In this document: positions 1-51,293 of the stretch, in pieces
How positions within the stretch are numbered: the stretch's first letter is position 1
How the letters are laid out: each line of letters starts with the position of its first letter
Assembly: GCA_964521325.1 (NCBI GenBank)
Contig: CAZFRL010000004.1
Location: 1 to 51,293 of the forward strand
Direction of reading: 5' to 3'
Origin: an uncultured Dehalococcoidales bacterium
Lineage (GTDB): Bacteria; Chloroflexota; Dehalococcoidia; Dehalococcoidales; CAZFRL01
DNA length: 51,293 bases
Made by a program: the position numbers and the translations under genes
The notes under the pieces: model-generated
What the model was told of the DNA's origin: nothing
The model's input: the letters and a program-made list of their open reading frames with translations, nothing else
The model's database searches: none

Positions 1-64
1 TTATGACGCAACCATACCTTGTTCGGTAACAGTTTATTTTGACGCAACACGGGCTGGGGGTGGT

Positions 65-1276
65 TTATTTTTTTAGTTTAGCCTTAGTGCCAGTTTCTGC
101 TAATCTGAAGGCGAAGCAAGCACAGACTATTGCTGTTCCGATAAAAATAATAAGGGCTAAGTTTAAAGACCCTTTAACGTCCAGGATATATCCTGCTAAC
201 CAGGGCCCAATAAATCCTCCTATGTGTCCAATAGAAATTACCATCCCACTTGCTGCTCCAACAGAATCCTTTGGCACCATTTCCGCAGGAAGAGCAAGTA
301 TAATGGCGAATGGGCCGCCTATGGAAATACCAGCAATAACCATAAGCAGCCAGAAGAATGGTACGGAGAGGTATATTTCACCCAATGCTATCAAAGCCCA
401 TACTATAGCGGAGCCCCACAGAAACGGTTTCCTGAAACCCAGCTTATATGAAGCCCATGGTATGAGGAAACCAGCGGAGAGGTTTGCCCACAAAAAGGTT
501 GAAGTTATTAATGCTGCCAAATTCGGTGTTGCCCCCTTCATCATCAGTAATGCTGGTGTCCATCCCGACCAAGTAAGGGCATGGAAATTAACAAGAAAGA
601 ATATGAAAGTCACCAGCCATAGTTCTTTGCTTCTCCACACCGTATAAGATGGCTTAACCTTCTCGACTGCATGTTGACTTTGAATGCTGGGAGAAGGCTC
701 TTTCACTATAGTCCACCATAAGATAGCGGCCACTATGGCTGGAATAGTCCATATGTAAATGGCTCCTTGAAAGGTGTTGGTTATGGGAAAAACTAGTGGT
801 AACGTGATAGCGAGGGAAATGCCAGACCCCGTCATGAGTCCGGTAGAGTATATGCCCGTGGCCAGGCCAATTTTTTGGGGAGGGAACCAAGCGCCTACAA
901 GCTTGGGCAGGTTGGGAAAAATTAGAGCAAATCCGACTCCGTATAAGCATGTGAAGGCAAGGAGTGTCTCAAAACTTGTGGAGGTGCCTCTCAGAAGACT
1001 GCCCACTATCATCACGATAGCACCAATCCCGGCTGCCTTTCGAACGCCAATTCGGTCAGCAAGTATGCCGCTAGGTATGGCAAGTACTGCTAGCATAATA
1101 ATTGGAATAGAGAAGAGCAGGCTAACCTGTGCATTACTCAAGACCAGTTCATCCCTGATAATATGTGCCATTGGTGGGACACAAAACATCGGCGCAAACA
1201 TAGAGAAGCCCATTAGCCAGGCGCATCCCAGCATGACCCAGGAAGTTTGAAGATTTTGCCTATTGTGTGGGGGCAT
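65..1276 (-). CDS. MFS transporter (CynX/NimT-like)
   Basis: 403 aa with about 12 hydrophobic segments; MFS motif A-like GILADRIGVRK; GLATGIYSTG resembles the CynX family. Confidence 0.85.
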   Translation of the reverse strand: MPPHNRQNLQTSWVMLGCAWLMGFSMFAPMFCVPPMAHIIRDELVLSNAQVSLLFSIPIIMLAVLAIPSGILADRIGVRKAAGIGAIVMIVGSLLRGTSTSFETLLAFTCLYGVGFALIFPNLPKLVGAWFPPQKIGLATGIYSTGLMTGSGISLAITLPLVFPITNTFQGAIYIWTIPAIVAAILWWTIVKEPSPSIQSQHAVEKVKPSYTVWRSKELWLVTFIFFLVNFHALTWSGWTPALLMMKGATPNLAALITSTFLWANLSAGFLIPWASYKLGFRKPFLWGSAIVWALIALGEIYLSVPFFWLLMVIAGISIGGPFAIILALPAEMVPKDSVGAASGMVISIGHIGGFIGPWLAGYILDVKGSLNLALIIFIGTAIVCACFAFRLAETGTKAKLKK

Positions 1277-1342
1277 GATACTCTTTTGGTCTCTTTTTTA
1301 AATCCATAATAGAGTAAGTATCTCTTTTGGGGGTAGAGGGGA

Positions 1343-1371
1343 AGTTTAGCATTGTTACCTTGAAGTGTCAA
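1343..1371 (-). promoter_or_regulatory. sigma70-type promoter for MFS gene
   Basis: Minus strand TTGACA-17 nt-TAAACT, about 70 nt upstream of the ATG at 1276. Confidence 0.55.
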
Positions 1372-1446
1372 TGATTCCAACAAGTCCAGAACCGGCTACA
1401 GGAGCCGGTCTTCTCTGGTGAGGCTACACAGGGGGCTTTTGAGGCT

Positions 1447-2181
1447 TCACAAACCGTAGGTCAGGCGTGTTGCCAGGCGTATGGGTAGTCCTTGCTTTAC
1501 CATTCTGGTTTGGGTGCCAGCAATATTGTAGGGAATACGGTAGAGCCTTATTGTTCTGGCTTCGTTATCATAGATGGCATAACTGGCTCGAGGGTCACCA
1601 TCTCGGGGTTGTCCCACACCGCCAGGGTTAATAATCAATCGATTCTTACCCAGCGCCAGCCTGATATTAGTCGAGAACTGGCTAAAGGAACAGTCACCAG
1701 TTTCATCATACTTAAACACGAGGGGCACGTGAGAATGACCCACTAGGCAAAATTGTGATTTGAAGAAAGCAAAATTTTCCTTAGCATTGCTGACTGATAG
1801 CAGGTACTCCCAGACAGGTTCCCTCGGGCTGCCATGCACCAGAGTGAAATCACCTTTCTGAACAACCAGCGGTAGGCTCTCAAGATACTGTATATCCTCT
1901 GGGCTTAATTGCTGAGCTGTCCAGTGGCAGGCTGCGGCGGCATCAGGGTTAAAATTGGAGGTATCTATCTTGCCTATTGCTGCCCAATCATGGTTCCCGG
2001 CGACACAGACATGGTTGTATTGGCACAAAAGCTCAAGGCACTGGTGAGGGTCGGGACCGTAGCCGACAACATCCCCCAGGCACCACATCTCCTCCACTTT
2101 CCCCCCAAGCTTAATGTCTTCCAGTACGGCAGTAAAAGCGGCTAGATTGGCATGAATATCGGCAATAATTGCGTAACGCAT
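1447..2181 (-). CDS. Metallophosphoesterase (calcineurin-like, YfcE/MJ0936-type)
   Basis: Motifs ADIHAN, LGDVVGYG, GNHD, HGSP, GHSH, NPGGVGQPRDG. Confidence 0.9.
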   Translation of the reverse strand: MRYAIIADIHANLAAFTAVLEDIKLGGKVEEMWCLGDVVGYGPDPHQCLELLCQYNHVCVAGNHDWAAIGKIDTSNFNPDAAAACHWTAQQLSPEDIQYLESLPLVVQKGDFTLVHGSPREPVWEYLLSVSNAKENFAFFKSQFCLVGHSHVPLVFKYDETGDCSFSQFSTNIRLALGKNRLIINPGGVGQPRDGDPRASYAIYDNEARTIRLYRIPYNIAGTQTRMVKQGLPIRLATRLTYGL

Positions 2182-2255
2182 TACTATAATAATATAACAG
2201 CTTTTGCCCGTTATAACTAGCAGTTAAACCCACTTGATAAATAACCCTTCGCTGC

Positions 2256-2284
2256 TTGACTCGCATTCTAAGTCAGACTATTAT
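2256..2284 (+). promoter_or_regulatory. sigma70-type promoter
   Basis: TTGACT-17 nt-TATTAT, followed by a GGAGG SD and GTG at 2303. Confidence 0.55.
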
Positions 2285-2302
2285 CAAGGGAGGGGGTGGC
2301 AA

Positions 2303-2815
2303 GTGTGGCAGTATATTGTTACCTTAATTATCGCGTTAATTGCTGTTTGGGTTTCCCTGCGATGGTCAGCAAAAGGCAGGAGTAAAACAGCCCTCGCCAG
2401 CTTAAGGAACGAAATTTCTACCAATCTTGGTCTTTGTAAAGTTATTTGTGACAATCTAGACAAAGATGTTGAGTGGCTTAAGGAAGGTAAAATAGGCATA
2501 ACCCCGCTCGTGCAACCTCACACTTGGGCATGGAACGTAGCTAGATCGGCAATGACTCTTAGGGGTGAGGACGGTTCTGGAGCCCTGGAAGTCGCATATA
2601 TTACCACTGACATCACAAATAGTCGTATCCGAAGGATTGAGGAACTAAAACACGGTGTCATACCCATACTTAAAGGCGAAAAAGTATGGCCGACAATTGA
2701 GGGAAATTGTGCTGCTCTCAAAAGCTACATACAAGAGCGCACTATACCTGCTTCCAAAGCTGCAAAAGATGTCGTAGATAAAGAATTGTCCAAGTATAAG
2801 TGGTGGCGCTTATAA
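2303..2815 (+). CDS. Hypothetical protein with single N-terminal TM helix
   Basis: ORF track starts at 2234, but the promoter and SD favour GTG 2303 (MWQYIVTLIIALIAVWVSLRW...); soluble helical remainder; ends 1 nt before the next ATG. Confidence 0.6.
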   Translation: MWQYIVTLIIALIAVWVSLRWSAKGRSKTALASLRNEISTNLGLCKVICDNLDKDVEWLKEGKIGITPLVQPHTWAWNVARSAMTLRGEDGSGALEVAYITTDITNSRIRRIEELKHGVIPILKGEKVWPTIEGNCAALKSYIQERTIPASKAAKDVVDKELSKYKWWRL

Positions 2816-2816
2816 A

Positions 2817-3665
2817 ATGAGGACTGGAATCTTTTTTACCTATTTTGAGGGGGAAAGGCTGAGAGATTTTCCCCAGGCATTAGATGGCATCTTGGATAAG
2901 GAAAATGTCTCATATTATGATGCCGTTTATAGCTCACGCGATGGGCTTTACTACTTGGAACCGGTGTCCGAGGAGCTGCTACTCAAGGTTCACTCCCAGG
3001 ATATGGTGCGGGAGGTGAAGCTGACCGGCGACTATGAATCAGCTTTATATTCAGCCGGGGGCACGGTTCAGGCAGCTGATGAAATCTGGCAGGGGAAAAT
3101 CGATAATGCCTTTGTTTTTACCAGCTTTGGTGACCATCATGCCGGTAGGAACTTTTACGGTGGTATGTGTTATTTCAACGGTGCTGCCTTAGCTATAACC
3201 GCTCTTAAGGAGAGGGGAGTGAGGCGGTTTGTTATAGTGGATACAGACTGTCATCATGCTGACGGCACTAGGGACATCTTTGTTAACGATGAAGATGTGC
3301 TCCATATATGCCTTTGCCATCAGGACTACTCTGATAATCGCAATAATGTAGATGTCAGGATTCCCTCTCGCACCTCAGATGATGAGTATCTCGCCAAAAT
3401 GAAGCAGGAGTTTGTGCCTCGGGCGGTGGCGTTTAACCCTGAGTATATTTTTTGGGAATTTGGCTATGATGCTACTCAGGGGGAATATGGGGATAAGGGT
3501 TTGACCATGGCTTGTCACCTCAAGCTGGCAGGGCTCATCAAAGGGGTGGCTGACGGGGTTTGCCATGGTAGGTTGATTACTATCTTGTGTGGTGGCTCAG
3601 GTCGGGCTGTTGCCACCTATACCATACCCAGGATTATTCGTTGTCTGGCTGAGCTGGACACGTAG
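2817..3665 (+). CDS. Histone deacetylase/AcuC-family Zn hydrolase (atypical motifs)
   Basis: LLKVHS, GDHHAG, GMCYFNGAA, DTDCHHADGT, FGYDA, GGS match the arginase/deacetylase fold of the HDAC family. Confidence 0.85.
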   Translation: MRTGIFFTYFEGERLRDFPQALDGILDKENVSYYDAVYSSRDGLYYLEPVSEELLLKVHSQDMVREVKLTGDYESALYSAGGTVQAADEIWQGKIDNAFVFTSFGDHHAGRNFYGGMCYFNGAALAITALKERGVRRFVIVDTDCHHADGTRDIFVNDEDVLHICLCHQDYSDNRNNVDVRIPSRTSDDEYLAKMKQEFVPRAVAFNPEYIFWEFGYDATQGEYGDKGLTMACHLKLAGLIKGVADGVCHGRLITILCGGSGRAVATYTIPRIIRCLAELDT

Positions 3666-3678
3666 CAGTAAGCGGTAG

Positions 3679-4341
3679 CTATCGGGTAATCTGGTAGAGA
3701 GCTATCCCCCATTTTCTGGAGTGGGCTTGCTTTAACCGGTTTAGGTGTGCCTGAAATGGGACTGAGCCGATATTTTCAGTGGACATTAGTACCGCATCTT
3801 CTTTATTATCCGTGTAATAGCCACGCCGCAGGCCCACCTGAATGAAGCCGTACTTCCGATAGAGACTCTGAGCAGCAGTGTTGGAAGCGCGCACCTCCAG
3901 AGTAATGATACGAGCATTTAACTCAGTAGTCAGGTCTATAGTGGATATGAGTAGCAACTCTCCTATCCCCTGGCGCCGGTAGGGCCCTTGTACCGCAATG
4001 TTGGTTATATGGGCTTCATCAGCCATAATCCAGAAGCCAGCGAAACCGACAATGTGTTGTCTATCTGATGAGGGCAGTTCATTGCTAAAGAAGCGGTCGC
4101 GATTAAACAACTGCCTCATTCTGGATGTCAGCCCAGTGAGGCTTTTTTGAGGGGGAGGCTTTACCTCAGTCTCCTCAGCCATTTTCTCTTCACCGTGAGC
4201 TACAATATAGTGGGCTAATCGGTTTCGTAGCTCGTTCTGATAGTTAGCCGGTGGCCACAGTGTGGGGAAAGCTTCACGGTCAATCTCAGTAACCTGGGCA
4301 ATATCTTCTCTGCGCATCAGGCGCACATAGCAAGGCGGCAA
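3679..4341 (-). CDS. rimI: Ribosomal protein S18 alanine N-acetyltransferase (GNAT)
   Basis: EAHITNIAV, RRQGIGELLL, TLEVRASN, LYRKYGF, RRGYYTDNKEDA; TTG start with AGAGGA SD; ~40-aa insertion after the first strand. Confidence 0.85.
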   Translation of the reverse strand: MPPCYVRLMRREDIAQVTEIDREAFPTLWPPANYQNELRNRLAHYIVAHGEEKMAEETEVKPPPQKSLTGLTSRMRQLFNRDRFFSNELPSSDRQHIVGFAGFWIMADEAHITNIAVQGPYRRQGIGELLLISTIDLTTELNARIITLEVRASNTAAQSLYRKYGFIQVGLRRGYYTDNKEDAVLMSTENIGSVPFQAHLNRLKQAHSRKWGIALYQITR

Positions 4342-4530
4342 TATTTTATCCTCTCGACCAAAGTCTTAATCTGGGAATTATTGTAACACATTCCATTTCC
4401 CAATGGCACACCCGAGGTTGGTTATCGGGGGAAGATAGTTAAGGAGTACATCATGTTAAGCGAACACCGAGAAGCCTTGCCACCACCGCCTCAGGCTTTC
4501 AGCCAAAGCCTTACCAGACGCGCTGTAACT

Positions 4531-4556
4531 AATAAGGGGAGCTTTTTCAGCTCCCC
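4531..4556 (-). terminator. Intrinsic terminator-like hairpin downstream of mazF
   Basis: GGGGAGCT-5 nt-AGCTCCCC 8-bp stem followed by TTATT on the minus strand. Confidence 0.5.
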
Positions 4557-4586
4557 CAGGTCTCCACTATCTTTACTACTTCACCA

Positions 4587-4634
4587 GCCGTCAAGAATAA
4601 AGGCTTCGCCCGACTTTCAGTCGTTCTTGACTGC
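4587..4634. repeat. Nested palindrome (three-way hairpin) at island border
   Basis: GTCAAGAA(4590-4597)...TTCTTGAC(4624-4631) encloses GGC-TTC-GCC and CGAC-TTTCA-GTCG hairpins. Confidence 0.55.
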
Positions 4635-4714
4635 TTTTTAATATTTCCTTTTAAAATCAATATTCAACAATCACATTTTAAGTGGAAAGTCAAAAGTTTA
4701 TAAGAAATATGCCA

Positions 4715-5062
4715 TTAATGCGAAGAAATATCTAAGCTTACATTAAGTGCTCTATCGACTTCTAACACCTTTGAGTCAGACAGTTTCCCTATTCTAGTGA
4801 CTAATCGACTTTGATTTATAGTAAGAAGTTGCTCGAGTAAAACCGTACTATCTTTTGGTAGGCCACTCTCTTGAGCAGAAATTTCTACATGAAAAGGATA
4901 CGACGCCTTTTGCTTAGATGCTATTGCTGCTATTATAGTTGTGCTAGAATTCCTATTTCCGGTATCGTTCTGAATAATTAAGGCGGGTCTTCGCCCGCCC
5001 TGTTCACTACCTCTGGGAGTTCCGAAATCTACCCAATATATCTCACCTCGCCGCACAGGCAT
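4715..5062 (-). CDS. mazF: MazF/PemK-family endoribonuclease toxin (EndoA-like)
   Basis: RGEIYWVDF, GSEQGGRRPALIIQND, VLLEQLLTI match Bacillus-type MazF; residue 48 is Ala rather than Thr. Confidence 0.92.
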   Translation of the reverse strand: MPVRRGEIYWVDFGTPRGSEQGGRRPALIIQNDTGNRNSSTTIIAAIASKQKASYPFHVEISAQESGLPKDSTVLLEQLLTINQSRLVTRIGKLSDSKVLEVDRALNVSLDISSH

Positions 5063-5401
5063 TTAGCTCTCCCAATCTGGCCATTCCTCCAATGCAATAT
5101 GCATGGATTCCTCTGCTAATTTACTGTTTTCAATTGCCATGGCTTTGTAACCAACCGTAAGTTCATCTATTTTAGGCAATTCTATATCTGAAGGAATCTC
5201 AATGTTTGTTTCATGCGAAGGTGAATACCAAGGTAAGGTTGCTACGTCAATTAGAAGATATCCTCCAGTAGTCGCAACAGCTGATATTCCTAAAGTTGTA
5301 AAATTGGTTCTCTGATATCCTGTTGAAAGTCCTGCAGCGGTAGACCTTATTACCTTTGCAACTGTTCCAATTTCTTTTGCTTCTACATTAACTACTTTCA
5401 T
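5063..5401 (-). CDS. Putative MazE-like antitoxin with atypical S/T/G/A-rich N-terminus
   Basis: ATG 5401 overlaps the upstream TAA (TAATG); its TAA abuts the mazF ATG; C-terminal ELTVGYKAMAIENSKLAEE resembles the MazF-binding GYxxMAxxNxxxxxE helix of Firmicute MazE. Confidence 0.6.
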   Translation of the reverse strand: MKVVNVEAKEIGTVAKVIRSTAAGLSTGYQRTNFTTLGISAVATTGGYLLIDVATLPWYSPSHETNIEIPSDIELPKIDELTVGYKAMAIENSKLAEESMHIALEEWPDWES

Positions 5402-6441
5402 TAAATCACCTTCCCATCTTCGGCAGCTACCCAACCTTGAGATAAAGTTCTCACTAGTGCTGGAGTATCTACACCTTGCATTCCAGCAAGTGTACCTCGC
5501 GCTCTAAAAATCACATTTTCCGTTACAAATATGTGCTGACATAACTTACCATTGCATATTGACTCAACAGCAGCTCTCTCATAATGTATCGTTTTGTTTT
5601 GTTCTGTACCTAAGTCATGCTCTGCACTAAAAGGTTTTGTTAATTTTAACCAATTTTCATAGTCTTTATACAGTTCCCACATAATCCTATCAATTTCCGC
5701 AGATGGTTTTTTGATATCTATTTTAATGTCATTCTCAGCTTCCGAACGTCCAATCAAATAGTTATGTGTTGGAAGTTCATGAGTAAGTTCCTTAACAATA
5801 TGGTCTATCTTATCCTCATCTTGTAAATGCATTGACAATAAACGTTTTGCTAAGGAGCTAGTTTGTTCCCTCGCTCTATAAACTGCTCCTAATGCTAAAG
5901 GATGCACCTTATCAGCAAGAATATTTATTACTTCAACCATTGATTCTTCATTCTCTAAACCAATTTCAGTACGTGCTAAGTCTAAGAATCCGACCATATC
6001 TTCAACGCTAACTGGTAGTAGTGTAGCCAGTCCTGGTTGTTGCACACCTGGAGCTTGTGGATTAAATGGTGATGATACTGACGGGTCAATAGGGCTTAGA
6101 AATCCATGTGTACCCATGATAATATTGTCAGCACCCAATGCTATAAGTGTTCCGCAACTCAGAGCACGAAATGGTACTAAAACAGAGATTTTTTCACTAT
6201 ACTGCCGGAGAAGACTTACTAAGCCCCAGCCAACTATCGTATCCCCTCCTGGTGTATAAAGGAATAGAGCCAAATCCTCTGTTGGTTTAATGTTTGATAA
6301 ATGCTCTGATACTAAAGGCAAAATATCAGGAGCAATTCTTGTCTCCATTCCTTGACGGTCTCCTGTTACTACCGTAAGAACTCTTGCCTTTAAGTTCTTC
6401 TCAAGTTTCTCAATTAGTTCTTTTCTTTCCTGAACTGCCAA
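5401..6441 (-). CDS. ClpP/crotonase-fold serine protease (SDH_sah-like family)
   Basis: TPGG, ALSCGTLIALGAD (Ser nucleophile), LSPIDP, PTHNYLI motifs; TTG 6441 chosen because an AGGAG SD and a promoter lie between it and the track start 6486. Confidence 0.85.
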   Translation of the reverse strand: MAVQERKELIEKLEKNLKARVLTVVTGDRQGMETRIAPDILPLVSEHLSNIKPTEDLALFLYTPGGDTIVGWGLVSLLRQYSEKISVLVPFRALSCGTLIALGADNIIMGTHGFLSPIDPSVSSPFNPQAPGVQQPGLATLLPVSVEDMVGFLDLARTEIGLENEESMVEVINILADKVHPLALGAVYRAREQTSSLAKRLLSMHLQDEDKIDHIVKELTHELPTHNYLIGRSEAENDIKIDIKKPSAEIDRIMWELYKDYENWLKLTKPFSAEHDLGTEQNKTIHYERAAVESICNGKLCQHIFVTENVIFRARGTLAGMQGVDTPALVRTLSQGWVAAEDGKVI

Positions 6442-6466
6442 ATTTCTACTCCTATATAGGGCTAGA

Positions 6467-6493
6467 ATTATACCACAATATGTCAAATGTCAA
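6467..6493 (-). promoter_or_regulatory. Promoter of protease-antitoxin-toxin operon
   Basis: TTGACA-TTTGACATATTGTGG-TATAAT: extended -10 (TGn) with a 15-nt spacer and tandem TTGACA. Confidence 0.55.
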
Positions 6494-6949
6494 CCATTCA
6501 CTGACGCATTTTCATTCTATCACGTATCCCTTACCGTTTACTACACTATATCTCAAATCATGACCGTCATTTAAACATTCAGTTGCTAACATCTTTGTTA
6601 ACATACTTCTTGGTATAATTAGTTATTAGACATTATTATACTTGACAATACAAAGCTAACTCCCATATTGAATGGTATCAAACACTACTTATTCTGACTC
6701 GTTTGGATAATACTTCTGTATTGTTTTATTAAAACTTCAAACTCCGACACCTCTTTAAGAACATCTAAAGTTTTCATTTGCTCCACCTATCCTTTTCACC
6801 ATATAATCGTTATAGCATATAGAGGACATGGTGATTGTGTAATACTTAATGTACATTCGTCAATACTCTATATGCACAGGGTAATACCGTAATTGCAGCT
6901 AGACCTAGGCACGGAGTGAGCTTGAGGTTTAGCTGACGGAGGTTATCAG

Positions 6950-7498
6950 GTGCAGAATGAGGAGAGCCTTGTCCACCGTGCGCAACAGCGAGAGACGGAG
7001 GCTTTTGCCCAGTTATATGAGAATTACTTCGATAAGATTTATCGTTATGTGGTTTTCAAGATAGGAAACAGGACAGAGGCAGAGGACTTGACACAACAGG
7101 TCTTTCTAAATGCACTCCAGTCTATCTCTTCCTTCAAGTGGAAGGGGAGGCCCTTTTCTGCCTGGCTATTCCGTATTGCCCATAACCAGATAGTTGACTA
7201 CCTGAGAAAGAAAACAAGGCAGGCTACTACGCCCCTTGACAAGTCGACGGTGATTAGTGATAGCAACCCCCAGCTGGCAATTGAGCGGAAGCTGGATATT
7301 GAGCAGCTACTTTTGGCAACCAAGCGGCTGACTAAAGCACAGCGGGAGGTGATTTCTTTACGCTTTGCTGGTGAGCTGCCTATTGCCGAGGTAGCCAAGG
7401 TTATGGACAAAAGTGAGGGAGCAGTAAAGGCGTTGCAGCACAGTGCAATAGTAGCCCTGCGTAAAACACTAGTGGTGACCAACAATGACAGCAAGTAA
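6950..7498 (+). CDS. ECF RNA polymerase sigma factor (SigW/RpoE-like)
   Basis: Region 2 DKIYRYV...AEDLTQQVF...FSAWLFRIAHN; region 4 LTKAQREVISLRF...IAEVAKVM...VKALQHSA; GGAGG SD with GTG start. Confidence 0.93.
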   Translation: MQNEESLVHRAQQRETEAFAQLYENYFDKIYRYVVFKIGNRTEAEDLTQQVFLNALQSISSFKWKGRPFSAWLFRIAHNQIVDYLRKKTRQATTPLDKSTVISDSNPQLAIERKLDIEQLLLATKRLTKAQREVISLRFAGELPIAEVAKVMDKSEGAVKALQHSAIVALRKTLVVTNNDSK

Positions 7499-8351
7499 AG
7501 AATTTGATAATGTTCTGGATGAATGCCTGGAACGACTGCTGACTAAAGGCGAGACTATAGAGCAGTGTCTTCAGAGCTACCCTGAGCAGGCAGTCGAGCT
7601 TGAGCCACTGCTCCAGATGGCTGTGGCAGCTAAGAAGGCAGTGGCTGTCCAACCTCGCTCTGAGTTCCGAGCCGAAGCCAGATATCAGTTCCACGCGGCA
7701 CTCGGGGAAGTAGCATCCCAAAGAAGTCGCTCCTTCTTGGGCTGGTTTCCACGATGGGCAACAGTAGTGGCTATAGTTCTCGGTCTCATACTGGTTGGGG
7801 GCGGTACAGTGTCAGCCGCTGGCTACAGCATGCCCGACAGTCCCCTTTATCCGGTGAAGCTGACGACAGAGCAAGTGCGGTTAGCACTAACCCCCTCTGA
7901 GCTGAGTAAGGCACAACTGAGTGCTGAGCTAGCGGATAGAAGAATAGTAGAAATAATCTATATGGCGAATAAAGGTGATGCCCAACAGGTAGAAGCTATA
8001 ACCCAGCGTTTGGATGAGCGTCTGATAATGCTGGCCACGTTAGCCTCAACTACGAGGGATGTTACGCAAGAGGGTACGAAGGATGGTGGCGCCCCAGAAG
8101 TACTGACTCTACCATCTGTGGAACAGCCAGCACCTTCACCACCTGAAGAGGCCACAGGTGAAGGTGATGTACGCATTGAGACGGATGAACGAGCTAAGCT
8201 CAGGGTAACCGTGGCGCGTGATGCTGTCAATCATCCAGCAGCTCTCCGTTCTGTATTGGGGCAAGCCCCGGAGTTGGCGAAGCCGGCTCTGCGCCGGGCA
8301 ATTGCTGTATCAGTAGCTGGCTATGAAAGAGCCCTTAAGGCTTTAGATTAG
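7485..8351 (+). CDS. Membrane-anchored anti-sigma factor (DUF5667-like)
   Basis: Overlaps the sigma gene; N-terminal LDECLERL...ELEPLL, one TM helix, then SMPDSPLYPVKLTTEQVRL motif. Confidence 0.75.
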   Translation: MTASKEFDNVLDECLERLLTKGETIEQCLQSYPEQAVELEPLLQMAVAAKKAVAVQPRSEFRAEARYQFHAALGEVASQRSRSFLGWFPRWATVVAIVLGLILVGGGTVSAAGYSMPDSPLYPVKLTTEQVRLALTPSELSKAQLSAELADRRIVEIIYMANKGDAQQVEAITQRLDERLIMLATLASTTRDVTQEGTKDGGAPEVLTLPSVEQPAPSPPEEATGEGDVRIETDERAKLRVTVARDAVNHPAALRSVLGQAPELAKPALRRAIAVSVAGYERALKALD

Positions 8352-8385
8352 CCTAACCTTGTTAAAGATTGCTCCAGGTTGCCAC

Positions 8386-8412
8386 TAACTAATTGGCGGC
8401 TTTTTCGTTATA
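8386..8412 (+). promoter_or_regulatory. Candidate ECF promoter (TAAC-N16-CGTT)
   Basis: cacTAAC-16 nt-CGTTata, ~40 nt before the SIMPL gene; the same geometry recurs at 10045. Confidence 0.55.
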
Positions 8413-8449
8413 ATTATTAGTAGAAGAAATTTTAAGCGGGAGGTGGATA

Positions 8450-9220
8450 ATGAAAAGGAACTGGTTATTGGCTGTAAGTTTGGCATTGGTGCTGGTAGTG
8501 GTTGGACTATGTGGCTGTAGTGATGGTGCAACATTCGCTGAGTCACCCTCATCGGTAGAGGTCAACGTGGCTAGTCAGCAGGAAGGGATTTGGGTTACAG
8601 GAGAGGGTAAGGTAACTGTTACCCCTGACATTGCTATCCTGCAGTTGGGCATTGCTGCTCAGGCAGTAAGTGTGGCTGAGGCTCAATCCCAGGCGGCTGA
8701 AGCTATGGAGAATGTAATGACAGCCCTGACTGATAACGAGGTGGCTGAGAAGGACATTCAAACCCGGTATTTCAGCATTCACCAGGTAACCAAGTGGGAT
8801 AGGGAAACGGAAGAGGAGGTCGTGATTGGCTACCGGGTAACCAACATGGTGAGTGCCAAGGTAAGGGACATAGATAAAACCGGCACCATTATTGACGCTG
8901 TGGCTGAGGCTGGAGGCGACCTTACCCGAATAGATAACATCAGCTTTTCCGTGGATGAGCCTTCAGCTTATTATGAAGAGGCGAGACAGAAGGCAATGGC
9001 TGATGCCAAAGCTAAAGCAGAGCAACTGGCTGAACTGGCTGAGGTCACTTTGGGTAAGCCAACCTATATTTCTGAGGGTGGCCAAGCTCCGCCACCTATC
9101 TACCGTCAGGACATGTATGTTGAAGGAGCTGGAGCAGTACCAGCACCTGAGACACCGATTAGCCTCGGGGAGATGGAGATTAGCCGTACTGTTCAGGTAG
9201 GTTACGCTATTTTGGGCTAA
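8450..9220 (+). CDS. SIMPL (DUF541/BP26) domain exported protein
   Basis: Signal peptide with GLCGC; GIWVTGEGKVTVTPDIA, DIQT, GYRVTN, ARQKAMADAKAKAEQLA. Confidence 0.9.
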   Translation: MKRNWLLAVSLALVLVVVGLCGCSDGATFAESPSSVEVNVASQQEGIWVTGEGKVTVTPDIAILQLGIAAQAVSVAEAQSQAAEAMENVMTALTDNEVAEKDIQTRYFSIHQVTKWDRETEEEVVIGYRVTNMVSAKVRDIDKTGTIIDAVAEAGGDLTRIDNISFSVDEPSAYYEEARQKAMADAKAKAEQLAELAEVTLGKPTYISEGGQAPPPIYRQDMYVEGAGAVPAPETPISLGEMEISRTVQVGYAILG

Positions 9221-9368
9221 TAAATTTTGTTGGGGGGCTGATTGTGGCGGTTGCTAAACAAGTTATGAGATGCGGCAAGCCCGCATAAGACCTTACCAGC
9301 TAAAGTTACTCAAAATAACGGGTGAAAATAAGGCGCTGAGAGACAGGCGATGAGATAGGAGGGTTAGC

Positions 9369-9497
9369 ATGTGGGTATTTAAGTATTTAATTTGTATGGT
9401 GCTCAAACATATTTTTGTAAACATATTTTGGGAAGATTCGCCTTACCAATACTGTTTACGATGTGGCAAGGTTGAGGTTCATGATGCCGTTAAATAA
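9369..9497 (+). CDS. 42-aa Cys/His microprotein, putative zinc finger (not in ORF track)
   Basis: AGGAGG SD then ATG; MWVFKYLICMVLKHIFVNIFWEDSPYQYCLRCGKVEVHDAVK; C-x4-H ... CxxC. Confidence 0.65.
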   Translation: MWVFKYLICMVLKHIFVNIFWEDSPYQYCLRCGKVEVHDAVK

Positions 9498-9609
9498 GGT
9501 GTTTTTGTAGGGAGTCGGAGGTGATAAGAGCCGACTGAAAACCGCTATCACTTAGAGCACGGCTGATAAAACACCAAAAATCAGATTGGATTGGAGTAAA
9601 AATCGAAAA

Positions 9610-10014
9610 ATGAAATCAAAGATTATTTTAACATGTGCCATAGCTGTTATCTCACTTAGCCTCGTTGCTTGTGTGGCGGCACCAAAGCAAGTATCGGTCG
9701 ATGCTTCATATGCAGGCAAAGAAGTCGAAATTGCTGTTGACGGCTCATTGATAGTAACTTTGGAATCTAACGCCACAACCGGCTTCCAGTGGCAGCTGGT
9801 AGAGATTACTGACCAAACTGTGTTAGAAGAAGTAGAGCACGAATACGTGGCACCTGAATCTGACCCCCCTCTGATGGGGGCTGGTGGTGAAGAGGTGTGG
9901 ACTTTCAAAGCACTCAAGAAAGGCACGACTGAGTTATCCATGGAATATAGTCAGCCCTGGGAGGACGGTACGAAGGCAGCTGAAACATTCAGCTTAACTA
10001 TAGTTGTTAAATAG
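9610..10014 (+). CDS. Chagasin/protease inhibitor I42-family lipoprotein
   Basis: Lipobox SLVAC; VTLESNATTGFQWQ, GAGGEEVWTFKAL, YSQPWE motifs. Confidence 0.88.
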   Translation: MKSKIILTCAIAVISLSLVACVAAPKQVSVDASYAGKEVEIAVDGSLIVTLESNATTGFQWQLVEITDQTVLEEVEHEYVAPESDPPLMGAGGEEVWTFKALKKGTTELSMEYSQPWEDGTKAAETFSLTIVVK

Positions 10015-10044
10015 AGTGCCACAAAGATAACCTCAAGCCACTGC

Positions 10045-10071
10045 TAACCAATTGAGAACTTTGTCGTTCTA
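10045..10071 (+). promoter_or_regulatory. Candidate ECF promoter (TAAC-N16-CGTT)
   Basis: gcTAAC-caattgagaactttgt-CGTTcta upstream of the GGAGGTG SD and ATG 10124. Confidence 0.55.
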
Positions 10072-10123
10072 TATTAGTAAAAAGTAATTTAGGCAAAAAT
10101 AAATTTAGAGGAGGTGAAAGGTG

Positions 10124-10555
10124 ATGTCCAGGAGAATGAAGGTTATCGTCTCAGTGCTGGTGGCTATACTCTTGCTGACAGTGGGTGTCACAGCAACAGT
10201 GATGGCACAGGAGGAGCCCACGCCGCCAGCGCCACAAGCAGAAGAAAATGGTCTTCTAGCTAGAGTGGCTGAGATTTTAGATATTTCCTAGGAAGACCTA
10301 GTCAATGCCTTTAAGCAGGCGCGGCAGGAGATGCAGGAGGAGGCTTTTATTAAGTCTCTTGATAAGGCTGTTGAGCGGGGGCTCATTACTCAGGAGGAGG
10401 CTGATAAAATCAAAGGCTGGTGGGAGCAAAAGCCGGAAACTATAAGACCTAACCTTTTTCAGCGTATCTTCGGCTTCCCAGCCTTACGTTTCAGGCACAT
10501 GTGGGGTGCTCATAGAGGATGGTTCTGGGCAAGACCACCCATACCAGCCGACTAA
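10124..10555 (+). pseudogene. Exported helical protein interrupted by in-frame TAG (codon 56)
   Basis: SD GGAGGTG, signal peptide MSRRMKVIVSVLVAILLLTVGVTATVMA; the frame continues ...LDIS*EDLVNAFKQARQEMQEEAF into track ORF 10331-10555; TAG at 10289-10291. Confidence 0.75.
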
Positions 10556-10585
10556 ATTATCATATAGATAGCCTAAACAATGAAA

Positions 10586-10617
10586 GGGGAGCTTCGGTGA
10601 GGCTCCCCATTTATTTT
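10586..10617. terminator. Terminator hairpin between convergent genes
   Basis: GGGGAGC-9 nt-GCTCCCC followed by ATTTATTTT; A-run on the other side. Confidence 0.6.
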
Positions 10618-10664
10618 GCCCGTAGGTTCATACCAAGGTTGAGTGCTTCCTTCCCAATATATGC

Positions 10665-11705
10665 CTATTCTGTGGTATTGCTTTCCCATAGGGTTGGCTG
10701 AGGCGCTTTTCCCTTGTTATAGGGCAAGCCGAGGTGCTCATAAGCTAGTTGGGTGGCTAGTCTGCCACGAGGGGTTCGCTCCAGAAAGCCCAGTTGCAGG
10801 AGGTAAGGCTCGTAGATGTCCATGACGGTATCGGCCTCCTCGCTGATAGAGGCAGCAATAGTGTCTAGTCCCACTGGTCCGCCATTAAACTTGTCAATGA
10901 TAGTATGTAGCACCTTGTGGTCTATCTCATCTAGACCTATATGGTCGACTTCAAGCTTGGATAGTGCCTCAACTGCTACTGGTTGGGTGACTATGCCATC
11001 TGCCATCACTTGGGCATAATCTCTGACTCGTTTAAGCAGGCGGTTGGCTACACGAGGTGTGCCTCTAGCTCGGCGGGCTATTTCAATAAGTCCATCGGCT
11101 TCGGCTTTTATCTGGAGAATGCGAGCTGAGCGGTTGATGATTGTCTCCAGGGATGTCTGGTCATAGAAATCAAGGCGGTAAACAGCACCAAATCGGTCGC
11201 GGAGGGGCGGACTTAGTAAGGCAAAGCGGGTAGTGGCGCCAATCAGGGTGAAGTGGGGAAGGTTTAGTCGCAGGCTTTTGGCACCGGGGCCTTTGCCTAT
11301 GATAATGTCTAGGGCAAAGTCCTCCATGGCTGGGTAAAGCACTTCCTCTACTGCCCGATTGAGGCGGTGGATTTCATCAATGAAGAGTACATTGTGGCTG
11401 CGAAGGTTGGTTAAAATAGCTGCCAAGTCCCCGGTACGCTCTACCGCTGGACCTGAGGTAATTCTGATGTTAACCCCCATCTCTGCGGCAATAATATAAG
11501 CTAAGGTGGTCTTGCCCAGGCCAGGTGGACCATACAGTAGTACATGGTCTAGTGCTTCACCCCTACCTTTGGCAGCAGTGATAGCTATTTGAAGGTTATC
11601 CTTAATCCTCGTCTGCCCAACAAAATCATCAAGGCAGCGGGGACGGAGACTGGTGTCAAGTGGTATGTCCTCAGCGCTGGGTTTACCCGATATAATGCGA
11701 GCTAT
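10665..11705 (-). CDS. ruvB: Holliday junction branch migration ATPase RuvB
   Basis: The frame stays open 75 codons upstream of the track start, including [12 protein letters not shown] and Walker [10 protein letters not shown]; [17 protein letters not shown]; first plausible codon after the GAGGTG SD is ATA 11705. Confidence 0.93.
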
Positions 11706-11785
11706 CTCACCTCACCCCCGGTTTATCTTCTGTTGATAGACTACATTATTATACCACATCTTTGCCCGAGGCCGGGATAGATTGA

Positions 11786-11823
11786 CAATAAAATAGAGTC
11801 GCCCTATTTTATGCGGGCGACTC
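11786..11823 (-). terminator. Intrinsic terminator after rpoC
   Basis: GAGTCGCCC-10 nt-GGGCGACTC 9-bp stem followed by TATTTTATTG on the minus strand. Confidence 0.7.
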
Positions 11824-11855
11824 CCCATTATTTCAGTTGGTGACTCCAGCAGACC

Positions 11856-14800
11856 TTAGATAGCTAGCGCCTCTTCCTCTTCTCCTTCTCCTTCCTCCTC
11901 TTCTTCGCCGGCTGCCAGTTCTGGTACCTCTTCGAGTTCGGGAATAAGTTGGCAGGCTGGAATCAGCTTGCCAATAATTACATTTTCCTTAAGCCCACTC
12001 AGCCTGTCTATCTTGCCAGAGATTGCAGCTTCAGTAAGCACTCTAGTAGTCTCTTGGAAGGAAGCCGCTGCCAGCCAGCTATCGGTGTTCAGTGAAGCTC
12101 TGGTTATCCCTAGTAATACAGTGTGGGCAGTGGCTGGCTCACCACCTTCAGCTAGCATCTTAGCATTAACGTCCTCATAACGTGACCTGTCTATAAGCTC
12201 CCCGGGTACTAGTTCGGTGTCACCTGAAGCATCAATACGAACCTTGGCCAGCATCTGGCGAACAATAACTTCAATATGCTTGTCGTTTATATTCACTCCC
12301 TGGGAACGATATACCTTCTGTTCCTCGTCTACTAGGTATCGCTGGACTGCCTCCCTGCCCAAAATATGTAGTATATCGTGGGGGTTAATGGAGCCATCGG
12401 TAAGTTGTTGCCCTGCCTTTACCTGGTCTCCAGTCCGAACACTAATATGAACGGTAGATGGGACGGTATACTCTCGTTCCTCTTTCTCTTCATAGGTGAT
12501 AGACAAGTGCTCACTGTCAATAGTTACTTTACCAGCTACACGAGCTAGGATAGATTGAGTTTCAGTGGCTAAGGCTACTGATTCTGGCTTAACCTTGGTC
12601 TCAGGGGGTTGACAGGCTAATACCGTTCCTATATCTACCCATTGACCATTATCCACCGCAACCTGCCAGCCAGGGGGCAGCGAATATTCATCATGGAACA
12701 CCTCAGAGCTGGTGATCTTAATCTTCCTTCCCTCCTCATCCTGAACTACATCAGCTACCCCGTCTATTTCCGAGATGATTGCCTGCGTCTTAGGTGACCT
12801 CGCCTCAAAGAGTGCCTCTACCCGGGGTAGACCACTAGTGATATCAAGTCCTACTACACCACCAGTATGGAAGGTACGTAGGGTTAGCTGGGTCCCCGGC
12901 TCACCGATACTTTGGGCAGCTATTATACCTACGGCTGTGTTAAGGTTGACCATACGCCCATGGGTAAGGTCTCGTCCATAGCACTGCTGACAGACGCCCT
13001 GCCTTGACCGGCAGCTAAGTGGAGATCTAACATGGACCTTGGTTAACCCGGCAGCGATAATTTCCGTTGCCTTCTGCTCATCAATTTCATCATTCTGGTC
13101 AACAATGATTTCTCTGGTCTGGGGATTGACTATTTTACTAGCGGCCAACCGACCGATTATTCGCTCAGCAAGCGATGGTAATAGTTCTTCCTCTTGTGGT
13201 TCGGATACCCATATACCGTCTGTGGTACCGCAGTCCTCCTCGAGAATAATAACGTCCTGAGCAACATCAATAAGGCGCCTGGTGAGGTAACCACTATCTG
13301 AAGTCCTCAGGGCGGTATCGGCTAATCCCTTGCGGGCACCATGGGTAGAGATAAAGTATTCTAGAACACTGAGCCCTTCACGGAGGCTCAATTTGATAGG
13401 AAAGTCGATTATTCTACCTGCGGGATCAGTCATCAAACCTCGCATACCTGCCATCTGTCTAATCTGGGAAATATTTCCCTTTGCCCCTGATGTTGCCATC
13501 ATGTAAAGGCCACCATAGCGGTCAAGGGTTTGGGAGATGGTCTCGGTAATCCTATCAGTGGTTTCCATCCATACTCCAATGACGCTATTATATCTCTCAT
13601 CATCGGTGATTAAACCACGGTGGTACTGGTTTTCAATAATGGCAATCCTTTCCTCTGCCTCTTCTAGTAGCTTGGGCTTATTCTGTGGAACCTCGATATC
13701 GTTCATGGCAATAGTAATTCCCGATTTGGTGGCATAGTGGAAACCTAGTTGCTTAAGGCTGTCCACAACTTTAGCCGTATCTTCGTTACTCAGTAGCTTG
13801 TAGCAATCAGCTACTATTTGCTTTAAGCCTGACTTATCAATTACTTTGTTGTAGAAGCCTAATTCTGGGGGTATAACATCGTTAAAGATGATGCGACCAA
13901 CACTGGTTTTAATCCTTTGCCCGTCTCTCTGCCGGTCTACAACCTCAATCGCAGCTCTAAGGTCAATAGTGCCCAGTTCATAGGCGAGTTTTGCCTCCTC
14001 GAAACTGCTAAAGATTTGGCTCTCCTCCTTGGCTTCAGATTGGATGGTAGTCAGGTAGTAGCAACCGAGAACCATATCCAAGGTTGGGGTTACTATCGGC
14101 TCACCACAGCTGGGCAACAGCATATTGTGAGTACTGAGCATAATCTCTCTAGCCTCTCTGACCGCAGCTTTAGACAAGGGGATGTGAATTGCCATCTGGT
14201 CGCCATCAAAATCAGCATTGAAAGCAGTGCATACTAAGGGATGGATCTGAATGCCACTACCACCAATAAGCACCGGCTCAAAGGCCTGGATGCTAAGTCG
14301 GTGCAGGGTGGGGGCCCGATTAAGTAATACTGGTCGTTCCTTGATAACTTCCTCTAGTATGTCATATACCTCTGGTTTGTCTCTCTCTACCAGCCGTCGG
14401 GCACTCTTAATGTTGTGAGCAATGCCTAATTTCACCAGACGACGCATAACAAAGGGTTTAAATAACTCCAGAGCTATCCGTCTGGGCAAGCCACATTGGT
14501 GAAGCTTGAGTTCTGGTCCGACAACAATAACCGAGCGCCCGCTATAGTCAACTCGCTTGCCTAGTAGGTTCTGGCGAAAGCGGCCTTGTTTACCACGGAG
14601 GTTATCTGAGAGTGATTTTAATTTATGAGTACCACTAATAGAGACGGCTTTTCCCCTTCTCCCATTATCGATGATGGAATCAACTGCTTCTTGGAGCATC
14701 CGTTTCTCGTTGCGGACGATAACTTCTGGTGCCCCCATTTCTATTAAGTGGCGTAGTCGGTTGTTGCGGTTAATGACTCGTCGATATAGGTCATTAAGGT

Positions 14801-15638
14801 CACTGGTAGCAAATCTGCCTCCATCTAGTTGAACCAAAGGTCGAAGGTCAGGGGGTAAGACAGGTAACACGGTTAAAATCATCCACTCTGGTTTATTGCC
14901 ACTGCGGCGGAGGGACTCCACTAGGCGTAGCTGCTTGCTTGCCTTCTTGCGGCGTTGACCTGAAGTAGATTGGATTTCCTGGAGCAGGCTGCTACGTATT
15001 TCATCAAGGTTAATGTCCTTGAGAATTTGTAGAATAGCCTCAGCTCCTATCCCTGCCTCGAAAACTTGACCATATTTCTGTTTGAGCTCATGATATTGAT
15101 TCTCGGTGAGTAGGTCCCCCATTCTGAGGTCTTTTAGTTGTTCCATTTCAATGGCAAGCTCTTCCTCAGGTTGTGTCTCTTCCTCAGGCTGTTTAATTGC
15201 TTCTTGTCGTGCCTCTTCGTTAATAGCGGTGATGATATAATGGGAGAAGTATAGAACACGCTCCAGACTTCGCGGTGACAGGTCGAGCAATAATCCCAAT
15301 CGGCTTGGTATCCCCTTAGCAAACCAGATATGACTCACCGGGCACGCTAGCTCAATATGTCCCATACGTTCTCGACGTACTTTAGCCCGGGCTACCTCAA
15401 CGCCACACTTATCGCAAATAATTCCTTTGTAGCGTATCCCTTTATACTTACCACAGTAACATTCAAAATCTTTAGTCGGACCAAAGATTCTCTCACAGAA
15501 AAGCCCATCCCTTTCTGGCTTCAGGGTACGGTAGTTGATAGTCTCTGGCTTGGTTACCTCACCGTAGGACCAGCTCCTGATCTGCTCCGGTGAAGCTAGG
15601 GAGATACGGACAGCATCAAAATCATTAACTTCCAGCAT
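11856..15638 (-). CDS. rpoC: RNA polymerase beta' subunit
   Basis: Zn-ribbon [21 protein letters not shown], catalytic NADFDGDQM; ATG 15638 with GAGGAGG SD. Confidence 0.99.
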
Positions 15639-18600
15639 TTTCCTCCTCAACCTCATTAAGTGCTTTCGTGGTTTCCTCAGCGAAGGCTGCCTTTTCCTCT
15701 CCTTCGTTAATCACCTCAATAGCAAGCCCTAAACTTTGCAGTTCTTTAACTAGAACCTTAAACGATTCAGGCACGCCAGGTTGGAGAATATCCTCATTCT
15801 TAACTATAGCCTCATAGGTTTTGTCTCGACCGGACACATCATCTGACTTGATAGTCAGAACTTCCTGAAGGTTATGGGCAGCGCCATAGGCTTCTAGTGC
15901 CCATACCTCCATCTCACCAAAGCGTTGACCTCCGAATTGGGCCTTACCGCCTAGGGGTTGTTGAGTAATCAAAGAGTAGGGCCCAATAGAGCGGGCATGA
16001 ACCTTATCCTCAACCAGGTGGATTAGTTTCATCATATAGATATTCCCCACTGTTACCGGCTGGTCAAAAGGCTCACCGCTGCGTCCATCGCGGAGTATAA
16101 CCTTGCCATTTACAGGTGGAGCAAGCTTCCTTTCACTACTTACCCTTTCCACTGCTTGCCGCAGTGCCTGTAAGTCAAGGTCTCGGCTAGCTATACCTAA
16201 TTCTTCAAGCCAAAGGCGCAAGCAAACCTCTCTCGCTTCTCCCGAGTAGTCGTCACTGAATACTCTGTCTCCGTCGTAGCCATTACTTTTAAGCCACGCC
16301 TTAGCTAGTTCCAATTGCACCGTGGCATTCTCGTTACTAGGGCCAGAGTCAACCGCCCCAGCTTTCTGAGCTAGCCAAGCCCTAGCCAGGGCATCCTCAA
16401 TATCAGTATCATCGGCACCATCAAAAACCGGGGTGAGTACCTTGAAGCCCAGTATCTGGGCAGCCCAGCCAAGGTGAGTTTCCAGCACCTGACCGATATT
16501 CATACGTGATGGGACACCTATAGGGTTGAGGATTATGTCTACCGGTGTGCCATCGGGGAGGAAAGGCATGTCCTCAACGGGGGCAATACGGGCGATCACA
16601 CCCTTATTACCATGCCGCCCGGATAGCTTATCCCCTACGGAAATTCTTCGTTTCTGGGCAATCCAAACCTGCACTCGTTTTTCAACTCCAGCCGGTAGGT
16701 CATCACCAGTGAAGTCTCTAACATTAATCACTTTACCCCACTCGCCGTGAGGCACTCGTAGCGAGGTATCCTTTACCTCACGGGCTTTCTCACCAAAGAT
16801 AGCCCGCAAAAGTTTCTCTTCAGCCGATAGCTCGGTCTCTCCCTTGGGGGTAATCTTACCTACTAGTATGTCACCTGGGCCTACTTTGGCACCAACCCGA
16901 ATAATGCCAGTTTCATCAAGGTCACGTAGGCTTTCCTCACCCACATTAGGTATATCTCTGGTGATTTCTTCGGGTCCTAACTTGGTATCCCGAGCCTCTA
17001 CCTCATACTTCTCAATATGAATAGAAGTAAATTTATCCCGTTCAACTAGGCGATTGCTGATGATGATAGCATCCTCAAAGTTATAACCTTCCCAGCTCAT
17101 AAAGGCACACAGCACATTCTGTCCCAGAGCCAGTTCCCCCTGTTCAGTAGATGAGCTATCAGCCAGAACTTGCCCCTTTTCTACTCGGTCGCCTTTACTT
17201 ACTATGGGGTTTTGGTTAAGGCAAGTACCCTGATTAGTGCGGACAAATTTCATTAGCGGGTATAATTTCTTATCACCGCTATCTTCGGTAACCTCTATCT
17301 GTGAGCTGGTAACTGAGGCTACCACCCCGGCATTCTGGGCATAGAGTACCTGCCCACTGTGCTTAGCCGCTTCCATTTCCATACCGGTGGCTACCAAGGG
17401 TGCCGTAGGGGAAAGCAACGGTACCGCTTGCCGCTGCATATTTGCTCCCATCAGAGCACGATTTGCATCATCGTGTTCTAGGAAGGGTATTAGTGCCGTG
17501 GCAACACTGACCATCTGCTTGGGTGATACATCCATAAAATCAATTTTATCGGGTGTCTCCAGTAAGTAGCGGTCACCATGCCTGGCTTCAACCTTCTCTG
17601 CCACAAATTGGCTATTTTGATTAAGCCGGGCATTAGCCTGGGCAATAGTATATTTATCCTCTTTGTCGGCTGAAAGGTAAACGACCTCATCAGAGACGAA
17701 GGGTGCTACCTTTATACTTCTAGGGGATAGGCGAGATAGCTTGGTAGCCAGCTGGGGGGTAATGGTAGTCCCAGCTTTTACTACAGTATTGCCCTTGTTA
17801 TTAACCACTGCCTCCGTGGTTGTCTTACCCAGCAAATTGTCATAAGTATTGCTTACCTCAGTTATAACCCTGCGGTATGGTGTCTCAATAAAGCCATATT
17901 GGTTAATCTGGCTGTAGGTGGCTAAAGAGCCAATAAGACCAATGTTAGGTCCCTCTGGTGTCTCAATGGGGCAAATTCTACCATAGTGAGAGAAGTGGAC
18001 ATCGCGGACATCAAAGCCAGCACGCTCACGAGATAAACCTCCTGGTCCCATTGCTGATAGGCGGCGCTTATGCGTCAGCTCAGCCAATGGGTTCGTTTGG
18101 TCCATAAATTGTGATAGCTGCGAACCATTGAAGAACTCTCTGACCGCGGCTGCTATGGGGCGAATATTAATCAGAGCACTAGGAGTAACTGCTTCCGTGC
18201 TAATAATGCTCATACGTTCCCTGACTGCTCTCTCTAGGCGCAATAGCCCGATACGAAACTGGTTCTGGACCAACTCGGCAACTGTACGCACTCGCCGATT
18301 CCCTAGGTGGTCAACATCGTCTGGGGTATCCTCACCATTATTAACCATGAAGATATGCCTGATTATCTCTATGATGTCTTCCTCGTCTAGAGCTGGGTTT
18401 CTTTTTGAATCATCAAGCCCTAATCGTTTATTAAGCTTATATCGACCTACATTCCCAAGGTCGTAACGCTGAGGATCAAAGAGCAGGTTCTTGGTTAGTT
18501 TTCTGGCATTTTCAATATTAGGTCGGTCCCCAGGGCGCAATTTCTTATAGATATCAATTAGAGCATCGGATTCATTTCTAATTAAGGGCTCGCGTTGCAT

Positions 18601-19293
18601 AGTTAACTTCATAAATTGATGCTCTGAAGAACTGTCCTCTTGGGGAAACAGGTTAAAAAGTTGCTCATCACTACTGTAACCAATAGCCCGTAGCAACGTA
18701 GTAACTGGAATCTTGCGTTTACCGTCAATTTTGACTGAAATTACATCCCGATTGCTGGTCTCAAACTCTAGCCAGGCCCCTCGGGTAGGGATTAATTTAG
18801 CCTGACACAATTCACGACCGGTAGTGGCATCTTCTTCAATGGTGAAATAGATACCTGGGGAGCGGAGTAACTGGCTTACCACTACCCGTTCAGCACCATT
18901 AGTAATAAAGGTCCCTTTAGCTATTATCAGGGGAATATCACCGAAGAATAGGTCTTGTTCTTTGATTTCACCTGTTTCCTTAACTAGTAATCGTGCTTTA
19001 ACATAGAGGGAGCTTGAGTAAGTCAGGTCACGCTGGCGGCATTCTTGCTCAGGATGAGGCTTACGGAACTCGTAGTTTATGAAGTTAAGCTCCAGTCTAT
19101 TGCCGGTTAAATCTTTAATAGGAGATGCCTCCTCCAGCAGTTGCTTTAGTCCCTTTTCTTGAAACCAGCGGAATGAGTCTAATTGAACTTTATTCAGATT
19201 GGGTACTTCCAGTATCTGGGGTAGTCTAGCGTAGGATTTTCTAGGGCAGGGAAACGTCTCTTTTTCAATGCGGGTTGGTGACATAAAAACCAT
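15625..19293 (-). CDS. rpoB: RNA polymerase beta subunit
   Basis: [52 protein letters not shown]; AGGAG SD. Confidence 0.99.
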
Positions 19294-19415
19294 TCTACTC
19301 CTTAAACAGACATGCAGAAATTTTGTATTAGTGTAGTACTATTCTGGAATAATACCTGTGGCTAGAGAAGGAATATAATAAGGTGAAACCTTTAGTAGCA
19401 TAACTATAAGTACTA

Positions 19416-19444
19416 ATACTACTACGATTTTTGATATTTGTCAA
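19416..19444 (-). promoter_or_regulatory. rpoBC promoter
   Basis: TTGACA-17 nt-TAGTAT on the minus strand, ~120 nt upstream of rpoB. Confidence 0.6.
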
Positions 19445-19456
19445 GCCCCATTCAAT

Positions 19457-19585
19457 TCAGGAAGCAAGAAGTCTGGTAACTGTGCCCTTAGCAGTATTGG
19501 TCATTCTACAAGTAGCACGAATGGAATTACCTTCGCATAAAACCTTGATAACTTGTGTTTGTCGTTCTATACTTAGCTCATTCAT
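19457..19585 (-). pseudogene. IS1-family-type transposase N-terminal fragment (42 aa, not in ORF track)
   Basis: MNELSIERQTQVIKVLCEGNSIRATCRMTNTAKGTVTRLLAS*: HTH with the EGNSIRATxRMT signature typical of IS1-like transposase N-termini; no DDE domain follows. Confidence 0.75.
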
Positions 19586-19608
19586 AATTTTTTAACCTAT
19601 TTGACTAT

Positions 19609-19637
19609 ATTATAGCATAACGCTCAAGCATTGTCAA
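19609..19637 (-). promoter_or_regulatory. Consensus sigma70 promoter of transposase remnant
   Basis: TTGACA-ATGCTTGAGCGTTATGC(17)-TATAAT. Confidence 0.75.
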
Positions 19638-19710
19638 GAGAAATATAAGAAAAAACTTATATTATTATACCACAAAATTATACTTGACAATATAAGAAAA
19701 AACTGATATT

Positions 19711-20094
19711 ATGGGTATTGAGTTCACTTTTTACGACTATATTGATGAAACTGGAAATAACATCATAAAGAATTGGCTTAATAGTGAAGCGAAGGATGCA
19801 AAGGCACTTTTTAACCAAGTCATACCTCACCTAGAAGCTACTCCGCCACCCTGGAGCACAAAATACGTTATACGTATGAAATATGATTGGAAAGGATTTA
19901 TTGAATTACGTAAAACTGGGAAGATACAATATAGACTGCTTGGTCAAATACGAAACCGAGATGTTTATTTAGTAGCGTTTGGCTTTCATAAGGGGAAATA
20001 TACAACAGATGTAGCACCTGAAATAGCAGCAGTGAGAGTATCACAAATGATAGCCAACCCCGCGAAGTACAGGAGGAAGCATGAATACAACTAA
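19711..20094 (+). CDS. RelE/HigB-like (Gp49-type) toxin
   Basis: FYDYIDETGNNIIKNWL N-terminus; GFIELR...QYRLLG...LVAFGFHK; directly upstream of an HTH gene (HigBA order). Confidence 0.7.
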   Translation: MGIEFTFYDYIDETGNNIIKNWLNSEAKDAKALFNQVIPHLEATPPPWSTKYVIRMKYDWKGFIELRKTGKIQYRLLGQIRNRDVYLVAFGFHKGKYTTDVAPEIAAVRVSQMIANPAKYRRKHEYN

Positions 20095-20593
20095 CGAGTA
20101 CAAGCAAATGTGGGAAAGCCTACAAGACCCTGATTACCGTAAACAGCTTATTGATGAACATATTAATGTTGGTATTGCTTTTCAAATTCACGGTCTTAGA
20201 AAACGACAGGGACTGAAACAGAAGCAGTTAGCTGAAAAATTAGGAGAAAAGAAACAGCCCTTAATTTCTTCGTGGGAAAATCCGAACTATGGCAAATACA
20301 CGCTAGGAACTTTGAAAGATTTGGCAAAGGCTTTTGATGTGGGTTTATTAGTTCGCTTTGTGCCATTCAGCACATTGGTTGATTGGACAATTAACCTAAC
20401 TCCTGATGTTATTGCACCTCCTAGTTTCAGCGAAGAACAAAAACGCATCGCAATGTGGGATTGGGTGGCTTCTATCCCACTGAAAGACACAAGGGATATG
20501 GATGCATACGACTTATCAAATCGTATGCCAGTCCCAGTCCCACGCATTCCATCCACATCAAGGATTGGAGAGGAGGCCTTAGCAAATGCGTGA
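20081..20593 (+). CDS. XRE/HigA-like HTH antitoxin with C-terminal extension
   Basis: IHGLRKRQGLKQKQLAEKLG..QPLISSWENPNYGKYTLGTLKDLAKAFDV; ~55-aa tail after FVPFS...F. Confidence 0.8.
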   Translation: MNTTNEYKQMWESLQDPDYRKQLIDEHINVGIAFQIHGLRKRQGLKQKQLAEKLGEKKQPLISSWENPNYGKYTLGTLKDLAKAFDVGLLVRFVPFSTLVDWTINLTPDVIAPPSFSEEQKRIAMWDWVASIPLKDTRDMDAYDLSNRMPVPVPRIPSTSRIGEEALANA

Positions 20594-21014
20594 AGAATTT
20601 AGGGAACGACTTGCAAAGGAATATCGCTATGCTGTAACAAAGATGCAAGAGGCAACGCAGCTATCTCAAAAGCTGTTCTATTTCAGTGTCTTTTTTGGAG
20701 AGGCGCAGCGTGTGCTCAATTGGGAATGGGACACTGACCTTGTGCTCATACACATACTTACCATGCACGTCCATACACAAACCAATGCCGCAGTACAAAT
20801 GCCAAGAATTGGACAAACAATACCTCTCGATTGGACAACCTTTTCTGATAAGCTGACCCAAGTTGCCTCTGACCTTGCCACCTACTTTGAGAAGGCAGAA
20901 GATGGGGATAGTAAAGAAGAACTATACAAAATATTAGGGTGCTTTGCTGAAATTGCCTATGCTGTTTCAGGGAATGGCAGTTATTTGTTGGAGAAAGGAA
21001 CCTTTAAGCTTTAG
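20586..21014 (+). CDS. Hypothetical, predicted all-alpha protein (third gene of TA operon)
   Basis: 142-aa ORF overlapping the antitoxin stop, GAGG SD; no family recognised. Confidence 0.65.
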   Translation: MREEFRERLAKEYRYAVTKMQEATQLSQKLFYFSVFFGEAQRVLNWEWDTDLVLIHILTMHVHTQTNAAVQMPRIGQTIPLDWTTFSDKLTQVASDLATYFEKAEDGDSKEELYKILGCFAEIAYAVSGNGSYLLEKGTFKL

Positions 21015-21234
21015 TATTCCAACGTGTTTGGGCTGCTTTTTTAGCAATCTCACTTCGTTTTCTAGGTGTTAATTTTTCAGCTCTAGCCTTGCCACCCTTT
21101 AATCCACCTTTACGCCCTAAAGCTGCATAGTCAATATCTGGTTTAGGTTCTTTTTCAGTTTGTCCGGTTGCTTCTTGGACTACACGAAAAGCGGTAACGG
21201 CGAAGTCATGTTCCTTTTTCTTACGCTTTGCCAT
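21004..21234 (-). CDS. Small basic KGG-motif protein
   Basis: AALGRKGGLKGGKARAEKLTPRKRSEIAKKAAQTRW; a type often seen beside IS1-like transposases. Confidence 0.75.
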   Translation of the reverse strand: MAKRKKKEHDFAVTAFRVVQEATGQTEKEPKPDIDYAALGRKGGLKGGKARAEKLTPRKRSEIAKKAAQTRWNTKA

Positions 21235-21240
21235 ACTTAA

Positions 21241-21269
21241 ATAGTAAGCTAACGCTCAAGCATTGTCAA
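21241..21269 (-). promoter_or_regulatory. Promoter for KGG gene (probably leaderless)
   Basis: TTGACA-ATGCTTGAGCGTTAGCT(17)-TACTAT, then 6 nt to the ATG, with no SD. Confidence 0.65.
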
Positions 21270-21277
21270 CGCTCAAG

Positions 21278-21322
21278 CATTTCAAAATGATACACTACCC
21301 CATTTCAAATTGACCCACTACC
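21278..21322. repeat. Two tandem IS terminal-repeat copies
   Basis: CATTTCAAAATGATACACTACC (21278-21299) and CATTTCAAATTGACCCACTACC (21301-21322); reverse complements begin GGTAGTG. Confidence 0.65.
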
Positions 21323-21331
21323 TGTTTTTGT

Positions 21332-21361
21332 TTGACAAAGTCTGTTCCTGCTGGGTATAAT
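21332..21361 (+). promoter_or_regulatory. sigma70 promoter for PAS-STAS/CoA-transferase operon
   Basis: TTGACA-18 nt-TATAAT. Confidence 0.6.
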
Positions 21362-21444
21362 TAATACTTGGTTACTCCAGCTTAACCTCTAGAACAAATC
21401 ATAAGGTTCAACCCACTCTAACAGGAACCAAAGGAAGGATAATT

Positions 21445-22272
21445 ATGGAAAAACAATTATCACCACAGAGGAGTAGAGGGGGCTATTTGGAGGCTTTACT
21501 CAATAGCTGTCCTGATGCTATCTTGGCTATTGATGGCGAGGGGACAATAACATTTGCCAACAAAGCGGCCTGCGAGCTTGTAGAATGTGTGATGCAAGAG
21601 CTTATAGGCTCAAGCATCGTCACCGTTTACGAAAGCCTGGAAGCCGCCAAAGAAACAAATCGTAAGCTCCATATGAGTGGCGGGCTAGTCCATGACCATG
21701 AATCTAAAGTCAAGACAAGGGCCGGAAAGCTAGTTCCGGTACGCATTTCGGCAGCCCATATGAGAGATAGCTCAGGTAACTACATAGGAGCTGTAGGTTT
21801 CTTTGAGAAATACCGACCTTGGAGTGGGGCAGAGGCAGAGGTTAAGGCATACGCCGAGGAACTGGAGGCCAAGCTTGAGGAATGGAAGGACCTCGGTGCT
21901 CCCGTGTTTCAGCTTTATCCCGGACTTTCAGCAGTGGTGGTAGTAGGGCGTCTTGATATTGACCGTTTTATGCGTGTCACCAGCAGTCTGTTGAGTCATG
22001 TGGAGAGTATGAGGTCTAGAGTCGTTCTCGTCGACCTGTCTGCGGCACTGGTGGAAGATGCTACCACCATAGCCAGCGAATTATTAAAGACGATACGTAC
22101 TATCCAATTGTTGGGTGCGCAGTGTGTCCTTGCCGGCATTCAATCATCCTTAGCTCAGGCGATAGAACCGTTGGTACCAGATGTCGACTCAGTCAAGTCC
22201 TTTTGTTGCACAGCTGTTGGTATAGAGGCGGCGCTTAATATCATCGGTTTTGAGATTCACAAAAAAGATTGA
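21445..22272 (+). CDS. PAS + STAS domain protein (RsbR-like architecture)
   Basis: PAS: DAILAIDGEGTITFANKAACEL...ELIG, GKLVPVRIS, GNYIGAVG; STAS: PVFQLYPGLSAVVVVGRLD, VLVDLS, LLGAQCVLAGIQ. Confidence 0.82.
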   Translation: MEKQLSPQRSRGGYLEALLNSCPDAILAIDGEGTITFANKAACELVECVMQELIGSSIVTVYESLEAAKETNRKLHMSGGLVHDHESKVKTRAGKLVPVRISAAHMRDSSGNYIGAVGFFEKYRPWSGAEAEVKAYAEELEAKLEEWKDLGAPVFQLYPGLSAVVVVGRLDIDRFMRVTSSLLSHVESMRSRVVLVDLSAALVEDATTIASELLKTIRTIQLLGAQCVLAGIQSSLAQAIEPLVPDVDSVKSFCCTAVGIEAALNIIGFEIHKKD

Positions 22273-22290
22273 ACGTGAGAGGGTGGCATC

Positions 22291-22992
22291 TTGGACAAGG
22301 TTTATCCCAGTACAGATGAAGCAGTAGCTGATATTCCTGACGGAGCCTCCGTTGCTATAGGAGGCTTCTTTACTGCCGGCTCACCTGTCCCTCTCATTCA
22401 GGCTCTAGCCAGGCAGGGAGCTAAAGACCTAACTATAATCTGCCAGTCGATGGGTCCAGGCAACGAGGACATTGACCAACTGGTTCTCAATAATCAGGTG
22501 AAGAAGGCTATTTGTAATTACCCTTTCTACCGCTCACCAACCAGAGGAGCTGATTCGTCCTTTGAGAAAGCCGTTCGGGCTGGCAAAATTGAGTTAGAAG
22601 TGTATCCCATGGGCACATTTATTGAGAAACTGAGAGCGGGTGGTGCCGGAATCGCCGGCTTCTATACCCCTACCGGGATAGGAACAGGCGTCGAGGAGGG
22701 AAAGGAGAAAAAAACATTTGGAGGACGAGAGTATCTTCTGGAAGTTGCCCTCAAGCCTGACTATGCCCTTATCTATGGTTATCAGGGAGACAAGATAGGC
22801 AACATTGTCTTCCGCAAGACCGCTAGAAATTATAACCCCGAGATGGCTAAAGCGGCTGGAATAAGCATCGCCGCCGTAGAGAACTTGGTGGAGGTGGGAA
22901 AACTTAATCCAGATATGGTTCATTTGCCAGGTATCTATGTCCAGCGAGTAGTGAAGGTAAGTAGGCCTAGCTACTATCCCACTGCCCAATAA
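22291..22992 (+). CDS. 3-oxoacid CoA-transferase subunit A
   Basis: GASVAIGGF, PMGTFIEKLRAGGAGIAGFYTPTG, RKTARNYNP. Confidence 0.92.
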   Translation: MDKVYPSTDEAVADIPDGASVAIGGFFTAGSPVPLIQALARQGAKDLTIICQSMGPGNEDIDQLVLNNQVKKAICNYPFYRSPTRGADSSFEKAVRAGKIELEVYPMGTFIEKLRAGGAGIAGFYTPTGIGTGVEEGKEKKTFGGREYLLEVALKPDYALIYGYQGDKIGNIVFRKTARNYNPEMAKAAGISIAAVENLVEVGKLNPDMVHLPGIYVQRVVKVSRPSYYPTAQ

Positions 22993-23013
22993 CGACTATT
23001 ATGGAGGAGATAA

Positions 23014-23703
23014 ATGGCGGAGGCGACTAAGAAATTCCAAGGATTATCCAGGGAATTAATAGCGTTAAGAGTAGCCAGCGAACTAGAAGATGGAACCTGT
23101 GTTAATCTGGGCATCGGCATACCAACCCTGGTCTCTGACTGGATTGAGGGTAGGAATATCCTATTACAATCCGAGATTGGCATGCTCAATACTGGTTCCC
23201 TAGCTACCCAAGAGAACGTGGACCAAGACCTTATCAATGCCAGTTGCCAGCCGGTAACTGAGCTGCCAGGAACCAGCTATTTTTCTGATTGTGAGTCCTT
23301 CGCTATGATTCGGGGTGGATATATGGACGTTGCTGTTCTGGGTGCCCTTCAAGTCTCAGAGAAGGGTGACCTGGCTGGATGGAATAACCCGGAGCGGGGA
23401 TTTCCAGAAGACATTGGTAATATAGGTGGTTCTATGGACCTGGCTGTTGGCGCCAAAAAGGTCATCGTAGCCATGATACATGTCACTACCAAAGGAGAGC
23501 CTAAGATTGTCAAAAAATGCACCTATCCCCTTACCGCACGGGAAGTGGTCAAGACCATTATAACTGACCTCGCTGTCATTGATGTTACCCCAGAGGGGCT
23601 TTTGCTCAGGGAGGTGGCTCCCGGTCTGAGCGCTGAGGATGTCCAATCGGTAACCGAACCCAAATTAATTATTAGCCCTGACCTCACCGAAATACAACTG
23701 TAG
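23014..23703 (+). CDS. 3-oxoacid CoA-transferase subunit B
   Basis: VNLGIGIPT, QSEIG (catalytic Glu), SFAMIRGG, GGSMDLAVGAK. Confidence 0.92.
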   Translation: MAEATKKFQGLSRELIALRVASELEDGTCVNLGIGIPTLVSDWIEGRNILLQSEIGMLNTGSLATQENVDQDLINASCQPVTELPGTSYFSDCESFAMIRGGYMDVAVLGALQVSEKGDLAGWNNPERGFPEDIGNIGGSMDLAVGAKKVIVAMIHVTTKGEPKIVKKCTYPLTAREVVKTIITDLAVIDVTPEGLLLREVAPGLSAEDVQSVTEPKLIISPDLTEIQL

Positions 23704-23768
23704 GATGCCATTCTAAGACACAAGTTGTACCTGAATTCAAGCGGTGAGACAAATAACTCCTGCGGATA

Positions 23769-24284
23769 CTATCCAGAGTCCTTGCTCAGGACAGCGGCTT
23801 CCAGTTCCAGGAGGGCTTGCTTCCGGTGTAGCCCGCCACCATAGCCGGTAAGCTTACCATCTGACCCGATGACCCGGTGGCAGGGCACTATAATAGCGAC
23901 AGGGTTCCTGCCGATAGCTTGGCCTACTGGTCTGGCTGAGTTGGGGTGACCCAGGGCATGGGCTATCTGACCATAGGAGCGGGTCTCTCCGTAAGGAATC
24001 TTAAATAGCTGTTCCCACACCTGGCGCTGGAATGACGTTCCCCGCAGGTCAAGAGGCACACTGAACTGGCGGCGCTTTCCAGCAAGGTAGGCGTCAAGCT
24101 GGTCTGCTACGGTCTCGTTGAGCTTGCCACCATCCTGTATCTGGATGCCCTCTCGTTCCCATCGGGCAAAACGGGCACTTGCTCTATCCTCAGTCGTCAC
24201 GCAGACCACACCTTGGTGAGAGATGACAATGATATAAGTGCCAAGAGGGCTATCATAGCTCTTCACAAATAAGGTTTCTGACAT
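23769..24284 (-). CDS. ogt: Methylated-DNA--protein-cysteine methyltransferase
   Basis: GTSFQRQVWEQLFKIPYGETRSYGQIA, ARPVGQA, active site PCHRV. Confidence 0.93.
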   Translation of the reverse strand: MSETLFVKSYDSPLGTYIIVISHQGVVCVTTEDRASARFARWEREGIQIQDGGKLNETVADQLDAYLAGKRRQFSVPLDLRGTSFQRQVWEQLFKIPYGETRSYGQIAHALGHPNSARPVGQAIGRNPVAIIVPCHRVIGSDGKLTGYGGGLHRKQALLELEAAVLSKDSG

Positions 24285-24508
24285 AATACGAACCCTTTAA
24301 GTAGATTCTTTTTGACTATAACACAACAAGTATTAAAAATTCCTCTATCTGAGCAGGGGAAAAATCCGAGGTTTTTGAGAGGTGTGGTTTATCTTCGTAT
24401 TATTAAATCCAAAATGTTACAACTACCTGACAGTTTCAGCTAAATAATAGTCTATAAATTAAACTATTCCTTTTCCAACTTTATTATGCTTCACTAGATT
24501 TCCTCTAC

Positions 24509-26962
24509 CTAGCTCCATTCGGCGGCTTGTGGCCAGACTCGGGCTAGCTCTTTAGCCAGAAGATGATGCTCAGGCTTGGCTAAACCATGGTCTACCTGAA
24601 AGAGTCTTATTGCTTCGTTTCTGGCTAGCTCTAATAGTCCCACATCGGAGAGTTTAGCCATACGAAGGTCAGGCAAACCGCTCTGTCGTGTGCCAAAGAA
24701 CTCTCCCGGACCCCGTAATCTCAAGTCCTCCTCAGCCAAAACAAAGCCGTCCCGGACTTTCTCTATTATGTCCAGACGCTGTCTTCCTATTTCTGAAGGA
24801 TTCTGCGCTAACAGCATACAGTAACTCAGCTCCTCTCCTCTTCCTATCCTACCTCGAAACTGGTGCAGCTGTGACAGACCAAAGCGGTCAGCACTTTCTA
24901 TCAGCATTACCGTGGCATTAGGCACATCTATGCCAACCTCTACTACCGGGGTTGAAACCAGGATATCCAGTTTACCAGAACGGAAGCGACGCATTATCTT
25001 ATCTTTCTCAGCAGCCGGCATCTGCCCGTGAAGCAGGCCTAACCTCAGGTCGGGGAAGACCTCCTGAGACAGACGCTGGTACTCAGCAGTAGCTGCCCTA
25101 GCTTGAATAACCTCTGATTCCTCAACAAGGGGGCAGATAATAAAAGCCTGACGACCGCTAGACACCTGGCGATGTATAAAGGCATAGGCGCTATCCCTCT
25201 GCCCTGGTTTAAGCCACTTCGTCTGTATTACCTGTCTCCCCGGGGGAAGCTGGTCTATAACCGATAAATCAAGGTCACCATACAGGGTCAAGGCTAAGGT
25301 CCGTGGTATAGGGGTAGCTGTCATTACCAGCACATGGGGACTGAACCCTTTCTGCCGTAATGCTGAGCGTTGAGTAACCCCGAATCGATGCTGCTCATCC
25401 ACCACAGCTAATCCTAACTGGTGGAACTCCACCCCCTTTTGAATAAGAGCGTGGGTTCCGATAACAATATCTATATCTCCATTCAGGATGTGCTGCTGGA
25501 GTTCCTGTTTCCTCATTTGTTTAATGTCACCAATAAGTAAGGCTACGGTAAGCGGATGGGACAAAAGCCCTGAGTAAGTATGCAGGTAGTCCTTTCCTTC
25601 TTCCTGATGCCCGGTTCGAGATAAGAGCTGACAGATAGTAGAAAAATGCTGCTCAGCCAGAATTTCAGTAGGTGCCATAAAAGCCCCTTGATAGCCATTG
25701 ATAGCTGCAACTAGCAAAGCTGCCGTAGCTACTACAGTCTTACCACTGCCTACCTCACCCTGCAATAGTCTGGACATGGGTTGCGGTTTCTGTAAATCGG
25801 CCAGTAGCTCCTCTAATACCCTTTGTTGAGCCGGAGTTAGCTGAAAGGGCAACGATTTTAGAAAAACATCTAGCGCCGGTGTCTTGGCAGTAAAAGGACT
25901 ACCAGGCTGGCCCTCCTGCCAATCACGCTTCCGGCTCAGTACACCTAACTGGAGGAGGAGCAGTTCATCAAAAGCCAGACGAACCCGTGCTTTATCTTTT
26001 ACTGCTTCATCCTCTGGATAGTGAACCTGACTTATAGCCTGGGGTAGTTCCAGCAGGTTGCACCGCTGTCTTAATTCCGGCGGCAGAAAATCTTCAACCT
26101 GCCATGCCCACTGGTCTATAACCCCCTTCATTAGTTTTCTTACCTGACGAGGGCGCAATCCCTGAGTAAGGGGATAAACGGGAACCAGACGCCCGGTGTG
26201 AATTAGCTCCTTATCCTCCATCAGCTCCCACTCTGGAGACTCAAACACATGCCGCCCATTAAACAAGCCTACCCTGCCACTGAGAATCACCTGTTTATTA
26301 GTCGCCAGCTGCTTGGTCAGATAAGGATTATTAAACCAGACCGCTCTGACATTGCCTGTCTCATCACCGACAATAGCCTCGGTGCTACGCCTGCCACCCA
26401 GCTTGACTTCTTGAGCCTGCCACACATTGGCAATTATAGTCTGCTCCGCTCCGACCTCAAGCTGCGAGATAAATTTCCGCTGGCTATAATCGAGGTGACG
26501 GTGGGGAAAGAAATAGAGCAAGTCCCTGATTGTCCTCACACCCAACTTACTAAACTTAGCCGCCAGGCTTGAGCTAATACCTCTAATATCAGTAATAGGG
26601 GCATTAATGGATTGACTAACCACCACAGTCTGCCTTTTTGCTTTCAAAGACGACCTGGTAGCTACCGGAGTTGGCTTAGCTTCTGCCTCTTCCTTTTTCA
26701 TACCCTCTGCCTCAGCTAAAAAGTTAAGCACATCATTTATCCACTGTTTACGCTGCTGTTTAGCTAACGAGGCATAATTGGAGTTAACCAGGTGGAGTTT
26801 ATGAAAGCGGTTCAGAAGCTGAGGAGGGGTTATCGACTCTATAGCCTGGCTAGCCCAGTTGTGGAGGAATCTATCCAAACCACCGATTACCGCTGAATTT
26901 ACATAACCCTTTTTATGCTCAAGCTCAAGAATCTTACGCAGAGGCTCAACATTTATCGACAA
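24509..26962 (-). CDS. recG: ATP-dependent DNA helicase RecG
   Basis: QGEVGSGKT, DEQHRFG, MTATPIPRTL, QLHQFRGRIGR, GPGEFFGTRQSG. Confidence 0.97.
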   Translation of the reverse strand: MSINVEPLRKILELEHKKGYVNSAVIGGLDRFLHNWASQAIESITPPQLLNRFHKLHLVNSNYASLAKQQRKQWINDVLNFLAEAEGMKKEEAEAKPTPVATRSSLKAKRQTVVVSQSINAPITDIRGISSSLAAKFSKLGVRTIRDLLYFFPHRHLDYSQRKFISQLEVGAEQTIIANVWQAQEVKLGGRRSTEAIVGDETGNVRAVWFNNPYLTKQLATNKQVILSGRVGLFNGRHVFESPEWELMEDKELIHTGRLVPVYPLTQGLRPRQVRKLMKGVIDQWAWQVEDFLPPELRQRCNLLELPQAISQVHYPEDEAVKDKARVRLAFDELLLLQLGVLSRKRDWQEGQPGSPFTAKTPALDVFLKSLPFQLTPAQQRVLEELLADLQKPQPMSRLLQGEVGSGKTVVATAALLVAAINGYQGAFMAPTEILAEQHFSTICQLLSRTGHQEEGKDYLHTYSGLLSHPLTVALLIGDIKQMRKQELQQHILNGDIDIVIGTHALIQKGVEFHQLGLAVVDEQHRFGVTQRSALRQKGFSPHVLVMTATPIPRTLALTLYGDLDLSVIDQLPPGRQVIQTKWLKPGQRDSAYAFIHRQVSSGRQAFIICPLVEESEVIQARAATAEYQRLSQEVFPDLRLGLLHGQMPAAEKDKIMRRFRSGKLDILVSTPVVEVGIDVPNATVMLIESADRFGLSQLHQFRGRIGRGEELSYCMLLAQNPSEIGRQRLDIIEKVRDGFVLAEEDLRLRGPGEFFGTRQSGLPDLRMAKLSDVGLLELARNEAIRLFQVDHGLAKPEHHLLAKELARVWPQAAEWS

Positions 26963-27051
26963 GGTTCTGCCTCCGTTCGCCTCAGCGAATAACTAGAGGC
27001 GAGAAAAACTCAACTTTGGCATGTGGAAGGGGGGCAAAGAAATTTTCCCGT

Positions 27052-27927
27052 TCAAGTGCTCACCTTGACTGGCTCCTGCTTGATACCACTAATCTTCTCC
27101 CTTAAAGCTACAGCCAAAGTGCTTGGACCGCCATGAACCCCTAGGGCTGGTCCCAGTCTGGCAAGATGGATCTGCCTCTTATCAAAGATAGAACCTATGC
27201 GCTCCTTGAGTGAACTTGCCTCATCAGGTGTAGTGCTGTGCACAATAGCCACTTCTTGAATACTCAAGGCATCCTTTACAAAATTGAATAGACGCTCGAT
27301 GCCTTTAGCACGGGTGCGAGCTAAGCCAGCAGGTAAAAACTCACCATCACGAAAAGTAAGCAGCGGCTTTACACTAAGTACGCTGCCCAATAATGCCTTC
27401 GCTTTACCAATTCGCCCTCCCAGAAGCAGGTATTTAAGGGTATCAAAAACACCAAGCAAATGTGTGCGAGGGATAGCCTGACATACCTCTTCCATTACCG
27501 CCTGCAAGCTTTCTCCAGCCTCAGCCAGTCTAGCAGCAGCCATGGCTATCAGCCCTAGTCCCATAGATACTGAAAACGAATCTACTACCTCGATACGGCA
27601 CCCTGCCCTAACTAGCTCCCTGCCCTGAAGGGCTGAATTGTAGGTGCCACTTGTCTTGGAGGAAAGGTGAATAGAGACTATTTCATTGGTCTCCTTAGAT
27701 AGCTGGCGGTAGGTATTGGCAAAATCGGCTGGTGTCGGCTGGGAGGTAGAAGGATGGGTAGAACCCTCCGCTAATTTTTGATAAAATTCATCACAGCTTA
27801 TATCCACCCCATCCCGGTAGACCTCTTGTCCAAAGCGGACATAAACCGGCACCACCGTAATTCCCAACTTTTTAGCCACCTCAGATGGCAAATCAGCAGT
27901 GCTATCGGTAACAATCTTAACTGTCAT
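27052..27927 (-). CDS. DegV/FakB fatty-acid-binding protein (copy 1)
   Basis: TVKIVTDSTADLP, STSQPTP, SSKTSGTY, LLGGRIG, GVHGGP. Confidence 0.93.
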   Translation of the reverse strand: MTVKIVTDSTADLPSEVAKKLGITVVPVYVRFGQEVYRDGVDISCDEFYQKLAEGSTHPSTSQPTPADFANTYRQLSKETNEIVSIHLSSKTSGTYNSALQGRELVRAGCRIEVVDSFSVSMGLGLIAMAAARLAEAGESLQAVMEEVCQAIPRTHLLGVFDTLKYLLLGGRIGKAKALLGSVLSVKPLLTFRDGEFLPAGLARTRAKGIERLFNFVKDALSIQEVAIVHSTTPDEASSLKERIGSIFDKRQIHLARLGPALGVHGGPSTLAVALREKISGIKQEPVKVST

Positions 27928-27956
27928 AAAATCTCCTCACCTCAGTATATTAATTA

Positions 27957-28796
27957 CTATTTATCGCCCAATATAGCTACTAACAGGAGACCCGGTCCGG
28001 TATGCGTCCCGATTACTGGGGTCGCCTTTGAGCGGTAGATACGCTCTTTAGGGAATATGGAGCCAAGCCGCTCAACAAGCCTATCAGCATCATCAGGACA
28101 GGCAGTATCTTCCACCGCCATCTCCTCAATATTGGAATAGCTCGCAGCAAAGTTATATAGATGCTCTATTGCCTTAGCCCGAGAGCGCTCCTTGCCAGCA
28201 GGCGCGACCACGCCATCTTTCAGGGTTATAAGGGGATTTATCTTAAACATTGACCCCATAAGAGCCTGTGCCCGGCCAATACGACCGCCCCTTCTGAGGT
28301 ATTCCAGAGTATCGAAAGCGGAAAGAAAATCCACACGAGGAATGGTCTTTCGGGCTACATCTATCACCTCATCAAGGCTAGCTCCAGCCTGAGCTGCATT
28401 AGCTGCCTTCATAGCTATAAAGCCCTCTGCCATAATAGCCGATAGTGTATCAAATACTTCTACCCGGCATTTCCGCTTCATTAACTCTATACTTTGTAAC
28501 GCCACCTCATAGGTTGCACTGAGCTTGGAGCTAACCATGATGGCAAGAATTTCATCCGTCTCTTCAGCCAGCTTGTCATATGCCTCAGCGAAGGTTCCAG
28601 GCGATGGCACTGAAGTGACCGGCAGGATTTTGCTGTGCACTAACCTATCGTAAAACTGCTCACTGGTCAGGTCAATGCCATCACGATAGGTCTCTTCCCC
28701 AAAGCTAACATTTAGTGGAATTACTGTAAGCCCCAACTCTTTAACCATCTGGGGTGGTAAGTCAGAGACGCTATCGGTAACAATTTTGACCGTCAT
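27957..28796 (-). CDS. DegV/FakB fatty-acid-binding protein (copy 2)
   Basis: TVKIVTDSVSDLP, TSVPSPG, SSKLSATY, LRRGGRIG, GTHTGPG. Confidence 0.93.
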   Translation of the reverse strand: MTVKIVTDSVSDLPPQMVKELGLTVIPLNVSFGEETYRDGIDLTSEQFYDRLVHSKILPVTSVPSPGTFAEAYDKLAEETDEILAIMVSSKLSATYEVALQSIELMKRKCRVEVFDTLSAIMAEGFIAMKAANAAQAGASLDEVIDVARKTIPRVDFLSAFDTLEYLRRGGRIGRAQALMGSMFKINPLITLKDGVVAPAGKERSRAKAIEHLYNFAASYSNIEEMAVEDTACPDDADRLVERLGSIFPKERIYRSKATPVIGTHTGPGLLLVAILGDK

Positions 28797-28831
28797 TAAT
28801 AATCTCCTGTCTTACTTCAAGTTAACCGCTA

Positions 28832-29671
28832 TTATTTTTCGCCTAATACAGATATCGCCAAGACATGGGGACCAACGTGCGTGCCCACCACCGGACTAAC
28901 CTTGGACCGGTAGATACGCTCTTTGGGAAATTTAGCGCCAAGCCGCTCAGCCAGCATCTCGGCATCGTCAGGGGTGGTAGCATCCTCTATTGCCATCTCC
29001 TCAATATGGGAGTAGCTCGTAGCAAAGTTATGCAAGTCCTCTATTACTTTAGCTCGAGACCGCTCCCTGGCGACAGGATAAGCCTCACCCTCTTTTAAGG
29101 TAAGGATGGGGCTCACTTTAAGTATTGACCCCAGAAAAGCCTCCGCTCGGCCGATGCGCCCCCCCTTTTTGAGATAATCCAAGGTGTCAAAGGCGAAACG
29201 AATATCCACTCGTGGTATATTGTTTCGGGTTATATCTATCACCTCATCAAGTTTAGCTCCAGCCTTAACTGTCTTGGCAGCAGCAATAACTATCAGCCCC
29301 TCAGCCATACAACCCAATATAGAATCAACTACTTCTACCCGGCACTTTCGCTTCGTTAGCTCAATAGCTTGTAGCGCCGCCTCATAGATGCCACTGAGCT
29401 TATGGGAAACGGTAATAACCAAGATTTCGTCGGTCTCTTCAGCCAGCTTATCATATACCTCAATAAAGGTGCTAAGCGGTGGCACTGCTGTAGTCGGTAA
29501 GGTCTTGCTGTGCGTCAGTTTATTGTAGAACTGCTCACTGGTCAGGTCAATACCATCGCGATAGATCTCTTCTCCAAAGCGAACATTTAGCGGAATTAAT
29601 GTAATCCCCAGCTCCTTAGCCACCTGAGGTGTCACGTCAGAAACACTATCGGTAACAATTTTGACCGTCAT
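28832..29671 (-). CDS. DegV/FakB fatty-acid-binding protein (copy 3)
   Basis: TVKIVTDSVSDV, SHKLSGIY, LKKGGRIG, GTHVGP. Confidence 0.93.
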   Translation of the reverse strand: MTVKIVTDSVSDVTPQVAKELGITLIPLNVRFGEEIYRDGIDLTSEQFYNKLTHSKTLPTTAVPPLSTFIEVYDKLAEETDEILVITVSHKLSGIYEAALQAIELTKRKCRVEVVDSILGCMAEGLIVIAAAKTVKAGAKLDEVIDITRNNIPRVDIRFAFDTLDYLKKGGRIGRAEAFLGSILKVSPILTLKEGEAYPVARERSRAKVIEDLHNFATSYSHIEEMAIEDATTPDDAEMLAERLGAKFPKERIYRSKVSPVVGTHVGPHVLAISVLGEK

Positions 29672-29685
29672 TAAAATCGTCCCTA

Positions 29686-31338
29686 TTATTCTATAGAAAT
29701 AATATAGTTGTAATGAGGCTGACCGCCTTGAACTACATCAATCTGAAGCTGAGGGTGCTGCTCACGAATACCGACACTAACCTGCTCTGCCTCAGCCGGC
29801 TCGGTATCAGCCCCATAGTAGATGGTAATTATTTCGGCTTGACCTAAATCTACCTTAGCTAACACCTGACTAAGAACATCAATGGCATTATCACCTACGG
29901 CTACCAGGTCCCCGTCGAGGAGGCCGATAGCCTGTCTCTTCTTAATCACTAACTCACCTAGCCGGGTAGAGCGCACTGCCCGAGTAATTTCAATCGACTT
30001 CACTGCTGATTTTGCCTCTCCCATAATTTGAACATTTGTGTCAAGATCGGCATCGTAGTCAAAGGCTAAAAGGACAGTTACCCCCTGTGGAATTGTTTTG
30101 GTGGGTACCACTTTAACCGTCTTGGTAGTTAAGGACTGAACCTGCTCAGCGGTAAGCACTATATTTTTGTTATTAGGTAAAATAATAACCTTATCTGAAG
30201 CTACTGATTCTATAGCTTGGAGCAAATCCTTGGTGCTTGGATTCATTGTCTGTCCTCCAGGGACAACGGCTGTCGCCCCCAGGCTCTTAAAAACGTTACT
30301 GAGCCCATCCCCAGAGACTACAGCAATAGTAGCTATATCGACTGCTGGCGCTCTCTCCTTTTGCATTTCCAGAAAGTCCTGGTGCTGCTCATCCATATTC
30401 CGAACTGATACCTGATGCATAGTACCTAACGAGGTAGCATAGCGAAGAACATTGCCGGGGTCTATGGTATGAATATGGACTCTAACTGTAGATTCATCAC
30501 CAACTACAATTAGAGACTGCCCTTTCTTCTTCAGCTTTATTTTAAACTTATCCGGGTCAAGCCCTTCTCCCTTAAGCAGAAACTCGGTGCAGTATCCATA
30601 GGGCACCTCATCTGCTGCCATCATCTGTGGCGTCCTCACAGTTAATGGTATGCTACTGCTAATTATCCATGGTTTGCGGAACTGCAGTTGTTCCGTCTCG
30701 CCTTTAAGGTAGTGGAGAGCACCCTCCAGGATGGTATATAGACCCTGCCCACCGGCATCCACTACCCCAGCCTCCCTCAACACAGGCAGGAGGGTAGGGG
30801 TATTAGCCACTGACTCGCTGGCAGCTCTAACTATAATCTCCATAACCGACAGTAGGTTATCATCGCCACTAGTAGCTTGTGCCTGGGCAGCCGAGGCGGC
30901 TTCTCTAACTACGGTGAGAATCGTTCCCTCCACGGGATTGCTTAACCCGTTATAAGCCGTCTTTGATGCTTGGAGTAAGGCATCAGCTAAATCACTGCCG
31001 GTGAATGATTCCTTTTCCGCCAGACCTTGGGCTAAACCACGCCAAATCTGCGACAGGATTACCCCGCTGTTACCCCGAGCCCCCATCAGTGCTCCCTTGG
31101 CTATAGCTTGAGCCACAGCTGAAGCACTTCGGTCAGGAGCCCGATAGGACTCCTCTATACTAGAACGCATAGTAAGCAGCATATTAGCCCCGGTATCACC
31201 ATCAGGCACCGGGAAAACATTCAGAGCATCAATATCTGAGGCGTTCTTCTCCAACCAACCAGTAGCTGCAGAAAACATCTCCCTTAAATCTTGGCCAGTG
31301 ATAGATTTGACTTGCCTCATATTAACCATCCTTGCCAA
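29686..31338 (-). CDS. DAK2-domain fatty acid kinase subunit A (YloV/FakA)
   Basis: NVFPVPDGDTGANM, GARGNSGVILSQ, VVDAGGQG, YGYCTEF, GGQTMNPS, GGQPHY. Confidence 0.95.
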   Translation of the reverse strand: MARMVNMRQVKSITGQDLREMFSAATGWLEKNASDIDALNVFPVPDGDTGANMLLTMRSSIEESYRAPDRSASAVAQAIAKGALMGARGNSGVILSQIWRGLAQGLAEKESFTGSDLADALLQASKTAYNGLSNPVEGTILTVVREAASAAQAQATSGDDNLLSVMEIIVRAASESVANTPTLLPVLREAGVVDAGGQGLYTILEGALHYLKGETEQLQFRKPWIISSSIPLTVRTPQMMAADEVPYGYCTEFLLKGEGLDPDKFKIKLKKKGQSLIVVGDESTVRVHIHTIDPGNVLRYATSLGTMHQVSVRNMDEQHQDFLEMQKERAPAVDIATIAVVSGDGLSNVFKSLGATAVVPGGQTMNPSTKDLLQAIESVASDKVIILPNNKNIVLTAEQVQSLTTKTVKVVPTKTIPQGVTVLLAFDYDADLDTNVQIMGEAKSAVKSIEITRAVRSTRLGELVIKKRQAIGLLDGDLVAVGDNAIDVLSQVLAKVDLGQAEIITIYYGADTEPAEAEQVSVGIREQHPQLQIDVVQGGQPHYNYIISIE

Positions 31339-31412
31339 ATTTAATTGACTATGCTAGTATTGTGAACGGCATTTTATAGCAACTTTCTTTAATAGTCAAT
31401 GGAGGAAAGAGA

Positions 31413-31616
31413 TTGAAGTGTGATTTATGTGGGAAATCACCCCAATTTGGTCATAATGTGAGCCACTCCAAACGCCACACTAATCGTCGCTGGGTGCCTA
31501 ATATTCACCCAGTTACTATCATTATAAACGGTAAACCAAAACGATTCAACCTGTGCACTAGATGCTTACGCACCCAGCACAAAGCCCCCAAGAAGCCAGC
31601 TTCTAGCCCAAGCTAG
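31413..31616 (+). CDS. rpmB: 50S ribosomal protein L28 (Zn-ligand form)
   Basis: KCDLCGKSPQFGHNVSHS..TNRRWVPN..CTRC; GGAGG SD with TTG start. Confidence 0.96.
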   Translation: MKCDLCGKSPQFGHNVSHSKRHTNRRWVPNIHPVTIIINGKPKRFNLCTRCLRTQHKAPKKPASSPS

Positions 31617-32274
31617 CCCGTATCTTTCCCAGAGCTTCAGCAACACTTTGCCCCGAATTAAACACGGCTGCCCCGGCTACTAGCACGTTGGCTCCTGCTG
31701 TTACCACTCTGGGGGCAATCTCAGCATTGATGCCGCCGTCCACCTCAAGCTCGGTAGCCAGACCCTTTCTGTCCAGCTCAGCCCGCAAACGAGCTACCTT
31801 ATCCAGCATAGCCTCAATAAAAGTCTGACCGCCAAAGCCGGGGTTAACCGTCATAATCAGGACTAAATCCAGGGAGGAAATGACCTCTTTAACCATGTCT
31901 ATAGGTGTCCCTGGATTGAGGGCAACCCCAGCCTTAACCCCCAGTTCTTTAATCGTTTGAACTACCCGGTGAAGATGAGGGCAGACTTCTGCATGAACTG
32001 TGATAATATCTGCCCCGGCGTCGGCAAATTGCCTGATATGATGCTCTGGCGCTTCAATCATAAGGTGGACATCCAGAGGTAGATTAGTCCAGGGACGGAT
32101 AGCAGCGACCACTGGAGCACCGATAGTTATGTTAGGCACAAAACACCCGTCCATAACATCAATATGAATATAGTCGGCGCCAGCTTTGGTTACCTCGGCT
32201 ACCTGCTCACCAAGACGGCTGAAATTAGCCGACAGAATAGACGGGGCAAGCTTGACCTGATGGCTACTTCTCAT
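31603..32274 (-). CDS. rpe: Ribulose-phosphate 3-epimerase
   Basis: APSILSANF, HIDVMDG, DVHLM, MTVNPGFGGQ, EVDGG. Confidence 0.97.
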   Translation of the reverse strand: MRSSHQVKLAPSILSANFSRLGEQVAEVTKAGADYIHIDVMDGCFVPNITIGAPVVAAIRPWTNLPLDVHLMIEAPEHHIRQFADAGADIITVHAEVCPHLHRVVQTIKELGVKAGVALNPGTPIDMVKEVISSLDLVLIMTVNPGFGGQTFIEAMLDKVARLRAELDRKGLATELEVDGGINAEIAPRVVTAGANVLVAGAAVFNSGQSVAEALGKIRASLG

Positions 32275-33649
32275 ATTTAGCCTCTCTAATTATTTTTTTG
32301 GCGGTAGCTAATGCCTGCTCTACCTGCTTCGGGGCAGTACCACCGATAATATCCTTAGCCGCAATAGACGACTCTACTGTAATTGAGTAAACATCCTCGG
32401 TAAATAGAGGAGAAAACTTATTATATTCACTGAGGCTAAGCTGGCTGAACGATTTATCCTTTTCCATAGCATGGCTCACTAACCTGCCTACTATATCGTG
32501 GGCGGTACGGAAGGCTTCTCCCTTCCTGACCAGATAGTCAGCTAAATCAGTAGCTAGAATATAACCCTGCTTAACTGCCTGACTGGTATTTTCCGCCTTA
32601 ACCCGCAGGGTTTTAACCATGCCGGTAAATACCTCCAGGCTGGGTAGCAGCGTATCTACAGTGTCAAAGAAACCCTCTTTATCCTCCTGCATATCCCGGT
32701 TATAGGCTAAGGGGAGAGCCTTCATGGTCGTTAGCAGAGCCATAAGCTTGCCATAGACCCGTCCTGTCTTACCCCGAACCAGCTCGGCGACATCAGGGTT
32801 CTTCTTCTGGGGCATAATACTCGAACCGGTGGCATAAGCCTCGTCAAGCTCAATAAAATCAAACTCGGCTGAAGACCACAAAATAATCTCCTCAGCCAGT
32901 CGGGAGAGGTGCATCATACACAGACTGGCTGCCGCCTCATATTCCACCACAAAATCCCTATCAGAGACAGCGTCAATGCTATTTTGACTTATCTGGCTGA
33001 AGCCTAATTCACGGGCGAGGAAATTCCTATCAATGTTATAGCCGACGCCAGCCAAAGCCCCGCTACCCAGGGGCATGACATCGGTGCGTTTTAGACAGTC
33101 ACTAAACCGGTCAACATCCCGCTGGAGCATTTCAAAATAGGCTAAAAGGTGGTGAGCCAGTAGCACCGGTTGTGCTGGCTGCAAATGGGTATACCCCGGC
33201 ATAACCACACCCTTATTAGCTTCAGCCTGGCTAATGAGTGCCTGTTGTAATTGTCTCAGCTTGGTCAGGGTATCAGAGATTGCCTCCTTAGCCAGGAGGC
33301 GTAAATCCAGAGCCACCTGGTCATTTCTGGAGCGAGCGGTGTGTAGCTTGTTGCCTGCCTCACCTATCTTCTCAACGAGCCTGGCTTCAATATTCATATG
33401 GATATCTTCCAGCTCAGACTTAAACTCAAATTTACCCTGCTCTATCTCCTGCCTGATAGTATTTAGCCCTTGGGTGATAATTTCAGCTTCTTCTTTTGAA
33501 ATTATGCCCTGTTTTGCCAGCATCCTGGCATGGGCGATACTGCCAGCAATATCGTGACGGTATAACTGCCAGTCAAAAGGTACAGACACGGTATATTCTG
33601 TTACCAGTTTATCGGCAGGCTTATGAAACCGACCCCGAATATGGCTCAT
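32264..33649 (-). CDS. argH: Argininosuccinate lyase
   Basis: EDIHMNIE, HTARSRNDQ, GYTHLQPAQP, GSSIMPQKKNPD. Confidence 0.97.
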   Translation of the reverse strand: MSHIRGRFHKPADKLVTEYTVSVPFDWQLYRHDIAGSIAHARMLAKQGIISKEEAEIITQGLNTIRQEIEQGKFEFKSELEDIHMNIEARLVEKIGEAGNKLHTARSRNDQVALDLRLLAKEAISDTLTKLRQLQQALISQAEANKGVVMPGYTHLQPAQPVLLAHHLLAYFEMLQRDVDRFSDCLKRTDVMPLGSGALAGVGYNIDRNFLARELGFSQISQNSIDAVSDRDFVVEYEAAASLCMMHLSRLAEEIILWSSAEFDFIELDEAYATGSSIMPQKKNPDVAELVRGKTGRVYGKLMALLTTMKALPLAYNRDMQEDKEGFFDTVDTLLPSLEVFTGMVKTLRVKAENTSQAVKQGYILATDLADYLVRKGEAFRTAHDIVGRLVSHAMEKDKSFSQLSLSEYNKFSPLFTEDVYSITVESSIAAKDIIGGTAPKQVEQALATAKKIIREAKYEK

Positions 33650-34896
33650 TTACCACCTTCCTTGGTTTTCTTTGGCTTTATAATGTTGGACAGCCCCTTG
33701 GCTTGACTGACTCCCTGCGCCTGAGCTTGAGTTCTAACCGGTAGCCCCCAGATATGGATAAATCCAGGAGAGGCACTCTGGTCAAAAACATCACCCTTAT
33801 CGTAGGTAGCCAGACCATAGTTGTATAGTGACTTCGGCGACTTGCGCCCGACCACACTGCAACTCCCCTTAAATAGCTTCACCCGCACCGTTCCGGTAAC
33901 AAAACGCTGTGAACTCTGCACATAGGCAGCCAAATCCTGATGCAGCGAGGTGAACCACAGCCCGTTGTAGATGAGGTCGGCATATTCCTGAGCTATCTTC
34001 TGCTTGAAACGCAACTGGTCTTTGGACAAGGTCATCGCCTCCAAGGCTTGATGGGCCTGGAGTAGAACTGTCGCTGCTGGCGCTTCGTAAATCTCTCTCG
34101 ATTTTATTCCCACCAGCCGGCTCTCTAAATGGTCAATCCTGCCCACTCCGTGCTTGCCAGCCAATTCATTTAGTCGCCGAATTAAGCTAATGCCATTCAT
34201 TTTCTGCCCGTCAATAGTCACCGGGATGCCCTTTTCAAAGCCAATCTCGACATAGGCTGGCTCGTCTGGAGCCTCTTTAGGCGATTTTGTCCAAGTGAAA
34301 GCATCTTCAGGCGACTCGACCCAGGGGTCTTCCAGGACTCCACACTCAATGCTCCTCCCCCACAGGTTCTCATCAATTGAATATGGACTGTCAGCAGTAA
34401 TCGGTACCGGGATGCCATAGCGCTGCGCATAGTTAATAGTTTCTTCCCGGGTCATGCCCCATTCCCGAGCCGGGGCAATAATCTTGAGACCGGGAGACAG
34501 GGCATTAACGCTCACTTCAAATCTTACCTGGTCATTTCCCTTGCCCGTGCAACCATGAGCCACCGCTGAAGCCCCCTCCTCTACGGCTGTATCCACCAGC
34601 AACTTAACCATTAGCGGACGGGAAAGGGCGGTAGCCAGTGGGTATTGCCCCTCATAGATAGCATCTGCCTGTAACGCTGGGAAGATGAAGTAATTAACAA
34701 ATAACTTCTTGGCATCCGCCACCAACGCCTTTACAGCGCCAACCTTCAGCGCCTTTTGCTGGATGGTAGAAAAATCACGCTCATTCCCTACATCAATAGT
34801 AAGAGCAATTACATCCAGGTTATACTTCTCTTTGAGCCACCTGATGGCTACCGAGGTATCTAACCCCCCACTATAAGCCAATACTACCTTATCCAA
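33646..34896 (-). CDS. argG: Argininosuccinate synthase
   Basis: LAYSGGLDTS, AHGCTGKGNDQVRF, SIDENLWGRS, KSREIYEAP. Confidence 0.97.
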   Translation of the reverse strand: MDKVVLAYSGGLDTSVAIRWLKEKYNLDVIALTIDVGNERDFSTIQQKALKVGAVKALVADAKKLFVNYFIFPALQADAIYEGQYPLATALSRPLMVKLLVDTAVEEGASAVAHGCTGKGNDQVRFEVSVNALSPGLKIIAPAREWGMTREETINYAQRYGIPVPITADSPYSIDENLWGRSIECGVLEDPWVESPEDAFTWTKSPKEAPDEPAYVEIGFEKGIPVTIDGQKMNGISLIRRLNELAGKHGVGRIDHLESRLVGIKSREIYEAPAATVLLQAHQALEAMTLSKDQLRFKQKIAQEYADLIYNGLWFTSLHQDLAAYVQSSQRFVTGTVRVKLFKGSCSVVGRKSPKSLYNYGLATYDKGDVFDQSASPGFIHIWGLPVRTQAQAQGVSQAKGLSNIIKPKKTKEGGK

Positions 34897-34915
34897 CGCT
34901 CTGACCTCCCCTTAG

Positions 34916-35776
34916 CTAATTATACTTTAGAAATGCTATTACCGCTTCATCAAATTCCGCTGCCTTTTCTATGTGGGGGCAATGGCCACACTCGTCAATC
35001 ACCTTTAGTCTCGCATTAGGGATTACCTTACACGCATTTTGGGCATGCTCAACGGGAATAACCTCATCCTGGACACCATGAATAAACAAGGTAGGCGACT
35101 TAATCAGGTGAAGTTTGTCAGCCGTATTTTTCTCGGGGTGAGGTCCATTGATGTCGGCATTACTGCGTATGAGGCTTAACATTGCCTGCTTTGCCCCGGG
35201 TATCTTCTGAAATTCATAAATTTTGTTGACCATCTCCTCAGTAATGAGGTCTGGGTTATAAAATGCCTTCTTCATTCCATACCTTAAGACTGCCTTTATC
35301 GTTGGCCCCATTATAATCTTGCCTAAAACAGGCAGGGTGCATAACCGGTGGAGCAAAGACGCCTCAGTAGATAGACCGGCAGTATCTACCAAGATGAGCT
35401 TGTCAACTTTGTCGGGAAAGTTGATAGCCATACTTAAGGCTATACCCCCACCCATGGAATGCCCTATTAAGTTGGCATGCTCCATGCCAACGGCTTGCAT
35501 AAAGTTGACAATACATTCGTGAATAAAGGAAATACTATAATCAACAGCAGGTTTACTGGATAATCCGTGCCCGGGCAAATCCACGGCATATACTTGGCAA
35601 TGCTCACTCAGAGGACTAATATTAAACCACCAGACCTCCAGGAATTCGCCAAATCCATGAATAAGTAAAGTAGGGGCACCGCCGCCGCTCACAACATAGC
35701 GAATTTCGACACCTTCTACGGTAATATATTTTTCATCCAGCTTTTCCATCTCACCAACTGGTTCCCAAGTTCTCAT
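34916..35776 (-). CDS. Alpha/beta-fold hydrolase
   Basis: LIHGFG, DLPGHG, nucleophile elbow GHSMGG, HGVQDEVIP, CGHCPH. Confidence 0.9.
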   Translation of the reverse strand: MRTWEPVGEMEKLDEKYITVEGVEIRYVVSGGGAPTLLIHGFGEFLEVWWFNISPLSEHCQVYAVDLPGHGLSSKPAVDYSISFIHECIVNFMQAVGMEHANLIGHSMGGGIALSMAINFPDKVDKLILVDTAGLSTEASLLHRLCTLPVLGKIIMGPTIKAVLRYGMKKAFYNPDLITEEMVNKIYEFQKIPGAKQAMLSLIRSNADINGPHPEKNTADKLHLIKSPTLFIHGVQDEVIPVEHAQNACKVIPNARLKVIDECGHCPHIEKAAEFDEAVIAFLKYN

Positions 35777-36957
35777 CTAATACTGGATAATGCTTTGTCT
35801 AAAATACCTATCGCCTCATCAACTTCCGCATTACCGATAATAAGCGGAGGCATAAAGCGTAAGGCATTGGGCTTAAGCCGGTTAACCAGCAAGCCTCTAT
35901 CCAGGCATGCCATTAACACCAACTGAGCAATATCACGGCTAAACTCCATAGCTACCAATAATCCACAGCCTCGCACATCAGTGACAAACTGAAATTTTTG
36001 TTTCAAGCCTTCCAACCCGGCAATAAAGTACTTTCCCACTCTCTTTGCATTCCCGGCAATATCATTGTCAAGGGTAAATTTTAGTGTAGCATAACCGGCA
36101 GCGCAGGCTAAGGGATTACCGCCGAAGGTAGAGCCATGCTCGCCAGCAGCAAAAACAGATGCTCCCTCCTTAGTCAGAATAGCCCCAATGGGCACACCAC
36201 TACCCAAACCCTTGGCTAGTGCCATTATATCAGGTTCAATACCACTCTGCTCATAGGCAAAAAGTGTCCCCAACCGACCCAAGCCGGTTTGAATTTCATC
36301 TAAGATAAGCAGAATGCCGTTTTGGTCACACCAGGCCCGTACCGCTGGTAAATAGTCATCGTCAGGCAGGTTAACTCCCCCTTCTCCCTGTATTGGCTCC
36401 AACATCACAGCGCAGGTTTGCTTGGTAGTTGCCGTCTTTATCGCCTCGATACTATTATACTCCACATTGACAAATCCAACCGGTAGAGGAAGATATGGCT
36501 GCTGAAACTTCGACTGACCGCTAGCTGCCACCATAGCCAGGGTGCGACCATGAAAGGAACCCATCGCCGTAATAACCTCATAGGCTCCATTTAGCTTGAG
36601 CTTTCCATAGCGACGGGCTAACTTTACTGCCCCTTCGTTAGCCTCTGCCCCGCTATTACAAAAGAAGACCCTATCGAGACAGCTATTTTGAACCAGAAGC
36701 TCAGCCAGGCGAAGCTGGGGGATGGTGTAGAACTGGTTTGACGTTTGGATAAGTGTTCGTGCCTGCTCTGCCAACGCCTCAGCTACTACCGGGTGACAGT
36801 GCCCCAAGGTATCAACTGCCCAGCCGGCAACGAAGTCCAGATATTCCCGACCATCCTCATCCCATATCCTCGCCCCCTGCCCCTTAACCAGGGTTACCGG
36901 CACACGACTGAAAGTCTGCATAAAGTATTTGCGCTCAAGCTCTTGCCAGTTAGTCAT
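35773..36957 (-). CDS. argD: Acetylornithine aminotransferase
   Basis: FFCNSGAEANE, SFHGRT, EPIQGEGG, DEIQTG, PLP lysine in ALAKGLG, GSTFGGNP. Confidence 0.95.
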   Translation of the reverse strand: MTNWQELERKYFMQTFSRVPVTLVKGQGARIWDEDGREYLDFVAGWAVDTLGHCHPVVAEALAEQARTLIQTSNQFYTIPQLRLAELLVQNSCLDRVFFCNSGAEANEGAVKLARRYGKLKLNGAYEVITAMGSFHGRTLAMVAASGQSKFQQPYLPLPVGFVNVEYNSIEAIKTATTKQTCAVMLEPIQGEGGVNLPDDDYLPAVRAWCDQNGILLILDEIQTGLGRLGTLFAYEQSGIEPDIMALAKGLGSGVPIGAILTKEGASVFAAGEHGSTFGGNPLACAAGYATLKFTLDNDIAGNAKRVGKYFIAGLEGLKQKFQFVTDVRGCGLLVAMEFSRDIAQLVLMACLDRGLLVNRLKPNALRFMPPLIIGNAEVDEAIGILDKALSSIR

Positions 36958-36971
36958 TTTAGCATCCCTTA

Positions 36972-37772
36972 TTAAATAACCTTTTTTATCGTTGTGCCAC
37001 CGCCTTTTACCTCTATATTCCTGAGCAGAGCATGTGGCTGTCTACCATCTATCACGCAGGTTGACGAGGTGTTAGATAAAGCCCTCAAGCAAGCTTTAAT
37101 CTTAGGAATCATCCCTTCCGAAGCTACACCCGAGGCCACTAAAGCTTCAGCTTCACTGGGTGATAGCTGAGGCAACAACTTACCTGATTGGTCACAGATA
37201 CCAACTATATCGGTTAAAAAGATAAGCTTTTCGGCACCAACGGCGGCAGCGATTTCACCAGCCACAGTATCAGCGTTAATGTTGAGTATTTTTACCGCCT
37301 TATCCGATTTACCCGAAGCAAGTAAACTGACCGGGGCAACTACTGGGATGTAACCTGATTGCAAGAGAGTCTTTAATAGGGTTGTGTTTACCTTAACTAC
37401 CGTGCCGGTGTAGCCCAGCTTCTTATCCTTAATCCTGCCTTGGATAAGAGCACCATCAACCCCGCTAATACCTATCGCCTGTCCGCCCAAGCTGTTGATA
37501 GCAGCTACAAGCTCTTTATTGACTAATCCAGCTAGCACTGAAATCACCACTTCGAGCGTGGCTTTATCAGTCACCCGCTCGCCGTGGACAAATTCGGTAG
37601 AAGTTCCTTGCTTAGCCAGCCAATCAGTTATTAGCTTGCCACCGCCATGCACTATGACCAGTGATTTGCTCTGCTTCTGGAGATAAACTATGTCCTCGAT
37701 GGTAGTATCATGACTGCCCAGGGTGGCACCACCGAGCTTAACCACAATAACCTTATCCAACTTATTACTCAC
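36972..37772 (-). CDS. argB: Acetylglutamate kinase
   Basis: VVKLGG, VHGGG, GERVTD, NINADTVA, GMIPKI, DGRQPHAL. Confidence 0.95.
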   Translation of the reverse strand: MSNKLDKVIVVKLGGATLGSHDTTIEDIVYLQKQSKSLVIVHGGGKLITDWLAKQGTSTEFVHGERVTDKATLEVVISVLAGLVNKELVAAINSLGGQAIGISGVDGALIQGRIKDKKLGYTGTVVKVNTTLLKTLLQSGYIPVVAPVSLLASGKSDKAVKILNINADTVAGEIAAAVGAEKLIFLTDIVGICDQSGKLLPQLSPSEAEALVASGVASEGMIPKIKACLRALSNTSSTCVIDGRQPHALLRNIEVKGGGTTIKKVI

Positions 37773-37796
37773 CTGCTACCTCGCGTTATAATACTA

Positions 37797-39014
37797 TCAG
37801 GTTGTGTATTGGCTGTTAATAACTACATATTCCTCAGACAGGTCACAGCCCCAGGCGGTGGCAGCAGCCGTGCCCAGGTTAAGCTGCAAAGTTATTGGCA
37901 CCTCAGGGCTGCGCAATACCGCTACTACCCTTTCCCTATCAAAAGGCAATGGGCAGCCATCCCTTACCAGACAGATGTCGCCTATATGAAGGTCAATTCT
38001 TGATTCCACCACCTCCACCCCACTCCGCCCTACTGCCGCCATAATCCGCCCCCAGTTAGGGTCACCACCATACACTGCTGCCTTTACCAGCGGTGAACTT
38101 ACTATCGTCCTAGCTGCTAACCTGGCTTCAGCTATACTAGGTGCCCCATTAACAGTGACTTCAATAAGCCTACTAGCCCCCTCGCCATCACGGGCAATGC
38201 ACTTAGCCAGATAGAGACAGACTTGGTCAAGGGCTTGCTGAAATACATTGGCTGGCTCACTACCTTTTGAAATGGGCTCATTCCCGGCTAACCCGTTAGC
38301 CATTACTAGCACCATATCATTAGGGCTGGTATCGCCATCAATTGAAACCATATTGAAGGAAATATCTACCGCCTTTTTCAGCGCCAGTCTAAGACAGTCT
38401 ATCTCCACTGCGGCATCGGTAGTCAGGAAACAAAGCATGGTCGCCAGATTAGGGTGAATCATCCCCGAGCCTTTGGCTACACCACCTATGACGAAATCGC
38501 CTTCGCCAACTCTAACTGCTACCTCTTTAGGCAGGGTATCAGTAGTCATTATAGCCTTTTCCAATTCATGACCACCGCCTTGGGAAAGAACAACCTGTTT
38601 TATGCCGACTCGTATCAACTCTATTGGTAGCGGTTGACCAATTACCCCGGTGCTGGCAACCAAAACAGCCTCAGGTGGTATACCAATCCCTTGGGCAGCT
38701 AACTCTGCCATCTCGGCGGCATCGGTAAGACCCTGACCACCGGTACAGGCATTGGCGCAGCCGCTATTCACCACCACCGCTTGTGCTTTTCCCGACTGTA
38801 AACGCTCTTGACACAAAACTACCGACGCTGCCTTAATTCGATTGGTGGTAAACATGGCTGTAGCCACACAGGGCACTTCAGAGAAGAGGATACCCAGGTC
38901 AAGGACACTGTCATTTTTCTTCTTTAAACCAGCGTAGGTTGCACCAGCATGAAACCCCCGGGGTGAAGTAACAGTCCCCAGGGGAATAAACTCAGTCTTA
39001 GCTTCAATATGCAT
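37797..39014 (-). CDS. argJ: Ornithine acetyltransferase/N-acetylglutamate synthase
   Basis: VNSGCANACTG, ASTGVIG, MTTDT, KGSGMIHPNLATML, DGDTSPND, DGEGA, DPNWGR. Confidence 0.96.
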   Translation of the reverse strand: MHIEAKTEFIPLGTVTSPRGFHAGATYAGLKKKNDSVLDLGILFSEVPCVATAMFTTNRIKAASVVLCQERLQSGKAQAVVVNSGCANACTGGQGLTDAAEMAELAAQGIGIPPEAVLVASTGVIGQPLPIELIRVGIKQVVLSQGGGHELEKAIMTTDTLPKEVAVRVGEGDFVIGGVAKGSGMIHPNLATMLCFLTTDAAVEIDCLRLALKKAVDISFNMVSIDGDTSPNDMVLVMANGLAGNEPISKGSEPANVFQQALDQVCLYLAKCIARDGEGASRLIEVTVNGAPSIAEARLAARTIVSSPLVKAAVYGGDPNWGRIMAAVGRSGVEVVESRIDLHIGDICLVRDGCPLPFDRERVVAVLRSPEVPITLQLNLGTAAATAWGCDLSEEYVVINSQYTT

Positions 39015-39176
39015 ATCTGACTATATCATACTGAGCCTAACCAAGGCAAAAAGAAGACTAAAGTGACTCTCCCTCGTGAAAAACTATGCCTCCTCTCTAT
39101 CAAAGTAAAGGGGAGGCACCATGACGATAGGAGTGCCAAACTTAACTAAAGGTAATGGCCACAGTAGCTATTACCG

Positions 39177-39845
39177 TTACATTCCATACCAGTGCGCAAA
39201 GGTTTTTAACGGCTCGCGCGAACGTTCATAATTATTAACCCTTGCCTCAGGGTTAGGATAGCCAACGGCTATTGCCATCAAGAGAAGCTTGGATTCGGGG
39301 ATACCAAGCACCTCTTTAATCATATCGGGCCACCATACCGGCCTTTGCATAAGGCAAGTACCTAGCCCGTAGGGAAGTGCAGCCAGGGCGATGGTTTGAG
39401 CCATTATACCCCCCTCGAGGATTGCCCTTCCCCCGAGTGCCTTTTCGGTATACAGAATAATCCCGTTGGGAGCATCATGAAAGCGCCCCCCCCTCATCCA
39501 ATATTCAGCTCTTTTTTCGTCCAGTTTTTCTATTCCCGGGGGAAACTGGTGTCTGTCAATGTGGTCTCTTGCTTCCTCTGCCCGAGTAAGGTAGGGTTCC
39601 GGGAACTCAGGGTTTCCTAAGTCTGGATTGACCTTTGCATCAGCCTTTACTAGCTCATTAAGACGGACTTTCACCTCCTCCATCACCTTACCCCCCAGTA
39701 TGGCAAATTCCCAGGATTGTGTATTACGTGCGGAAGGTGCCCAGAGGCAGCTCTCTAATATCTCTTCCAAGACCTTTCTGGGCACCGGGTCGGGCTTGAA
39801 ACCACGGATACTTCTTCGATTATGAATTGCCTCGATGATTTCCAT
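39177..39845 (-). CDS. Nitroreductase family protein
   Basis: RRSIRGFK, APSARNTQSWEF, GLGTC, IAVGYP. Confidence 0.9.
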   Translation of the reverse strand: MEIIEAIHNRRSIRGFKPDPVPRKVLEEILESCLWAPSARNTQSWEFAILGGKVMEEVKVRLNELVKADAKVNPDLGNPEFPEPYLTRAEEARDHIDRHQFPPGIEKLDEKRAEYWMRGGRFHDAPNGIILYTEKALGGRAILEGGIMAQTIALAALPYGLGTCLMQRPVWWPDMIKEVLGIPESKLLLMAIAVGYPNPEARVNNYERSREPLKTFAHWYGM

Positions 39846-39958
39846 AATACCCTCCTTTTATTTTCTATTCCCAGTAGTATAACCACAAATAGGCAGACTT
39901 TCAAGAGAAACGGATCGGGTGCTGACCTCTGGTATTGTGATATAATTTAAGTAGAACC

Positions 39959-40414
39959 GTGGCTATAAAGACAGTTGCTACCAACCGCAAAGCTTATTAC
40001 CGCTACCATTTAGGTGATAGTGTAGAAGCCGGCATTGTGCTCACTGGCACAGAGATAAAGTCAATCCGAGCCGGGAGGGTAAATTTAGGCGACGCCTATA
40101 TTAAACCTGAGGCTGGAGAACTATGGCTGGTGAACGCTCACATTGCTCGTTATGAGGCAGGTAGTTATTTAAGCCATGAGCCAACCCGACCTCGAAAGCT
40201 TCTACTACATCGTAAGCAGATTAATAACCTTATAAGTAGAGTATCAGAACAGGGATTGACTCTGGTCCCACTTAAATTGTATATTAAAGATGGCCTGGCT
40301 AAGGTGGAGATAGCCTTAGCCAAGGGTAAGAAGTTACATGACAAGCGGGAGTCCATAACTCGCCGTGAGGTAGAAAGGGAGATTGAGCGCACCCTAAAAA
40401 GGCAAAAATTTTAA
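39959..40414 (+). CDS. smpB: SsrA-binding protein
   Basis: [40 protein letters not shown]; adjacent to tmRNA. Confidence 0.97.
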
Positions 40415-40461
40415 AGGAGGCGGTTTAGAGGTAGTCTGTCGTTAAGCAGTCCGTAATAAAT

Positions 40462-40816
40462 GGGGACGCGTGGGTTCGACAGGGGAAGTATGTTGCAGGA
40501 TTGCAAGCTGAGGTGCCGCTACCCTCATTAAACAAGTGGCAAAAAATAACCGACGAATCTCAATTAGTTTATGCAGCCTAATTAAATAGGTTGCACGCTC
40601 AACCTGACCCCACCTCAATGGGTTGGGATTGGGTGCCGAAAGATTGAGGTGCCACCGCTTTGACGTCGATAAGGGCGGTGAAAGAATTGTCGACTGGCTT
40701 GGCTAAACTCGGTCAGCAGAGGCTAGCTAGGTAAGATAAAAAAGCTGACTAAGCTTGTAGGATATTCTGGGCAGCTTCTTCTGGACGGGGAGTTCAACCC
40801 TCCCCCGTCTCCACCA
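40462..40816 (+). ncRNA. ssrA: tmRNA
   Basis: 5' GGGGACGCGTGGGTTCGAC; 3' GGGAG-TTCAACC-CTCCC-CGTCTCCACCA; tag ORF 40552-40581 reads (A)DESQLVYAA*. Confidence 0.95.
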
Positions 40817-40827
40817 AGAAATTTAGT

Positions 40828-40857
40828 GGCGCCAGCTTTACACGGCTGGCGCCTTTT
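40828..40857 (+). terminator. tmRNA terminator
   Basis: GGCGCCAGC-8 nt-GCTGGCGCC-TTTT. Confidence 0.8.
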
Positions 40858-41080
40858 GTATTTGGTGATGGTGTAGATTGATTTCGAAGCGGGCTCCCTG
40901 TACACTTTCACTTTCGGACTTCTAAACTATTTCTGACCCTGATGTTGAGTTGAGGCTTGATATGGCAGAGGTTACAATGAATAGAGACGGGGCAGAAGTT
41001 TGAATCCTGGTGGAGGGAGCCATTTTGCTTTTTCCAAATCTGACAGATGTAAAATCTGGCGGAACTTTTATAAAGGTGAG

Positions 41081-42202
41081 ATGGCATTGAAGTTTGTCCG
41101 AGCGGGAGAAACATTGGAACTGCAGCCAAATTGTCACACGACAGCGATGGGCATTATGCCCCACACTGATGTGGGGCAGGCTCTGAAGCTTACCCTTAGT
41201 GTAGACATACCTTTCTGGCCTCAATTGCCTAATATTAGCTTCTATGAAGACATGTATGTCCAGACATCACAGAACTTCCCGGGGATAGTTATTGACCTTA
41301 GTGGTGAAAAAATCAGCTTCAATACGGCAAAATTTGAAAGGGAGCTAGGTCATTATTCCCGGAAGATGGCTGAGCCGGAAACCTTCGCCTTAAGCCGTAG
41401 ATATTCGGCGGTTTATCATAGGTTCCTAGCTGAAGACCTGCAGGACTATCCTGCCATTCGGGGGCAGGTAACCGGGCCGGTAAGCTTCGGCTTCAGAGTA
41501 ACTGATGAAGAGTCAAAACCCATTATCTATAACGACGGGGTCAGGTCTCTACTCTTTGATTTCATCCAACGGAAAGTCAACACCCAGTACCGACAACTCA
41601 GGGGGAAGAACCAAAGTGCCTTTGTCTGGCTTGATGAGCCCGGGCTCGGATGGGTTTTCAGCGGTCTCTCCGGTTACAACGATGTTCAGGCTAAACAAGA
41701 GTATCACAGCTTCCTGGCTGGACTTGAGGGACCCATGGCACTGCACCTCTGTGCCAATGTCAACTTGCCGTACCTTCTCGAGTTGGGTGTTAAGCTTCTA
41801 TCCTTTGATGCCTATCAGATTGAACTCATGCCCAAAGGGTATGCCAATACTGTTGCTGACTTCCTCAGCAGTGGCGGCATTATCTCATGGGGCATCGTAC
41901 CCACTGACTCAGAAAGCCTCAGCAAGGAAACTCCGGAGACATTAGCCAGATTGCTTCTGGGTTACTGGGACGTAGTATCTCTGAACACTGGTTTATCAGT
42001 TAAGGGGATTGCTGAGCAAGCCTTAATTGCGCCGGCGAGATGCTGTCTCAAAAATGTAGGGCGAGTTGGTGCCAGCGAGGATACAACTGCCGACGAAACC
42101 AGGGGAGACCCTAACTTCACGGTCGAGGAACGGTTAGTTGAAAGGGCATTTGCTTATCTGAAGACACTTTCTGAAATCCTCAAGAATAAATTTGACTTGT
42201 GA
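41081..42202 (+). CDS. Core (single-barrel) cobalamin-independent-type methionine synthase-like protein
   Basis: FWPQLP, GQVTGP, WLDEP, Zn ligands LHLC and APARCC; only one MetE barrel; ATG 41081 with AAGGTG SD. Confidence 0.7.
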   Translation: MALKFVRAGETLELQPNCHTTAMGIMPHTDVGQALKLTLSVDIPFWPQLPNISFYEDMYVQTSQNFPGIVIDLSGEKISFNTAKFERELGHYSRKMAEPETFALSRRYSAVYHRFLAEDLQDYPAIRGQVTGPVSFGFRVTDEESKPIIYNDGVRSLLFDFIQRKVNTQYRQLRGKNQSAFVWLDEPGLGWVFSGLSGYNDVQAKQEYHSFLAGLEGPMALHLCANVNLPYLLELGVKLLSFDAYQIELMPKGYANTVADFLSSGGIISWGIVPTDSESLSKETPETLARLLLGYWDVVSLNTGLSVKGIAEQALIAPARCCLKNVGRVGASEDTTADETRGDPNFTVEERLVERAFAYLKTLSEILKNKFDL

Positions 42203-42297
42203 CTCTGAGAGGGGTCAAGCATCTATCTTGCGCTCACTCTAGTGCCATATAGCATAATATCATTAAAAATTTAGCTTAAAAAGTGTCTGGGGAAATA

Positions 42298-42326
42298 TTG
42301 ACAGATGGTGGATTTGGGTCTACTAT
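42298..42326 (+). promoter_or_regulatory. sigma70 promoter ~310 nt upstream of ferritin/Fe-S cluster
   Basis: TTGACA-17 nt-TACTAT. Confidence 0.6.
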
Positions 42327-42411
42327 TTCCCTTACCCTATTGGTCTTAGTAGACATCGACAACTGAATATAAGTAAAATATTTAAGTAACTCTCGGAGTG
42401 GAGAAGCGGTT

Positions 42412-42483
42412 ATGTTCTTTGCAGAAGTTCCGCCTTACCGGGTAGGTTATTGTAAGGTAATCACTGGTCGAGGTATCCACTAG
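42412..42483 (+). CDS. Candidate 23-aa leader peptide (uORF)
   Basis: GGAG 8 nt before the ATG; MFFAEVPPYRVGYCKVITGRGIH*; ends 7 nt before a terminator hairpin. Confidence 0.35.
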   Translation: MFFAEVPPYRVGYCKVITGRGIH

Positions 42484-42490
42484 AGTACTG

Positions 42491-42532
42491 AGAGATGCCA
42501 GCCAAAGTGAAGGTTGGCATCTCTTGCTTTCT
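42491..42532 (+). terminator. Terminator/attenuator hairpin in leader
   Basis: AGAGATGCCAGCC-8 nt-GGTTGGCATCTCT 13-bp stem (one G-U) followed by TGCTTTCT. Confidence 0.6.
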
Positions 42533-42637
42533 GGAGGGATTGTTGTGCCTTGTTTATAAATATGACAAAGGGGTCTTAGAGATTTAGCTGCTTAAGGCAT
42601 CAGAGGCTCAGCGGATAAATAACATCTAGGAGGTAAT

Positions 42638-43135
42638 TTGAAAATGTCTATCCTTTTCTCAGGCAGCGAACTTCTAGAAATAGCTCTAGGTATAGAGAGG
42701 AACGGCACAGCCTTCTATGAGGCTTTGGCTGATAAGGCACAGAATAAGGAGGCTAAGGCTATCTATGATTATCTGGCTAATGAGGAGAAGAAACATCTGG
42801 ATACTTTTCAGGGCATGCTAAATACGGTAGGCTCATATAAACCTCCGGAAGATTATGCCGCAGAATATATGCTTTACCTGAAATCATTAGTTGACAGCTC
42901 GGTTTTTTCCAACATCACCGAGGCTCGACAAAAAGCTGAGAAGTCATCCGGTGAAACCGAAGTCCTTGATACCGGAGTTCAAGCCGAAAAGGATTCTATA
43001 CTTTTCTACACAGAAATGCTGAACTTCGTGAGGCAGCCTGACCAAAAGATAGTTCTCAATATAATAGATGAAGAAAAAGCCCACATAAGACAGCTTTCCC
43101 AACTTAAACAAAGGCTGCAAAAAAACGCTAGATAA
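42638..43135 (+). CDS. Ferritin-like/rubrerythrin-family di-iron protein
   Basis: IERNGTAFY, EEKKH, AEKDSILFY, EEKAH; AGGAGG SD (start 42638 TTG or 42644 ATG). Confidence 0.88.
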   Translation: MKMSILFSGSELLEIALGIERNGTAFYEALADKAQNKEAKAIYDYLANEEKKHLDTFQGMLNTVGSYKPPEDYAAEYMLYLKSLVDSSVFSNITEARQKAEKSSGETEVLDTGVQAEKDSILFYTEMLNFVRQPDQKIVLNIIDEEKAHIRQLSQLKQRLQKNAR

Positions 43136-43233
43136 TTCCCTGGGGTGAAACAGGGGGACATAAAAGTTTGTTCTAATAATATGGAGGCTAGAGTTAAAAC
43201 TAGATGCTATCTTTAGCCGAGTAAAGGAGAATC

Positions 43234-44100
43234 ATGCAGCTTAAGGGGAGTAAAACTGAGGAAAATTTGCGGAAGGCTTTTGCTGGAGAATTACAAGCCC
43301 AGGCTAGTTACATTTATTTTGCTTCTGCTGCCGAGGAAGCAGGCTTTGAAGAAATAGCTGATGTGTTTTTGGCAACGGCTGAAAACGAGGCTGAGCATGC
43401 GAAGCATGAGTTTATGTTCCTTGGTGGTGCTGAGGATGTCAGGGCAAATTTAGCTTTGGCGGTTGAGCGTGAGTATAAGGAGGCAACCAAGTTTTACCCA
43501 GAGGCGGCGGAGGTAGCTAGAGAGGAGGGCTTTGCTGAGATTGCCGACTTCTTTCACCGGATGAGCAAGGTTGAGGAGAAGCATAACGGAAACTTTCGCA
43601 AATTACTTGAGACATTGGACAAGGGCAAAACTTTTCAAGGAAGGACGGTGGGGTATTCGGCAGTTGAGATGGCACAGGTGATGTTACCTGATCAGGCTAA
43701 TCCGGCGGGATTTGTCCATGGTGGGGAGTTGATGAAGTTGATGGATAATGCTGCCGGTGTAGTAGCTGCCCGCCATAGCCGGGCTAATATCGTGACCGGA
43801 AGGGTAGAGAATATCATTTTCCATAACCCGGTGCGTGTCGGTAGCCTGGTCATCATCCGTGGCAAGATTACTTTCACTAGTCGCTCGACTATGGAGGTTC
43901 AAATAGAAGTCGAGACTGAAGACCTCCGTGATGGGAGGAAGCTTCATGCATTAACTGCCTATTTTATTATGGTAGCCCTGGATGCTGAGGGGAAATCGGC
44001 GGAGGTGCCATCACTTCTACTTAGTACTGAGGAAGAGGGAAGACTTTTTAATGAAGCCCAGGCAAGATATAAAGCCCGAAAAGTGAAATCTGAAAAGTGA
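43234..44100 (+). CDS. Rubrerythrin di-iron domain fused to hotdog acyl-CoA thioesterase
   Basis: LKGSKTEENLRKAFAGE, ENEAEH, EEKH, then MLPDQANPAGFVHGGELMKLMDNAA and FHNPVRVG in one frame. Confidence 0.85.
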   Translation: MQLKGSKTEENLRKAFAGELQAQASYIYFASAAEEAGFEEIADVFLATAENEAEHAKHEFMFLGGAEDVRANLALAVEREYKEATKFYPEAAEVAREEGFAEIADFFHRMSKVEEKHNGNFRKLLETLDKGKTFQGRTVGYSAVEMAQVMLPDQANPAGFVHGGELMKLMDNAAGVVAARHSRANIVTGRVENIIFHNPVRVGSLVIIRGKITFTSRSTMEVQIEVETEDLRDGRKLHALTAYFIMVALDAEGKSAEVPSLLLSTEEEGRLFNEAQARYKARKVKSEK

Positions 44101-44114
44101 AAGGGAATGAACTG

Positions 44115-44645
44115 ATGGAAAACGAACAGGATAAAACTCTAGAAGCACTCCAAATTGCTATCCAGATGGAAATTGATGGCAAGGAATTTTATCTGAAAGC
44201 TAGCCAGGAAAGCGGGAATGAACTAGGCAGGAAGCTGCTGGAGTCACTGGCTACTGAGGAAGACATCCACCGGCAGAAGTTTGAGGAGATATATAGTGCT
44301 ATCCGAAATAAAAGAGCTTGGCCTAGAACTGATTTTCAACCTAACGGGGGCAGAAGATTGAGAACTATATTTGCCAGGGCAACCGAGGAGATTGGCGCGG
44401 ATGTAAAGGCTCCCGCTACTGAGCTCGATGCCGTAAAAACAGCCATGGATATGGAAAATAAAACCTTTGATTTTTATAAGAGCCGGGGGGAAAATGCTGC
44501 TTATGATACTGAGAGAGACTTTTATGAGACCCTGGCTGCCGAAGAGAGGGAACATCACCTAGTTCTGCTTGACTACTACGAATATCTCAAAGACCCGGCA
44601 AGTTGGTTTGTCACCAAAGAACATCCCTCTCTGGATGGTGGCTGA
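44115..44645 (+). CDS. Ferritin-like/rubrerythrin-family protein
   Basis: MEIDGKEFY, EEDIH, MENKTFDFY, EEREH; ATG 44115 preferred over GTG 44097. Confidence 0.87.
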   Translation: MENEQDKTLEALQIAIQMEIDGKEFYLKASQESGNELGRKLLESLATEEDIHRQKFEEIYSAIRNKRAWPRTDFQPNGGRRLRTIFARATEEIGADVKAPATELDAVKTAMDMENKTFDFYKSRGENAAYDTERDFYETLAAEEREHHLVLLDYYEYLKDPASWFVTKEHPSLDGG

Positions 44646-44673
44646 ATAAGGCTCAAAGATTGTGGAGTAGAAA

Positions 44674-45858
44674 ATGAGAAAGGTTTACCTAGACAATGTT
44701 GCCACCACTCCAATATTGCCCGAAGTGATGGAGGCTATGCTGCCTTATCTCAAGGAGATTTATGGCAATCCTCAATCCCTGCACGGTTGGGGAGATGAAG
44801 CCAGGGAAGCGATAGAAGGTGCCCGGGAGAAAGTGGCAGACCTCATTGGTGCTCAGGCAGAGGAGATTATCTTTACCTCCAGCGGCACTGAGTCGAACAA
44901 CTCCGCTATTAAAGGACTGGCGATGGCCCAGCAATCTAAGGGTAAGCATATCGTCGTTTCCGCTATCGAGCACTTCTCGGTATTGCACTCAGCCAGAACC
45001 CTGGAGAAGTGGGGCTTCGAGATGACCCAGGTTCCGGTGGACAAGCATGGAATGGTGAATCCCGATGAAGTAGCCCGAAGCCTCAGGAAGGACACGGTTC
45101 TTGTCTCCATCATGCACGCCAACGGTGAGGTGGGTACTATCCAGCCCATCGCTGAGATAGCAAAGGTAGCGAAGGAAGCTGGGGCTATCTTCCACACTGA
45201 TGCTGTAGCTACCGTGGGCACAATACCTGTCGATGTCAAAGAACTTGGGGGCGATGCACTGAGCTTGGCTGCTAATCAGTTCTATGGACCTAAGGGAGTT
45301 GGTGCTCTCTGGCTCAAGAAGGGGACGCGCATCATCCCCTTCCTTGACGGTGGTGTACAGGAGGGAGGGCGGAGGGCTGGAACCGAGAATGTGCCTGCAA
45401 TCGTAGGCTTAGGGAAGGCTGCCGAACTGGCCAAAGCAGAGATGGGGTCAAGGGTGAACCGCCTCTCAGCCCTGCGCGACAGGTTGATCAAAGGCTTACC
45501 GTCTCGAATCGAGCACGTGGTCCTCACCGGACATCCCAGCCAGCGCCTCCCCGGAAATGCCAGCTTCTGTATCAAGTTCATCGAAGGAGAGGCAATGCTA
45601 ATGCTTCTCTCTAGCCAGGGTGTCGCCGTCTCCAGCGGCTCGGCTTGCACCTCCAGGGCGCTGAAGGCATCTCATGTCCTCACTGCTATGGGGATTCCCC
45701 CTGAGATAGCGCAGGGCTCACTGCTCTTCAGCTTTGGTCTGGGGAATACTGAGGAGGATGTTGACTATGTATTAGAAGCGCTACCGCCCATTGTGGACAG
45801 GCTGCGGCAGATGTCACCACTATATGCCAAATTCCTGAAAGGAAAGGGAGGGAAATGA
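44674..45858 (+). CDS. iscS: IscS/NifS-type cysteine desulfurase homolog lacking PLP lysine
   Basis: [46 protein letters not shown]; the HK position reads NQ. Confidence 0.92.
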
Positions 45859-45859
45859 G

Positions 45860-46276
45860 ATGCCTATTTACAACGAGAAAGTAATGGAGCACTTCATGAA
45901 TCCCCGCAATGTGGGTGAGATAGAGGATGCTGACGGTGTCGGCGAGGTGGGTAACCCCGTTTGCGGGGACATGATGACCTTTTACATCAAGGTGGACGAT
46001 AACCGTCTCAGTGATGTGAAGTTTAAGACCTTCGGCTGCGGGGCGGCCATTGCTGTCTCCAGTATTGTGAGTGAGATGGCTATGGGGAAGACACTGGAGG
46101 AGGTGAGAAAGATTACCCCGGCATTGGTAGCTGAGGAGCTGGAGGGGCTGCCCAAGAACAAGTATCACTGCTCCAACCTCGGTGCTCAAGCCTTGAATAA
46201 GGCTATCGATGACTACCTAAAGAGGCAGGGCAAAGTAGCGAAAAGGAAAAAAGGGGGGAAAGATGAGAAGAAATGA
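45860..46276 (+). CDS. iscU: Fe-S scaffold IscU/NifU-N
   Basis: NPRNVG, GNPVCGD, FGCGAAIA, LPKNKYHCS. Confidence 0.93.
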   Translation: MPIYNEKVMEHFMNPRNVGEIEDADGVGEVGNPVCGDMMTFYIKVDDNRLSDVKFKTFGCGAAIAVSSIVSEMAMGKTLEEVRKITPALVAEELEGLPKNKYHCSNLGAQALNKAIDDYLKRQGKVAKRKKGGKDEKK

Positions 46277-46460
46277 AGAACCAAGGGAAAAGGAGGGGAA
46301 GTGTTTTTGTCCCTACTGTGAAGAGGAGCTGGTCATGGCTGCTCTACCTTACTGCCAGCCCTGTGGCGTGACCCTGCGCTACTGCATTAATTGCCAGATA
46401 GCAGTGGCAAGGGAGGCGGAGGTCTGTCCCCAGTGCGGGGGCAAGCTAGAATGGAAGTAA
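46263..46460 (+). CDS. Double zinc-ribbon small protein
   Basis: Four CxxC pairs (CPYC, CQPC, CINC, CPQC) in 65 aa; overlaps the iscU stop. Confidence 0.75.
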   Translation: MRRNEEPREKEGKCFCPYCEEELVMAALPYCQPCGVTLRYCINCQIAVAREAEVCPQCGGKLEWK

Positions 46461-46471
46461 GGAGGGCGGCT

Positions 46472-46948
46472 ATGCCAGAAAAGGTTACTCTGGTGGTATT
46501 CAGCGGGGAGATGGACAAGGCCCTGGCCGCCTTCAACATAGCTATTGGTGCTGCTGCCATGGGGATGGAGGTGAGCATGTTTTTTACCTTCTGGGGGCTA
46601 AATATCATCAGGAGGAATGAGGGCTCAACCAAAAGTCGGGGGATGATGAGGAAGATGCTCAATTTTATGAACCGAGGTGGCTCCAAGAGATTACCCCTAT
46701 CCCGATTCCACATGCTCGGCCTGGGTAAGTGGATGATGGGAAAGTTAATGCAGGATGCCAAGTTTCCCTCTCTCGATGAGTTAATAGCTACTGCCCGGGA
46801 GTCGGGGGTTAAATTTATAGCCTGCACTACCTCTATGGCGATTATGGGAATCTCCAAGGAGGCTTTCATCCCTGAGGTGGATACCTTTGCTGGGGTGGCT
46901 ACCTATCTAGCTGAGGCTAGAGAGGGGAAGGTCAATCTGTTTGTTTAA
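46472..46948 (+). CDS. DsrE/DsrF/DrsH-like sulfur carrier
   Basis: VTLVVFSGEMDKA, FFTFWGL, IACTTSMAIMG; AAGGAGG SD before ATG 46472. Confidence 0.87.
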   Translation: MPEKVTLVVFSGEMDKALAAFNIAIGAAAMGMEVSMFFTFWGLNIIRRNEGSTKSRGMMRKMLNFMNRGGSKRLPLSRFHMLGLGKWMMGKLMQDAKFPSLDELIATARESGVKFIACTTSMAIMGISKEAFIPEVDTFAGVATYLAEAREGKVNLFV

Positions 46949-46960
46949 GGAGATAGAGCT

Positions 46961-47191
46961 ATGAAGGCGGATGCCACTCTTGACTGCATCGGATTATATT
47001 GTCCCATGCCCATTGCCCACACCGCCAAAAAACTCGAGGAGCTGGAAGTAGGGCAGGTATTGGAGGTCCTGGCTGATGACGAGGGTATTAAGGAGGACAT
47101 GCCTGCTTGGTGCCGTACCACGGGAAATGAGCTGTTAGGTATTGAGGAAGAAGGTGGAGGATACAAGGTTTATATCAGGAAATCCAAGTAG
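46961..47191 (+). CDS. tusA: Sulfurtransferase TusA family
   Basis: LDCIGLYCPMP, GQVLEVLADD, DMPAWC. Confidence 0.9.
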   Translation: MKADATLDCIGLYCPMPIAHTAKKLEELEVGQVLEVLADDEGIKEDMPAWCRTTGNELLGIEEEGGGYKVYIRKSK

Positions 47192-47257
47192 GAAGTAAGA
47201 CTGAGTGGAATCCAGCGAAGAAAAATTCATGTGAATAACCTTTACTAGGGGTGAGAG

Positions 47258-47944
47258 ATGAATCTTAAGGCTCTATATAAGTTAGGTTACGGTCTGTATG
47301 TAGTAAGCTCAAGGAAGGGAGACAAACTCAATGGGCAAATCGCCAACACCGTGTTTCAAGTTACCTCTGAGCCGCCGACTATTGCCGTAAGCATCAACGA
47401 AGATAACCTAACCCATGAGTTTATTAAAGAAAGCGGAGTGTTTGCTGCTTCTGTCTTGTCTCAGGATACTCCCCTCTCTTTTATCGGTCACTTTGGTTTC
47501 AAGTCAGGTAGAGATATAGATAAACTGGAGGGCATTAACTATAAAATAGGTGAAACGCAAGCCCCTGTAGTTACTGATAATACCTTGGCTTATCTGGAAG
47601 CCAGGGTGGTTCAGGCAGTAGATGTGGGAACACATACTATTTTTGTAGGCGAGCTTGTGGGAGCCGATGTTCTTAGAGAAGGCGAGCCTATGACCTATGC
47701 CTATTATCATCAGGTCAAGCGGGGCACCACTCCCAAGACTGCCCCGGTTTATGTTGAGGAGGAAAAGATGGAAGCTATTAAAGCACCGAAGTACAGGTGC
47801 ACCGTTTGTGGTTATGTCTATGACCCAGAACTGGGAGACCCGGACGGTGGCATCGCCCCAGGGACACCATTTGAAAAAATACCTGATGACTGGGTGTGTC
47901 CTGTCTGCGGGGCGGCTAAGAGTGAGTTTGAAAAGATAGAATAA
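47258..47944 (+). CDS. Flavin reductase-rubredoxin fusion (high-molecular-weight rubredoxin)
   Basis: [26 protein letters not shown], then CTVCGYVYD...DDWVCPVCG. Confidence 0.9.
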
Positions 47945-47961
47945 AAAGGGGGTAAAAAAAT

Positions 47962-48339
47962 ATGACAGTACAAAAGCAGGTCTATAGGTGTAATGTTTGC
48001 GGTAATATAGTTGAAGTATTACATGTCGGAAAAGGGGAATTGGTCTGTTGCGGACAGCCCATGGAGTTGCTCCAGGAGAAAACAGCAGACGTTGGTCTGG
48101 AAAAGCATGTCCCTGTCGTAGAAACGAGCGATAGAGGAACAAGAGTCAAGGTTGGTGACGTTCCTCACCCCATGGAGGAAAAGCACTACATAGAGTGGAT
48201 TGAGTTAATCACTGACGGCGATGGTTGCCGAAAGTTTCTCAAGCCTGGCGATAAGCCGGAAGCAGAGTTTGAAGTCGGGCCACGTAAGGTAACCGCCAGG
48301 GAGTATTGCAACATCCACGGCTTGTGGAAATCCAGCTAA
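47962..48339 (+). CDS. dfx: Desulfoferrodoxin (superoxide reductase)
   Basis: [26 protein letters not shown]. Confidence 0.95.
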
Positions 48340-48359
48340 AAATTTTACACTAATAAATA

Positions 48360-48962
48360 ATGGAGGTGATAAAAATGATGGTAGTAGATAGGTTAGCCCC
48401 CGATTTTGAGGGAACTGCTTACCTTGATGGCAAGGTACAGAAGATAAGATTGTCTGATTATAGGGGGGAATGGGTTTTAGTTTGCTTCTACCCGGGAGAT
48501 TTCACCTATGTTTGTGCCACTGAGGTTGCCGGGATAATCAGGAACTACGAGAACTTAAGGCAATTTGGCGGGCGGGGTATAGCTATAAGCGCTGACTCTA
48601 TTCATTCGCACAAGGTTTGGGCAGAAACCAGCCCAGCCATAACCACTGCCCTAAAAGAAACGGGTAGAAAGTTTCCCCCGATGCCTATGGTTGCTGACCC
48701 AACCTTTGAGATAGGCAGGAAGTACGGGGTTGTTGATGAGGAGACGGGTGTTGAAACCAGAGGTAGATTCATCGTAGACCCTGATGGGATAGTAAGAGGT
48801 TATGAAGTCTTGAATGCTACTGTAGGCAGGAATCTGGAGGAGACCTTCAGACAGCTACAAGCCTTCAAATTTGTCAGGGACACAAGAAAGGTTACTCCAG
48901 CAGGATGGAAACCAGGCGAAGAGGGAATAGAGCCAACGATAGAAAATGCTGGTAGAATTTAG
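48360..48962 (+). CDS. Peroxiredoxin (AhpC/TSA, PrxU-like, no resolving Cys)
   Basis: YPGDFTYVCATE peroxidatic motif; RGRFIVDPDG; C-terminal VTPAGWKPG. Confidence 0.9.
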   Translation: MEVIKMMVVDRLAPDFEGTAYLDGKVQKIRLSDYRGEWVLVCFYPGDFTYVCATEVAGIIRNYENLRQFGGRGIAISADSIHSHKVWAETSPAITTALKETGRKFPPMPMVADPTFEIGRKYGVVDEETGVETRGRFIVDPDGIVRGYEVLNATVGRNLEETFRQLQAFKFVRDTRKVTPAGWKPGEEGIEPTIENAGRI

Positions 48963-48990
48963 TTAAAAATCAGTCAATGGAGGTGAAAAA

Positions 48991-49284
48991 ATGGACTTCA
49001 GTAATCCTTTTGGAACTGTGGTGCCCCGAAAGATGAATGCCAATGAGCTAGCCAGGGCTATAATGCAGGATATAGCTGCCGAGCTGGATGCTGTTGCTCT
49101 CTACCAGGCTCATATTGACGCTACCGACGATGAGCGGGCTAAGAAAGTGCTAGCTCACGCTCGGGATGATGAAAAAGAGCATGCCGGGGAATTTCTGGCA
49201 CTACTGGAGATTCTCGACCCCAAGCAGGCGGAATACATCAAGAAGGGGAAGGTAGAGATTGCTGAATTATTAGAGGGAAAGTAG
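48991..49284 (+). CDS. Short ferritin-like protein (EncFtn/Flp-like)
   Basis: AELDAVALY, HARDDEKEHAGEFL; 97 aa half-bundle. Confidence 0.75.
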   Translation: MDFSNPFGTVVPRKMNANELARAIMQDIAAELDAVALYQAHIDATDDERAKKVLAHARDDEKEHAGEFLALLEILDPKQAEYIKKGKVEIAELLEGK

Positions 49285-49402
49285 TCCTATTAGTGGCTCA
49301 CTGGTCAAAGGCTTTGATTCTTGGGGGTACTAATGTATGTTGGCTTTAAAGCAACTCCCCATCTGAACTGCGAAGCGTAGTAAGCAAAGGGCATCTTAAC
49401 TG

Positions 49403-51112
49403 CTAACTTCGGCCAAACTCTTTTTCTAACTGCCCTGAGCTTAAGTGAATCATCGTTGGTCTGCCATGGGGACAGGTATGAGGAATAGCTACCTGCTCCA
49501 GCTGCCGTATTAGTTCACGCATTTCGTCATCGGTTAACACCTGCCCGGCCCTCACTGCACTGTGGCAAGCCATAGATATAGCTATACCTTCTGCCCAGTC
49601 ACTCCCCCCCGATAAGGAGTCCAGTAATTCCCGCAGCATCCCCGCCCAGTCTTTGTTATAAAGTAAAGCTGGCACTGTCCGGACTAGATAGGTCCTGTCA
49701 CCAAAAGGCTCGATAGAGAAGCCAAATTCAGTCAGATTTTCATAATTTGATTTCAGAACTTCCGCCTGTTTGGGATTAACCTCAAATGTCATCGGCTCAA
49801 GCAGTCCCTGAACCTCTATTTCTTGCTGTGACCTCTGGTGCTTAATCTTCTCAAAAAGGACACGTTCATGGGCGGCATGCTGGTCAATAAGATATAATCC
49901 ATCACCACCCTCAGCTATAATATAGCTGTTAGATAGCTGACCTATTACCCGTAGAATGGGTAGAGATACCGCTGGAGTCTGGGGAGATACTGGTGGCAAG
50001 GTGCCAGGACTACTAATCCCGGCTGATGTCCACAATTCTTGCCTTGGCGGTGGGGGAGAAACATAGGCTGTAGCTACCTCCTCAATTTTGGGCACCGGTA
50101 CTTGCTCAATTAAAGCCCGGCGTACTGTCCTCTGGACGGTGGTAAAAATCATATGTTCATGGTGAAATTTCACCTCAGTCTTGGTCGGATGAATATTAAC
50201 ATCTATCTGCTCCGGTGGTAGTGAAATATTGACAATAGCAATAGGATGTTTCCCTACCATCAAAAGCCCGTGGTAAGCCTCTTCTACTGCCCGAGCCAGC
50301 AGACGGCTATTTATCCAGCGGTGGTTAATAAAGGAGCTAAGGTAACCTCTGCCTGAGCGGCTTATCGCCGGTGAGCCGACCATGCCGGCTACTACAGGCG
50401 ATGAAGCCTCCGCCTGTCTCTCCCAGCCTCCATCCCCACTCTTAATTTCCAGCATGTTCTGGGCTACCTCAACACCATAAACCTCAATTATGCTATCTAT
50501 TAGCCGACCATTGCCCGGTGTTCGCAGTGCCTGCCTGCCATCAATAAGCAGGGTAAACTTAACCTCGGGAAAGGCGAGGGCATATTGAGTTACCACGTTA
50601 GCTATGTGACTGTTTTCCGTAGCCCGCGACTTGAGGAACTTTAGTCTGGCTGGCACCTTGCGGAAGAGATTGTGCACTGTAACCGTAGTCCCTTGAGAGC
50701 GCCCGTGACTTTCCTTATTTTCAACCACGCCATCGGTCACAGTAAGGGAAGTGCCTACTGATTCACCAACAGCACCGGTAACAATATCCACCTTGGCTAC
50801 AGCCGCTATGCTAGGTAACGCCTCACCACGAAAGCCGAGGCTGTTTATTGACTCCAAATCCTCGAGATTGCCTATCTTACTGGTAGCATATCGTTCAAAG
50901 GCAAGTTCCACCTCCTCAGATGGAATGCCAACTCCATTATCCGTCACCCGAATCAAGCTTACCCCACCACCCCTCACCTCGATAGCAATCTGGCTGGCAC
51001 CAGCATCCAGTGAATTCTCCACCAGCTCCTTTACCACCGAGGCTGGTCTCTCTACCACTTCACCAGCGGCAATCCTTGATACTATCTTGGGGTCTAAAAC
51101 TTTAACTGGCAT
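49403..51112 (-). CDS. mutL: DNA mismatch repair endonuclease MutL
   Basis: KELVENSLDA, GFRGEAL, DVNIHPTK, DQHAAHERVLFE, CPHGRP. Confidence 0.97.
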   Translation of the reverse strand: MPVKVLDPKIVSRIAAGEVVERPASVVKELVENSLDAGASQIAIEVRGGGVSLIRVTDNGVGIPSEEVELAFERYATSKIGNLEDLESINSLGFRGEALPSIAAVAKVDIVTGAVGESVGTSLTVTDGVVENKESHGRSQGTTVTVHNLFRKVPARLKFLKSRATENSHIANVVTQYALAFPEVKFTLLIDGRQALRTPGNGRLIDSIIEVYGVEVAQNMLEIKSGDGGWERQAEASSPVVAGMVGSPAISRSGRGYLSSFINHRWINSRLLARAVEEAYHGLLMVGKHPIAIVNISLPPEQIDVNIHPTKTEVKFHHEHMIFTTVQRTVRRALIEQVPVPKIEEVATAYVSPPPPRQELWTSAGISSPGTLPPVSPQTPAVSLPILRVIGQLSNSYIIAEGGDGLYLIDQHAAHERVLFEKIKHQRSQQEIEVQGLLEPMTFEVNPKQAEVLKSNYENLTEFGFSIEPFGDRTYLVRTVPALLYNKDWAGMLRELLDSLSGGSDWAEGIAISMACHSAVRAGQVLTDDEMRELIRQLEQVAIPHTCPHGRPTMIHLSSGQLEKEFGRS

Positions 51113-51180
51113 GCTAAACCTAACCTAAGTGAATTATACACGGTTTCGTGTATGCTGTCAATACTTGGAGGTTACATTAG

Positions 51181-51232
51181 AATAAAAAAGCCAGCCCTGC
51201 TGCCACACTAAACGTAGCGCCACAAGCTGGCT
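51181..51232 (-). terminator. Terminator after tRNA-Gly
   Basis: AGCCAGC...GCTGGCT stem followed by TTTTTATT on the minus strand. Confidence 0.6.
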
Positions 51233-51241
51233 GAGATTTGC

Positions 51242-51293
51242 TGGAGCGGAAGACGAGATTCGAACTCGCGACCCTCTCCTTGGCAAGGAGATG
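51242..51293 (-). tRNA. tRNA-Gly(GCC), 5' part beyond window edge
   Basis: Minus strand TCTCC-TTGCCAA-GGAGA anticodon arm, GCGAG-TTCGAAT-CTCGT T-arm, CCA end. Confidence 0.92.

Follow-up and report, generated by a model that had tools for sequence, protein, structure and literature searches.

MazEF modules normally consist of two genes, and their antitoxin is removed by the host proteases Lon and ClpXP. It has long been disputed how antitoxins are removed and whether the release of toxins is truly regulated at all; the Lon and Clp proteases of the host are shared, have pleiotropic roles, and do not lend themselves easily to manipulation. In the TAC systems, a SecB chaperone controls the antitoxin via a chaperone-addiction segment, and several unrelated toxin families are found as partners. 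A MazF-like fold is contained in CalpT. In the CalpL–CalpT–CalpS system of type III CRISPR, which includes a Lon-SAVED protease (10.1101/2021.12.06.471393), as well as in ImmA/IrrE–Xre, cleavage of an inhibitor releases an effector. AimX of phage phi3T and YosL are MazE mimics that bind MazF, with AimX inactivating it; according to the AimX–phi3T_93 structure and an AimX–MazF model, AimX shares four partner-binding residues with MazE (PMC10769878).

The locus described here lies on a contig of an uncultured Dehalococcoidales bacterium, of which the first 51,293 nucleotides (the window) were analyzed. It encodes a serine protease, a small protein, and a MazF toxin, and cassettes of this design, ClpP-like protease included, are conserved across dozens of uncultured bacteria. 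Neither a paper on an SDH/ClpP-like protease joined to a toxin–antitoxin pair was found in the literature nor a corresponding defense-system model in PADLOC, and a search of PADLOC-DB 2.0 returned no significant match to any of the three proteins. The three-part toxin–antitoxin–protease design thus appears to be undescribed.

The cassette is located between genes for a GNAT (rimI-like) acetyltransferase and an ECF sigma factor, where the GC content drops to 0.34-0.41 (positions 4500-7000), compared with 0.47-0.52 in the flanks (Table 1). The initial annotation had described an AT-rich island at this place with three tightly coupled genes behind one promoter, and both the composition and the gene arrangement were confirmed. 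As read from the sequence, both promoter hexamers are perfect and the spacer is short, with a TGn element extending the -10 region; the promoter ahead of the three-gene operon is strong. It was missed by the promoter scan because that scan covered spacers of 16-18 nucleotides only. A TGTGnTATAAT extended -10 region, often with TTGACA 8 nt further upstream, is also found upstream of many related operons. The most likely start codon of the protease is the TTG that is preceded by AGGAG, in agreement with the N-termini of the homologues; another TTG at 6486 was rejected, as it lies inside the promoter and the homologues begin at the position of the former. Downstream of mazF, a structured element folds with -39.3 kcal/mol (z -4.1), and the hairpin at its end, detected by a terminator scan, probably terminates the operon. 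A sequence directly 3' of the operon at locus L077, which carries a different class of toxin, shares 86% identity with the element. That the element is part of the module is uncertain; Rfam gave no match in or around the operon, this element included. At the edges of the cassette, neither flanking direct repeats nor target-site duplications were found.

Table 1. Features of the protease–antitoxin–toxin cassette, with positions in the window
Feature	Position	Strand	Size or residues	Remarks
Promoter	6467..6493	-		TTGACA 6493-6488, 15-nt spacer, TATAAT 6472-6467, preceded by TGG (extended -10)
SDH-type ClpP-fold serine protease gene	5401..6444	-	347 aa	PF01972 match; TTG start at 6444
Codon of protease Ser96	6157-6159	-		
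Codon of protease Asp120	6085-6087	-		
Codon of protease His227	5764-5766	-		
Bipartite antitoxin candidate gene (middle protein)	5063..5401	-	112 aa	ATG 5401-5399 has one base in common with protease TAA 5403-5401 (TAATG)
Conserved N-terminal module of middle protein	5231..5341	-	residues 21-57	T-A-A-G-L-S-T-G-Y-Q ... T-T-G-G ... L-P
Candidate toxin-neutralizing C-terminal segment of middle protein	5066..5176	-	residues 76-112	Motif and helix prediction
MazF/PemK endoribonuclease gene	4715..5062	-	115 aa	PF02452; ATG 5062-5060 directly adjoins middle-gene TAA 5065-5063
MazF codon at the Thr48 position	4919-4921	-		GCA (Ala)
Structured element 3' of mazF	4528..4637	-	~110 nt	Fold energy; terminator-like hairpin 4535-4557 at its end

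The protease matches the SDH_protease family PF01972 with an E value of 4.6e-15 and 55.8 bits (cut-off 31.3), the match covering only positions 37-160 of the 286 profile positions; against the NCBIfam equivalog NF047768 it reaches 72 bits, which is under the cut-off of 250 bits. It represents a distinct SDH subfamily with an extra C-terminal beta domain (residues ~283-342), and at least 1676 homologues were found. The motifs ALSCGTL, TPGG, and THNY are all present, and Ser96, Asp120, Asp149, and His227 do not vary among 70 distinct proteases of 46-100% identity; the assignment of the catalytic triad Asp between Asp120 and Asp149 is putative. In a Foldseek search with the AF2 model (pLDDT 78), ClpP and SppA scored best (probability 1.0, E ~1e-4). 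The predicted ClpP/SppA fold and the invariant residues bear out the initial assignment as a ClpP/SDH-type protease with an intact nucleophile motif. Weak similarity exists to the ClpP-related phage head-maturation protease NF045542 of NCBIfam (E 6e-8) and to a PHROG head maturation protease (E 2e-7), while the matches in phage records are confined to distant ClpP/SppA-like proteins. More distant SDH proteases are found alone, as in an E. coli phage-plasmid (36% identity); thus, the protease fold is not tied to toxin modules in general. Such solo relatives occupy the moron position in prophages.

The middle protein belongs to no family in Pfam, NCBIfam, PADLOC, or PHROGs, and no Pfam domain was found in any of 37 middle proteins (0/37), including a ribbon-helix-helix or AbrB-type DNA-binding domain at the N-terminus. 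Its AF2 single-chain model is of low confidence (pLDDT 47); the N-terminal 76 residues are predicted to be disordered, with pLDDT below 50 for the N-terminal module, and the C-terminal part is predicted to be helical (helices in residues 80-106, pLDDT 70-80). The lack of a Pfam domain and the predicted disorder indicate that the protein is not a canonical MazE at its N-terminus. The N-terminal module, with the consensus T-x-G-L-x-S-x-Y-Q ... T-G-G ... L-P, aligns across middle proteins of all six toxin classes described below, albeit weakly in class 4 and at locus L090, where the motif is degenerate or missing. The C-terminal helix carries the motif D-E-L-x-x-G-Y-K-A-M-A-x-E-N-x-x-L-A-E-E ... 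W-P-x-W-E. A phmmer search of the PDB with the whole protein gave nothing meaningful, but the C-terminal profile alone found AimX (8ANV_C) as its best match (E 0.012), and hhalign placed it on residues 54-72 of B. subtilis MazE (4ME7_E; E 0.0016, probability 16%). This is the region by which both AimX and MazE bind MazF, the MazE helix occupying the RNA-binding groove of the toxin. At the four partner-binding residues of AimX, the profile alignment has Tyr18 and Met21 identical and Met14 conservatively replaced by Leu. These similarities are short and statistically modest and hold at the level of a motif; as such, they are in line with the earlier suggestion that the C-terminus resembles the MazF-binding helix of MazE, here that of the Bacillus type.

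The same three-gene order recurs in about 60 distinct loci, in Dehalococcoidia and four other lineages, and is therefore not due to chance; the genes overlap or abut, and the loci come from several phyla and from different genomic contexts. Conservation of the triple had been named beforehand as one check on the proposed module. Members of the middle-protein family, which is small and fast-evolving, were taken from the DNA beside protease genes; a word-indexed search returned 4 relatives, a profile search 16, and an exhaustive profile search 18 representatives. Wherever the flanking DNA sufficed for a check, middle-protein homologues adjoin a protease, and with the middle protein alone as query, loci with a protease upstream were recovered again.

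Across these loci the third gene was sorted into six classes, namely Bacillus-type MazF (class 1; 38 loci), an unannotated family of 90-100 aa that hhalign relates to ParE with a probability of 86% and an E value of 5e-6 (class 2; 10 loci), an unknown family of 102-113 aa (class 3; 6 loci), a divergent PemK (class 4; 4 loci), an unknown family of 166 aa (class 5; 2 loci), and ParE (class 6; only at locus L095). Classes 2 and 3 have no family in Pfam, NCBIfam, PADLOC, or PHROGs, and profile searches of the PDB gave nothing significant for them; class 5 matched only phrog_4575, a PHROG without known function (E 8.7e-08). Classes 2 and 6 count as ParE/RelE-like proteins. The protease of the ParE locus is 77% identical to one of the MazF class, and that of the class-5 locus L067 shares 71% identity with a MazF-class protease and 56% with that of the other class-5 locus. 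These relationships point to an exchange of toxins on a common protease backbone. The C-terminus of the middle protein is class-specific and varies with the toxin, while the N-terminal module co-occurs with the protease. The protease is thus linked specifically to the middle protein, which supports the dedicated protease of the initial annotation. In two relatives the toxin is gone altogether (L033 and L059), and hence some copies of the module are decaying. DNA homology to the closest relatives ends at the cassette borders; therefore, the cassette moves as a unit.

The MazF protein of the window matches PemK_toxin (PF02452) with an E value of 2.4e-34 and 118 bits (cut-off 23.1), and its closest solved relatives are the S. 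aureus and B. subtilis enzymes (2MF2, 4MZM, 4ME7; E ~6e-30 to 4e-29). Arg25 is retained. At the position of Thr48 (B. subtilis numbering) it has Ala, with Thr being present in 37 of the 38 MazF homologues and the window copy being the exception; the codon is ACA at L010 and L020. In B. subtilis MazF, the exchange T48A abolishes or severely reduces RNase activity, so the window copy is probably attenuated. The toxin assignment therefore stands as far as the family is concerned, but the replacement of the catalytic Thr had been overlooked; by sequence, the protein is a family member by descent that is probably catalytically impaired. An assembly error was considered and set aside, because the exact protein, Ala48 included, is on record on three contigs, which speaks for a real allele, although these assemblies may not be independent.

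Taken together, the locus would most plausibly be a toxin–antitoxin–protease module of three components, with the N-terminal part of the antitoxin as the target of the protease; on the comparative sequence evidence, this reading is given a probability of roughly 0.55. The toxin, which is MazF here and another protein in some relatives, would be neutralized by the C-terminal helix of the middle protein. The disordered N-terminal module of ~40 residues would stand in for the normal MazE DNA-binding domain; proposed to be the protease-recognition segment, it would be the handle for recognition and cutting by the co-encoded, ATP-independent ClpP-fold SDH protease. A disordered N-terminus suits a chamber protease without an unfoldase. 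In this way the module would bring its own antitoxin turnover, with no need for host Lon/ClpXP, and the toxin would be freed once the antitoxin supply stops or upon stimulation of the protease. Binding and cleavage of the N-terminal module by the protease, and toxin release as the direction of the effect, are what we infer from this pattern; constitutive and trigger-gated cleavage of the antitoxin appear about equally probable. It is possible, though doubtful, that the N-terminal module is a portable degron and the protease latent, with an infection cue leading to destruction of the antitoxin and unleashing of the attached toxin. If true, the degron and latent protease would define a new family of protease-gated abortive infection systems with plug-in toxins. 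Abortive infection on a trigger such as phage infection had also been suggested in the initial annotation; neither the PADLOC models nor viral contigs gave a match.

The same comparative pattern as from antitoxin cleavage would result from a TAC-like role of the protease in protecting or maturing the antitoxin. The SDH protein would then bind the N-terminal module and stabilize, fold, or process the antitoxin to give its active form, and titration or inhibition of the protease would set the toxin free. The modular pattern, with a third component and many toxin families linked via a conserved antitoxin extension, is the same, and the N-terminal module is predicted to be disordered when alone; furthermore, a helix peptide of ~50 residues (AimX) blocks MazF, so that the active antitoxin could be a C-terminal fragment obtained by processing. 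Such a role is nevertheless considered unlikely, since the strict conservation of Ser, Asp, and His argues for catalysis over mere binding and nothing points to a masking of the C-terminal helix by the disordered N-terminus. The retention of protease and antitoxin at L059 after loss of the toxin is predicted by neither the cleavage nor the TAC-like model.

A rather improbable alternative places the substrate of the protease elsewhere, for instance among the proteins of an invading phage or of the host, or in the toxin itself. In that case, the N-terminal module would serve as a tether or pseudosubstrate inhibitor that silences the protease, and two effectors, protease and toxin, would be under the control of one bifunctional inhibitor. 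A pseudosubstrate would be consistent with the conserved linear motif in a disordered segment, and the weak similarity to phage head-maturation proteases as well as the moron position of the solo relatives would agree with a phage connection, but no relatives were found among the viral contigs of IMG/VR, and the toxin, which changes from class to class on a constant protease, is unlikely as a conserved substrate. That an ordinary MazEF-like pair merely lies beside a functionally unrelated protease gene is hardly credible in view of the stop/start overlaps, the recurrence at about 60 loci of several phyla in varied contexts, and the joint retention of protease and N-terminal module through exchanges of the toxin, even if no family is recognized for the middle protein and proteases of this family are also found on their own.

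If a module encodes a protease directed at its antitoxin, antitoxin removal and the regulation of toxin release would become directly testable with three genes and one Ser-to-Ala mutant. The N-terminal module may also serve as a protease-recognition tag that is compact and transferable. The repeated toxin swaps on one protease/antitoxin chassis point to at least two uncharacterized toxin candidates. The locus further shows that mobile modules of this type are present in the reduced-genome, uncultured Dehalococcoidia.

In comparison with known systems, the Bacillus/Staphylococcus-type MazEF modules (EndoA/EndoAI; 4ME7, 4MDX, 2MF2) are closest with regard to the toxin, a close relative with the antitoxin gene immediately upstream, and to the helix motif G-Y-x-x-M-A-x-x-N, which aligns to MazE residues 54-72. 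However, MazE has a ribbon-helix-helix DNA-binding domain in place of the conserved disordered module, and the translationally coupled upstream protease as well as the Ala at Thr48 of the window MazF set the present locus apart. AimX is a free phage peptide of 51 aa that disarms host MazF, whereas the helix found here forms the C-terminal half of an antitoxin that is encoded in an operon and tied to a protease. The hyperpromiscuous antitoxin domain Panacea (DUF4065; PMC8832971) likewise combines one conserved antitoxin-side module with many unrelated toxins, but it is folded and itself part of the neutralizing antitoxin (PMC8832971); here, a short disordered module is accompanied by a separate protease and the variable C-terminus is the candidate neutralizer, and Pfam revealed no sequence relationship of Panacea to the 37 middle proteins. 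An operon-encoded protease and a small inhibitory protein are shared with CalpL–CalpT–CalpS (10.1101/2021.12.06.471393) and ImmA/IrrE (COG2856)–Xre. These use a Lon or a Zn-metallopeptidase instead of the ClpP/SDH fold and respond to cyclic oligoadenylate and DNA damage as input signals, while no sensor domain is present here. With TAC and CmdTAC, the locus has in common the three genes, a conserved antitoxin extension apart from the toxin-binding part, and the variety of toxins, a resemblance judged to be one of logic, not of ancestry. In place of a SecB-like chaperone, the present locus has a ClpP-fold protease (PF01972) whose catalytic set is intact, the antitoxin extension is N-terminal instead of C-terminal, and the expected effect of the third component on the antitoxin would be destabilizing, whereas that in TAC is protective.

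The three genes of the cassette lie tightly packed behind one promoter, as stated in the initial annotation; all three, together with the promoter, can be read on the minus strand of the window. The protease gene would most plausibly start at the TTG at 6444, which has AGGAG upstream. GC content drops to 0.34-0.41 in the cassette stretch, compared with about 0.5 around it, and the neighbouring genes encode a GNAT acetyltransferase and an ECF sigma/anti-sigma pair. The imperfect palindrome TTCTAGCCCTATATAGGAGTAGAA (coding strand), which could be an operator or a hairpin sequestering the ribosome-binding site, is not conserved in L010, the closest of the loci fetched around relatives of the protease. 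In L011, L029, L032, L037, L045, L049 and others, the protease gene is preceded by a recurrent arrangement in which TTGACA stands 8 nt upstream of TATAAT, with TGTG right before the -10; this TTGACA is too near for a -35 and could instead be a conserved regulatory site outside the core promoter.

Coordinates of the cassette and of further features in the window
Feature	Position	Strand	Remarks
Promoter	6493-6467	minus	TTGACA, 15-nt spacer, TATAAT, TGn extended -10; upstream of the three genes
Palindrome	6444-6467		imperfect; spans the ribosome-binding site of the protease gene
Gene 1, SDH-type ClpP-like protease	5401-6444	minus	PF01972, E 4.6e-15
Gene 2, middle protein (112 aa)	5063-5401	minus	one-base overlap with protease stop (TAATG)
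Gene 3, PemK/MazF toxin	4715-5062	minus	E 2.4e-34; start abuts gene 2 stop
Codon 48 of MazF	4919-4921	minus	GCA; ACA in L010 and L020
Element just 3' of toxin gene (~110 nt)	4528-4637	minus	multi-stem fold and terminator hairpin, z -4.1
tmRNA gene	40462-40816	plus	tag peptide DESQLVYAA; Rfam 157.8 bits
tRNA gene	51245-51293	minus	5' part cut off by window end

The element 3' of the toxin gene is 86% identical to L077 2036-2144, which lies immediately 3' of an operon whose toxin belongs to another class; the long stem shows a compensatory change (G-C to A-T). The element is without an Rfam family and is missing from L010.

The gene 1 product scores over the Pfam cut-off for PF01972 and far under the NCBIfam equivalog cut-off. 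Its AF2 model (pLDDT 78) resembles ClpP and SppA and contains an extra C-terminal domain of three beta strands; segment 123-153 is conserved and modelled with low confidence. Ser96 (ALSCGTL), Asp120, Asp149 and His227 (PTHNY) are invariant in all 70 distinct proteases compared (46-100% identity), and the enzyme looks active, as judged from its sequence. The sequence and Pfam/NCBIfam scans, which are indirect in this respect, gave no hint that the protease has a signal peptide or works with an ATPase. A solo SDH-type serine protease (36% identity over 92% of the query) is encoded at 2229-3224 of L104, the E. coli plasmid NZ_CP081704.1, a phage-plasmid, where it lies on the opposite strand between the Q antiterminator and holin/lysis genes, a typical moron position, with no antitoxin or toxin partner. 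Since more distant SDH proteases such as this one are found alone, coupling to a toxin module is a property of the present clade.

The initial annotation proposed a search for the same gene order in other genomes. Extraction of the genes downstream of the protease from 99 loci, taken from genomes and metagenomes, yielded 61 distinct complete triples. The protease family is large and tightly conserved, with at least 1676 clusters, the best 120 being 59-94% identical over the full length. Wherever downstream DNA sufficed, a gene of ~100-115 codons overlaps or abuts the protease stop and is followed by a third small gene. A few loci that are decayed or ambiguous depart from this pattern: the toxin gene is lost in L033 and L059, which keep protease and antitoxin, the middle gene is truncated in L092, and in L090 it is atypical and escaped detection by phmmer. 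Most named hosts are Dehalococcoidia; Anaerolineae, Desulfobacteraceae, Myxococcota and a Pseudomonadota MAG are represented as well. Identity of the window DNA to L010 and L020 (91%; the two alignments are identical and may represent one and the same sequence) is limited to 4651-6429, so the cassette occurs in different genomic contexts; neighbours in other loci include integrases, transposases, a Prim-Pol element, a DUF499 gene and ordinary housekeeping genes.

Clustering of the third genes gave six classes.

Classes of the third gene in related operons
Class	Family	Loci	Evidence
1	Bacillus-type MazF	38	PF02452
2	90-100 aa family, no Pfam match	10	profile aligns to ParE, hhalign probability 86%, E 5e-6
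3	unknown family, 102-113 aa	6	no match in Pfam, NCBIfam or PDB
4	divergent PemK	4	E 7e-11 and 3e-7
5	unknown family, 166 aa	2	no match in Pfam/NCBIfam; phrog_4575 (function-unknown PHROG), E 8.7e-08
6	bona fide ParE	1	E 1.8e-11

Class 3 (L016, L018, L088, L089, L093 and L094; motif PLYxIxLPLxYNDG), for which a PHROG search also gave no match, and class 5 (L067 and L097) occupy the toxin position behind protease and antitoxin and are candidate new toxins. Toxin class does not track protease relatedness: the protease of the ParE locus L095 is 77% identical to a MazF-class protease; for that of L067, identity is 71% to a MazF-class protease and just 56% to that of the other class-5 locus; and the class-2 loci L069 and L079 have proteases nearer to those of the MazF class than to those of other class-2 loci. 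Toxins have thus been exchanged repeatedly on a common chassis.

The middle protein, for which Pfam, NCBIfam, PADLOC and PHROGs gave no family, has two parts. Aligned with all toxin classes represented, 37 middle proteins have an N-terminal module in common, T-x-G-L-x-S-x-Y-Q-x-T ... T-G-G ... L-P (residues 21-57 of the window protein), after which come a variable linker and a C-terminus whose conservation is confined to a single toxin class; in class 4 and L090 the module is degenerate and the motif itself was not found. In the AlphaFold prediction of the window protein, residues 1-76 are disordered (pLDDT <50) and residues 80-106 form helices (pLDDT 70-80). The best PDB chain for the C-terminal profile of MazF-class loci (consensus DELAxGYxAMAxENSLLAEESLPxALExWPxWE) is AimX of phage phi3T (8ANV_C, EEMAKGYEEMAAINSIIAQE, E 0.012), which binds and inactivates MazF and has this region in common with the C-terminus by which B. 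subtilis MazE binds MazF (PMC10769878). On MazE itself (sequence verified against 4ME7_E), the profile aligns to residues 54-72 (RDLMRRGYMEMAKINLNIS) with an hhalign E of 0.0016 at low probability. The MazE-like helix initially proposed is thus supported at motif level, while the canonical MazE DNA-binding domain is absent.

The comparative pattern identifies the N-terminal module of the antitoxin, rather than the toxin, as the conserved partner of the protease. With no unfoldase, a protease of the chamber type can act on unstructured segments only. Given the predicted lack of structure in the module and the strictly conserved catalytic set, the simplest reading is that the protease recognizes and cuts the antitoxin via this module. 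Antitoxin lability would then be built into the cassette and work in any host, and the antitoxin would have traded transcriptional autoregulation for post-translational control. Cleavage could be continuous, an addiction logic in which a block of gene expression of any kind would release the toxin, or it could depend on a cue, for example infection, as initially suggested. Coincidental adjacency of the three genes is effectively excluded. A TAC-like role, in which the protease would protect or mature its partner, is unlikely, and slightly less likely still is that the module acts as a pseudosubstrate restraining a protease with other targets. The observation behind the initial annotation is confirmed, and its interpretation, protease-triggered release of MazF, is supported in part only.

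The window copy of the toxin is probably disarmed. Among solved structures, the MazF proteins of S. aureus and B. subtilis come closest to it (E ~6e-30). In an alignment with the B. subtilis protein, Arg25 is kept in all 38 class-1 toxins and Thr48 in 37, the sole exception being the window protein with Ala. B. subtilis MazF with the T48A exchange has lost both its RNase activity and its toxicity (PMC10769878), and in B. cereus MazF the exchange severely reduces activity (PMC7354611). The exact window protein is on record on three contigs. PemK of L106 is N-terminally truncated (88 aa, compared with 114 aa in the near-identical L107); a disarmed window MazF would fit this truncation and the toxin loss in L033 and L059. 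Protease and antitoxin of the window appear intact from their sequences.

The cassette is filed as a tripartite toxin–antitoxin system. PADLOC models did not match its proteins, no relatives were found on viral contigs, and full-text literature searches returned no description of such a protease–antitoxin–toxin operon. Of greater interest than the single locus is the family-level finding, a modular chassis of protease and antitoxin into which different toxins plug, and a small number of constructs would be enough to test it directly. Neither a ClpP/SDH-fold protease nor this N-terminal module is part of MazEF, TAC/CmdTAC, Panacea, CalpL/CalpT or ImmA/IrrE–Xre. The toxin is that of Bacillus-type MazEF, and its putative neutralizing helix matches the helix of that system at motif level; in its three-part design the cassette resembles TAC/CmdTAC, whose third component recognizes a conserved extension of the antitoxin and can be paired with many toxins; a single antitoxin-side module for many toxins resembles Panacea; and a dedicated protease that would free an effector resembles CalpL/CalpT and ImmA/IrrE–Xre.

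What the first reader, a model, noticed from the sequence alone, without database searches (positions are those of the whole stretch)
19457..21322. IS1-like element with cargo bracketed by 20-bp direct repeats that are also promoters
Seen: TAACGCTCAAGCATTGTCAA occurs exactly at 19618-19637 and 21250-21269, and a third partial copy (21268-21281) is fused to the terminal repeat. Each full copy forms the -35 and spacer of a leftward promoter, one for the transposase and one for the KGG gene. Deleting everything between the two copies would regenerate a simple end-promoter-transposase IS. Inference: cargo is captured or exchanged as a cassette between duplicated end/operator sites, and one element-encoded protein (the transposase HTH, as InsA does in IS1) may repress both promoters.
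Basis: partly seen in the sequence, partly recalled or inferred. Interest (0 to 1): 0.7.

Follow-up and report, generated by a model that had tools for sequence, protein, structure and literature searches.

The report
Broken cargo-carrying IS1-like transposon relic
This stretch is the immobilised left part of a cargo-carrying jumping gene from a very large, apparently undescribed branch of the IS1 family; the repeated 20-mer is that family's shared promoter/control sequence, placed in front of both of the element's own genes.

Summary
TAACGCTCAAGCATTGTCAA occurs exactly twice (0 expected by chance). On the minus strand each copy supplies the -35 hexamer and spacer of a sigma-70-type promoter, one for a 42-codon transposase stub and one for the 76-aa KGG gene.

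About 170 relatives fetched here define the family: 21-bp inverted repeats (GGTAGTG...), 8-bp target duplications (22 of 23 complete copies), and the order IRL, KGG gene, variable cargo slot, single-ORF IS1-like transposase, IRR.

The conserved unit is a 17-mer, TTGACAATGCTTGAGCG. Family-wide it is half of a 20-bp palindrome lying between -35 and -10, which probably acts as an operator. Both promoters carry it as an ancestral feature.

Cargo differs widely (86 protein clusters, mostly toxin-antitoxin or defence-like). The slot runs from the KGG 3' end to the first base of the transposase-promoter 17-mer. It does not run between the two repeats, and KGG stays with the backbone.

The window copy is defective: the transposase is truncated and there is no right end. 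Its cargo is a HigB-fold toxin, an XRE antitoxin and a third unknown gene.

I found no evidence that the repeats are recombination sites.

The parts
21302..21322 (-). Outer terminal inverted repeat, GGTAGTGGGTCAATTTGAAAT ('GGGTCA' type). It is specific to this locus and is probably the tip of an older family member into which the present element inserted.
   Evidence: IR scan, 1 mismatch to the family consensus. Community contigs that share the inner repeat stop at 21299/21300, so this outer copy lies outside the mobile unit. The same tandem arrangement is seen only in other assemblies of this same locus, L222 and L242.
21279..21299 (-). Inner terminal inverted repeat (IRL), GGTAGTGTATCATTTTGAAAT. 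This is the true left end of the element.
   Evidence: 0 mismatches to the 'GTATCA'-type consensus. Depth rises 4- to 9-fold over 21253-21299, and many contigs with unrelated flanks end at 21299/21300. In relatives, 8-bp target duplications abut exactly this end.
21270..21281 (-). Partial third copy (minus strand AATGCTTGAGCG) fused to the inner end of the IRL. It forms a 17-bp-spaced direct repeat with the full module.
   Evidence: The same 12 nt lie between IRL and the 17-mer in 96 of 119 metagenome loci and in L072, L080, L094 and L104. It is therefore ancestral in this subfamily, not a local accident.
21241..21269 (-). KGG promoter: -35 TTGACA (21269-21264), 17-nt spacer, -10 TACTAT (21246-21241). 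It contains 20-mer copy 2 (21250-21269). The ATG lies 6 nt after the -10, so the mRNA is probably leaderless.
   Evidence: The 6-nt spacing between -10 and ATG is conserved in relatives.
21004..21234 (-). KGG gene: a 76-aa basic protein (...GRKGGLKGGKARAEKLTP..EIAKKAAQ.RW). It is the conserved accessory gene of the family and is intact here.
   Evidence: It lies on the same strand upstream of the transposase in about 42 of 46 genome loci and follows the IRL in 107 of 119 metagenome loci. At least 3680 90%-identity clusters and 10,220 50%-identity representatives match it, with no Pfam domain and no PDB match. The structure model is three helices at low confidence.
20586..21014 (+). Cargo gene 3 (142 aa), function unknown. 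It is always linked to the two genes before it. Its 3' end overlaps the KGG 3' end by 11 nt, convergently.
   Evidence: No hit in Pfam, NCBIfam, PADLOC, PHROGs or PDB. It is conserved at 52-70% identity in L089, L117, L123-L129, L203 and L245.
20081..20593 (+). Cargo gene 2 (170 aa): an XRE-family HTH protein with a C-terminal extension, probably the antitoxin and repressor of the cargo operon.
   Evidence: Pfam HTH_3 at 3.6e-9; PHROG transcriptional regulators. It overlaps gene 1 by 14 nt and gene 3 by 8 nt.
19711..20094 (+). Cargo gene 1 (127 aa): a RelE/HigB-fold protein, probably an mRNA-interferase toxin, placed upstream of the antitoxin (HigBA gene order).
   Evidence: AlphaFold model with pLDDT 89.5 and pTM 0.84. 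Best Foldseek matches are the S. pneumoniae TA-module chain 6af4_A (TM 0.63/0.67, prob 1.00), M. tuberculosis HigB1, YoeB, RelE and YafQ; all E-values are above 0.001, the best 4.7e-3. No sequence-profile hit.
19642..19712 (+). Cargo promoter region: a 24-nt direct repeat AATATAAGAAAAAACTKATATTAT (19642-19665 and 19689-19712), each copy holding the dyad ATAAG-N6-CTTAT. The promoter TTGACA-17-TATTAT lies at 19684-19712.
   Evidence: The same duplication is present in L124.
19609..19637 (-). Transposase promoter: -35 TTGACA (19637-19632), 17-nt spacer, -10 TATAAT (19614-19609). It contains 20-mer copy 1 (19618-19637). The first base of the 17-mer (19637) is the right border of the cargo slot.
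   Evidence: Family consensus is cTTGACAATGCTTGAGCGgTcAaGtATAaT. Community contigs share only 19597-19640. Homology between relatives resumes 0-4 nt before the 17-mer in 63 of 130 pairs.
19457..19585 (-). Transposase stub: 42 codons of the N-terminal HTH, then a stop. Weak homology continues to about 19421. The DDE domain and IRR are missing.
   Evidence: 65-83% identical to the N-termini of about 278-aa IS1-like transposases. tblastn with the L089 transposase aligns residues 6-64 only. No IRR is found at up to 6 mismatches. The truncation point differs from that in L126.

Best explanation
Positions 19457-21322 hold a defective copy of a transporter insertion sequence (an IS that carries passenger genes) from a distant, single-ORF branch of the IS1 family.

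Shown by comparison with relatives: the intact element is IRL (GGTAGTG..., 21 bp), KGG promoter, KGG gene, variable cargo slot, transposase promoter, HTH-DDE transposase of about 278 aa, an optional second slot, then IRR. The whole unit of 2.0-4.9 kb transposes and makes 8-bp target duplications.

Shown in the window: only the left part survives. It has the inner IRL, an intact KGG gene, an intact three-gene cargo (HigB-fold toxin, XRE antitoxin, unknown third gene), the transposase promoter and 42 codons of transposase. There is no DDE domain and no IRR, so this copy cannot move by itself. The outer IRL is the stump of an older copy.

Shown: the 20-mer is the family's conserved 17-nt module TTGACAATGCTTGAGCG (-35 hexamer plus ATGCTTGAGCG) plus 3 further matching bases. 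It stands at both promoters in many relatives.

Inferred: across the wider family this module is the left half of a 20-bp palindrome (ATGCTTGAGCG/GTCAAGTAT) filling the promoter spacer and -10. That is the arrangement of an operator for a dimeric repressor. An element-encoded protein therefore most likely shuts off KGG and transposase together. The candidates are the transposase HTH (as InsA does in IS1) or the KGG protein; which one is open.

Shown: cargo varies between the KGG 3' end and the first base of the transposase-promoter 17-mer.

Inferred: cargo turnover comes from recombination between family members (nested insertions near ends followed by homologous or illegitimate recombination), with selection keeping KGG and the promoter intact. 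The toxin-antitoxin cargo probably explains why this relic persists after the transposase decayed.
For: Exact repeat and promoters.

Family architecture: about 46 genome loci and 119 metagenome loci.

Transposition as a unit: perfect 8-bp duplications abut the IRs in 19 of 20 complete copies, plus 3 more found by a TSD-guided search.

IS1 affinity of the transposase: Pfam DDE_Tnp_IS1 at 26-27 bits (GA 24.1) and NCBIfam IS1 as best hit at 1e-15.

Operator-like module: promoter positions not fixed by my search pattern are still 80-98% conserved among transposases only 50-77% identical, and the family consensus forms an 8-bp-arm dyad with z about -3. An operator-like core with at most 3 mismatches lies at the KGG promoter or KGG start in 22 of 44 loci, against 3.4% of background windows. 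Such sites occur only near the two promoters.

Cargo: 86 clusters, including ImmA/IrrE-HTH, P63C, STAND/AAA ATPases and MTase-Mrr. Slot borders.

Defective state of the window copy. True end at 21299.

Same cargo trio at successive stages of IS decay: L089, L124, L203 and L245 complete; L123 with a frameshifted transposase; L126 with transposase and KGG remnants; L128 with neither. Toxin fold.
Against: No expression or binding data exist: no RNA run holds the stretch.

In the window's own subfamily the right half of the palindrome is degenerate, and neither window copy forms a dyad. If the site is an operator here, it works through half-sites or direct repeats.

The NCBIfam IS1 score (58 bits) is below the curated cut-off of 100, so family membership is distant.

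The sharp right border of the slot at the 17-mer, and deletion derivatives ending right after GAGCG (L117, L148, L215), could mean the site also takes part in recombination. My explanation does not require this.

The X4 contig joining 19648 to 21303 is unexplained.
Confidence: 0.75

Rival explanations
1. The two copies of the 20-mer are recombination sites, integron-like or resolution-like. Everything between them is captured, exchanged or deleted as a cassette through these sites.
For: Cargo in the slot is hypervariable. The right border of the variable segment falls 0-4 nt from the start of the transposase-promoter 17-mer in 63 of 130 pairs. Three deletion derivatives end immediately after ...GCTTGAGCG (L117, L148, L215). 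The subfamily carries a tandem partial duplication of the module next to the IRL.
Against: The left border of swapped segments is the KGG 3' end, not the 17-mer at the KGG promoter, and KGG remains 80-88% identical when cargo is unrelated. No operator-like site lies at the KGG-cargo boundary. The deletion product (IRL-promoter-transposase) is absent from 119 metagenome loci and about 46 genome loci. No 1632-bp deletion joint appears in the contigs of four runs. The backbone encodes no recombinase. In L215 the junction shows microhomology with the transposase gene, which fits ordinary illegitimate recombination. My search pattern required an intact 17-mer, which biases toward seeing breaks just after it.
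Confidence: 0.13
2. The 17-mer/palindrome is mainly an internal transposase-binding site derived from an ancestral left end (a pseudo-IRL). It lets the transposase use the promoter-transposase-IRR segment as an alternative minimal transposable unit. This unit lands downstream of IRL-KGG stumps and so creates new cargo combinations. Repression is a by-product.
For: In the subfamily the IRL continues directly into AATGCTTGAGCG, so the 17-mer looks like the inner part of an extended IRL. The right half of the family palindrome plus the -10 (GGTCAAGTATAAT) resembles the inner IR (GGTCAGTTTGAAAT); I compared these by eye. The slot border sits exactly at the 17-mer start. Tandem or nested ends occur (window, L142, L146, L165, L215). 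An X4 contig has IRL, 11 nt, then the transposase promoter.
Against: The internal site lacks the terminal GGTAGTG needed for cleavage. All 22 target duplications pair a true IRL with the IRR. No locus shows a duplication flanking a promoter-to-IRR unit. The change of IR type (GGGTCA to GTATCA) is not mirrored cleanly in the operator half-site.
Confidence: 0.08
3. The repeat has no function of its own. It is a recent local duplication or gene conversion in this one copy, or simply two strong promoters that happen to be alike.
For: Identity in the window extends 3 nt beyond the family 17-mer. A permutation test found no significant within-element similarity beyond the 17-mer (p about 0.1).
Against: The same 17-mer, or its operator-like core, stands at both promoters in relatives from several phyla whose transposases are only 50-77% identical. 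Promoter function does not require conserved spacer bases, yet they are conserved.
Confidence: 0.03

Closest known systems
IS1 family insertion sequences (IS1 of E. coli; single-ORF and ISMhu11-type subgroups as listed in ISfinder, recalled from memory and not checked here)
   Same: The transposase has an N-terminal HTH and a DDE domain, and its best profile hits are IS1. The ends start GGnnnTG (GGTAGTG). Target duplications are 8 bp. A promoter and control site is associated with the left end. In IS1, InsA (the HTH part) binds the IRs and represses transcription; that is established knowledge and was not tested here.
   Different: The transposase is a single ORF with no insA/insB' frameshift. 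No N-terminal CxxC zinc-finger motif is visible. The NCBIfam score is below the family cut-off. An extra conserved gene (KGG) and a cargo slot separate the IRL from the transposase promoter. The control sequence is a palindrome in the promoter spacer and is present twice. I found no paper describing this KGG-bearing group.
Transporter IS (tIS): IS derivatives with passenger genes inside the IRs (concept summarised in PMC9330008)
   Same: Passenger genes lie between the IRs and move with the element, and target duplications lie outside the whole unit.
   Different: Here there is a fixed accessory gene plus a defined hypervariable slot with sharp borders. The cargo is dominated by toxin-antitoxin and defence-like modules rather than a single fixed passenger.
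Tn3-family transposons carrying toxin-antitoxin passengers next to the res-site promoters (mentioned in PMC9330008, its reference 152)
   Same: A TA module sits beside the transposition-gene promoter region of a transposon, and it plausibly stabilises the element or its host replicon.
   Different: The transposase family and mechanism differ, and there is no resolvase or res site. Here the TA has its own promoter and operator and is divergent from the transposase promoter.
HigBA type II toxin-antitoxin systems, and the tripartite HigB1-HigA1-SecB-like (TAC) system of M. tuberculosis
   Same: The toxin has a RelE/HigB fold and lies upstream of an XRE-HTH antitoxin with overlapping ORFs. A third co-transcribed gene is present. 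HigB1 of M. tuberculosis is among the best structural matches.
   Different: No sequence-level match to HigB/Gp49 profiles. The third gene shows no SecB or other profile hit. Toxicity is untested.

Membership tests
IS1 family (transposase) | DDE transposase with an IS1-type catalytic domain | tested here: met
   This applies to full-length relatives only. L089 and L124 hit Pfam DDE_Tnp_IS1 at 26.3 and 27.2 bits against GA 24.1. NCBIfam transpos_IS1 is the best hit (E 1e-15) but at 58 bits is below the cut-off of 100. Membership is therefore distant. The window copy itself has no DDE domain.
IS1 family (transposase) | The window's 42-aa ORF is homologous to the IS1-type N-terminal HTH | tested here: met
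   It is 65-83% identical to the N-termini of the about 278-aa relatives. Its direct profile hits are weak: NCBIfam IS1 E 0.015 and HTH_7 7.5e-4. HTH_Tnp_IS1 scores 19.2 bits, below 24.9, in L089.
IS1 family | Terminal inverted repeats starting GGnnnTG (definition recalled from ISfinder) | tested here: met
   GGTAGTG... is present at both ends of 20 or more relatives and at 21299 and 21322 in the window.
IS1 family | Target-site duplication of 8-9 bp | tested here: met
   Perfect 8-bp duplications occur in 19 of 20 complete relatives, plus 3 more found by a TSD-guided search. This cannot be tested for the window copy because its right end is missing.
IS1 family (classical IS1) | Two ORFs (insA, insB') joined by a programmed -1 frameshift | tested here: not met
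   The HTH and DDE parts are in one frame in nearly all relatives. L001 and L123 have frameshifts that look like decay. This is consistent with the single-ORF subgroups of IS1, not with classical IS1.
IS1 family (classical IS1) | N-terminal zinc-finger (CxxC) motif before the HTH | tested here: not met
   I inspected the L089 transposase and the window stub. No paired CxxC motifs precede the HTH.
Transporter IS (tIS) | Passenger genes lie inside the IRs and are mobilised with the element | tested here: met
   Target duplications flank units of 2.0-4.9 kb that include KGG and the cargo.
Integron / gene-cassette systems | Site-specific recombinase, and a recombination site at each cassette boundary | tested here: not met
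   The backbone has no recombinase gene. No operator-like or other conserved site lies at the KGG-cargo boundary. Cargo proteins are unrelated and include no integrase in the sample scanned.
IS1 InsA-type autoregulation | An element-encoded HTH protein binds a site overlapping the transposase promoter and represses it | not testable with these tools
   Only the cis element is seen: a conserved palindrome in the promoter spacer and -10, present near both promoters. Binding and repression need EMSA or reporter assays.
Type II toxin-antitoxin, HigBA type | RelE/HigB-fold toxin encoded upstream of, and overlapping, an HTH-XRE antitoxin | tested here: met
   The best Foldseek matches are TA toxins (6af4_A TM 0.63/0.67, HigB1, YoeB, RelE; all E above 0.001) on a model with pLDDT 89.5. 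HTH_3 scores 3.6e-9. The ORFs overlap by 14 nt. Toxicity and neutralisation were not tested.
Tripartite toxin-antitoxin-chaperone (TAC) | The third gene encodes a SecB-like chaperone | tested here: inconclusive
   The 142-aa protein has no hit in Pfam, NCBIfam, PADLOC, PHROGs or PDB sequence searches.

The most novel reading that the evidence does not exclude
The conserved 17-mer/palindrome has two functions. It is the operator that co-represses KGG and transposase. It is also the site at which an element-encoded protein (transposase or KGG) promotes modular cargo exchange. On this reading, a very large and unannotated IS1-related family (10,220 KGG clusters at 50% identity, across many uncultivated phyla) would be an integron-like acquisition platform for toxin-antitoxin and defence genes built into a transposon.
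Probability: 0.12. Interest if true: 0.85.

Novelty: new variant of a known kind. Interest (0 to 1): 0.55.

Why it matters
IS1 is a textbook minimal insertion sequence. These data show a very abundant relative with three additions: a conserved small basic accessory protein with no known domain, a pair of promoters sharing one operator-like module, and a sharply bounded slot that holds dozens of unrelated toxin-antitoxin and defence-like modules.

KGG homologues number at least 3680 clusters at 90% identity and 10,220 at 50%, almost all unannotated. They come from Dehalococcoidia, Nitrospirota, Acidobacteriota, candidate phyla and others.

This gives a simple, testable system for two questions: how a small transposon regulates itself, and how it acquires and trades cargo in uncultivated bacteria. 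It also explains many orphan 'hypothetical' KGG genes and short broken contigs in sediment metagenomes.

For the window itself the practical point is annotation. It holds an immobile relic whose toxin-antitoxin cargo and strong outward promoter sit just upstream of rpoB.

Tried and rejected
**No data found**
- RNA evidence for the promoters: no RNA run holds the stretch.
- Rfam: no RNA family in 19000-21600.

**No annotation obtained**
- KGG has no PDB sequence match and only a low-confidence three-helix model, so I did not run a fold search on it.
- The 127-aa and 142-aa cargo proteins have no hit in Pfam, NCBIfam, PADLOC or PHROGs. Only the fold search identified the 127-aa protein.

**Tests with negative results**
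- Concerted evolution or gene conversion between the two promoters of one element is not significant beyond the 17-mer (13 elements, p about 0.1).
- Co-variation between IR type (GGGTCA or GTATCA) and the operator right half: I considered this as a way to assign the binding protein. The changes do not correspond cleanly, so I dropped it.
- KGG-less elements could have discriminated between KGG and the transposase as repressor. Only 4 loci with enough upstream sequence lack KGG, and none is a demonstrably complete element.
- Site-specific cleavage at the operator centre, suggested by L117, L148 and L215: this is weakened by microhomology in L215 and by the bias of my search pattern.
- Deletion between the two 20-mers: not seen in the contigs of runs X1-X4. 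Contigs drop rare variants, so this is weak evidence.

**Literature**
- Searches for ISMhu11, IS1 passenger genes and tIS found no description of this group.
Full report
**1. Observation**

TAACGCTCAAGCATTGTCAA occurs exactly at 19618-19637 and 21250-21269. There is no further match at up to 3 mismatches, and 100 dinucleotide-preserving shuffles gave none. A partial copy at 21267-21286 and two tandem 22-nt repeats at 21278-21299 and 21301-21322 are also real.

On the minus strand, copy 1 is the -35 and spacer of TTGACA-17-TATAAT (12/12) in front of the 42-aa ORF at 19585-19457. Copy 2 is the -35 and spacer of TTGACA-17-TACTAT (10/12), which ends 6 nt before the ATG of the 76-aa KGG ORF at 21234-21004.

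The stretch has 31-43% GC against 47-50% in the flanks. It lies between rpoB (15625-19293, minus strand) and a PAS-STAS gene (21445-22272, plus strand).

**2. What the 42-aa ORF is**

A word-indexed protein search found only short fragments. Their contigs were informative: L001 carries the same N-terminus followed by a DDE domain.

I then scanned the genome collection with TTGACANTGCTTGAGCG and obtained 119 loci. About 280 matches would be expected by chance in that collection (my own estimate). Even so, about 46 of the loci carry a homologue of the 42-aa sequence directly downstream of the motif, continuing into a DDE domain 50-77% identical to that of L001. These loci come from Dehalococcoidia, Nitrospirota, Acidobacteriota, Levybacteria, Scalindua, Gemmatimonadota and Verrucomicrobiota.

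The full-length proteins (about 278 aa, one ORF) hit Pfam DDE_Tnp_IS1 just above threshold. NCBIfam IS1 is their best hit, though below its curated cut-off. The stub is therefore a genuine transposase N-terminus from a distant branch of IS1.

**3. Family architecture**

A KGG homologue lies upstream on the same strand in about 42 of the 46 loci, at distances from 100 bp to 3.5 kb. A 21-bp inverted repeat, GGTAGTGGGTCAGTTTGAAAT or the variant GGTAGTGTATCATTTTGAAAT, lies about 60 nt upstream of KGG and again downstream of the transposase.

In 19 of 20 complete copies, perfect 8-bp direct repeats abut the two IRs. A TSD-guided search added three more. The whole unit of 2.0-4.9 kb therefore transposes as one piece: IRL, KGG, slot, transposase, sometimes a second slot, IRR. 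Ends of the form GGnnnTG and 8-9-bp duplications are IS1 hallmarks; I state that from memory of ISfinder.

**4. State of the window copy**

The window has no IRR at up to 6 mismatches. Transposase homology ends between 19457 and about 19421. KGG and the three cargo ORFs have full length compared with their homologues. This copy is an immobile relic.

In salt-marsh metagenomes that hold this locus, many other contigs share 21253-21299 and stop at 21299/21300 with unrelated flanks. The inner repeat is therefore the real element end. The outer repeat (21302-21322, of the other IR type) belongs to the insertion site and is probably the tip of an older copy. L222 and L242 are the same locus from other assemblies.

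Tandem or nested ends of the two IR types also occur in L142, L146, L165 and L215. In L146 and L165 the target duplication pairs the outermost ends. Family members therefore do insert into each other's termini.

**5. What the 20-mer is**

In 46 transposase promoters the consensus is cTTGACAATGCTTGAGCGgTcAaGtATAaT. My search pattern fixed the first 17 bases, so their conservation is partly by construction. The next 12 bases were not fixed, yet they are 80-98% conserved. They complete a dyad, ATGCTTGAGCG/GTCAAGTAT, which is a perfect palindrome ATGCTTGAGCGCTCAAGCAT in several loci. The dyad has 8-bp arms and z about -3.

Promoter activity does not need a conserved spacer. A palindrome filling the spacer and -10 is the classical layout of an operator.

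The region upstream of KGG, or the KGG start itself, carries the core GCTTGAsCGsTCAAG with at most 3 mismatches in 22 of 44 loci, against 3.4% of background windows. Within complete elements, such sites occur only near the two promoters.

A metagenome scan for IRL, up to 30 nt, then the 17-mer returned 119 loci. Of these, 107 continue into KGG, none is a simple IRL-promoter-transposase IS, and 96 have the same 12-nt partial copy between IRL and 17-mer as the window. The exact 17-mer stands at both promoters in 11 of about 42 elements in which both are visible.

So the duplicated module, including the third partial copy, is ancestral in the family and is not a feature of this one copy. Identity in the window runs 3 nt further than the family unit. 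A permutation test gave no sign of within-element homogenisation (p about 0.1).

In the window's subfamily the right half of the dyad is degenerate. Control there, if any, would work through the conserved half-site, which is present as a 17-bp-spaced direct repeat at the left end and once at the transposase promoter.

**6. Cargo and its borders**

Slot ORFs from about 80 elements fall into 86 clusters. The proteins I scanned include HTH plus ImmA/IrrE peptidase (17 loci), P63C-domain proteins, STAND and AAA ATPases, an N6/N4 methylase fused to an Mrr nuclease, HARE-HTH and others.

Pairs of elements whose backbones are 85-91% identical can hold unrelated cargo. In these pairs, homology stops near the KGG 3' end and resumes at the 17-mer of the transposase promoter. 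Over 130 pairs, homology resumes 0-4 nt before the 17-mer in 63. Conversely, elements with the same cargo align end to end at only 64-79% identity.

The element is therefore modular, with frequent replacement of the segment between KGG and the transposase promoter. KGG stays with the backbone, so the two repeats are not the two borders of the exchanged unit.

**7. The window's cargo**

The 127-aa protein gave a confident model (pLDDT 89.5). Its best structural matches are RelE/HigB-superfamily toxins. It overlaps a 170-aa XRE-HTH protein, which in turn overlaps a 142-aa protein with no detectable relatives of known function.

The cargo promoter region contains a duplicated 24-mer with an internal dyad. 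I read it as the antitoxin's operator; that is inference.

This trio recurs with the IS in every state of preservation: complete elements (L089, L124, L203, L245), a frameshifted transposase (L123), transposase and KGG remnants (L126/L127), and the bare trio (L128/L129). This fits an addiction module that outlives its vehicle.

**8. Mechanism, with its status**

Shown: the identity of the parts, mobility of intact relatives as a unit, conservation and placement of the module, cargo variability and the slot borders, and the defective state of this copy.

Inferred: the module is an operator through which one element-encoded protein represses both genes. IS1 InsA is the precedent for the transposase HTH. 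KGG is the only other universal protein, is small and basic, and could be the functional analogue of InsA.

Also inferred: cargo turnover arises from nested insertion and recombination between family members, filtered by selection.

Not supported: cassette exchange through the two repeats.

**9. Comparison and novelty**

This is a transporter IS of the IS1 family in the broad sense. I could not find a description of a KGG-bearing, dual-operator, variable-slot group in the searchable literature. ISfinder itself could not be consulted.

KGG homologues are extremely numerous and unannotated: at least 3680 clusters at 90% identity and 10,220 representatives at 50% identity, 1,506 of them with E at or below 1e-10.

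I rate it a new variant of a known kind. It is of moderate to good interest at family level. The window copy itself is a decayed example.

Noticed in passing
window 19294-19637 (minus strand): The consensus transposase promoter (TTGACA-17-TATAAT, extended -10) now points at rpoB, 316 nt downstream, with only the 42-codon stub between and no terminator-like site on that strand. A second promoter-like site (TTGACA-17-TAGTAT, 19444-19416) sits at the truncation junction. The relic may contribute to rpoBC transcription.
   Followed up: partly
window 21332-21361 (plus strand): A 12/12 consensus promoter (TTGACA-18-TATAAT) for the PAS-STAS gene starts 10 nt outside the outer terminal repeat.
   Followed up: no
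run X4, joint 19648 to 21303: One contig (depth 10.9, higher than this locus has in that run) joins 20 nt of the outer-type IRL to 11 nt plus the transposase promoter. It may be a simple KGG-less family member or a deletion form. Its sequence could not be retrieved.
   Followed up: partly
L001 211-230; also L036, L069, L078, L079, L097 at the KGG start: In the subgroup whose KGG protein starts MPKRSS, the coding sequence ATGCCTAAGCGGTCAAG itself matches the operator (ATGCTTGAGCGGTCAAG) with 2 mismatches. The operator-like site therefore overlaps the start codon.
   Followed up: partly
L080 349-1461, L111 1634-2719 (cargo proteins): The C-terminal KGG motif (GGKAR..L(S/T)..ER..IA..AA..RW) recurs at the N-terminus of P63C-domain cargo proteins. 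KGG residues 42-74 also match the start of PHROG 2384. It appears to be a portable module of unknown function.
   Followed up: no
relatives, promoter regions: In most family members the -10 hexamer of both promoters ends 6-7 nt before the ATG and there is no Shine-Dalgarno sequence. Both KGG and the transposase are probably translated from leaderless mRNAs. In the window's subfamily the transposase instead has a leader of about 25 nt.
   Followed up: no
L008, L030, L050, L052, L053, L061, L089, L106, L108, L114, L124: A second cargo slot lies between the transposase stop and the IRR (0.4-1.7 kb). Examples are a D12-type methylase plus a putative restriction enzyme in L050 and a dCTP-deaminase-like gene in L124. 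L098 and L165/L169 have extra DNA between the IRL and KGG.
   Followed up: partly
L215 45-110; L148 315-360; L117 about 240-257: Three deletion derivatives end immediately after ...GCTTGAGCG. In L215 the junction shows microhomology with the ERQNLTMRM-coding part of the transposase gene.
   Followed up: partly
L001 1726-1800: A tRNA-Asp gene lies 12 nt after the transposase stop, and no IRR was detected there. The contig may be truncated or rearranged at the right end.
   Followed up: no
L056 3460-6835: A 3.5-kb cargo consists of a 753-aa protein with a subtilisin-like GTSxAxP motif (no Pfam hit) next to a classical AAA ATPase. It may be a defence-type pair.
   Followed up: no

What the first reader, a model, noticed from the sequence alone, without database searches (positions are those of the whole stretch)
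19711..21014. HigB/HigA-like pair with tailed antitoxin and an unknown third partner
Seen: three overlapping genes (14- and 8-nt overlaps): a RelE/HigB-like toxin, an XRE antitoxin with a ~55-aa C-terminal tail (WDWVASIPL...PVPVPRIPSTSR), and a 142-aa protein. Established: toxin-antitoxin-chaperone (TAC) systems have this layout, with a SecB-like third gene, and some defend against phage. Inference: the third protein reads as all-alpha rather than SecB-like, so this may be a TAC analogue with a different tail-binding partner or sensor. It is a second three-part TA module in this window and rides on a mobile element.
Basis: partly seen in the sequence, partly recalled or inferred. Interest (0 to 1): 0.65.

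Follow-up and report, generated by a model that had tools for sequence, protein, structure and literature searches.

The report
Toxin-antitoxin operon with unknown third partner
A three-gene toxin-antitoxin operon riding on a decayed jumping gene ends in an uncharacterised helical protein that, across hundreds of uncultured bacteria, nearly always (70 of 72 sites checked) sits just behind antitoxin-like DNA-binding proteins, which carry long floppy tails in every case examined, so it is probably a new kind of antitoxin helper, untested at the bench.

Summary
Three intact overlapping genes lie at 19711-21014, with 14- and 8-nt overlaps.

- g1 is a divergent Gp49/HigB-type, RelE-fold toxin.
- g2 is an XRE-HTH antitoxin. 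Its first ~120 residues are conserved and its last ~50 are variable.
- g3 is a 142-aa five-helix protein with no hit in Pfam, NCBIfam, PADLOC or PDB, only a chance-level PHROGs hit, and no fold relative.

g3 is a real family of 408 clusters at 50% identity.
- All 21 genome loci carry g1-g2-g3 in this order.
- In 70 of 72 distant metagenome loci, g3 follows directly after a same-strand gene. This is mostly an XRE-HTH protein, but also HicB or a winged-HTH protein, with a long variable C-terminal extension where domain limits were mapped.
- The gene further upstream is Gp49, a DUF6932 nucleotidyltransferase, or another type.
- Close g2 homologues without the tail lack g3 (3 of 3).
- g1 and the g2 core co-diverge (r 0.84). 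g3 does not track them, but the tail tracks g3.

This matches the comparative signature of toxin-antitoxin-chaperone (TAC) systems, yet g3 is not SecB-like. Binding and function are untested, and g3 could instead be a second toxin or a regulator.

The module is cargo of a 2.55-kb IS1-like element. Its transposase is cut to 42 codons in this window.

The parts
19457..19585 (-). 42-codon stub of the IS1-like DDE transposase (N-terminal HTH only). The rest is deleted, and rpoB starts at 19293.
   Evidence: 72.5% identical to residues 1-40 of the intact 278-aa transposase of L001. The intact proteins hit NCBIfam transpos_IS1 at 57-60 bits, below the cut-off of 100, and Pfam DDE_Tnp_IS1.
19609..19637 (-). 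Consensus promoter TTGACA-17-TATAAT in front of the transposase stub. It contains the 20-nt repeat TAACGCTCAAGCATTGTCAA (19618-19637).
   Evidence: 12 of 12 match. The repeat family is D1.
19642..19663 (.). Perfect palindrome AATATAAG-n6-CTTATATT, the likely distal operator of g2.
   Evidence: Equivalent palindromes occur at the same place in most of the 20 homologous loci examined.
19685..19712 (+). Promoter TTGACA-17-(TG)TATTAT. Its spacer holds the second palindrome (19689-19710) and its -10 box overlaps the g1 ATG.
   Evidence: 11 of 12 match with TG extension. The architecture is conserved in homologous loci.
19711..20094 (+). g1: divergent Gp49/HigB-type RelE-fold toxin, 127 aa. The family-invariant R75 and C-terminal H124 are present.
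20081..20440 (+). g2 core (residues 1-120): XRE HTH (39-89) plus conserved flanks ending in PPSFSEE. It co-diverges with g1.
   Evidence: Mantel r 0.84.
20441..20593 (+). g2 C-terminal tail (residues 121-170), variable in the family. It holds a semi-conserved element IAMWDWVASIPLKDTRDMDAY (20447-20509) and IPSTS (20546-20560). The last codons carry the SD and start codon of g3.
   Evidence: Mean pairwise identity is 17%, against 56% for the core.
20586..21014 (+). g3: 142-aa all-alpha protein of an uncharacterised family. Motifs are KLFYFS (20670-20687), R42xxN45, and GNGSYL (20970-20987).
21004..21234 (-). g4: 76-aa basic protein (GRKGGLKGGKARAEKL...AAQTRW). It converges on g3 with an 11-nt overlap and belongs to the IS backbone.
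   Evidence: It is intact in about 8 homologous elements and decayed in others.
21241..21269 (-). Promoter TTGACA-17-TACTAT, 6 nt before the g4 ATG. It contains the second copy of the 20-nt repeat (21250-21269).
21278..21322 (-). Right terminal inverted repeat of the IS1-like element (reverse complement GGTAGTGTATCATTTTGAAATG, 21278-21299), plus a second, degenerate copy (21301-21322).
   Evidence: Homology with other elements ends at 21299-21305. The same sequence ends every element, and L021 also has it at its left end. Loose ends at 21299/21300 appear in three metagenome runs.

Best explanation
This is an intact tripartite toxin-antitoxin operon carried as cargo by a now-immobile IS1-like transposon of a Dehalococcoidia-type (Chloroflexota) bacterium from a salt marsh.

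- g1 is a Gp49/HigB-type RelE-fold toxin. By homology (inferred), it is a ribosome-dependent mRNA endonuclease.
- g2 is its HigA-type XRE antitoxin and probable autorepressor, acting at the two palindromes in the promoter region. Its first ~120 residues co-evolve with g1.
- g2 ends in a ~50-residue variable tail, which together with g3 forms a separate evolutionary unit.
- g3 is the founding member of an uncharacterised ~140-aa helical family. In 70 of 72 distant loci it is the next gene after an antitoxin-like DNA-binding protein, and all those sampled are tail-bearing.

Most likely mechanism (inferred, not shown): g3 binds the tail and keeps the antitoxin stable and competent, so neutralising g1 depends on g3, as SecB-like chaperones do in TAC systems. 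Loss, titration or sequestration of g3 would inactivate g2 and free g1, which would stop translation.

On the transposon, the module would act as an addiction or retention device, and possibly as a stress or phage trigger.

Shown here: gene structure, families, folds, synteny, tail/g3 co-occurrence and modular exchange. Inferred: toxicity, binding and the direction of the g3 effect.
For: Structure and families:
-.

Strict linkage:
- 21 of 21 genome loci have g1-g2-g3 in this order.
- In distant family members, 63 of 63 distinct upstream neighbours are same-strand genes ending -17 to +63 nt from the g3 start.

Several partner families:
- The immediate upstream neighbour is HTH_3 in 47 of 67 cases. 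It is also HicB (domain ends at residue 119 of 205) or ArsR/MarR-like winged HTH (domain 29-110 of 206).
- The gene further upstream is Gp49 in 28 of 50 cases and a DUF6932 nucleotidyltransferase in 9 of 50.

Tails:
- The tails printed for the partner families are long and dissimilar. TAC antitoxins are described the same way: SecB is linked to the HigA, MqsA and HicB families, and their C-terminal extensions vary in length and composition (PMC5105189).
- Close g2 homologues (72-76% identical in the core) that end 10-25 residues after PPSF.EE have no g3 within 3 kb, in 3 independent loci. One of these still has g1.

Modular exchange:
- g1 vs g2 core: Mantel r 0.84, p 0.0005.
- g3 vs g1: r 0.06. 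g3 vs g2 core: r 0.16.
- Tail vs g3: r 0.34, p 0.009. Tail vs g2 core: r 0.08.
- A DT[KR]D.D[AV][NY] tail element is shared by loci with different g1-g2 types.

Other points:
- Translational coupling: the stop and start codons overlap, and the g3 SD lies inside the last g2 codons.
- Independence from the IS: only 5 of 80 distant loci carry the IS1-like transposase or g4.
- The M. tuberculosis TAC toxin HigB1 gives the best full-length structural match to g1 (TMq 0.54, 122 columns).
Against: - No interaction, stability or toxicity data exist, and a complex could not be modelled with the tools allowed.
- g3 is not SecB-like and has no detectable relative of known function.
- g3 has invariant or near-invariant polar residues (E12, S34, R42, N45, G129-N130-G131, Y133). 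This looks more like an enzyme or a specific ligand pocket than a generic chaperone. It is also odd for a partner of hypervariable tails.
- The tail/g3 co-variation and the joint absence of tail and g3 could come from simple physical adjacency.
- Some distant loci have no same-strand gene upstream of the DNA-binding gene. There the system may be a two-gene pair, or may use a divergent partner.
- The tail motif of the close family is not found in distant tails.
- The window's own g1 is below Pfam's Gp49 threshold, and all Foldseek E-values are >= 0.038.
Confidence: 0.45

Rival explanations
1. g3 is itself a toxin or effector of a new family, and the disordered C-terminal tail of g2 is its neutralising arm. 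The operon would then be a toxin-antitoxin-toxin sandwich: g2's folded core handles g1 and its tail handles g3. In other loci, the HTH-tail protein plus g3 would form an ordinary antitoxin-then-toxin pair.
For: - The arrangement is canonical for type II modules: a DNA-binding antitoxin with a C-terminal disordered arm, followed by an overlapping downstream gene.
- g3 is more conserved than g1 (mean pairwise identity 55% against 40%) and about as conserved as the g2 core (56%). It has invariant polar residues, as toxins with a fixed cellular target do.
- About 9 distant loci show only HTH-tail protein + g3 on that strand.
- In L004, g1 is broken while g2-g3 stay intact.
- Tail-less g2 lacks g3, which fits this model equally well.
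Against: - No similarity to any known toxin fold. There is no Fic motif (HxFx[DE]GNGRxxR) despite the GNG, and no HEPN Rx4-6H.
- The tails are far less conserved than g3 (17% against 55%), which is unusual for an arm that must wrap a conserved toxin.
- One intact orphan g3 has no same-strand upstream gene (L080).
- The loci without an upstream same-strand gene have conserved divergent neighbours that could be the toxins.
Confidence: 0.22
2. g3 is a trans-acting regulatory or sensor subunit of the HTH protein. It would bind a ligand, a phage protein or a host protein, dock on the tail, and change DNA binding or operon expression, without acting as a stabilising chaperone.
For: - In 70 of 72 distant loci with enough upstream sequence, g3 directly follows a same-strand gene, usually a DNA-binding protein.
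- It has a conserved polar pocket-like residue set.
- Weak, non-significant Foldseek and Pfam echoes of the FCD ligand-binding domains of GntR regulators.
- The promoter/operator design is elaborate and conserved.
Against: - The fold matches are at chance level (E >= 0.26, TM about 0.35).
- Nothing indicates a ligand.
- The model does not explain why the partners are specifically antitoxin families with toxins upstream.
Confidence: 0.15
3. g3 belongs to the transposon's own machinery, for example as a transposition regulator working with g4. Its place next to the TA pair would then be incidental.
For: In the close subfamily, g3-g4-IRR form one block conserved at 73-77% nucleotide identity while g1-g2 are swapped. 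g3 and g4 overlap convergently by 11 nt in all intact elements.
Against: - 75 of 80 distant g3 loci have neither the IS1-like transposase nor g4, yet keep the upstream partners.
- L029 has the trio next to an unrelated IS3-type element.
- The trio stays intact in many loci where the transposase and g4 have decayed.
Confidence: 0.03

Closest known systems
Toxin-antitoxin-chaperone (TAC) systems: M. tuberculosis HigB1-HigA1-SecB(TA) (Rv1955-1957), and E. coli HigBA-type and CmdTAC defence systems
   Same: - Three-gene operon in the order toxin, antitoxin, third gene.
- The toxin is of the Gp49/HigB1 family, and M. tuberculosis HigB1 is the best full-length structural match to g1.
- The antitoxin is an XRE-HTH protein with a C-terminal extension that two-gene homologues lack.
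- The third gene associates with several antitoxin families (HigA-like and HicB here; HigA, MqsA and HicB for SecB), whose extensions are not similar to each other (PMC5105189).
   Different: - The third protein is an all-alpha ~140-aa bundle with no similarity to SecB (an alpha/beta tetramer) or to any known chaperone.
- Binding and addiction are untested.
- The partner set also includes DUF6932 nucleotidyltransferase modules and winged-HTH proteins.
- There is no evidence of phage defence.
Two-gene Gp49/HigB - HigA (XRE) modules (Pfam PF05973 + PF01381)
   Same: Toxin-first gene order, RelE fold, an HTH_3 antitoxin, and palindromic operators overlapping the promoter.
   Different: - g1 is a divergent branch: the window's copy scores below Pfam's threshold.
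- The antitoxin is about 60-70 residues longer than the tail-less homologues.
- A third gene is obligatorily attached.
Other three-component TA modules: pasABC of pTF-FC2, paaR2-paaA2-parE2, omega-epsilon-zeta (from my own knowledge, not checked here)
   Same: A RelE/ParE-type or other toxin with its antitoxin, plus a small third protein that modulates neutralisation or transcription.
   Different: Those third components are small regulators or enhancers tied to one system. g3 is a large family that moves between unrelated TA cores together with the antitoxin tail.
TA pairs embedded in transposition modules of Tn3-family transposons (PMC7157771, listed; title and abstract only)
   Same: A TA-type module sits inside the transposon, next to the transposase gene with divergent promoters, rather than among ordinary passenger genes.
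   Different: The vehicle here is a 2.55-kb IS1-like element (DDE transposase of 278 aa, ends GGTAGTG...). The module has three genes, and a further small gene (g4) lies at the other end.

Membership tests
TAC (toxin-antitoxin-chaperone) system | Three co-oriented, tightly coupled genes in the order toxin - antitoxin - third gene | tested here: met
   The overlaps are 14 and 8 nt. The same order is found in 21 of 21 genome loci.
TAC (toxin-antitoxin-chaperone) system | The antitoxin carries a variable C-terminal extension that chaperone-independent homologues lack | tested here: met
   The tail has 17% mean identity against 56% for the core. Homologues of 131-145 aa that lack the tail also lack g3.
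TAC (toxin-antitoxin-chaperone) system | The third gene encodes a SecB-like chaperone | tested here: not met
   No Pfam or NCBIfam hit. The predicted fold is all-alpha. No SecB chain appears among the listed Foldseek matches.
TAC (toxin-antitoxin-chaperone) system | The third protein binds the extension and is required for antitoxin stability and toxin neutralisation | not testable with these tools
   This needs co-expression and rescue, pull-down or a complex prediction. Fused or paired inputs are not accepted by the structure tool.
Gp49/HigB toxins (PF05973, RelE superfamily) | Sequence match to the Pfam model above the gathering score | tested here: not met
   - The window's g1 has no hit.
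- Its own subtype reaches at most 21.1 bits against a cut-off of 23.9.
- Relatives in the same family do pass: L001 at 27.5 bits and 11 of 22 at E <= 0.1.
- A profile-profile comparison with Gp49-positive relatives gives probability 71%, E 3.7e-5.
Gp49/HigB toxins (PF05973, RelE superfamily) | RelE-type fold (N-terminal helices packed on an antiparallel sheet) | tested here: met
   AF2 pLDDT is 92.7. The best Foldseek hits are mostly RelE-superfamily chains, with probabilities up to 0.95 but E >= 0.038.
Gp49/HigB toxins (PF05973, RelE superfamily) | Catalytic basic and histidine residues; ribosome-dependent mRNA cleavage | tested here: inconclusive
   R75 and the C-terminal H124 are invariant in 22 sequences. 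This recalls the Arg and C-terminal His of YoeB/HigB (my own knowledge). Activity is not testable here.
XRE/HigA-type antitoxin (PF01381 HTH_3) | Cro/C1-type HTH above threshold, encoded directly after the toxin | tested here: met
   36.9 bits against a cut-off of 23, at residues 39-89.
IS1 family insertion sequence (the vehicle) | IS1-type DDE transposase, and terminal inverted repeats starting GGT | tested here: inconclusive
   - Intact homologues hit NCBIfam transpos_IS1 at 57-60 bits, below the cut-off of 100. One of two passes Pfam DDE_Tnp_IS1 (25.7 bits against 24.1).
- The ends read GGTAGTGTATCA(T/C)TTTGA.
- That IS1 ends start with GGT is from my own knowledge.
- In the window only 42 codons of the transposase remain.
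Fic/Doc toxins (considered for g3 because of the GNG motif) | HxFx[D/E]GNGRxxR core motif and Fic fold | tested here: not met
   The family consensus is Y-x-T-T-G-N-G-Y-Y-L, with no His, Phe or Arg at the motif positions. There is no Pfam Fic hit in 113 members and no Fic or Doc chain among the listed Foldseek hits.
HEPN RNases (considered for g3: a helical bundle beside nucleotidyltransferase genes) | Rx4-6H motif | tested here: not met
   The only invariant Arg (R42) is followed by xxN45, not by His. The single HEPN-MNT chain in the Foldseek list has probability 0.09.

The most novel reading that the evidence does not exclude
The g3 family (at least 408 clusters at 50% identity; motifs KLYYFS and TGNGYYL..KG) may be a second, SecB-independent class of 'addiction partner' for type II antitoxins. 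A helical protein and a cognate disordered antitoxin tail would travel together as a portable unit. They would have been grafted onto HigBA-like, HicAB-like, nucleotidyltransferase and other modules, making toxin release depend on the state of g3, possibly as a sensor of phage or stress.
Probability: 0.4. Interest if true: 0.75.

Novelty: new variant of a known kind. Interest (0 to 1): 0.62.

Why it matters
As far as I know, and in the papers consulted here, SecB-like proteins are the only dedicated antitoxin chaperones described. They turned out to be the phage-sensing element of TAC defence systems.

A structurally unrelated protein family with the same genomic behaviour would show that 'partner-addicted' antitoxins evolved more than once. 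It would also:
- give a new portable tail/partner pair for controlling protein stability;
- assign a role to a sizeable family of hypothetical proteins from uncultured Chloroflexota and other sediment bacteria;
- add a case of a TA-type module built into a small IS-like transposon and kept after the transposase decayed.

If g3 is instead a new toxin, that would also be a new family worth knowing.

Tried and rejected
Searches for a known relative of g3:
- Pfam, NCBIfam, PADLOC and PDB sequence search found nothing. PHROGs gave only one chance-level match (E 0.3).
- A profile of 113 members against the PDB gave only designed helical bundles and coiled coils.
- A Pfam scan of 113 members found no recurrent family. 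The best was TED_2 in 6 members at E >= 0.0017.
- Foldseek against PDB and BFVD gave no hit with E < 0.1.
- No g3 was found in IMG/VR viral contigs or PLSDB plasmids.
- No source gives a name to ten sampled clusters.

Ideas rejected:
- Fic/Doc, suggested by the GNG motif, and HEPN, suggested by the neighbouring nucleotidyltransferases. Both were rejected on their motifs.
- g3 as IS machinery, rejected because 75 of 80 distant loci lack the IS genes.
- A universal tail motif. 'DAN' is enriched (7 of 32 non-redundant tails against 0.44 expected). However, an HMM of the close-family element finds nothing significant in distant tails.
- An MqsRA-type reading of L107 (two CxxC pairs plus HTH). It got no support from PDB sequence search, and the listed Pfam tables show no Mqs family. 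It stays a lead only.
- The g2-g3 fusion ORF P0121. Its linker looks like an out-of-frame read-through, so I did not use it as evidence.

Attempts that failed or were unavailable:
- No public RNA run holds the stretch, so the transcription start and expression remain unknown.
- The genome search and the fetch from genomes were shut, so there is no copy count in the window's own genome and no taxon-wide census.
- The structure tool's input limits prevented a complex prediction.
Full report
**1. Observation**

- g1 19711-20094 (127 aa)
- g2 20081-20593 (170 aa)
- g3 20586-21014 (142 aa)

The overlaps are 14 nt and 8 nt. A fourth small gene, g4 (21004-21234, minus strand, 76 aa), converges on g3 with an 11-nt overlap. 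g2 and g3 have good Shine-Dalgarno sequences (AGGAGG and GGAGAGGAGG). g1 has none. The region is AT-rich (31-43% GC) against about 48% in its neighbours. It lies between rpoB (15625-19293, minus strand) and a PAS-STAS gene.

**2. The parts**

*g2.* It hits HTH_3 at residues 39-89 (36.9 bits). An alignment of 23 homologues shows a conserved block up to ...IAPPSFSEE (about residue 120). A 40-80 residue stretch follows that varies in length and sequence. The last residues (KEL.HA) coincide with the g3 SD and start codon, so they are constrained at the DNA level.

*g1.*
- On its own it has no family hit.
- 11 of 22 family members match Pfam Gp49.
- The window's subtype reaches 21.1 bits, below the 23.9 cut-off.
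- A profile-profile comparison with Gp49-positive relatives gives 71% probability, E 3.7e-5.
- A family profile picks HigB (6af3) as the best PDB sequence.
- The AF2 model (pLDDT 92.7) retrieves mostly RelE-superfamily structures: Cami1, HigB, YoeB, YafQ and HP0892. The best full-length alignment is to M. tuberculosis HigB1, the TAC toxin. All E-values are modest, >= 0.038.
- R75 and the C-terminal H124 are invariant.
- I therefore accept 'RelE/HigB-like toxin' as a divergent branch. Catalysis is untested.

*g3.*
- It folds as five helices plus a short C-terminal one (pLDDT 85.8, pTM 0.81).
- It has no significant structural neighbour in the PDB or BFVD and no meaningful sequence-family match.
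- The family is conserved. R42 and G131 are invariant. E12, S34, N45, G129, N130, Y133, L134 and G138 are nearly invariant over 113 diverse members.
- Its motifs are KL(Y/F)(Y/F)FS and (T/S)GNG.YL..KG.

**3. The vehicle**

Homologous loci show a five-gene unit set in unrelated flanks:
- a 278-aa transposase on the minus strand;
- g1-g2-g3 on the plus strand;
- g4 on the minus strand.

The transposase is a distant IS1-type DDE enzyme: NCBIfam transpos_IS1 at 57-60 bits, below the cut-off, and Pfam DDE_Tnp_IS1. Similarity between elements stops at GGTAGTGTATCATTTTGAAAT on the g4 side, which is 21278-21299 in the window. L021 has the same sequence inverted at the transposase end. Metagenome contigs from the source habitat (salt marsh) break exactly at 21299/21300 into different sequences.

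In the window only the first 42 codons of the transposase survive (19457-19585), so this copy is immobile. A 20-nt repeat (19618-19637 and 21250-21269) is the core of two minus-strand promoters that drive the transposase stub and g4. The element lies next to rpoB in four genomes, once in the other orientation.

**4. Is g3 tied to the TA pair?**

- Close family: 21 of 21 genome loci have g1, g2 and g3 in this order. The transposase is full-length in about a third of them, and g4 in a similar share. The trio therefore outlives the IS.
- Wider family: an exhaustive profile search finds 408 clusters at 50% identity. I fetched 80 metagenome loci of the TTGNGYYL branch, out of 244 found.
- Of the 80 loci, 72 have enough upstream sequence. 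They give 63 distinct same-strand upstream neighbours, and all 63 end -17 to +63 nt from the g3 start. Of the two apparent exceptions, one is an ORF-picking artefact and one is real (L080).
- That neighbour is an XRE-HTH protein in 47 of 67 distinct cases. Other cases are HicB (Pfam domain ends at residue 119 of 205), ArsR/MarR-like winged HTH (domain 29-110 of 206), and unassigned proteins of 78-300 aa.
- The gene before it is Gp49 in 28 of 50 cases and a DUF6932 nucleotidyltransferase in 9 of 50, with other types too. Some loci instead have a conserved divergent gene.
- Only 5 of the 80 loci carry the IS1-like transposase or g4. P0250's locus has the trio beside an IS3-type element.
- So g3 belongs with the antitoxin-like gene, not with the transposon.

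**5. Is the tail tied to g3?**

- The upstream partners sampled from each family have long C-terminal regions that are not alike. Where domain limits were mapped, these regions lie beyond the recognisable domain.
- Among 120 close homologues of the g2 core, nearly all are 156-189 aa. I looked up three short ones (131, 145 and 134 aa; 72-76% identical in the core) that lie on contigs with enough flank. They end 10-25 residues after PPSF.EE and have no g3 within 3 kb. One of them (L112) keeps an intact g1 and lies among phage-like genes.
- Divergence analysis of 22 loci:
  - g1 and the g2 core co-diverge (Mantel r 0.84, p 0.0005).
  - g3 is uncoupled from both (r 0.06 and 0.16).
  - Tail divergence follows g3 (r 0.34, p 0.009), not the core (r 0.08).
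  - For example, L001 shares 23% (g1) and 41% (g2 core) identity with the window, but 75% for g3.
- A tail element, (S.AS..phi)-DT[KR]D.D[AV][NY], occurs in loci of both g1-g2 types.
- So the tail plus g3 behave as one unit that has been combined with different toxin-antitoxin cores. Physical adjacency alone could produce part of this signal.

**6. Interpretation**

These are the comparative hallmarks reported for TAC systems:
- SecB-like chaperones are attached to the HigA, MqsA and HicB antitoxin families.
- Their C-terminal extensions vary in length and composition and show no mutual similarity.
- The chaperone/extension pair can be transferred (PMC5105189).
- TAC toxins are Gp49-family HigB proteins (PMC11980606).

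The best-supported reading is that g3 is a non-SecB partner of the antitoxin tail, and that it makes neutralisation of g1 conditional on g3. I put this at about 0.45.

The main rival, at about 0.2, is that g3 is a new toxin held by the tail. The geometry of an antitoxin with a disordered C-terminal arm followed by an overlapping gene is the canonical antitoxin-toxin layout. g3 is also conserved, with invariant polar residues. A regulatory or sensor role gets about 0.15, and an IS function about 0.03.

Membership in TAC proper fails on the defining SecB-like chaperone. This is therefore 'works like', not 'is a member of'.

**7. Regulation (noticed, not resolved)**

Upstream of g1 there is a perfect palindrome, AATATAAG-n6-CTTATATT (19642-19663). 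A one-mismatch copy (19689-19710) sits inside the spacer of a near-consensus extended -10 promoter (19685-19712), and that promoter's -10 box overlaps the g1 ATG. The same design recurs in about 20 loci.

If transcription starts the usual ~7 nt after the -10, those transcripts lack the g1 start codon and could express only g2 and g3. From memory, E. coli hicAB has a promoter that yields antitoxin only. That recollection is a lead, not a test. No RNA data exist for this stretch.

**8. Verdict**

- The system is a new variant of a known kind: a tripartite TA with a novel third-component family.
- It is carried on an IS1-like transposon that is defunct in this genome.

Noticed in passing
window 19685-19712 and 19642-19663; the same places in L001-L026: A near-consensus extended -10 promoter has its -10 box overlapping the g1 start codon. 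One palindromic operator sits in its spacer and another 47 nt upstream. The design is conserved in about 20 loci, and g1 has no SD. Transcripts from this promoter may lack the toxin's start codon and give only g2 and g3.
   Followed up: partly
window 19618-19637, 21250-21269, 21267-21286: A 20-nt repeat, TAACGCTCAAGCATTGTCAA, forms the -35/spacer of the two minus-strand promoters for the transposase stub and g4. The promoter appears to have been duplicated when the cargo was taken up. Depth peaks in metagenome contigs show that other elements in the community share it.
   Followed up: partly
window 21278-21322: Two stacked copies of the right terminal repeat, one intact and one degenerate, in the same orientation. 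This points to repeated insertion at one spot, or a leftover end.
   Followed up: no
window 15625-19293 with L016, L021, L024: The IS1-like element lies directly upstream of rpoB in four different Chloroflexota genomes, once in the opposite orientation. This is either a preferred target or an old insertion. In the window, the stub's consensus promoter points into rpoB.
   Followed up: no
L004:4075-4475: g1 is split over two reading frames (a likely frameshift) while g2 and g3 are intact. This looks like toxin-first decay of the module.
   Followed up: no
L112:913-1702 (also L111): A two-gene version lies among phage-like genes (HNH, a P22-type small protein): g1 plus a tail-less g2 of 131 aa, with no g3.
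   Followed up: partly
L032, L036, L037, L043, L055, L096, L110 and others: A second recurrent trio: a DUF6932 nucleotidyltransferase (140-149 aa), an XRE-HTH protein of 204-233 aa with a long tail, and g3. No paper in the library mentions DUF6932.
   Followed up: partly
L053, L069, L101: A winged-HTH protein with a tail, plus g3, faces a conserved divergent 165-174 aa gene (motif VL(V/I)LGPYKP...NWAD.LIFV) of unknown family. This gene may be the effector of that variant.
   Followed up: no
window 21004-21234: g4 is a basic 76-aa protein with the motif GRKGGLKGGKARAEKL...AAQTRW. Its promoter ends 6 nt before the ATG, so it is probably leaderless. It weakly matches phrog_2384 (E 8e-7). Its role at the IS end is unknown.
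   Followed up: no
window 19648/21303 in run X4: One metagenome contig joins 19648 to 21303, skipping 1654 nt (the cargo and g4). Only 20 nt lie on one side. It may come from a cargo-less relative of the element in another organism.
   Followed up: no

Follow-up and report, generated by a model that had tools for sequence, protein, structure and literature searches.

A lysine-less IscS-like protein encoded beside IscU, DsrE-family and TusA genes in a Dehalococcoidales bacterium: a candidate desulfurase-dead partner of IscU

The window analyzed here, a 51,293-nucleotide stretch of contig from an uncultured Dehalococcoidales bacterium, carries a conserved module of five genes encoding a Lys-less IscS, IscU, a zinc-ribbon protein with four CxxC pairs, a DsrE-like protein and TusA (Table 1). 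The IscU gene starts 1 nt past the IscS stop, the double zinc ribbon gene overlaps the IscU stop, and the DsrE-family gene likely starts at the ATG at 46472, which follows an AAGGAGG sequence. The rubrerythrin-like genes upstream are separated by gaps of 98, -4 and 28 nt, and the oxidative-stress genes downstream by gaps of 17-66 nt, with similar neighbours present in archaeal locus L088. A promoter and terminator scan of 42100-49500 returned nothing over shuffled expectation. Neither HscAB, IscA nor Fdx was found among the annotated genes of the window, and tblastn with three canonical paralogues and the query detected no second desulfurase in its 51 kb.

Table 1. Features of the IscS-like locus, with positions in the window
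Feature	Positions	Strand	Evidence or conservation
Three rubrerythrin-like genes, directly upstream	42638-43135, 43234-44100 (4HBT domain), 44097-44645	+	Pfam
Lys-less IscS/NifS-like protein, 394 aa, class-V aminotransferase fold	44674..45858	+	Pfam, NCBIfam, AF2, Foldseek
Gly151, at E. coli Asn155 position	45124..45126	+	Gly/Ser 68/78 Lys-less, Asn 95/96 canonical
Ala179, at E. coli Gln183 position	45208..45210	+	Ala 74/78 Lys-less, Gln 96/96 canonical
Ala199, at E. coli Ser203 position	45268..45270	+	Ala 74/78 Lys-less, Ser 87/96 canonical
Codons 201-202, AAT CAG (Asn-Gln), at E. coli His205-Lys206 positions	45274..45279	+	Translation, alignment
Cys325, mobile-loop cysteine (E. coli Cys328; persulfide carrier or cluster ligand)	45646..45648	+	Cys 78/78, 120/120
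Lys331, clade-specific, six residues after Cys325 (E. coli Glu334 position)	45664..45666	+	Alignment
Leu351, at E. coli Arg354 position	45724..45726	+	Leu/Val 75/78 Lys-less, Arg 96/96 canonical
IscU/NifU-N scaffold, 138 aa	45860..46276	+	Pfam NifU_N E 3e-47; TIGR03419
Double zinc ribbon protein, 65 aa, four CxxC pairs	46263..46460	+	Pfam DZR E 2e-6
DsrE-family protein (PF13686)	46472..46948	+	Pfam DrsE_2 E 1e-53
TusA sulfur carrier, 76 aa, Cys14-Pro-x-Pro motif	46961..47191	+	Pfam TusA E 4e-27
Flavin reductase-rubredoxin fusion, desulfoferrodoxin, peroxiredoxin and EncFtn-like protein, downstream	47258..49284	+	NCBIfam, Pfam

The IscS-like protein matches Pfam Aminotran_5 (PF00266; E 7e-82), and its score against NCBIfam TIGR03402 FeS_nifS, 530.8 bits, lies right at the cut-off of 530.75. 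Its AF2 model has a pLDDT of 95.1, with loop 327-329 as the sole low-pLDDT segment, and Foldseek aligns the model to NFS1, A. fulgidus IscS and E. coli IscS at TM 0.92-0.96. As modelled, the protein has the full IscS fold and a Cys loop that is flexible, and its dimeric fold is intact. The adjacent scaffold protein scores 192.6 bits against TIGR03419 NifU_clost, over the cut-off, and TIGR03402 and TIGR03419 are the best NCBIfam models for the pair.

At the position of His205-Lys206 of E. coli IscS (reference sequence taken from NC_000913), the PLP phosphate and Schiff-base positions, the window protein has codons 201 and 202, read as AAT (45274-45276, Asn) and CAG (45277-45279, Gln). An earlier note on this DNA had described NQ in place of HK, with CAG as codon 202 at 45277-45279, and an intact mobile-loop Cys325 in SSGSACTS; translation of 45241-45300 in the frame of ORF 44674-45858 confirms the first two points, and the TGC codon at 45646-45648 the third. 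In 9wep, the nearest structure solved so far (E 1.3e-144), the stretch matching 45241-45300 reads SFSAHKMYGPKG, and HK is found in 96/96 Lys-containing representative relatives in the alignment. Loss of the Lys is common to all of the best 120 homologues and 80 related loci. Among those 120 homologues residue 202 is Gln in 116 and Glu in 4, never Lys, and residue 201 is Asn in 118 and Ser in 2. The Schiff-base Lys is likewise absent from 80/80 related genome loci, a set gathered in part by searching for the pattern ANQFYGPK and therefore biased toward Lys-less forms. The site is spanned by contigs of four metagenome runs that are independent of one another (X1-X4), with 0 differences at 45274-45279, and dN/dS against three orthologues is 0.07-0.08; the IscS-like gene is under strong purifying selection. 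As the four assemblies agree, homologues and related loci share the replacement and dN/dS is low, loss of the Lys is a fixed, selected trait of the clade rather than a chance event. Metatranscriptomes contain fragments of 95-99% identical relatives, on short contigs and with possible DNA carry-over.

The substitution does not stand alone. In an alignment of 78 Lys-less loci and 96 canonical relatives, loss of Lys206 is accompanied by five further clade-wide changes, His205Asn, Ser203Ala, Gln183Ala, Asn155Gly/Ser and Arg354Leu (E. coli numbering), with Asn at the His205 position in 73/78 and Gln at the Lys206 position in 70/78 Lys-less loci versus HK in 96/96 canonical relatives. The last of these changes removes an arginine that binds the substrate carboxylate in E. 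coli, and the position is Leu in 120/120 close homologues. Other parts of the site are kept: His104, Asp180, Thr76, Thr243, Asn35 and Cys328 (E. coli numbering) are invariant or nearly so in the Lys-less loci; the first four, H100, D176, T72 and T237 in window numbering, are the contacts to the cofactor ring and phosphate. Of the features that define a type I cysteine desulfurase, the fold and the loop Cys are present, and the Schiff-base Lys, Arg354, Gln183 and Asn155 are replaced. Lys331 is specific to the clade, where it occurs in 96% of the Lys-less loci and in 120/120 of the close homologues, the position being mostly Glu or Asp in canonical relatives. The reading of this protein as a pseudo-desulfurase, first put forward in the earlier note, is strengthened by these data because five more PLP or substrate positions, including Arg354, are replaced across the clade, three of them as in A. 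fulgidus IscS.

Lys-less proteins are spread over metagenome-assembled genomes labelled Chloroflexota, Nitrospirae, Deltaproteobacteria/Smithella, Planctomycetes, Elusimicrobia, Omnitrophota, Actinomycetota and Eubacteriales, and also occur in a Latescibacteria/Gemmatimonadota/Zixibacteria cluster and in Asgard archaea. The module itself turns up in several phyla of Bacteria, standing behind an Rrf2 (IscR-type) regulator in Nitrospirae, and also in Odinarchaeum and another archaeal contig. In an NJ tree built on all columns, the bacterial Lys-less proteins form one clade and the archaeal ones another, apart from it; when 7 active-site columns were masked and part of the taxa used, the exact splits had very low bootstrap support (bacterial 2/200, archaeal 12/200, joint 0/200). 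By nearest-neighbour analysis, the bacterial Lys-less proteins are a coherent family, and the archaeal proteins have a mixture of nearest neighbours.

Gene order was compared at the 62 Lys-less loci with enough flanking sequence. TusA is encoded at 58/62 of these loci, IscU adjoins the Lys-less IscS at 56/62, and the double zinc ribbon and DsrE-family genes are found at 44/62 and 39/62, respectively. The residues on which these partners would depend are conserved as well, including IscU ligands C35, D37, C60 and C104 (68-70 aligned loci), TusA Cys14 (66/66), the single Cys of the DsrE-family protein (45/45) and the eight Cys of the double zinc ribbon protein (54-55/55). The protein with four CxxC pairs is an addition to the module in Dehalococcoidia. 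In three relatives (L012, L022, L061) a canonical paralogue with HK lies 1-3 kb upstream of the Lys-less gene, and in each TusA comes after the Lys-less gene and not after the canonical one; most Lys-less loci have no canonical paralogue within 10 kb. The small control set of canonical contexts includes one locus (P0137) with IscU and no TusA.

Positions corresponding to the IscU-contacting residues E309, E311 and L386 of E. coli IscS, together with the C-terminal tail, are conserved, and helix alpha2, the TusA docking site of E. coli IscS (PDB 3lvj), is more acidic in the Lys-less clade (D/E 68/78 and 63/78) than in canonical relatives.

From these observations we infer that activity has been lost, that the protein partners IscU, and where its sulfur comes from and which way it passes. 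On balance, and with moderate confidence, the window protein is probably a desulfurase-dead partner of IscU that receives sulfur as sulfide or as TusA/DsrE persulfide, and so the equivalent among Bacteria of inactive A. fulgidus IscS. Such a protein would keep the IscS fold, the IscU-binding surface and Cys325, and would probably retain its B6 cofactor non-covalently as a structural element, yet be unable to form the internal aldimine or to hold the cysteine substrate. As the partner of the adjacent IscU, it may use Cys325 to carry persulfide to the nascent cluster, to ligate that cluster, or both. The sulfur would then come not from desulfuration of cysteine by the IscS-like protein itself, but from free sulfide or from sulfane sulfur on a carrier, with transfer from DsrE/TusA-SSH to Cys325 and on to IscU as the favoured route; in some relatives the neighbouring canonical NifS may charge the TusA/DsrE carriers. 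The case for delivered persulfide is circumstantial and is suggested by the near-constant TusA and DsrE neighbours. Synteny gives no direction of sulfur flow, and in E. coli that flow runs from IscS to TusA.

An unlikely alternative is that the locus encodes a TusA-centred persulfide relay serving mainly tRNA thiolation, molybdopterin or thiamine rather than Fe-S clusters, with the Lys-less IscS as an adaptor sulfurtransferase and IscU as a SufU-like acceptor. The E. coli IscS-TusA-TusBCD (DsrEFH-like) relay for tRNA thiolation is a precedent for such an arrangement. TusA, at 58/62 loci against 56/62 for IscU, is the most constant neighbour, and some loci dispense with IscU: TusA or DsrE occurs without it at L068, L070, L073 and L075, TusA itself at all four and at L082, and at L082/L083 the gene for an A. 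fulgidus-like (ND) protein begins inside that for TusA, with no IscU nearby. One further locus (P0125) has neither TusA nor IscU. The IscU of the window, however, retains all cluster ligands including Asp37 and passes the cut-off of the scaffold model TIGR03419, not of SufU, and the regulator ahead of the Nitrospirae module is of the Rrf2/IscR type. No MnmA, TusE/DsrC, MoaD or ThiI was seen among the annotated genes of the window, and the A. fulgidus IscS-IscU pair binds a [2Fe-2S] cluster (PMC7585200, PMC8918507), both of which argue against a relay devoted to other thiolated products.

That the protein has remained a cysteine desulfurase, or is some other PLP enzyme, working through non-covalent PLP or PMP or through a different lysine such as Lys331, is quite improbable. 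The invariant or nearly invariant H100, D176, T72 and T237, the presence of Lys331 in 96-100% of the clade and its absence from most canonical relatives, and the binding of PMP or PLP by A. fulgidus IscS (PMC8918507) would leave room for cofactor chemistry, but R354, N155, Q183, S203 and H205 were lost along with the Lys. The A. fulgidus protein, which shares the pattern, is inactive, its D199K variant holds PMP and not PLP (PMC8918507), and Lys is absent from its 331 position.

A regulatory pseudoenzyme that pairs with canonical NifS/IscS in heterodimers, or competes with it for IscU and TusA to tune sulfur flux, is very improbable. The dimeric fold, intact in the model, and the canonical HK paralogue 1-3 kb upstream at L012, L022 and L061 would fit such a role; against it, a canonical paralogue is missing within 10 kb at most loci, the IscU and TusA neighbours belong to the Lys-less copy and not to the canonical one, and the strict conservation of Cys325 argues for a chemical role. 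Finally, while His to Asn and Lys to Gln each take only a single nucleotide change, an artefact of sequencing or assembly, or a pseudogene undergoing decay, is ruled out by the same codons in four assemblies, some 200 homologues alike, an intact frame and a dN/dS of ~0.08.

The Lys-less proteins are annotated publicly as 'IscS subfamily cysteine desulfurase' or as 'cysteine desulfurase', and metabolic reconstructions for Dehalococcoidia and for other anaerobes of sediments therefore credit them with an activity that is very probably missing. Inactive IscS, known from one solved archaeal protein and one methanogen, now becomes a large family under strong selection, and its near-obligate pairing with TusA/DsrE offers a concrete candidate for the sulfur donor, which a 2022 review listed as an open question for inactive IscS (PMC8918507). 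More tentatively, and as a possibility that we rate below even, the module may be a distinct Fe-S assembly line, independent of cysteine and widespread among anaerobic Bacteria and Archaea, in which sulfane sulfur passes from DsrE/TusA to the loop Cys of a dead IscS and on to IscU, and its frequent placement among rubrerythrin, desulfoferrodoxin and peroxiredoxin genes may mark a protected route of cluster assembly or repair under oxygen stress. Such a cysteine-independent line, if true, would answer the sulfur-source question left by A. fulgidus IscS. Among the papers covered by our literature search, which took in no subscription TusA reviews, there was no match for a bacterial Lys-less IscS or an interpreted IscS-IscU-TusA-DsrE cluster.

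By its sequence, the window protein is a bacterial member of a kind known from archaea, and the nearest described case is A. fulgidus IscS, which has Asp199 in place of the Lys, lacks desulfurase activity and uses its Cys to ligate a [2Fe-2S] cluster on IscU (PMC7585200, PMC8918507). The earlier note had described the A. fulgidus protein correctly, as both papers and the PDB titles attest. The comparison has a nuance in that the inactive protein nonetheless holds PMP non-covalently, and its D199K variant still contains PMP rather than PLP (PMC8918507). A. fulgidus IscS2 (AF_0564; PDB 4hvk, 4eb5, 4eb7, 4r5f), an 'inactive cysteine desulfurase paralog', is 49% identical to the window protein, and both have the type I fold, with an rmsd of 1.1-1.5 A to the window model. 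In each the Schiff-base Lys is replaced and the loop Cys kept, the archaeal protein is partnered with IscU where the window gene adjoins IscU, and pairwise alignment with the 4eb5 sequence places Gln183Ala, His205Asn and Arg354Leu in common. The two differ in that the archaeal protein has Asp (ND) rather than Gln (NQ) at the Lys206 position, retains the Ser203 and Asn155 that are replaced in the window protein, and, unlike the window clade, carries no Lys at position 331. In overall similarity, the protein of the window lies nearer to Lys-containing enzymes than to A. fulgidus IscS2, with bit scores of 485 against a Lys-containing structure and 405 against A. fulgidus IscS.

A second archaeal parallel is the IscS1-IscU1 cluster of M. 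acetivorans (MA0807-MA0810), whose IscS1 lacks the catalytic Lys (HT) and whose order, IscS1-IscU1-DsrE-SirA, includes DsrE-superfamily and SirA/TusA-like genes as in the window module (PMC7585200). In that organism DsrE and TusA neighbours occur only at the Lys-less IscS-IscU pair. Unlike the window protein, IscS1 has both His205 and Arg354, going by the alignment in that paper; the authors left the DsrE/TusA neighbours uninterpreted, and the expressed IscS1 was insoluble (PMC7585200). The core of the window module, a NifS-like protein with a single-domain NifU-like protein, also matches the MIS (MisS-MisU) or clostridial-type NifS-NifU systems, but MisS of the minimal Fe-S system is described as a cysteine desulfurase (PMC13066941), whereas the window protein lacks the residues for that reaction. 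Lastly, the E. coli IscS-TusA-TusBCD relay (PDB 3lvj) joins an IscS-type protein, a TusA with a Cys-Pro-x-Pro motif and DsrE/TusD-family proteins, counterparts of which are co-encoded in the window, and the acidic helix alpha2 patch of the Lys-less clade resembles the TusA docking site of E. coli. There, an active IscS charges TusA, whereas the IscS-like protein of the window is predicted to be unable to make persulfide from cysteine, so that its sulfur flow would have to start elsewhere.

At the site where E. coli IscS (translated from NC_000913) carries His205-Lys206, the window protein has Asn201 (AAT) and Gln202 (CAG, 45277-45279), both within the interval 45241-45300. The equivalent site reads SFSAHKMYGPKG in 9wep, the best-matching solved structure (E 1.3e-144), and Cys325 of the window protein lies within SSGSACTS. 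Translation and comparison with 9wep and E. coli IscS bear out every sequence detail of the earlier note, namely NQ in place of HK, CAG at codon 202 and an intact Cys325. The closest structures are seven near-identical 406-aa 'cysteine desulfurase' chains (9wep, 9wew, 9wer, 9wfe, 9wf8, 9wfb, 9wfy) distinguished by a few residues around the cofactor site; His-Lys is kept in 9wep, 9wew and 9wer, the three alignments shown.

An artefact is refuted by the same codons in four assemblies, by Lys-less homologues and by purifying-range dN/dS values. Nucleotides 45274-45279 are unchanged in contigs of four independent metagenome runs (salt-marsh, marine sediment), and the window gene gives a dN/dS of 0.07-0.08 against three orthologues. 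The 120 best homologues are 82-99% identical, and those few with names are Dehalococcoidia or Dehalococcoidales MAGs; in this set, position 202 is Gln in 116, Glu in four and Lys in none, while position 201 is Asn in 118 and Ser in two. The Lys was also absent from 80/80 related loci in species-representative genomes, though one of the six patterns used in that scan was ANQFYGPK, biasing it to Lys-less forms; an unbiased all-against-all HMMER comparison of 50%-identity representatives counted about 25 clusters without the Lys in the nearest 150, the Lys being replaced there by many different residues. Short metatranscriptome contigs from relatives 95-99% identical cover parts of the IscS, IscU, zinc-ribbon and DsrE genes, which is weak evidence of expression.

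Judged from the alignment, the Lys is one of several active-site residues that have changed in concert. In IscS/NifS structures, Lys206 is both the aldimine-forming residue and the base, Arg354 binds the carboxylate of the substrate, and four residues (His104, Asp180, Thr76 and Thr243') anchor the ring and phosphate of the cofactor. When 78 Lys-less bacterial loci were set against 96 representatives that contain the Lys (E. coli numbering), Lys206 (96/96 canonical) was Gln in 70/78 Lys-less proteins, His205 (96/96) Asn in 73/78, Ser203 (87/96) Ala in 74/78, Gln183 (96/96) Ala in 74/78, Asn155 (95/96) Gly or Ser in 68/78 and Arg354 (96/96) Leu or Val in 75/78, whereas His104, Asp180, Thr76, Thr243, Asn35 and Cys328 were common to both groups. 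Catalytic and substrate residues are therefore lost, and cofactor-holding residues and the loop Cys kept. One representative protein, P0122, falls inside the bacterial Lys-less clade in an NJ tree yet keeps His-Lys. Its Gln183 position holds Ala, its Cys loop is altered to TASASTCTM, and it may represent either an intermediate or a reversion.

Features of the window and of related loci (L-numbers)
Feature	Location	Strand	Remarks
Three tandem DegV-family paralogues adjoining FakA-like (Dak2) gene	27052-31338	-	
400-aa ORF	41000-42202		no match in Pfam or NCBIfam
Three rubrerythrin-like genes	upstream of module	same as module	Pfam
Rubrerythrin/ferritin-like domain fused to 4HBT (hotdog thioesterase) domain	43234-44100		one 288-aa protein; second of the three rubrerythrin-like genes
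Lys-less IscS, class-V aminotransferase fold	44674-45858	+	394 aa; PF00266, E 7e-82
IscU/NifU-N	directly 3' of IscS, 1-nt gap	+	first downstream gene
65-aa protein, four CxxC pairs	46263-46460	+	Pfam double zinc ribbon; overlaps IscU stop, precedes DsrE gene
DsrE-family protein	likely start 46472	+	PF13686; strong RBS in front
TusA	3' of DsrE-family gene	+	last of module
Flavin reductase-rubredoxin fusion, desulfoferrodoxin, peroxiredoxin, EncFtn-like	47258-49284, downstream of module	same as module	Pfam/NCBIfam
Canonical NifS, L012 (Dehalococcoidia MAG)	1003-2169		SxHK, DAVQ
Canonical NifS, L022 (Dehalococcoidia MAG)	3136-4308		SxHK, DAVQ
Canonical NifS, L061 (Dehalococcoidia MAG)	6896-8062		SxHK, DAVQ
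Oxygen-defence genes flanking module, L088 (archaeal)	909-4318		rubredoxin, ODP/flavodiiron-like, desulfoferrodoxin, ferritin, rubrerythrin

Across the 62 related loci whose downstream sequence extends 2.6 kb or more, the partners recur: IscU in 56, TusA in 58, a zinc-ribbon protein in 44 and a DsrE_2-type protein in 39. The TusA Cys, DsrE Cys, IscU ligands and eight ribbon Cys are essentially invariant, each of the last being kept in 54-55 of 55 relatives. The 65-aa protein may bind zinc as a ribbon or, like rubredoxin, hold an Fe(Cys)4 site and supply the module with electrons or iron. Gene order is Rrf2, IscS(HR), IscU, TusA, DsrE in Nitrospirae and TusA, DsrE, IscS(NS), IscU in Odinarchaeum LCB_4; M. 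acetivorans MA0807-MA0810 form the same module, archaeal L088 has it after rubredoxin, desulfoferrodoxin, ferritin and rubrerythrin genes, and a TusA gene overlaps the start of an A. fulgidus-like (ND) protein. Canonical-context controls are few but consistent. M. acetivorans has DsrE and TusA neighbours at its Lys-less pair only; L012, L022 and L061 each have a canonical HK paralogue 1-3 kb upstream, yet it is the Lys-less copy that has IscU and TusA behind it; canonical P0137 neighbours IscU with TusA absent. One Lys-less cluster, P0125, has neither IscU nor TusA beside it. No IscU homologue was detected beside the canonical NifS of L012, L022 or L061; that of L012 is followed by a 357-aa ORF (AIR-synthase-like, by eye), a 142-aa ORF and a small ferredoxin-like ORF. 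TusA docks on helix alpha2 of E. coli IscS at Trp45 and Glu49 (PMC2854127), and the equivalent positions are acidic in 68/78 and 63/78 Lys-less proteins but mostly basic or neutral in canonical ones, a pattern that is only suggestive of TusA docking in the Lys-less clade.

The window is otherwise ordinary Dehalococcoidia chromosome (rpoBC, arginine biosynthesis genes, recG, ruvB, smpB, mutL), and its 51 kb contain neither Suf genes nor a second class-V enzyme. The module belongs to a series of twelve consecutive genes on one strand, no two neighbours being more than 98 nt apart, and its oxygen-defence flanks, here and in L088, hint that its regulation is tied to oxidative stress. Scans for consensus promoters and terminators around it were uninformative. 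Full-length matches to the rubrerythrin-4HBT fusion (65-73% identity) adjoin Lys-less IscS in L040, L041, L044, L048 and L051, and in L002 a homologue of the 400-aa ORF (61% identical) is located some 4 kb upstream of the module. The DegV paralogues and FakA-like gene are an expanded fatty-acid kinase system.

From sequence, the window protein is best read as a desulfurase-dead IscU partner of the A. fulgidus type. Its Cys325 would be a carrier or ligand of sulfur, the B6 cofactor would probably be kept as a structural element, and the sulfur supply would be sulfide or, judging by the synteny, a persulfide on TusA/DsrE, carriers that a neighbouring canonical NifS might charge in some genomes. 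Loci without IscU lend support to a rival reading, a TusA-centred relay serving other thio-cofactors. Residual PLP chemistry could instead proceed via Lys331, the only clade-specific gain near the Cys loop (96-100% of the Lys-less clade), and a regulatory pseudoenzyme is a further alternative.

The desulfurase-dead reading draws on a known precedent. A. fulgidus IscS lacks desulfurase activity, its Cys ligates a [2Fe-2S] cluster on IscU(D35A), and sulfide has been proposed as its sulfur source, the cluster's sulfur supply being still an open question (PMC7585200, PMC8918507); PMP is bound non-covalently by the wild type and by the D199K variant alike (PMC8918507). These papers, PDB titles and the 4eb5 alignment uphold the earlier description of that protein as inactive, with Asp at the Lys site and a Cys that ligates the IscU cluster. 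A. fulgidus IscS2 (4eb5 sequence) is 49% identical to the window protein and agrees with it at Gln183 (Ala), His205 (Asn) and Arg354 (Leu), but has Asp rather than Gln at Lys206. An AF2 model of the window protein (pLDDT 95.1, disordered in the Cys loop only) superposes on A. fulgidus IscS with an rmsd of 1.1 A and gives TM 0.92-0.96 to A. fulgidus IscS, NFS1 and E. coli IscS, including the IscS-TusA complex. With active-site columns masked, the nearest neighbours of bacterial Lys-less proteins are, with few exceptions, also Lys-less, and these proteins therefore form a coherent family. In overall similarity, the window protein lies nearer to Lys-containing enzymes than to A. fulgidus IscS. 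The presence of the module in Bacteria and Archaea could reflect a common origin with inter-domain transfer or parallel loss. In the searchable literature (non-open-access reviews lay outside the search), we found no description of bacterial Lys-less IscS members or of a TusA/DsrE association of inactive IscS. Inactive IscS itself is already known from the structure and biochemistry of the A. fulgidus protein and has been noted in M. acetivorans (PMC7585200, PMC8918507), whose IscS1 likewise misses the Lys (PMC7585200); what is new here is a bacterial member of this kind, together with a TusA/DsrE synteny that offers a specific, though only candidate, lead on the sulfur donor.

Follow-up and report, generated by a model that had tools for sequence, protein, structure and literature searches.

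[quoted passage not shown] The locus described here puts the question in a concrete form: what do two sulfur carriers, of the DsrE and TusA types, do beside an IscS look-alike that lacks the catalytic lysine? It lies in a window of 51,293 nucleotides (the whole stretch of DNA that was analysed) from an uncultured Dehalococcoidales bacterium. Dehalococcoidia are rich in Fe-S enzymes, and their route of cluster supply is of practical interest.

The operon and its lysine-less IscS

Five genes, all on the plus strand, span positions 44674–47191 and are followed by a sixth that may be associated with them:

44674–45858, plus strand: IscS*, the lysine-less desulfurase look-alike, 394 aa (PF00266, 275.7 bits; TIGR03402 NifS, 530.8 bits against a cut-off of 530.75)
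45860–46276, plus strand: IscU-type Fe-S scaffold, 138 aa (PF01592, 160 bits; TIGR03419)
46263–46460, plus strand: double zinc ribbon, 65 aa (PF12773, a marginal 28.2 bits against a cut-off of 27.3)
46472–46948, plus strand: DsrE-type carrier, 158 aa (PF13686, DrsE_2, 181.6 bits)
46961–47191, plus strand: TusA-family carrier, 76 aa (PF01206, 94.3 bits against a cut-off of 28.6)
47258–47944, plus strand: flavin reductase-rubredoxin fusion, 228 aa; possibly associated

The tight packing claimed in the original prediction is real, with a 1-nt gap between iscS* and iscU, a 14-nt overlap between iscU and the ribbon gene, and further gaps of 11 and 12 nt, and none of the carrier cysteines has been lost. 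Each of the five genes is preceded by a Shine-Dalgarno-like purine run; for the DsrE gene the longest frame starts at TTG 46391, while homologues favour ATG 46472. Purifying selection acts on all five (dN/dS 0.04–0.16). Among 67 related loci whose downstream DNA is long enough, TusA is present in 62, IscU in 60, the zinc ribbon in 52 and the DsrE type in 49, and because the gene set recurs in this way the arrangement is not due to chance. A scan for promoters and terminators returned counts equal to the shuffle expectation and gave no operon boundaries.

IscS* has the class-V aminotransferase fold of the IscS/NifS type, and its match to PF00266 is full-length. Of the features that define a class I cysteine desulfurase, the fold and the loop cysteine are present and the SxHK lysine (E. 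coli Lys206), which binds PLP, is absent: His-Lys is replaced by Asn201-Gln202, where the closest solved homologue reads SFSAHKMYGPKG. The E. coli PLP and substrate contacts Asn155, Gln183, His205 and Arg354 correspond to Gly151, Ala179, Asn201 and Leu351, and Ser203 to Ala199, while the loop cysteine Cys325 (motif SSGSACTS), His100 and Asp176 are retained. The same four contact positions are nearly invariant in lysine-bearing representatives (N in 124, Q in 119, H in 115 and R in 124, n=125). In the 25 lysine-less cluster representatives the equivalents of Lys206, His205, Gln183, Asn155 and Arg354 are lost together, while all 25 retain those of Cys328 and Asp180; across the lysine-less clade the lysine position holds Q, A, M, P, T, S, E or N. 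As judged from the aligned residues, the PLP/cysteine site has been lost and the mobile-loop cysteine retained, and the degeneration of the active site is coherent, with the residues lost jointly. A pseudogene is ruled out by the dN/dS of IscS* (0.08) and by a clade that spans several phyla.

It could be argued that IscS* is still an enzyme, using PLP without a Schiff-base lysine or catalysing a PLP-independent reaction on another substrate, with TusA and DsrE as ordinary acceptors. The conserved equivalents of His104 and Asp180, the conserved Cys loop and the strong purifying selection would fit. We nevertheless consider this very unlikely, as the five PLP/substrate contacts were lost jointly, their many replacements resemble a relaxed rather than a re-tooled site, and the A. 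fulgidus protein is devoid of desulfurase activity (PMC7585200).

That protein belongs to the A. fulgidus IscS2-IscU pair (PDB 4EB5, 4EB7, 4HVK; 4R5F), which has in common with the window an absent PLP lysine, a retained loop cysteine and an IscU with three Cys and an Asp (Cys35, Asp37, Cys60 and Cys104 in the window, the three cysteines being conserved in 69/69 homologues). With its lysine replaced, its loop cysteine kept and an IscU next to it, IscS* has the sequence features of this non-catalytic type; it matches A. fulgidus IscS at E 2.9e-120, and the best solved relative of the window IscU is A. fulgidus IscU (4eb5_C, E 3.6e-55), itself the partner of a lysine-less IscS. According to PMC7585200, which cites Marinoni 2012, Pagnier 2014 and Yamanaka 2013, the IscS of this pair (Lys->Asp) has no desulfurase activity and provides a Cys ligand to the [2Fe-2S] cluster of IscU; in the published view it is non-catalytic and contributes a ligand to the cluster (PMC7585200, PMC13066941). 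The window differs in its substitution (Lys->Gln) and in that IscS* belongs to another, mostly bacterial, lysine-less clade. In the literature on the A. fulgidus system we found no discussion of a zinc ribbon, a DsrE-type protein or TusA.

The MIS system (MisS-MisU), as in the isc1 cluster of Methanosarcina acetivorans, likewise has a core of just two genes, for IscS and IscU, with no HscAB, IscA or ferredoxin, and occurs in an anaerobe that possesses a SufC/SufBD-like pair. The window has this layout, iscS* and iscU being immediate neighbours with no HscAB, IscA or Fdx in the region inspected. However, MisS is by definition a cysteine desulfurase, which IscS* cannot be if its lost active site is any guide, and the accessory genes (ribbon, DsrE and TusA) lie outside the published MIS definition (PMC13066941). 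The SMS system of methanogens (SmsCB) likewise assembles Fe-S clusters without a cysteine desulfurase (PMC7585200, PMC13066941), but its scaffold is SufBC-like, unlike the one found here, and it has no known dedicated sulfur carrier.

Sulfur carriers and the lysine state of IscS

The DsrE-type protein has a single invariant cysteine, Cys118 (FIAC), conserved in 42/42 homologues, and its closest solved structures are 3pnx (E 1.2e-28) and 2qs7. With 65.2 bits against a cut-off of 210 it falls outside the DsrE2 equivalog NF047629 and within the wider PF13686 family instead. TusA is assigned to its family by a PF01206 score above the cut-off and a cysteine in CPxP; its motif is DCIGLYCPMP, and Cys14 (CPMP) is conserved in 67/67 homologues.

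That such carriers should accompany IscS proteins without the lysine had been predicted at the outset, and the samples, comprising genomes of two phyla (Chloroflexota and Desulfobacterota) and one metagenome scan, bear this out, though on two contrasts only. Five genomes flagged as unpublished (G038, G131, G168, G203 and G264) underlie none of the claims made here. TusA or DsrE was found within 1.5 kb of the IscS gene for 11/12 lysine-less genes in Chloroflexota and 11/22 in Desulfobacterota (a further figure is 66/79), as against 0/36 lysine-bearing genes at the sampled loci. In the separate Lys->Asp clade, TusA lies directly upstream of iscS in 6/6 informative loci. A linkage independent of the lysine state, named beforehand as the refuting outcome, was thus not found in the samples for either clade. 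At the level of gene neighbourhood, these counts tie TusA and a DsrE-type carrier specifically to IscS proteins without the lysine. Such proximity is not obligatory, as the other 11 of the 22 lysine-less IscS-IscU pairs in Desulfobacterota have no carrier within 1.5 kb. In the literature searched, we found no paper that links lysine-less IscS with TusA or DsrE.

The tree contains two lysine-less clades (support 99 and 100), of which the large one is monophyletic (support 99), and most counts are from kin. With no more than two independent lysine losses in the samples, the association carries no statistical weight after kinship is considered; an independent-contrast test, with two contrasts only, gave a sign test p of 0.5–1, so that the association is descriptive. 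This leaves room for the view that the linkage is an inherited accident, derived from one ancestral operon with no functional tie between carriers and lysine state. We consider such an accident extremely unlikely, however, since the linkage has survived reordering, gene insertion, exchange of the DsrE family and fusion of IscU to the ribbon, and since both independent losses agree in carrier linkage, with tusA on the opposite side of iscS* in the second clade. Gene order is indeed variable, with tusA upstream or downstream of iscS*, an Rrf2 gene inserted at one locus (L163), and one slot occupied by either of two DsrE families, PF13686 or a 122-aa PF02635 type. These rearrangements and the DsrE exchange argue for selection on the linkage and not for a frozen operon.

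Possible directions of sulfur flow

We favour, with about even confidence, the interpretation that the operon is a cysteine-desulfurase-independent form of minimal ISC (MIS) Fe-S assembly. IscS* would no longer make persulfide from cysteine and would serve as docking partner of IscU, its Cys325 acting as a persulfide shuttle and/or as a fourth cluster ligand, as in A. fulgidus. Sulfane sulfur would be passed by trans-persulfidation from Cys118 of the DsrE-type protein to Cys14 of TusA, then to Cys325 of IscS* and finally to IscU, so that the step from TusA to IscS* would reverse the E. coli step from IscS to TusA. Sulfide-derived polysulfide or thiosulfate would serve to load the carriers, perhaps through a four-domain rhodanese; a protein of this kind is encoded in the genome. 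For the reduction of S0 to sulfide, electrons might be supplied by the zinc-ribbon module, provided that it binds iron, or by the neighbouring flavin reductase-rubredoxin, a candidate electron donor whose gene is found directly downstream of tusA in 13/80 related loci. In E. coli, sulfur moves from IscS to TusA, which counts against the proposed flow.

In the source genome (G000, 91.6% complete) and in two near-complete relatives (G212, 97%; G252, 100%), the lysine-less gene is the only IscS/NifS/SufS-like gene, a finding that is new here. A second PF00266 match in the genome was rejected as a desulfurase, as it is an aminotransferase encoded beside phosphoglycerate dehydrogenase. In a genome without an alternative desulfurase, the operon thus offers concrete candidates for the missing donors: the DsrE-type protein, TusA and the zinc-ribbon module of IscU. 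The genome also carries a SufC/SufBD-like pair, which could build clusters from free sulfide and so counts against the interpretation that we favour.

DsrE3/DsrE2-TusA cascades (Metallosphaera cuprina; sHdr, rDsr) have, as here, a DsrE-family trimer-type carrier adjoining TusA with one active cysteine each, and transfers from DsrE3 to TusA and between TusA and DsrE3 have been demonstrated (PMC4175335, PMC11094781). Those cascades, however, feed dissimilatory oxidation (sHdr, DsrAB), for which the window holds no genes. Transfer between TusA and DsrE proteins is known in both directions. The E. coli IscS-TusA complex (PDB 3LVJ) joins members of the same families, with IscS Cys328 in the loop and TusA Cys19 in the CPxP motif juxtaposed (PMC2854127). 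In E. coli, by contrast, IscS is the active donor, tusA is not adjacent to iscS and the direction is the reverse of the one proposed here. Arg27 and Arg31, which form the bridge of TusA to E. coli IscS, are absent from the window TusA in an alignment by eye, which counts against the proposed relay. As for the TusA-binding residues on helix alpha2 of IscS, lysine-less and lysine-bearing proteins alike have an acidic residue at the position of Asp52 and variable residues at those of Trp45 and Glu49; the helix does not discriminate between the two.

The E. coli direction is the basis of an alternative in which the carriers are outlets. IscS* and IscU would build clusters from free sulfide, and Cys325 of IscS* would pass sulfur to TusA and DsrE for tRNA 2-thiolation (MnmA), molybdenum cofactor or thiamine. 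Direct cluster building from sulfide is as proposed for desulfurase-free methanogens. In addition to the known E. coli route from IscS to TusA (PMC2854127, PMC11302665), this alternative draws on the statement that MIS and SMS systems are capable of sulfide use (PMC13066941) and on the presence of MnmA in the genome although it lacks a cysteine desulfurase. It also draws on TusA-IscS* pairs that have no IscU next to them, in the Lys->Asp clade and at Planctomycetia loci; in these lineages the pair may therefore serve more than Fe-S assembly. Yet the known relay from TusA to MnmA (TusA-TusBCD-TusE-MnmA in E. coli) is incomplete: in the 91.6% complete genome there is no match to DsrC/TusE (PF04358) and there are no TusBCD-like genes, the sole PF02635 match being the operon's own gene. 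Nor would outlets explain how a site-dead IscS* acquires persulfide, or why the carriers avoid lysine-bearing IscS, the better donor. We therefore judge this alternative unlikely, while giving it some weight.

The surroundings of the operon suggest yet another role, as it lies amid genes for rubrerythrins, desulfoferrodoxin, peroxiredoxin and the flavin reductase-rubredoxin, and such stress genes recur as neighbours in ~28/80 related loci. As part of an oxygen-stress and Fe-S repair island, the carriers might be protective or regulatory, buffering or detoxifying sulfane sulfur, or TusA might compete with IscU for IscS* and so tune assembly. TusA and IscU do compete for E. coli IscS (PMC11302665), and detoxification of reactive sulfur has been proposed for DsrE4 proteins (PMC11094781). 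We regard a protective or regulatory role as improbable, because the stress neighbourhood is confined to close relatives, while the link of IscS* to TusA extends across phyla and both clades, and because the operon's carriers are the only TusA and DsrE-family genes detected in the genome.

Returning to the relay from DsrE and TusA into Fe-S assembly, the original prediction as a whole, from linkage to relay, appears partly supported by these genomic comparisons: the linkage is borne out, and a relay fed by environmental sulfane sulfur stays a proposal. A wider proposal, which we put forward tentatively and at somewhat less than even confidence, is that IscS proteins lacking the lysine act as persulfide hubs, which receive their sulfur from TusA and DsrE-type carriers and not by their own catalysis. 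They would provide a widespread and ancient route by which sulfur reaches Fe-S clusters independently of cysteine, and perhaps thiolated tRNA as well, in strict anaerobes of both domains, with an IscU-attached Cys8 ribbon supplying iron or electrons in bacteria. The relay hypothesis is testable with a handful of small soluble proteins.

The zinc ribbon as a module of IscU

The ribbon protein has four CxxC pairs (CPYC, CQPC, CINC and CPQCG) that form two four-cysteine sites, and its eight cysteines are kept in 59–60/60 homologues. An AlphaFold2 model reached a pLDDT of 68.6; compared with the PDB by Foldseek, it had no match at E <= 0.001, only weak RING/zinc-ribbon look-alikes, and matches in a protein atlas were confined to unnamed "double zinc ribbon" clusters. 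The protein had been described as uncharacterised, which no longer holds in full: because the same module forms a C-terminal tail of IscU in other lineages, the zinc ribbon is best described as an appendage of IscU. These fusions occur in lysine-less systems only, and both the fusions and this restriction are new here.

A five-gene operon around a lysine-less IscS

The source genome of the window (Dehalococcoidales, 1.36 Mb in 52 contigs, 91.6% complete) carries five genes at 44674-47191, separated in order by +1, -14, +11 and +12 nt. The original prediction proved correct on all points that could be checked. The first gene, iscS*, encodes an IscS-like protein with Asn201-Gln202 at the His-Lys site and thus without the PLP lysine.

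Genes of the operon at 44674-47191
44674-45858, + strand, iscS-like (iscS*), 394 aa, PF00266; TIGR03402 NifS, 530.8 bits
+ strand, iscU, 138 aa, PF01592; TIGR03419
+ strand, double zinc ribbon, 65 aa, PF12773, 28.2 bits, barely over cut-off
+ strand, DsrE-type protein, 158 aa, PF13686, 181.6 bits (DsrE2 equivalog model 65 bits, under the cut-off of 210)
46961-47191, + strand, tusA, 76 aa, PF01206, 94.3 bits

A scan for relatives, limited to a single genome for each species, found 80 loci that are lysine-less throughout, a set biased in that direction because one search pattern was ANQFYGPK. They belong to Dehalococcoidia and also to Smithella, Elusimicrobia, Actinomycetota, Planctomycetia, Omnitrophota, Eubacteriales and Nitrospirae records. 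Where 1.7 kb or more of downstream DNA is available (67 loci), TusA occurs in 62, IscU in 60, a free-standing zinc ribbon in 52 and the PF13686 type of DsrE in 49. In ten loci the genes run iscS*-iscU-ribbon-tusA-dsrE, and there the DsrE is another protein, of 122 aa and family PF02635.

All eight cysteines of the ribbon are invariant. In the window it has a gene of its own, overlapping the iscU stop by 14 nt, while in three loci (L072, L074, L140) a complete double ribbon forms the C-terminal tail of IscU, and about 18 more have an IscU whose cysteine tail is shorter and in most cases a single ribbon (CxCP[YFV]C...). Every ribbon-tailed IscU belongs to a lysine-less locus, and none was found beside a lysine-bearing IscS among the sampled loci, so that the ribbon is an IscU module specific to lysine-less systems. 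Its fold, predicted with moderate confidence, matched no solved structure at E <= 0.001.

TusA and its homologues have a second cysteine five residues ahead of the CPxP cysteine (DCxGLxCPxP); this Cys9 is nearly invariant (65/67 homologues) and has no counterpart in E. coli TusA.

The active site of IscS*

The closest solved relative of IscS* is a lysine-bearing IscS (9wep, E 1.3e-144), which reads SFSAHKMYGPKG at the lysine site against a changed stretch of 13 residues in IscS*. The 150 nearest cluster representatives (50% identity) were aligned; 125 have the lysine (Lys206 in E. coli) and 25 lack it. Asn155, Gln183, His205 and Arg354 (E. coli numbering) have nearly invariant counterparts in the former, whereas in the latter these too are mostly gone and the loop cysteine and Asp180 are kept in all 25. 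The lysine position is occupied by Q, A, M, P, T, S, E, N or D, a variety that matches the expectation for a relaxed site. Comparison with close relatives puts dN/dS at 0.08 for iscS* and at 0.04-0.16 for its four operon partners, figures that are rough as dS is near saturation in some pairs. Judged from its sequence, the protein is site-dead yet maintained.

IscS* lacks the catalytic features that define a cysteine desulfurase, and residual enzymatic activity seems to us very improbable. The pattern agrees with A. fulgidus IscS, which, as described in two published papers, is without desulfurase activity and uses its cysteine to ligate the IscU cluster (PMC7585200; PMC13066941). We place the core of the operon, as an A. 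fulgidus-type lysine-less IscS-IscU, within the minimal iron-sulfur system (MIS, MisS-MisU) class.

Linkage of sulfur carriers to the lysine state

The proposed co-occurrence of lysine-less IscS with DsrE or TusA was borne out in three samples. In Chloroflexota (300 genomes, best 30 IscS matches, 1.5-kb flanks), TusA adjoins 11 of 12 lysine-less genes, the window's own left out; TusA or DsrE lies beside none of 17 lysine-bearing genes, six of which have IscU as a neighbour. Genomes flagged as unpublished in this sample support none of the conclusions drawn here. In 90 Desulfobacterota genomes a carrier lies within 1.5 kb of 11/22 lysine-less versus 0/8 lysine-bearing genes. A metagenome scan that started from a representative with Lys->Asp (P0154) gave 8 Lys->Asp and 12 lysine-bearing loci, with tusA immediately upstream in all six of the former that have upstream DNA and in 0/12 of the latter. 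A profile-HMM recount of 157 IscS genes in all, in bacterial samples and with TusA and DsrE profiles built from relatives of the window operon, found a carrier within 1.5 kb of 0/36 lysine-bearing genes. The carriers are not obligatory neighbours, being absent within 1.5 kb of half of the Desulfobacterota pairs.

In a tree of 111 of the sampled IscS proteins (IQ-TREE, trait columns masked), two clades without the lysine are supported, a large one including the window's IscS* (n=69, support 99) and a Lys->Asp clade (n=5, support 100). They are separated by lysine-bearing clades (support 92-97), so that the lysine state changed only twice among these proteins. Both changes coincide with carriers, although with only two contrasts this has no statistical weight. 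The case for function comes instead from a linkage that survives rearrangement: tusA lies upstream or downstream, the DsrE family is swapped, a Rrf2-like gene is inserted in L163, and IscU is missing from some TusA-IscS* pairs. Mere hitch-hiking is, in our view, the least probable explanation.

In the Desulfobacterota locus L163 (1238-3516), tusA is followed by iscS* (with Pro-Ala in place of His-Lys), the inserted gene and iscU; judged by sequence, the insert looks like an Rrf2/IscR-like regulator. In L012 (1003-3692), L022 (3007-4218) and L061 (1896-3569), and likewise in genomes G109, G118 and G260, a canonical IscS that retains the lysine is encoded 1-3 kb away from the iscS* operon. A CoA-binding-domain-like gene follows it in L012 and L061, with Pfam confirmation in L012 only; L012 lacks IscU and has an AIR-synthase-related (SelD/ThiL/HypE-like) gene in between.

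Sulfur supply and direction of flow

A PF00266 search of the genome returned only IscS* and an aminotransferase (~100 bits) beside phosphoglycerate dehydrogenase, with the same two-member outcome in two relatives, G212 at 97% and G252 at 100% completeness. The 91.6% complete genome has genes for SufC and a short SufBD-like protein, but no gene resembling SufS was found in it. As no cysteine desulfurase was found, sulfur for Fe-S clusters and 2-thiouridine must be mobilised without one in these bacteria. MnmA is present, searches for DsrC/TusE and a YeeE-type transporter found none, and the only sulfur carriers that could be recognised are those of the operon, whose TusA and DsrE-type genes are the sole members of their families found. 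The only rhodanese matches are four domains of one 464-aa protein (contig C12, L133:2632-5071, - strand), possibly a loader of the carriers, beside a CysK/CysM-like cysteine synthase (TIGR01136, 322 bits, slightly below cut-off).

We favour, as the best-supported reading and an evenly balanced judgement, a cysteine-independent assembly unit of MIS type, in which IscS* would act as docking protein and as shuttle or ligand, and TusA and the DsrE-type carrier would deliver sulfane sulfur; the direction of transfer, primary sulfur source and electron donor are what we infer. The main rival reverses the flow, from sulfide to IscS*/IscU with TusA as outlet to other thio-cofactors, and is rather unlikely. 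A protective or regulatory role for the carriers, tied to oxygen-defence genes around the operon, we consider improbable.

In the literature searched we found no published description of a lysine-less IscS-IscU with carrier genes or ribbon. New from the window are the bacterial gene order, the link between zinc ribbon and IscU, and three genomes with the lysine-less protein as the only IscS/NifS/SufS-like gene found.

The SufBD-like gene (318 aa; contig C33, L082:786-3692) scores 95.8 bits with the SmsB model (cut-off 650) and is flanked by sufC and a 399-aa gene without NCBIfam match. A 400-aa frame at 41000-42202 matched nothing in Pfam or NCBIfam at the thresholds applied. Directly downstream of tusA lies a flavin reductase-rubredoxin fusion (47258-47944), similarly placed in 13 of the 80 related loci; rubrerythrin genes upstream recur in about 15 of them. 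At 43234-44100 a rubrerythrin domain (PF02915) and a 4HBT thioesterase domain (PF03061) share a single frame, and several related loci have this fusion close to the operon as well, at 65-73% identity.
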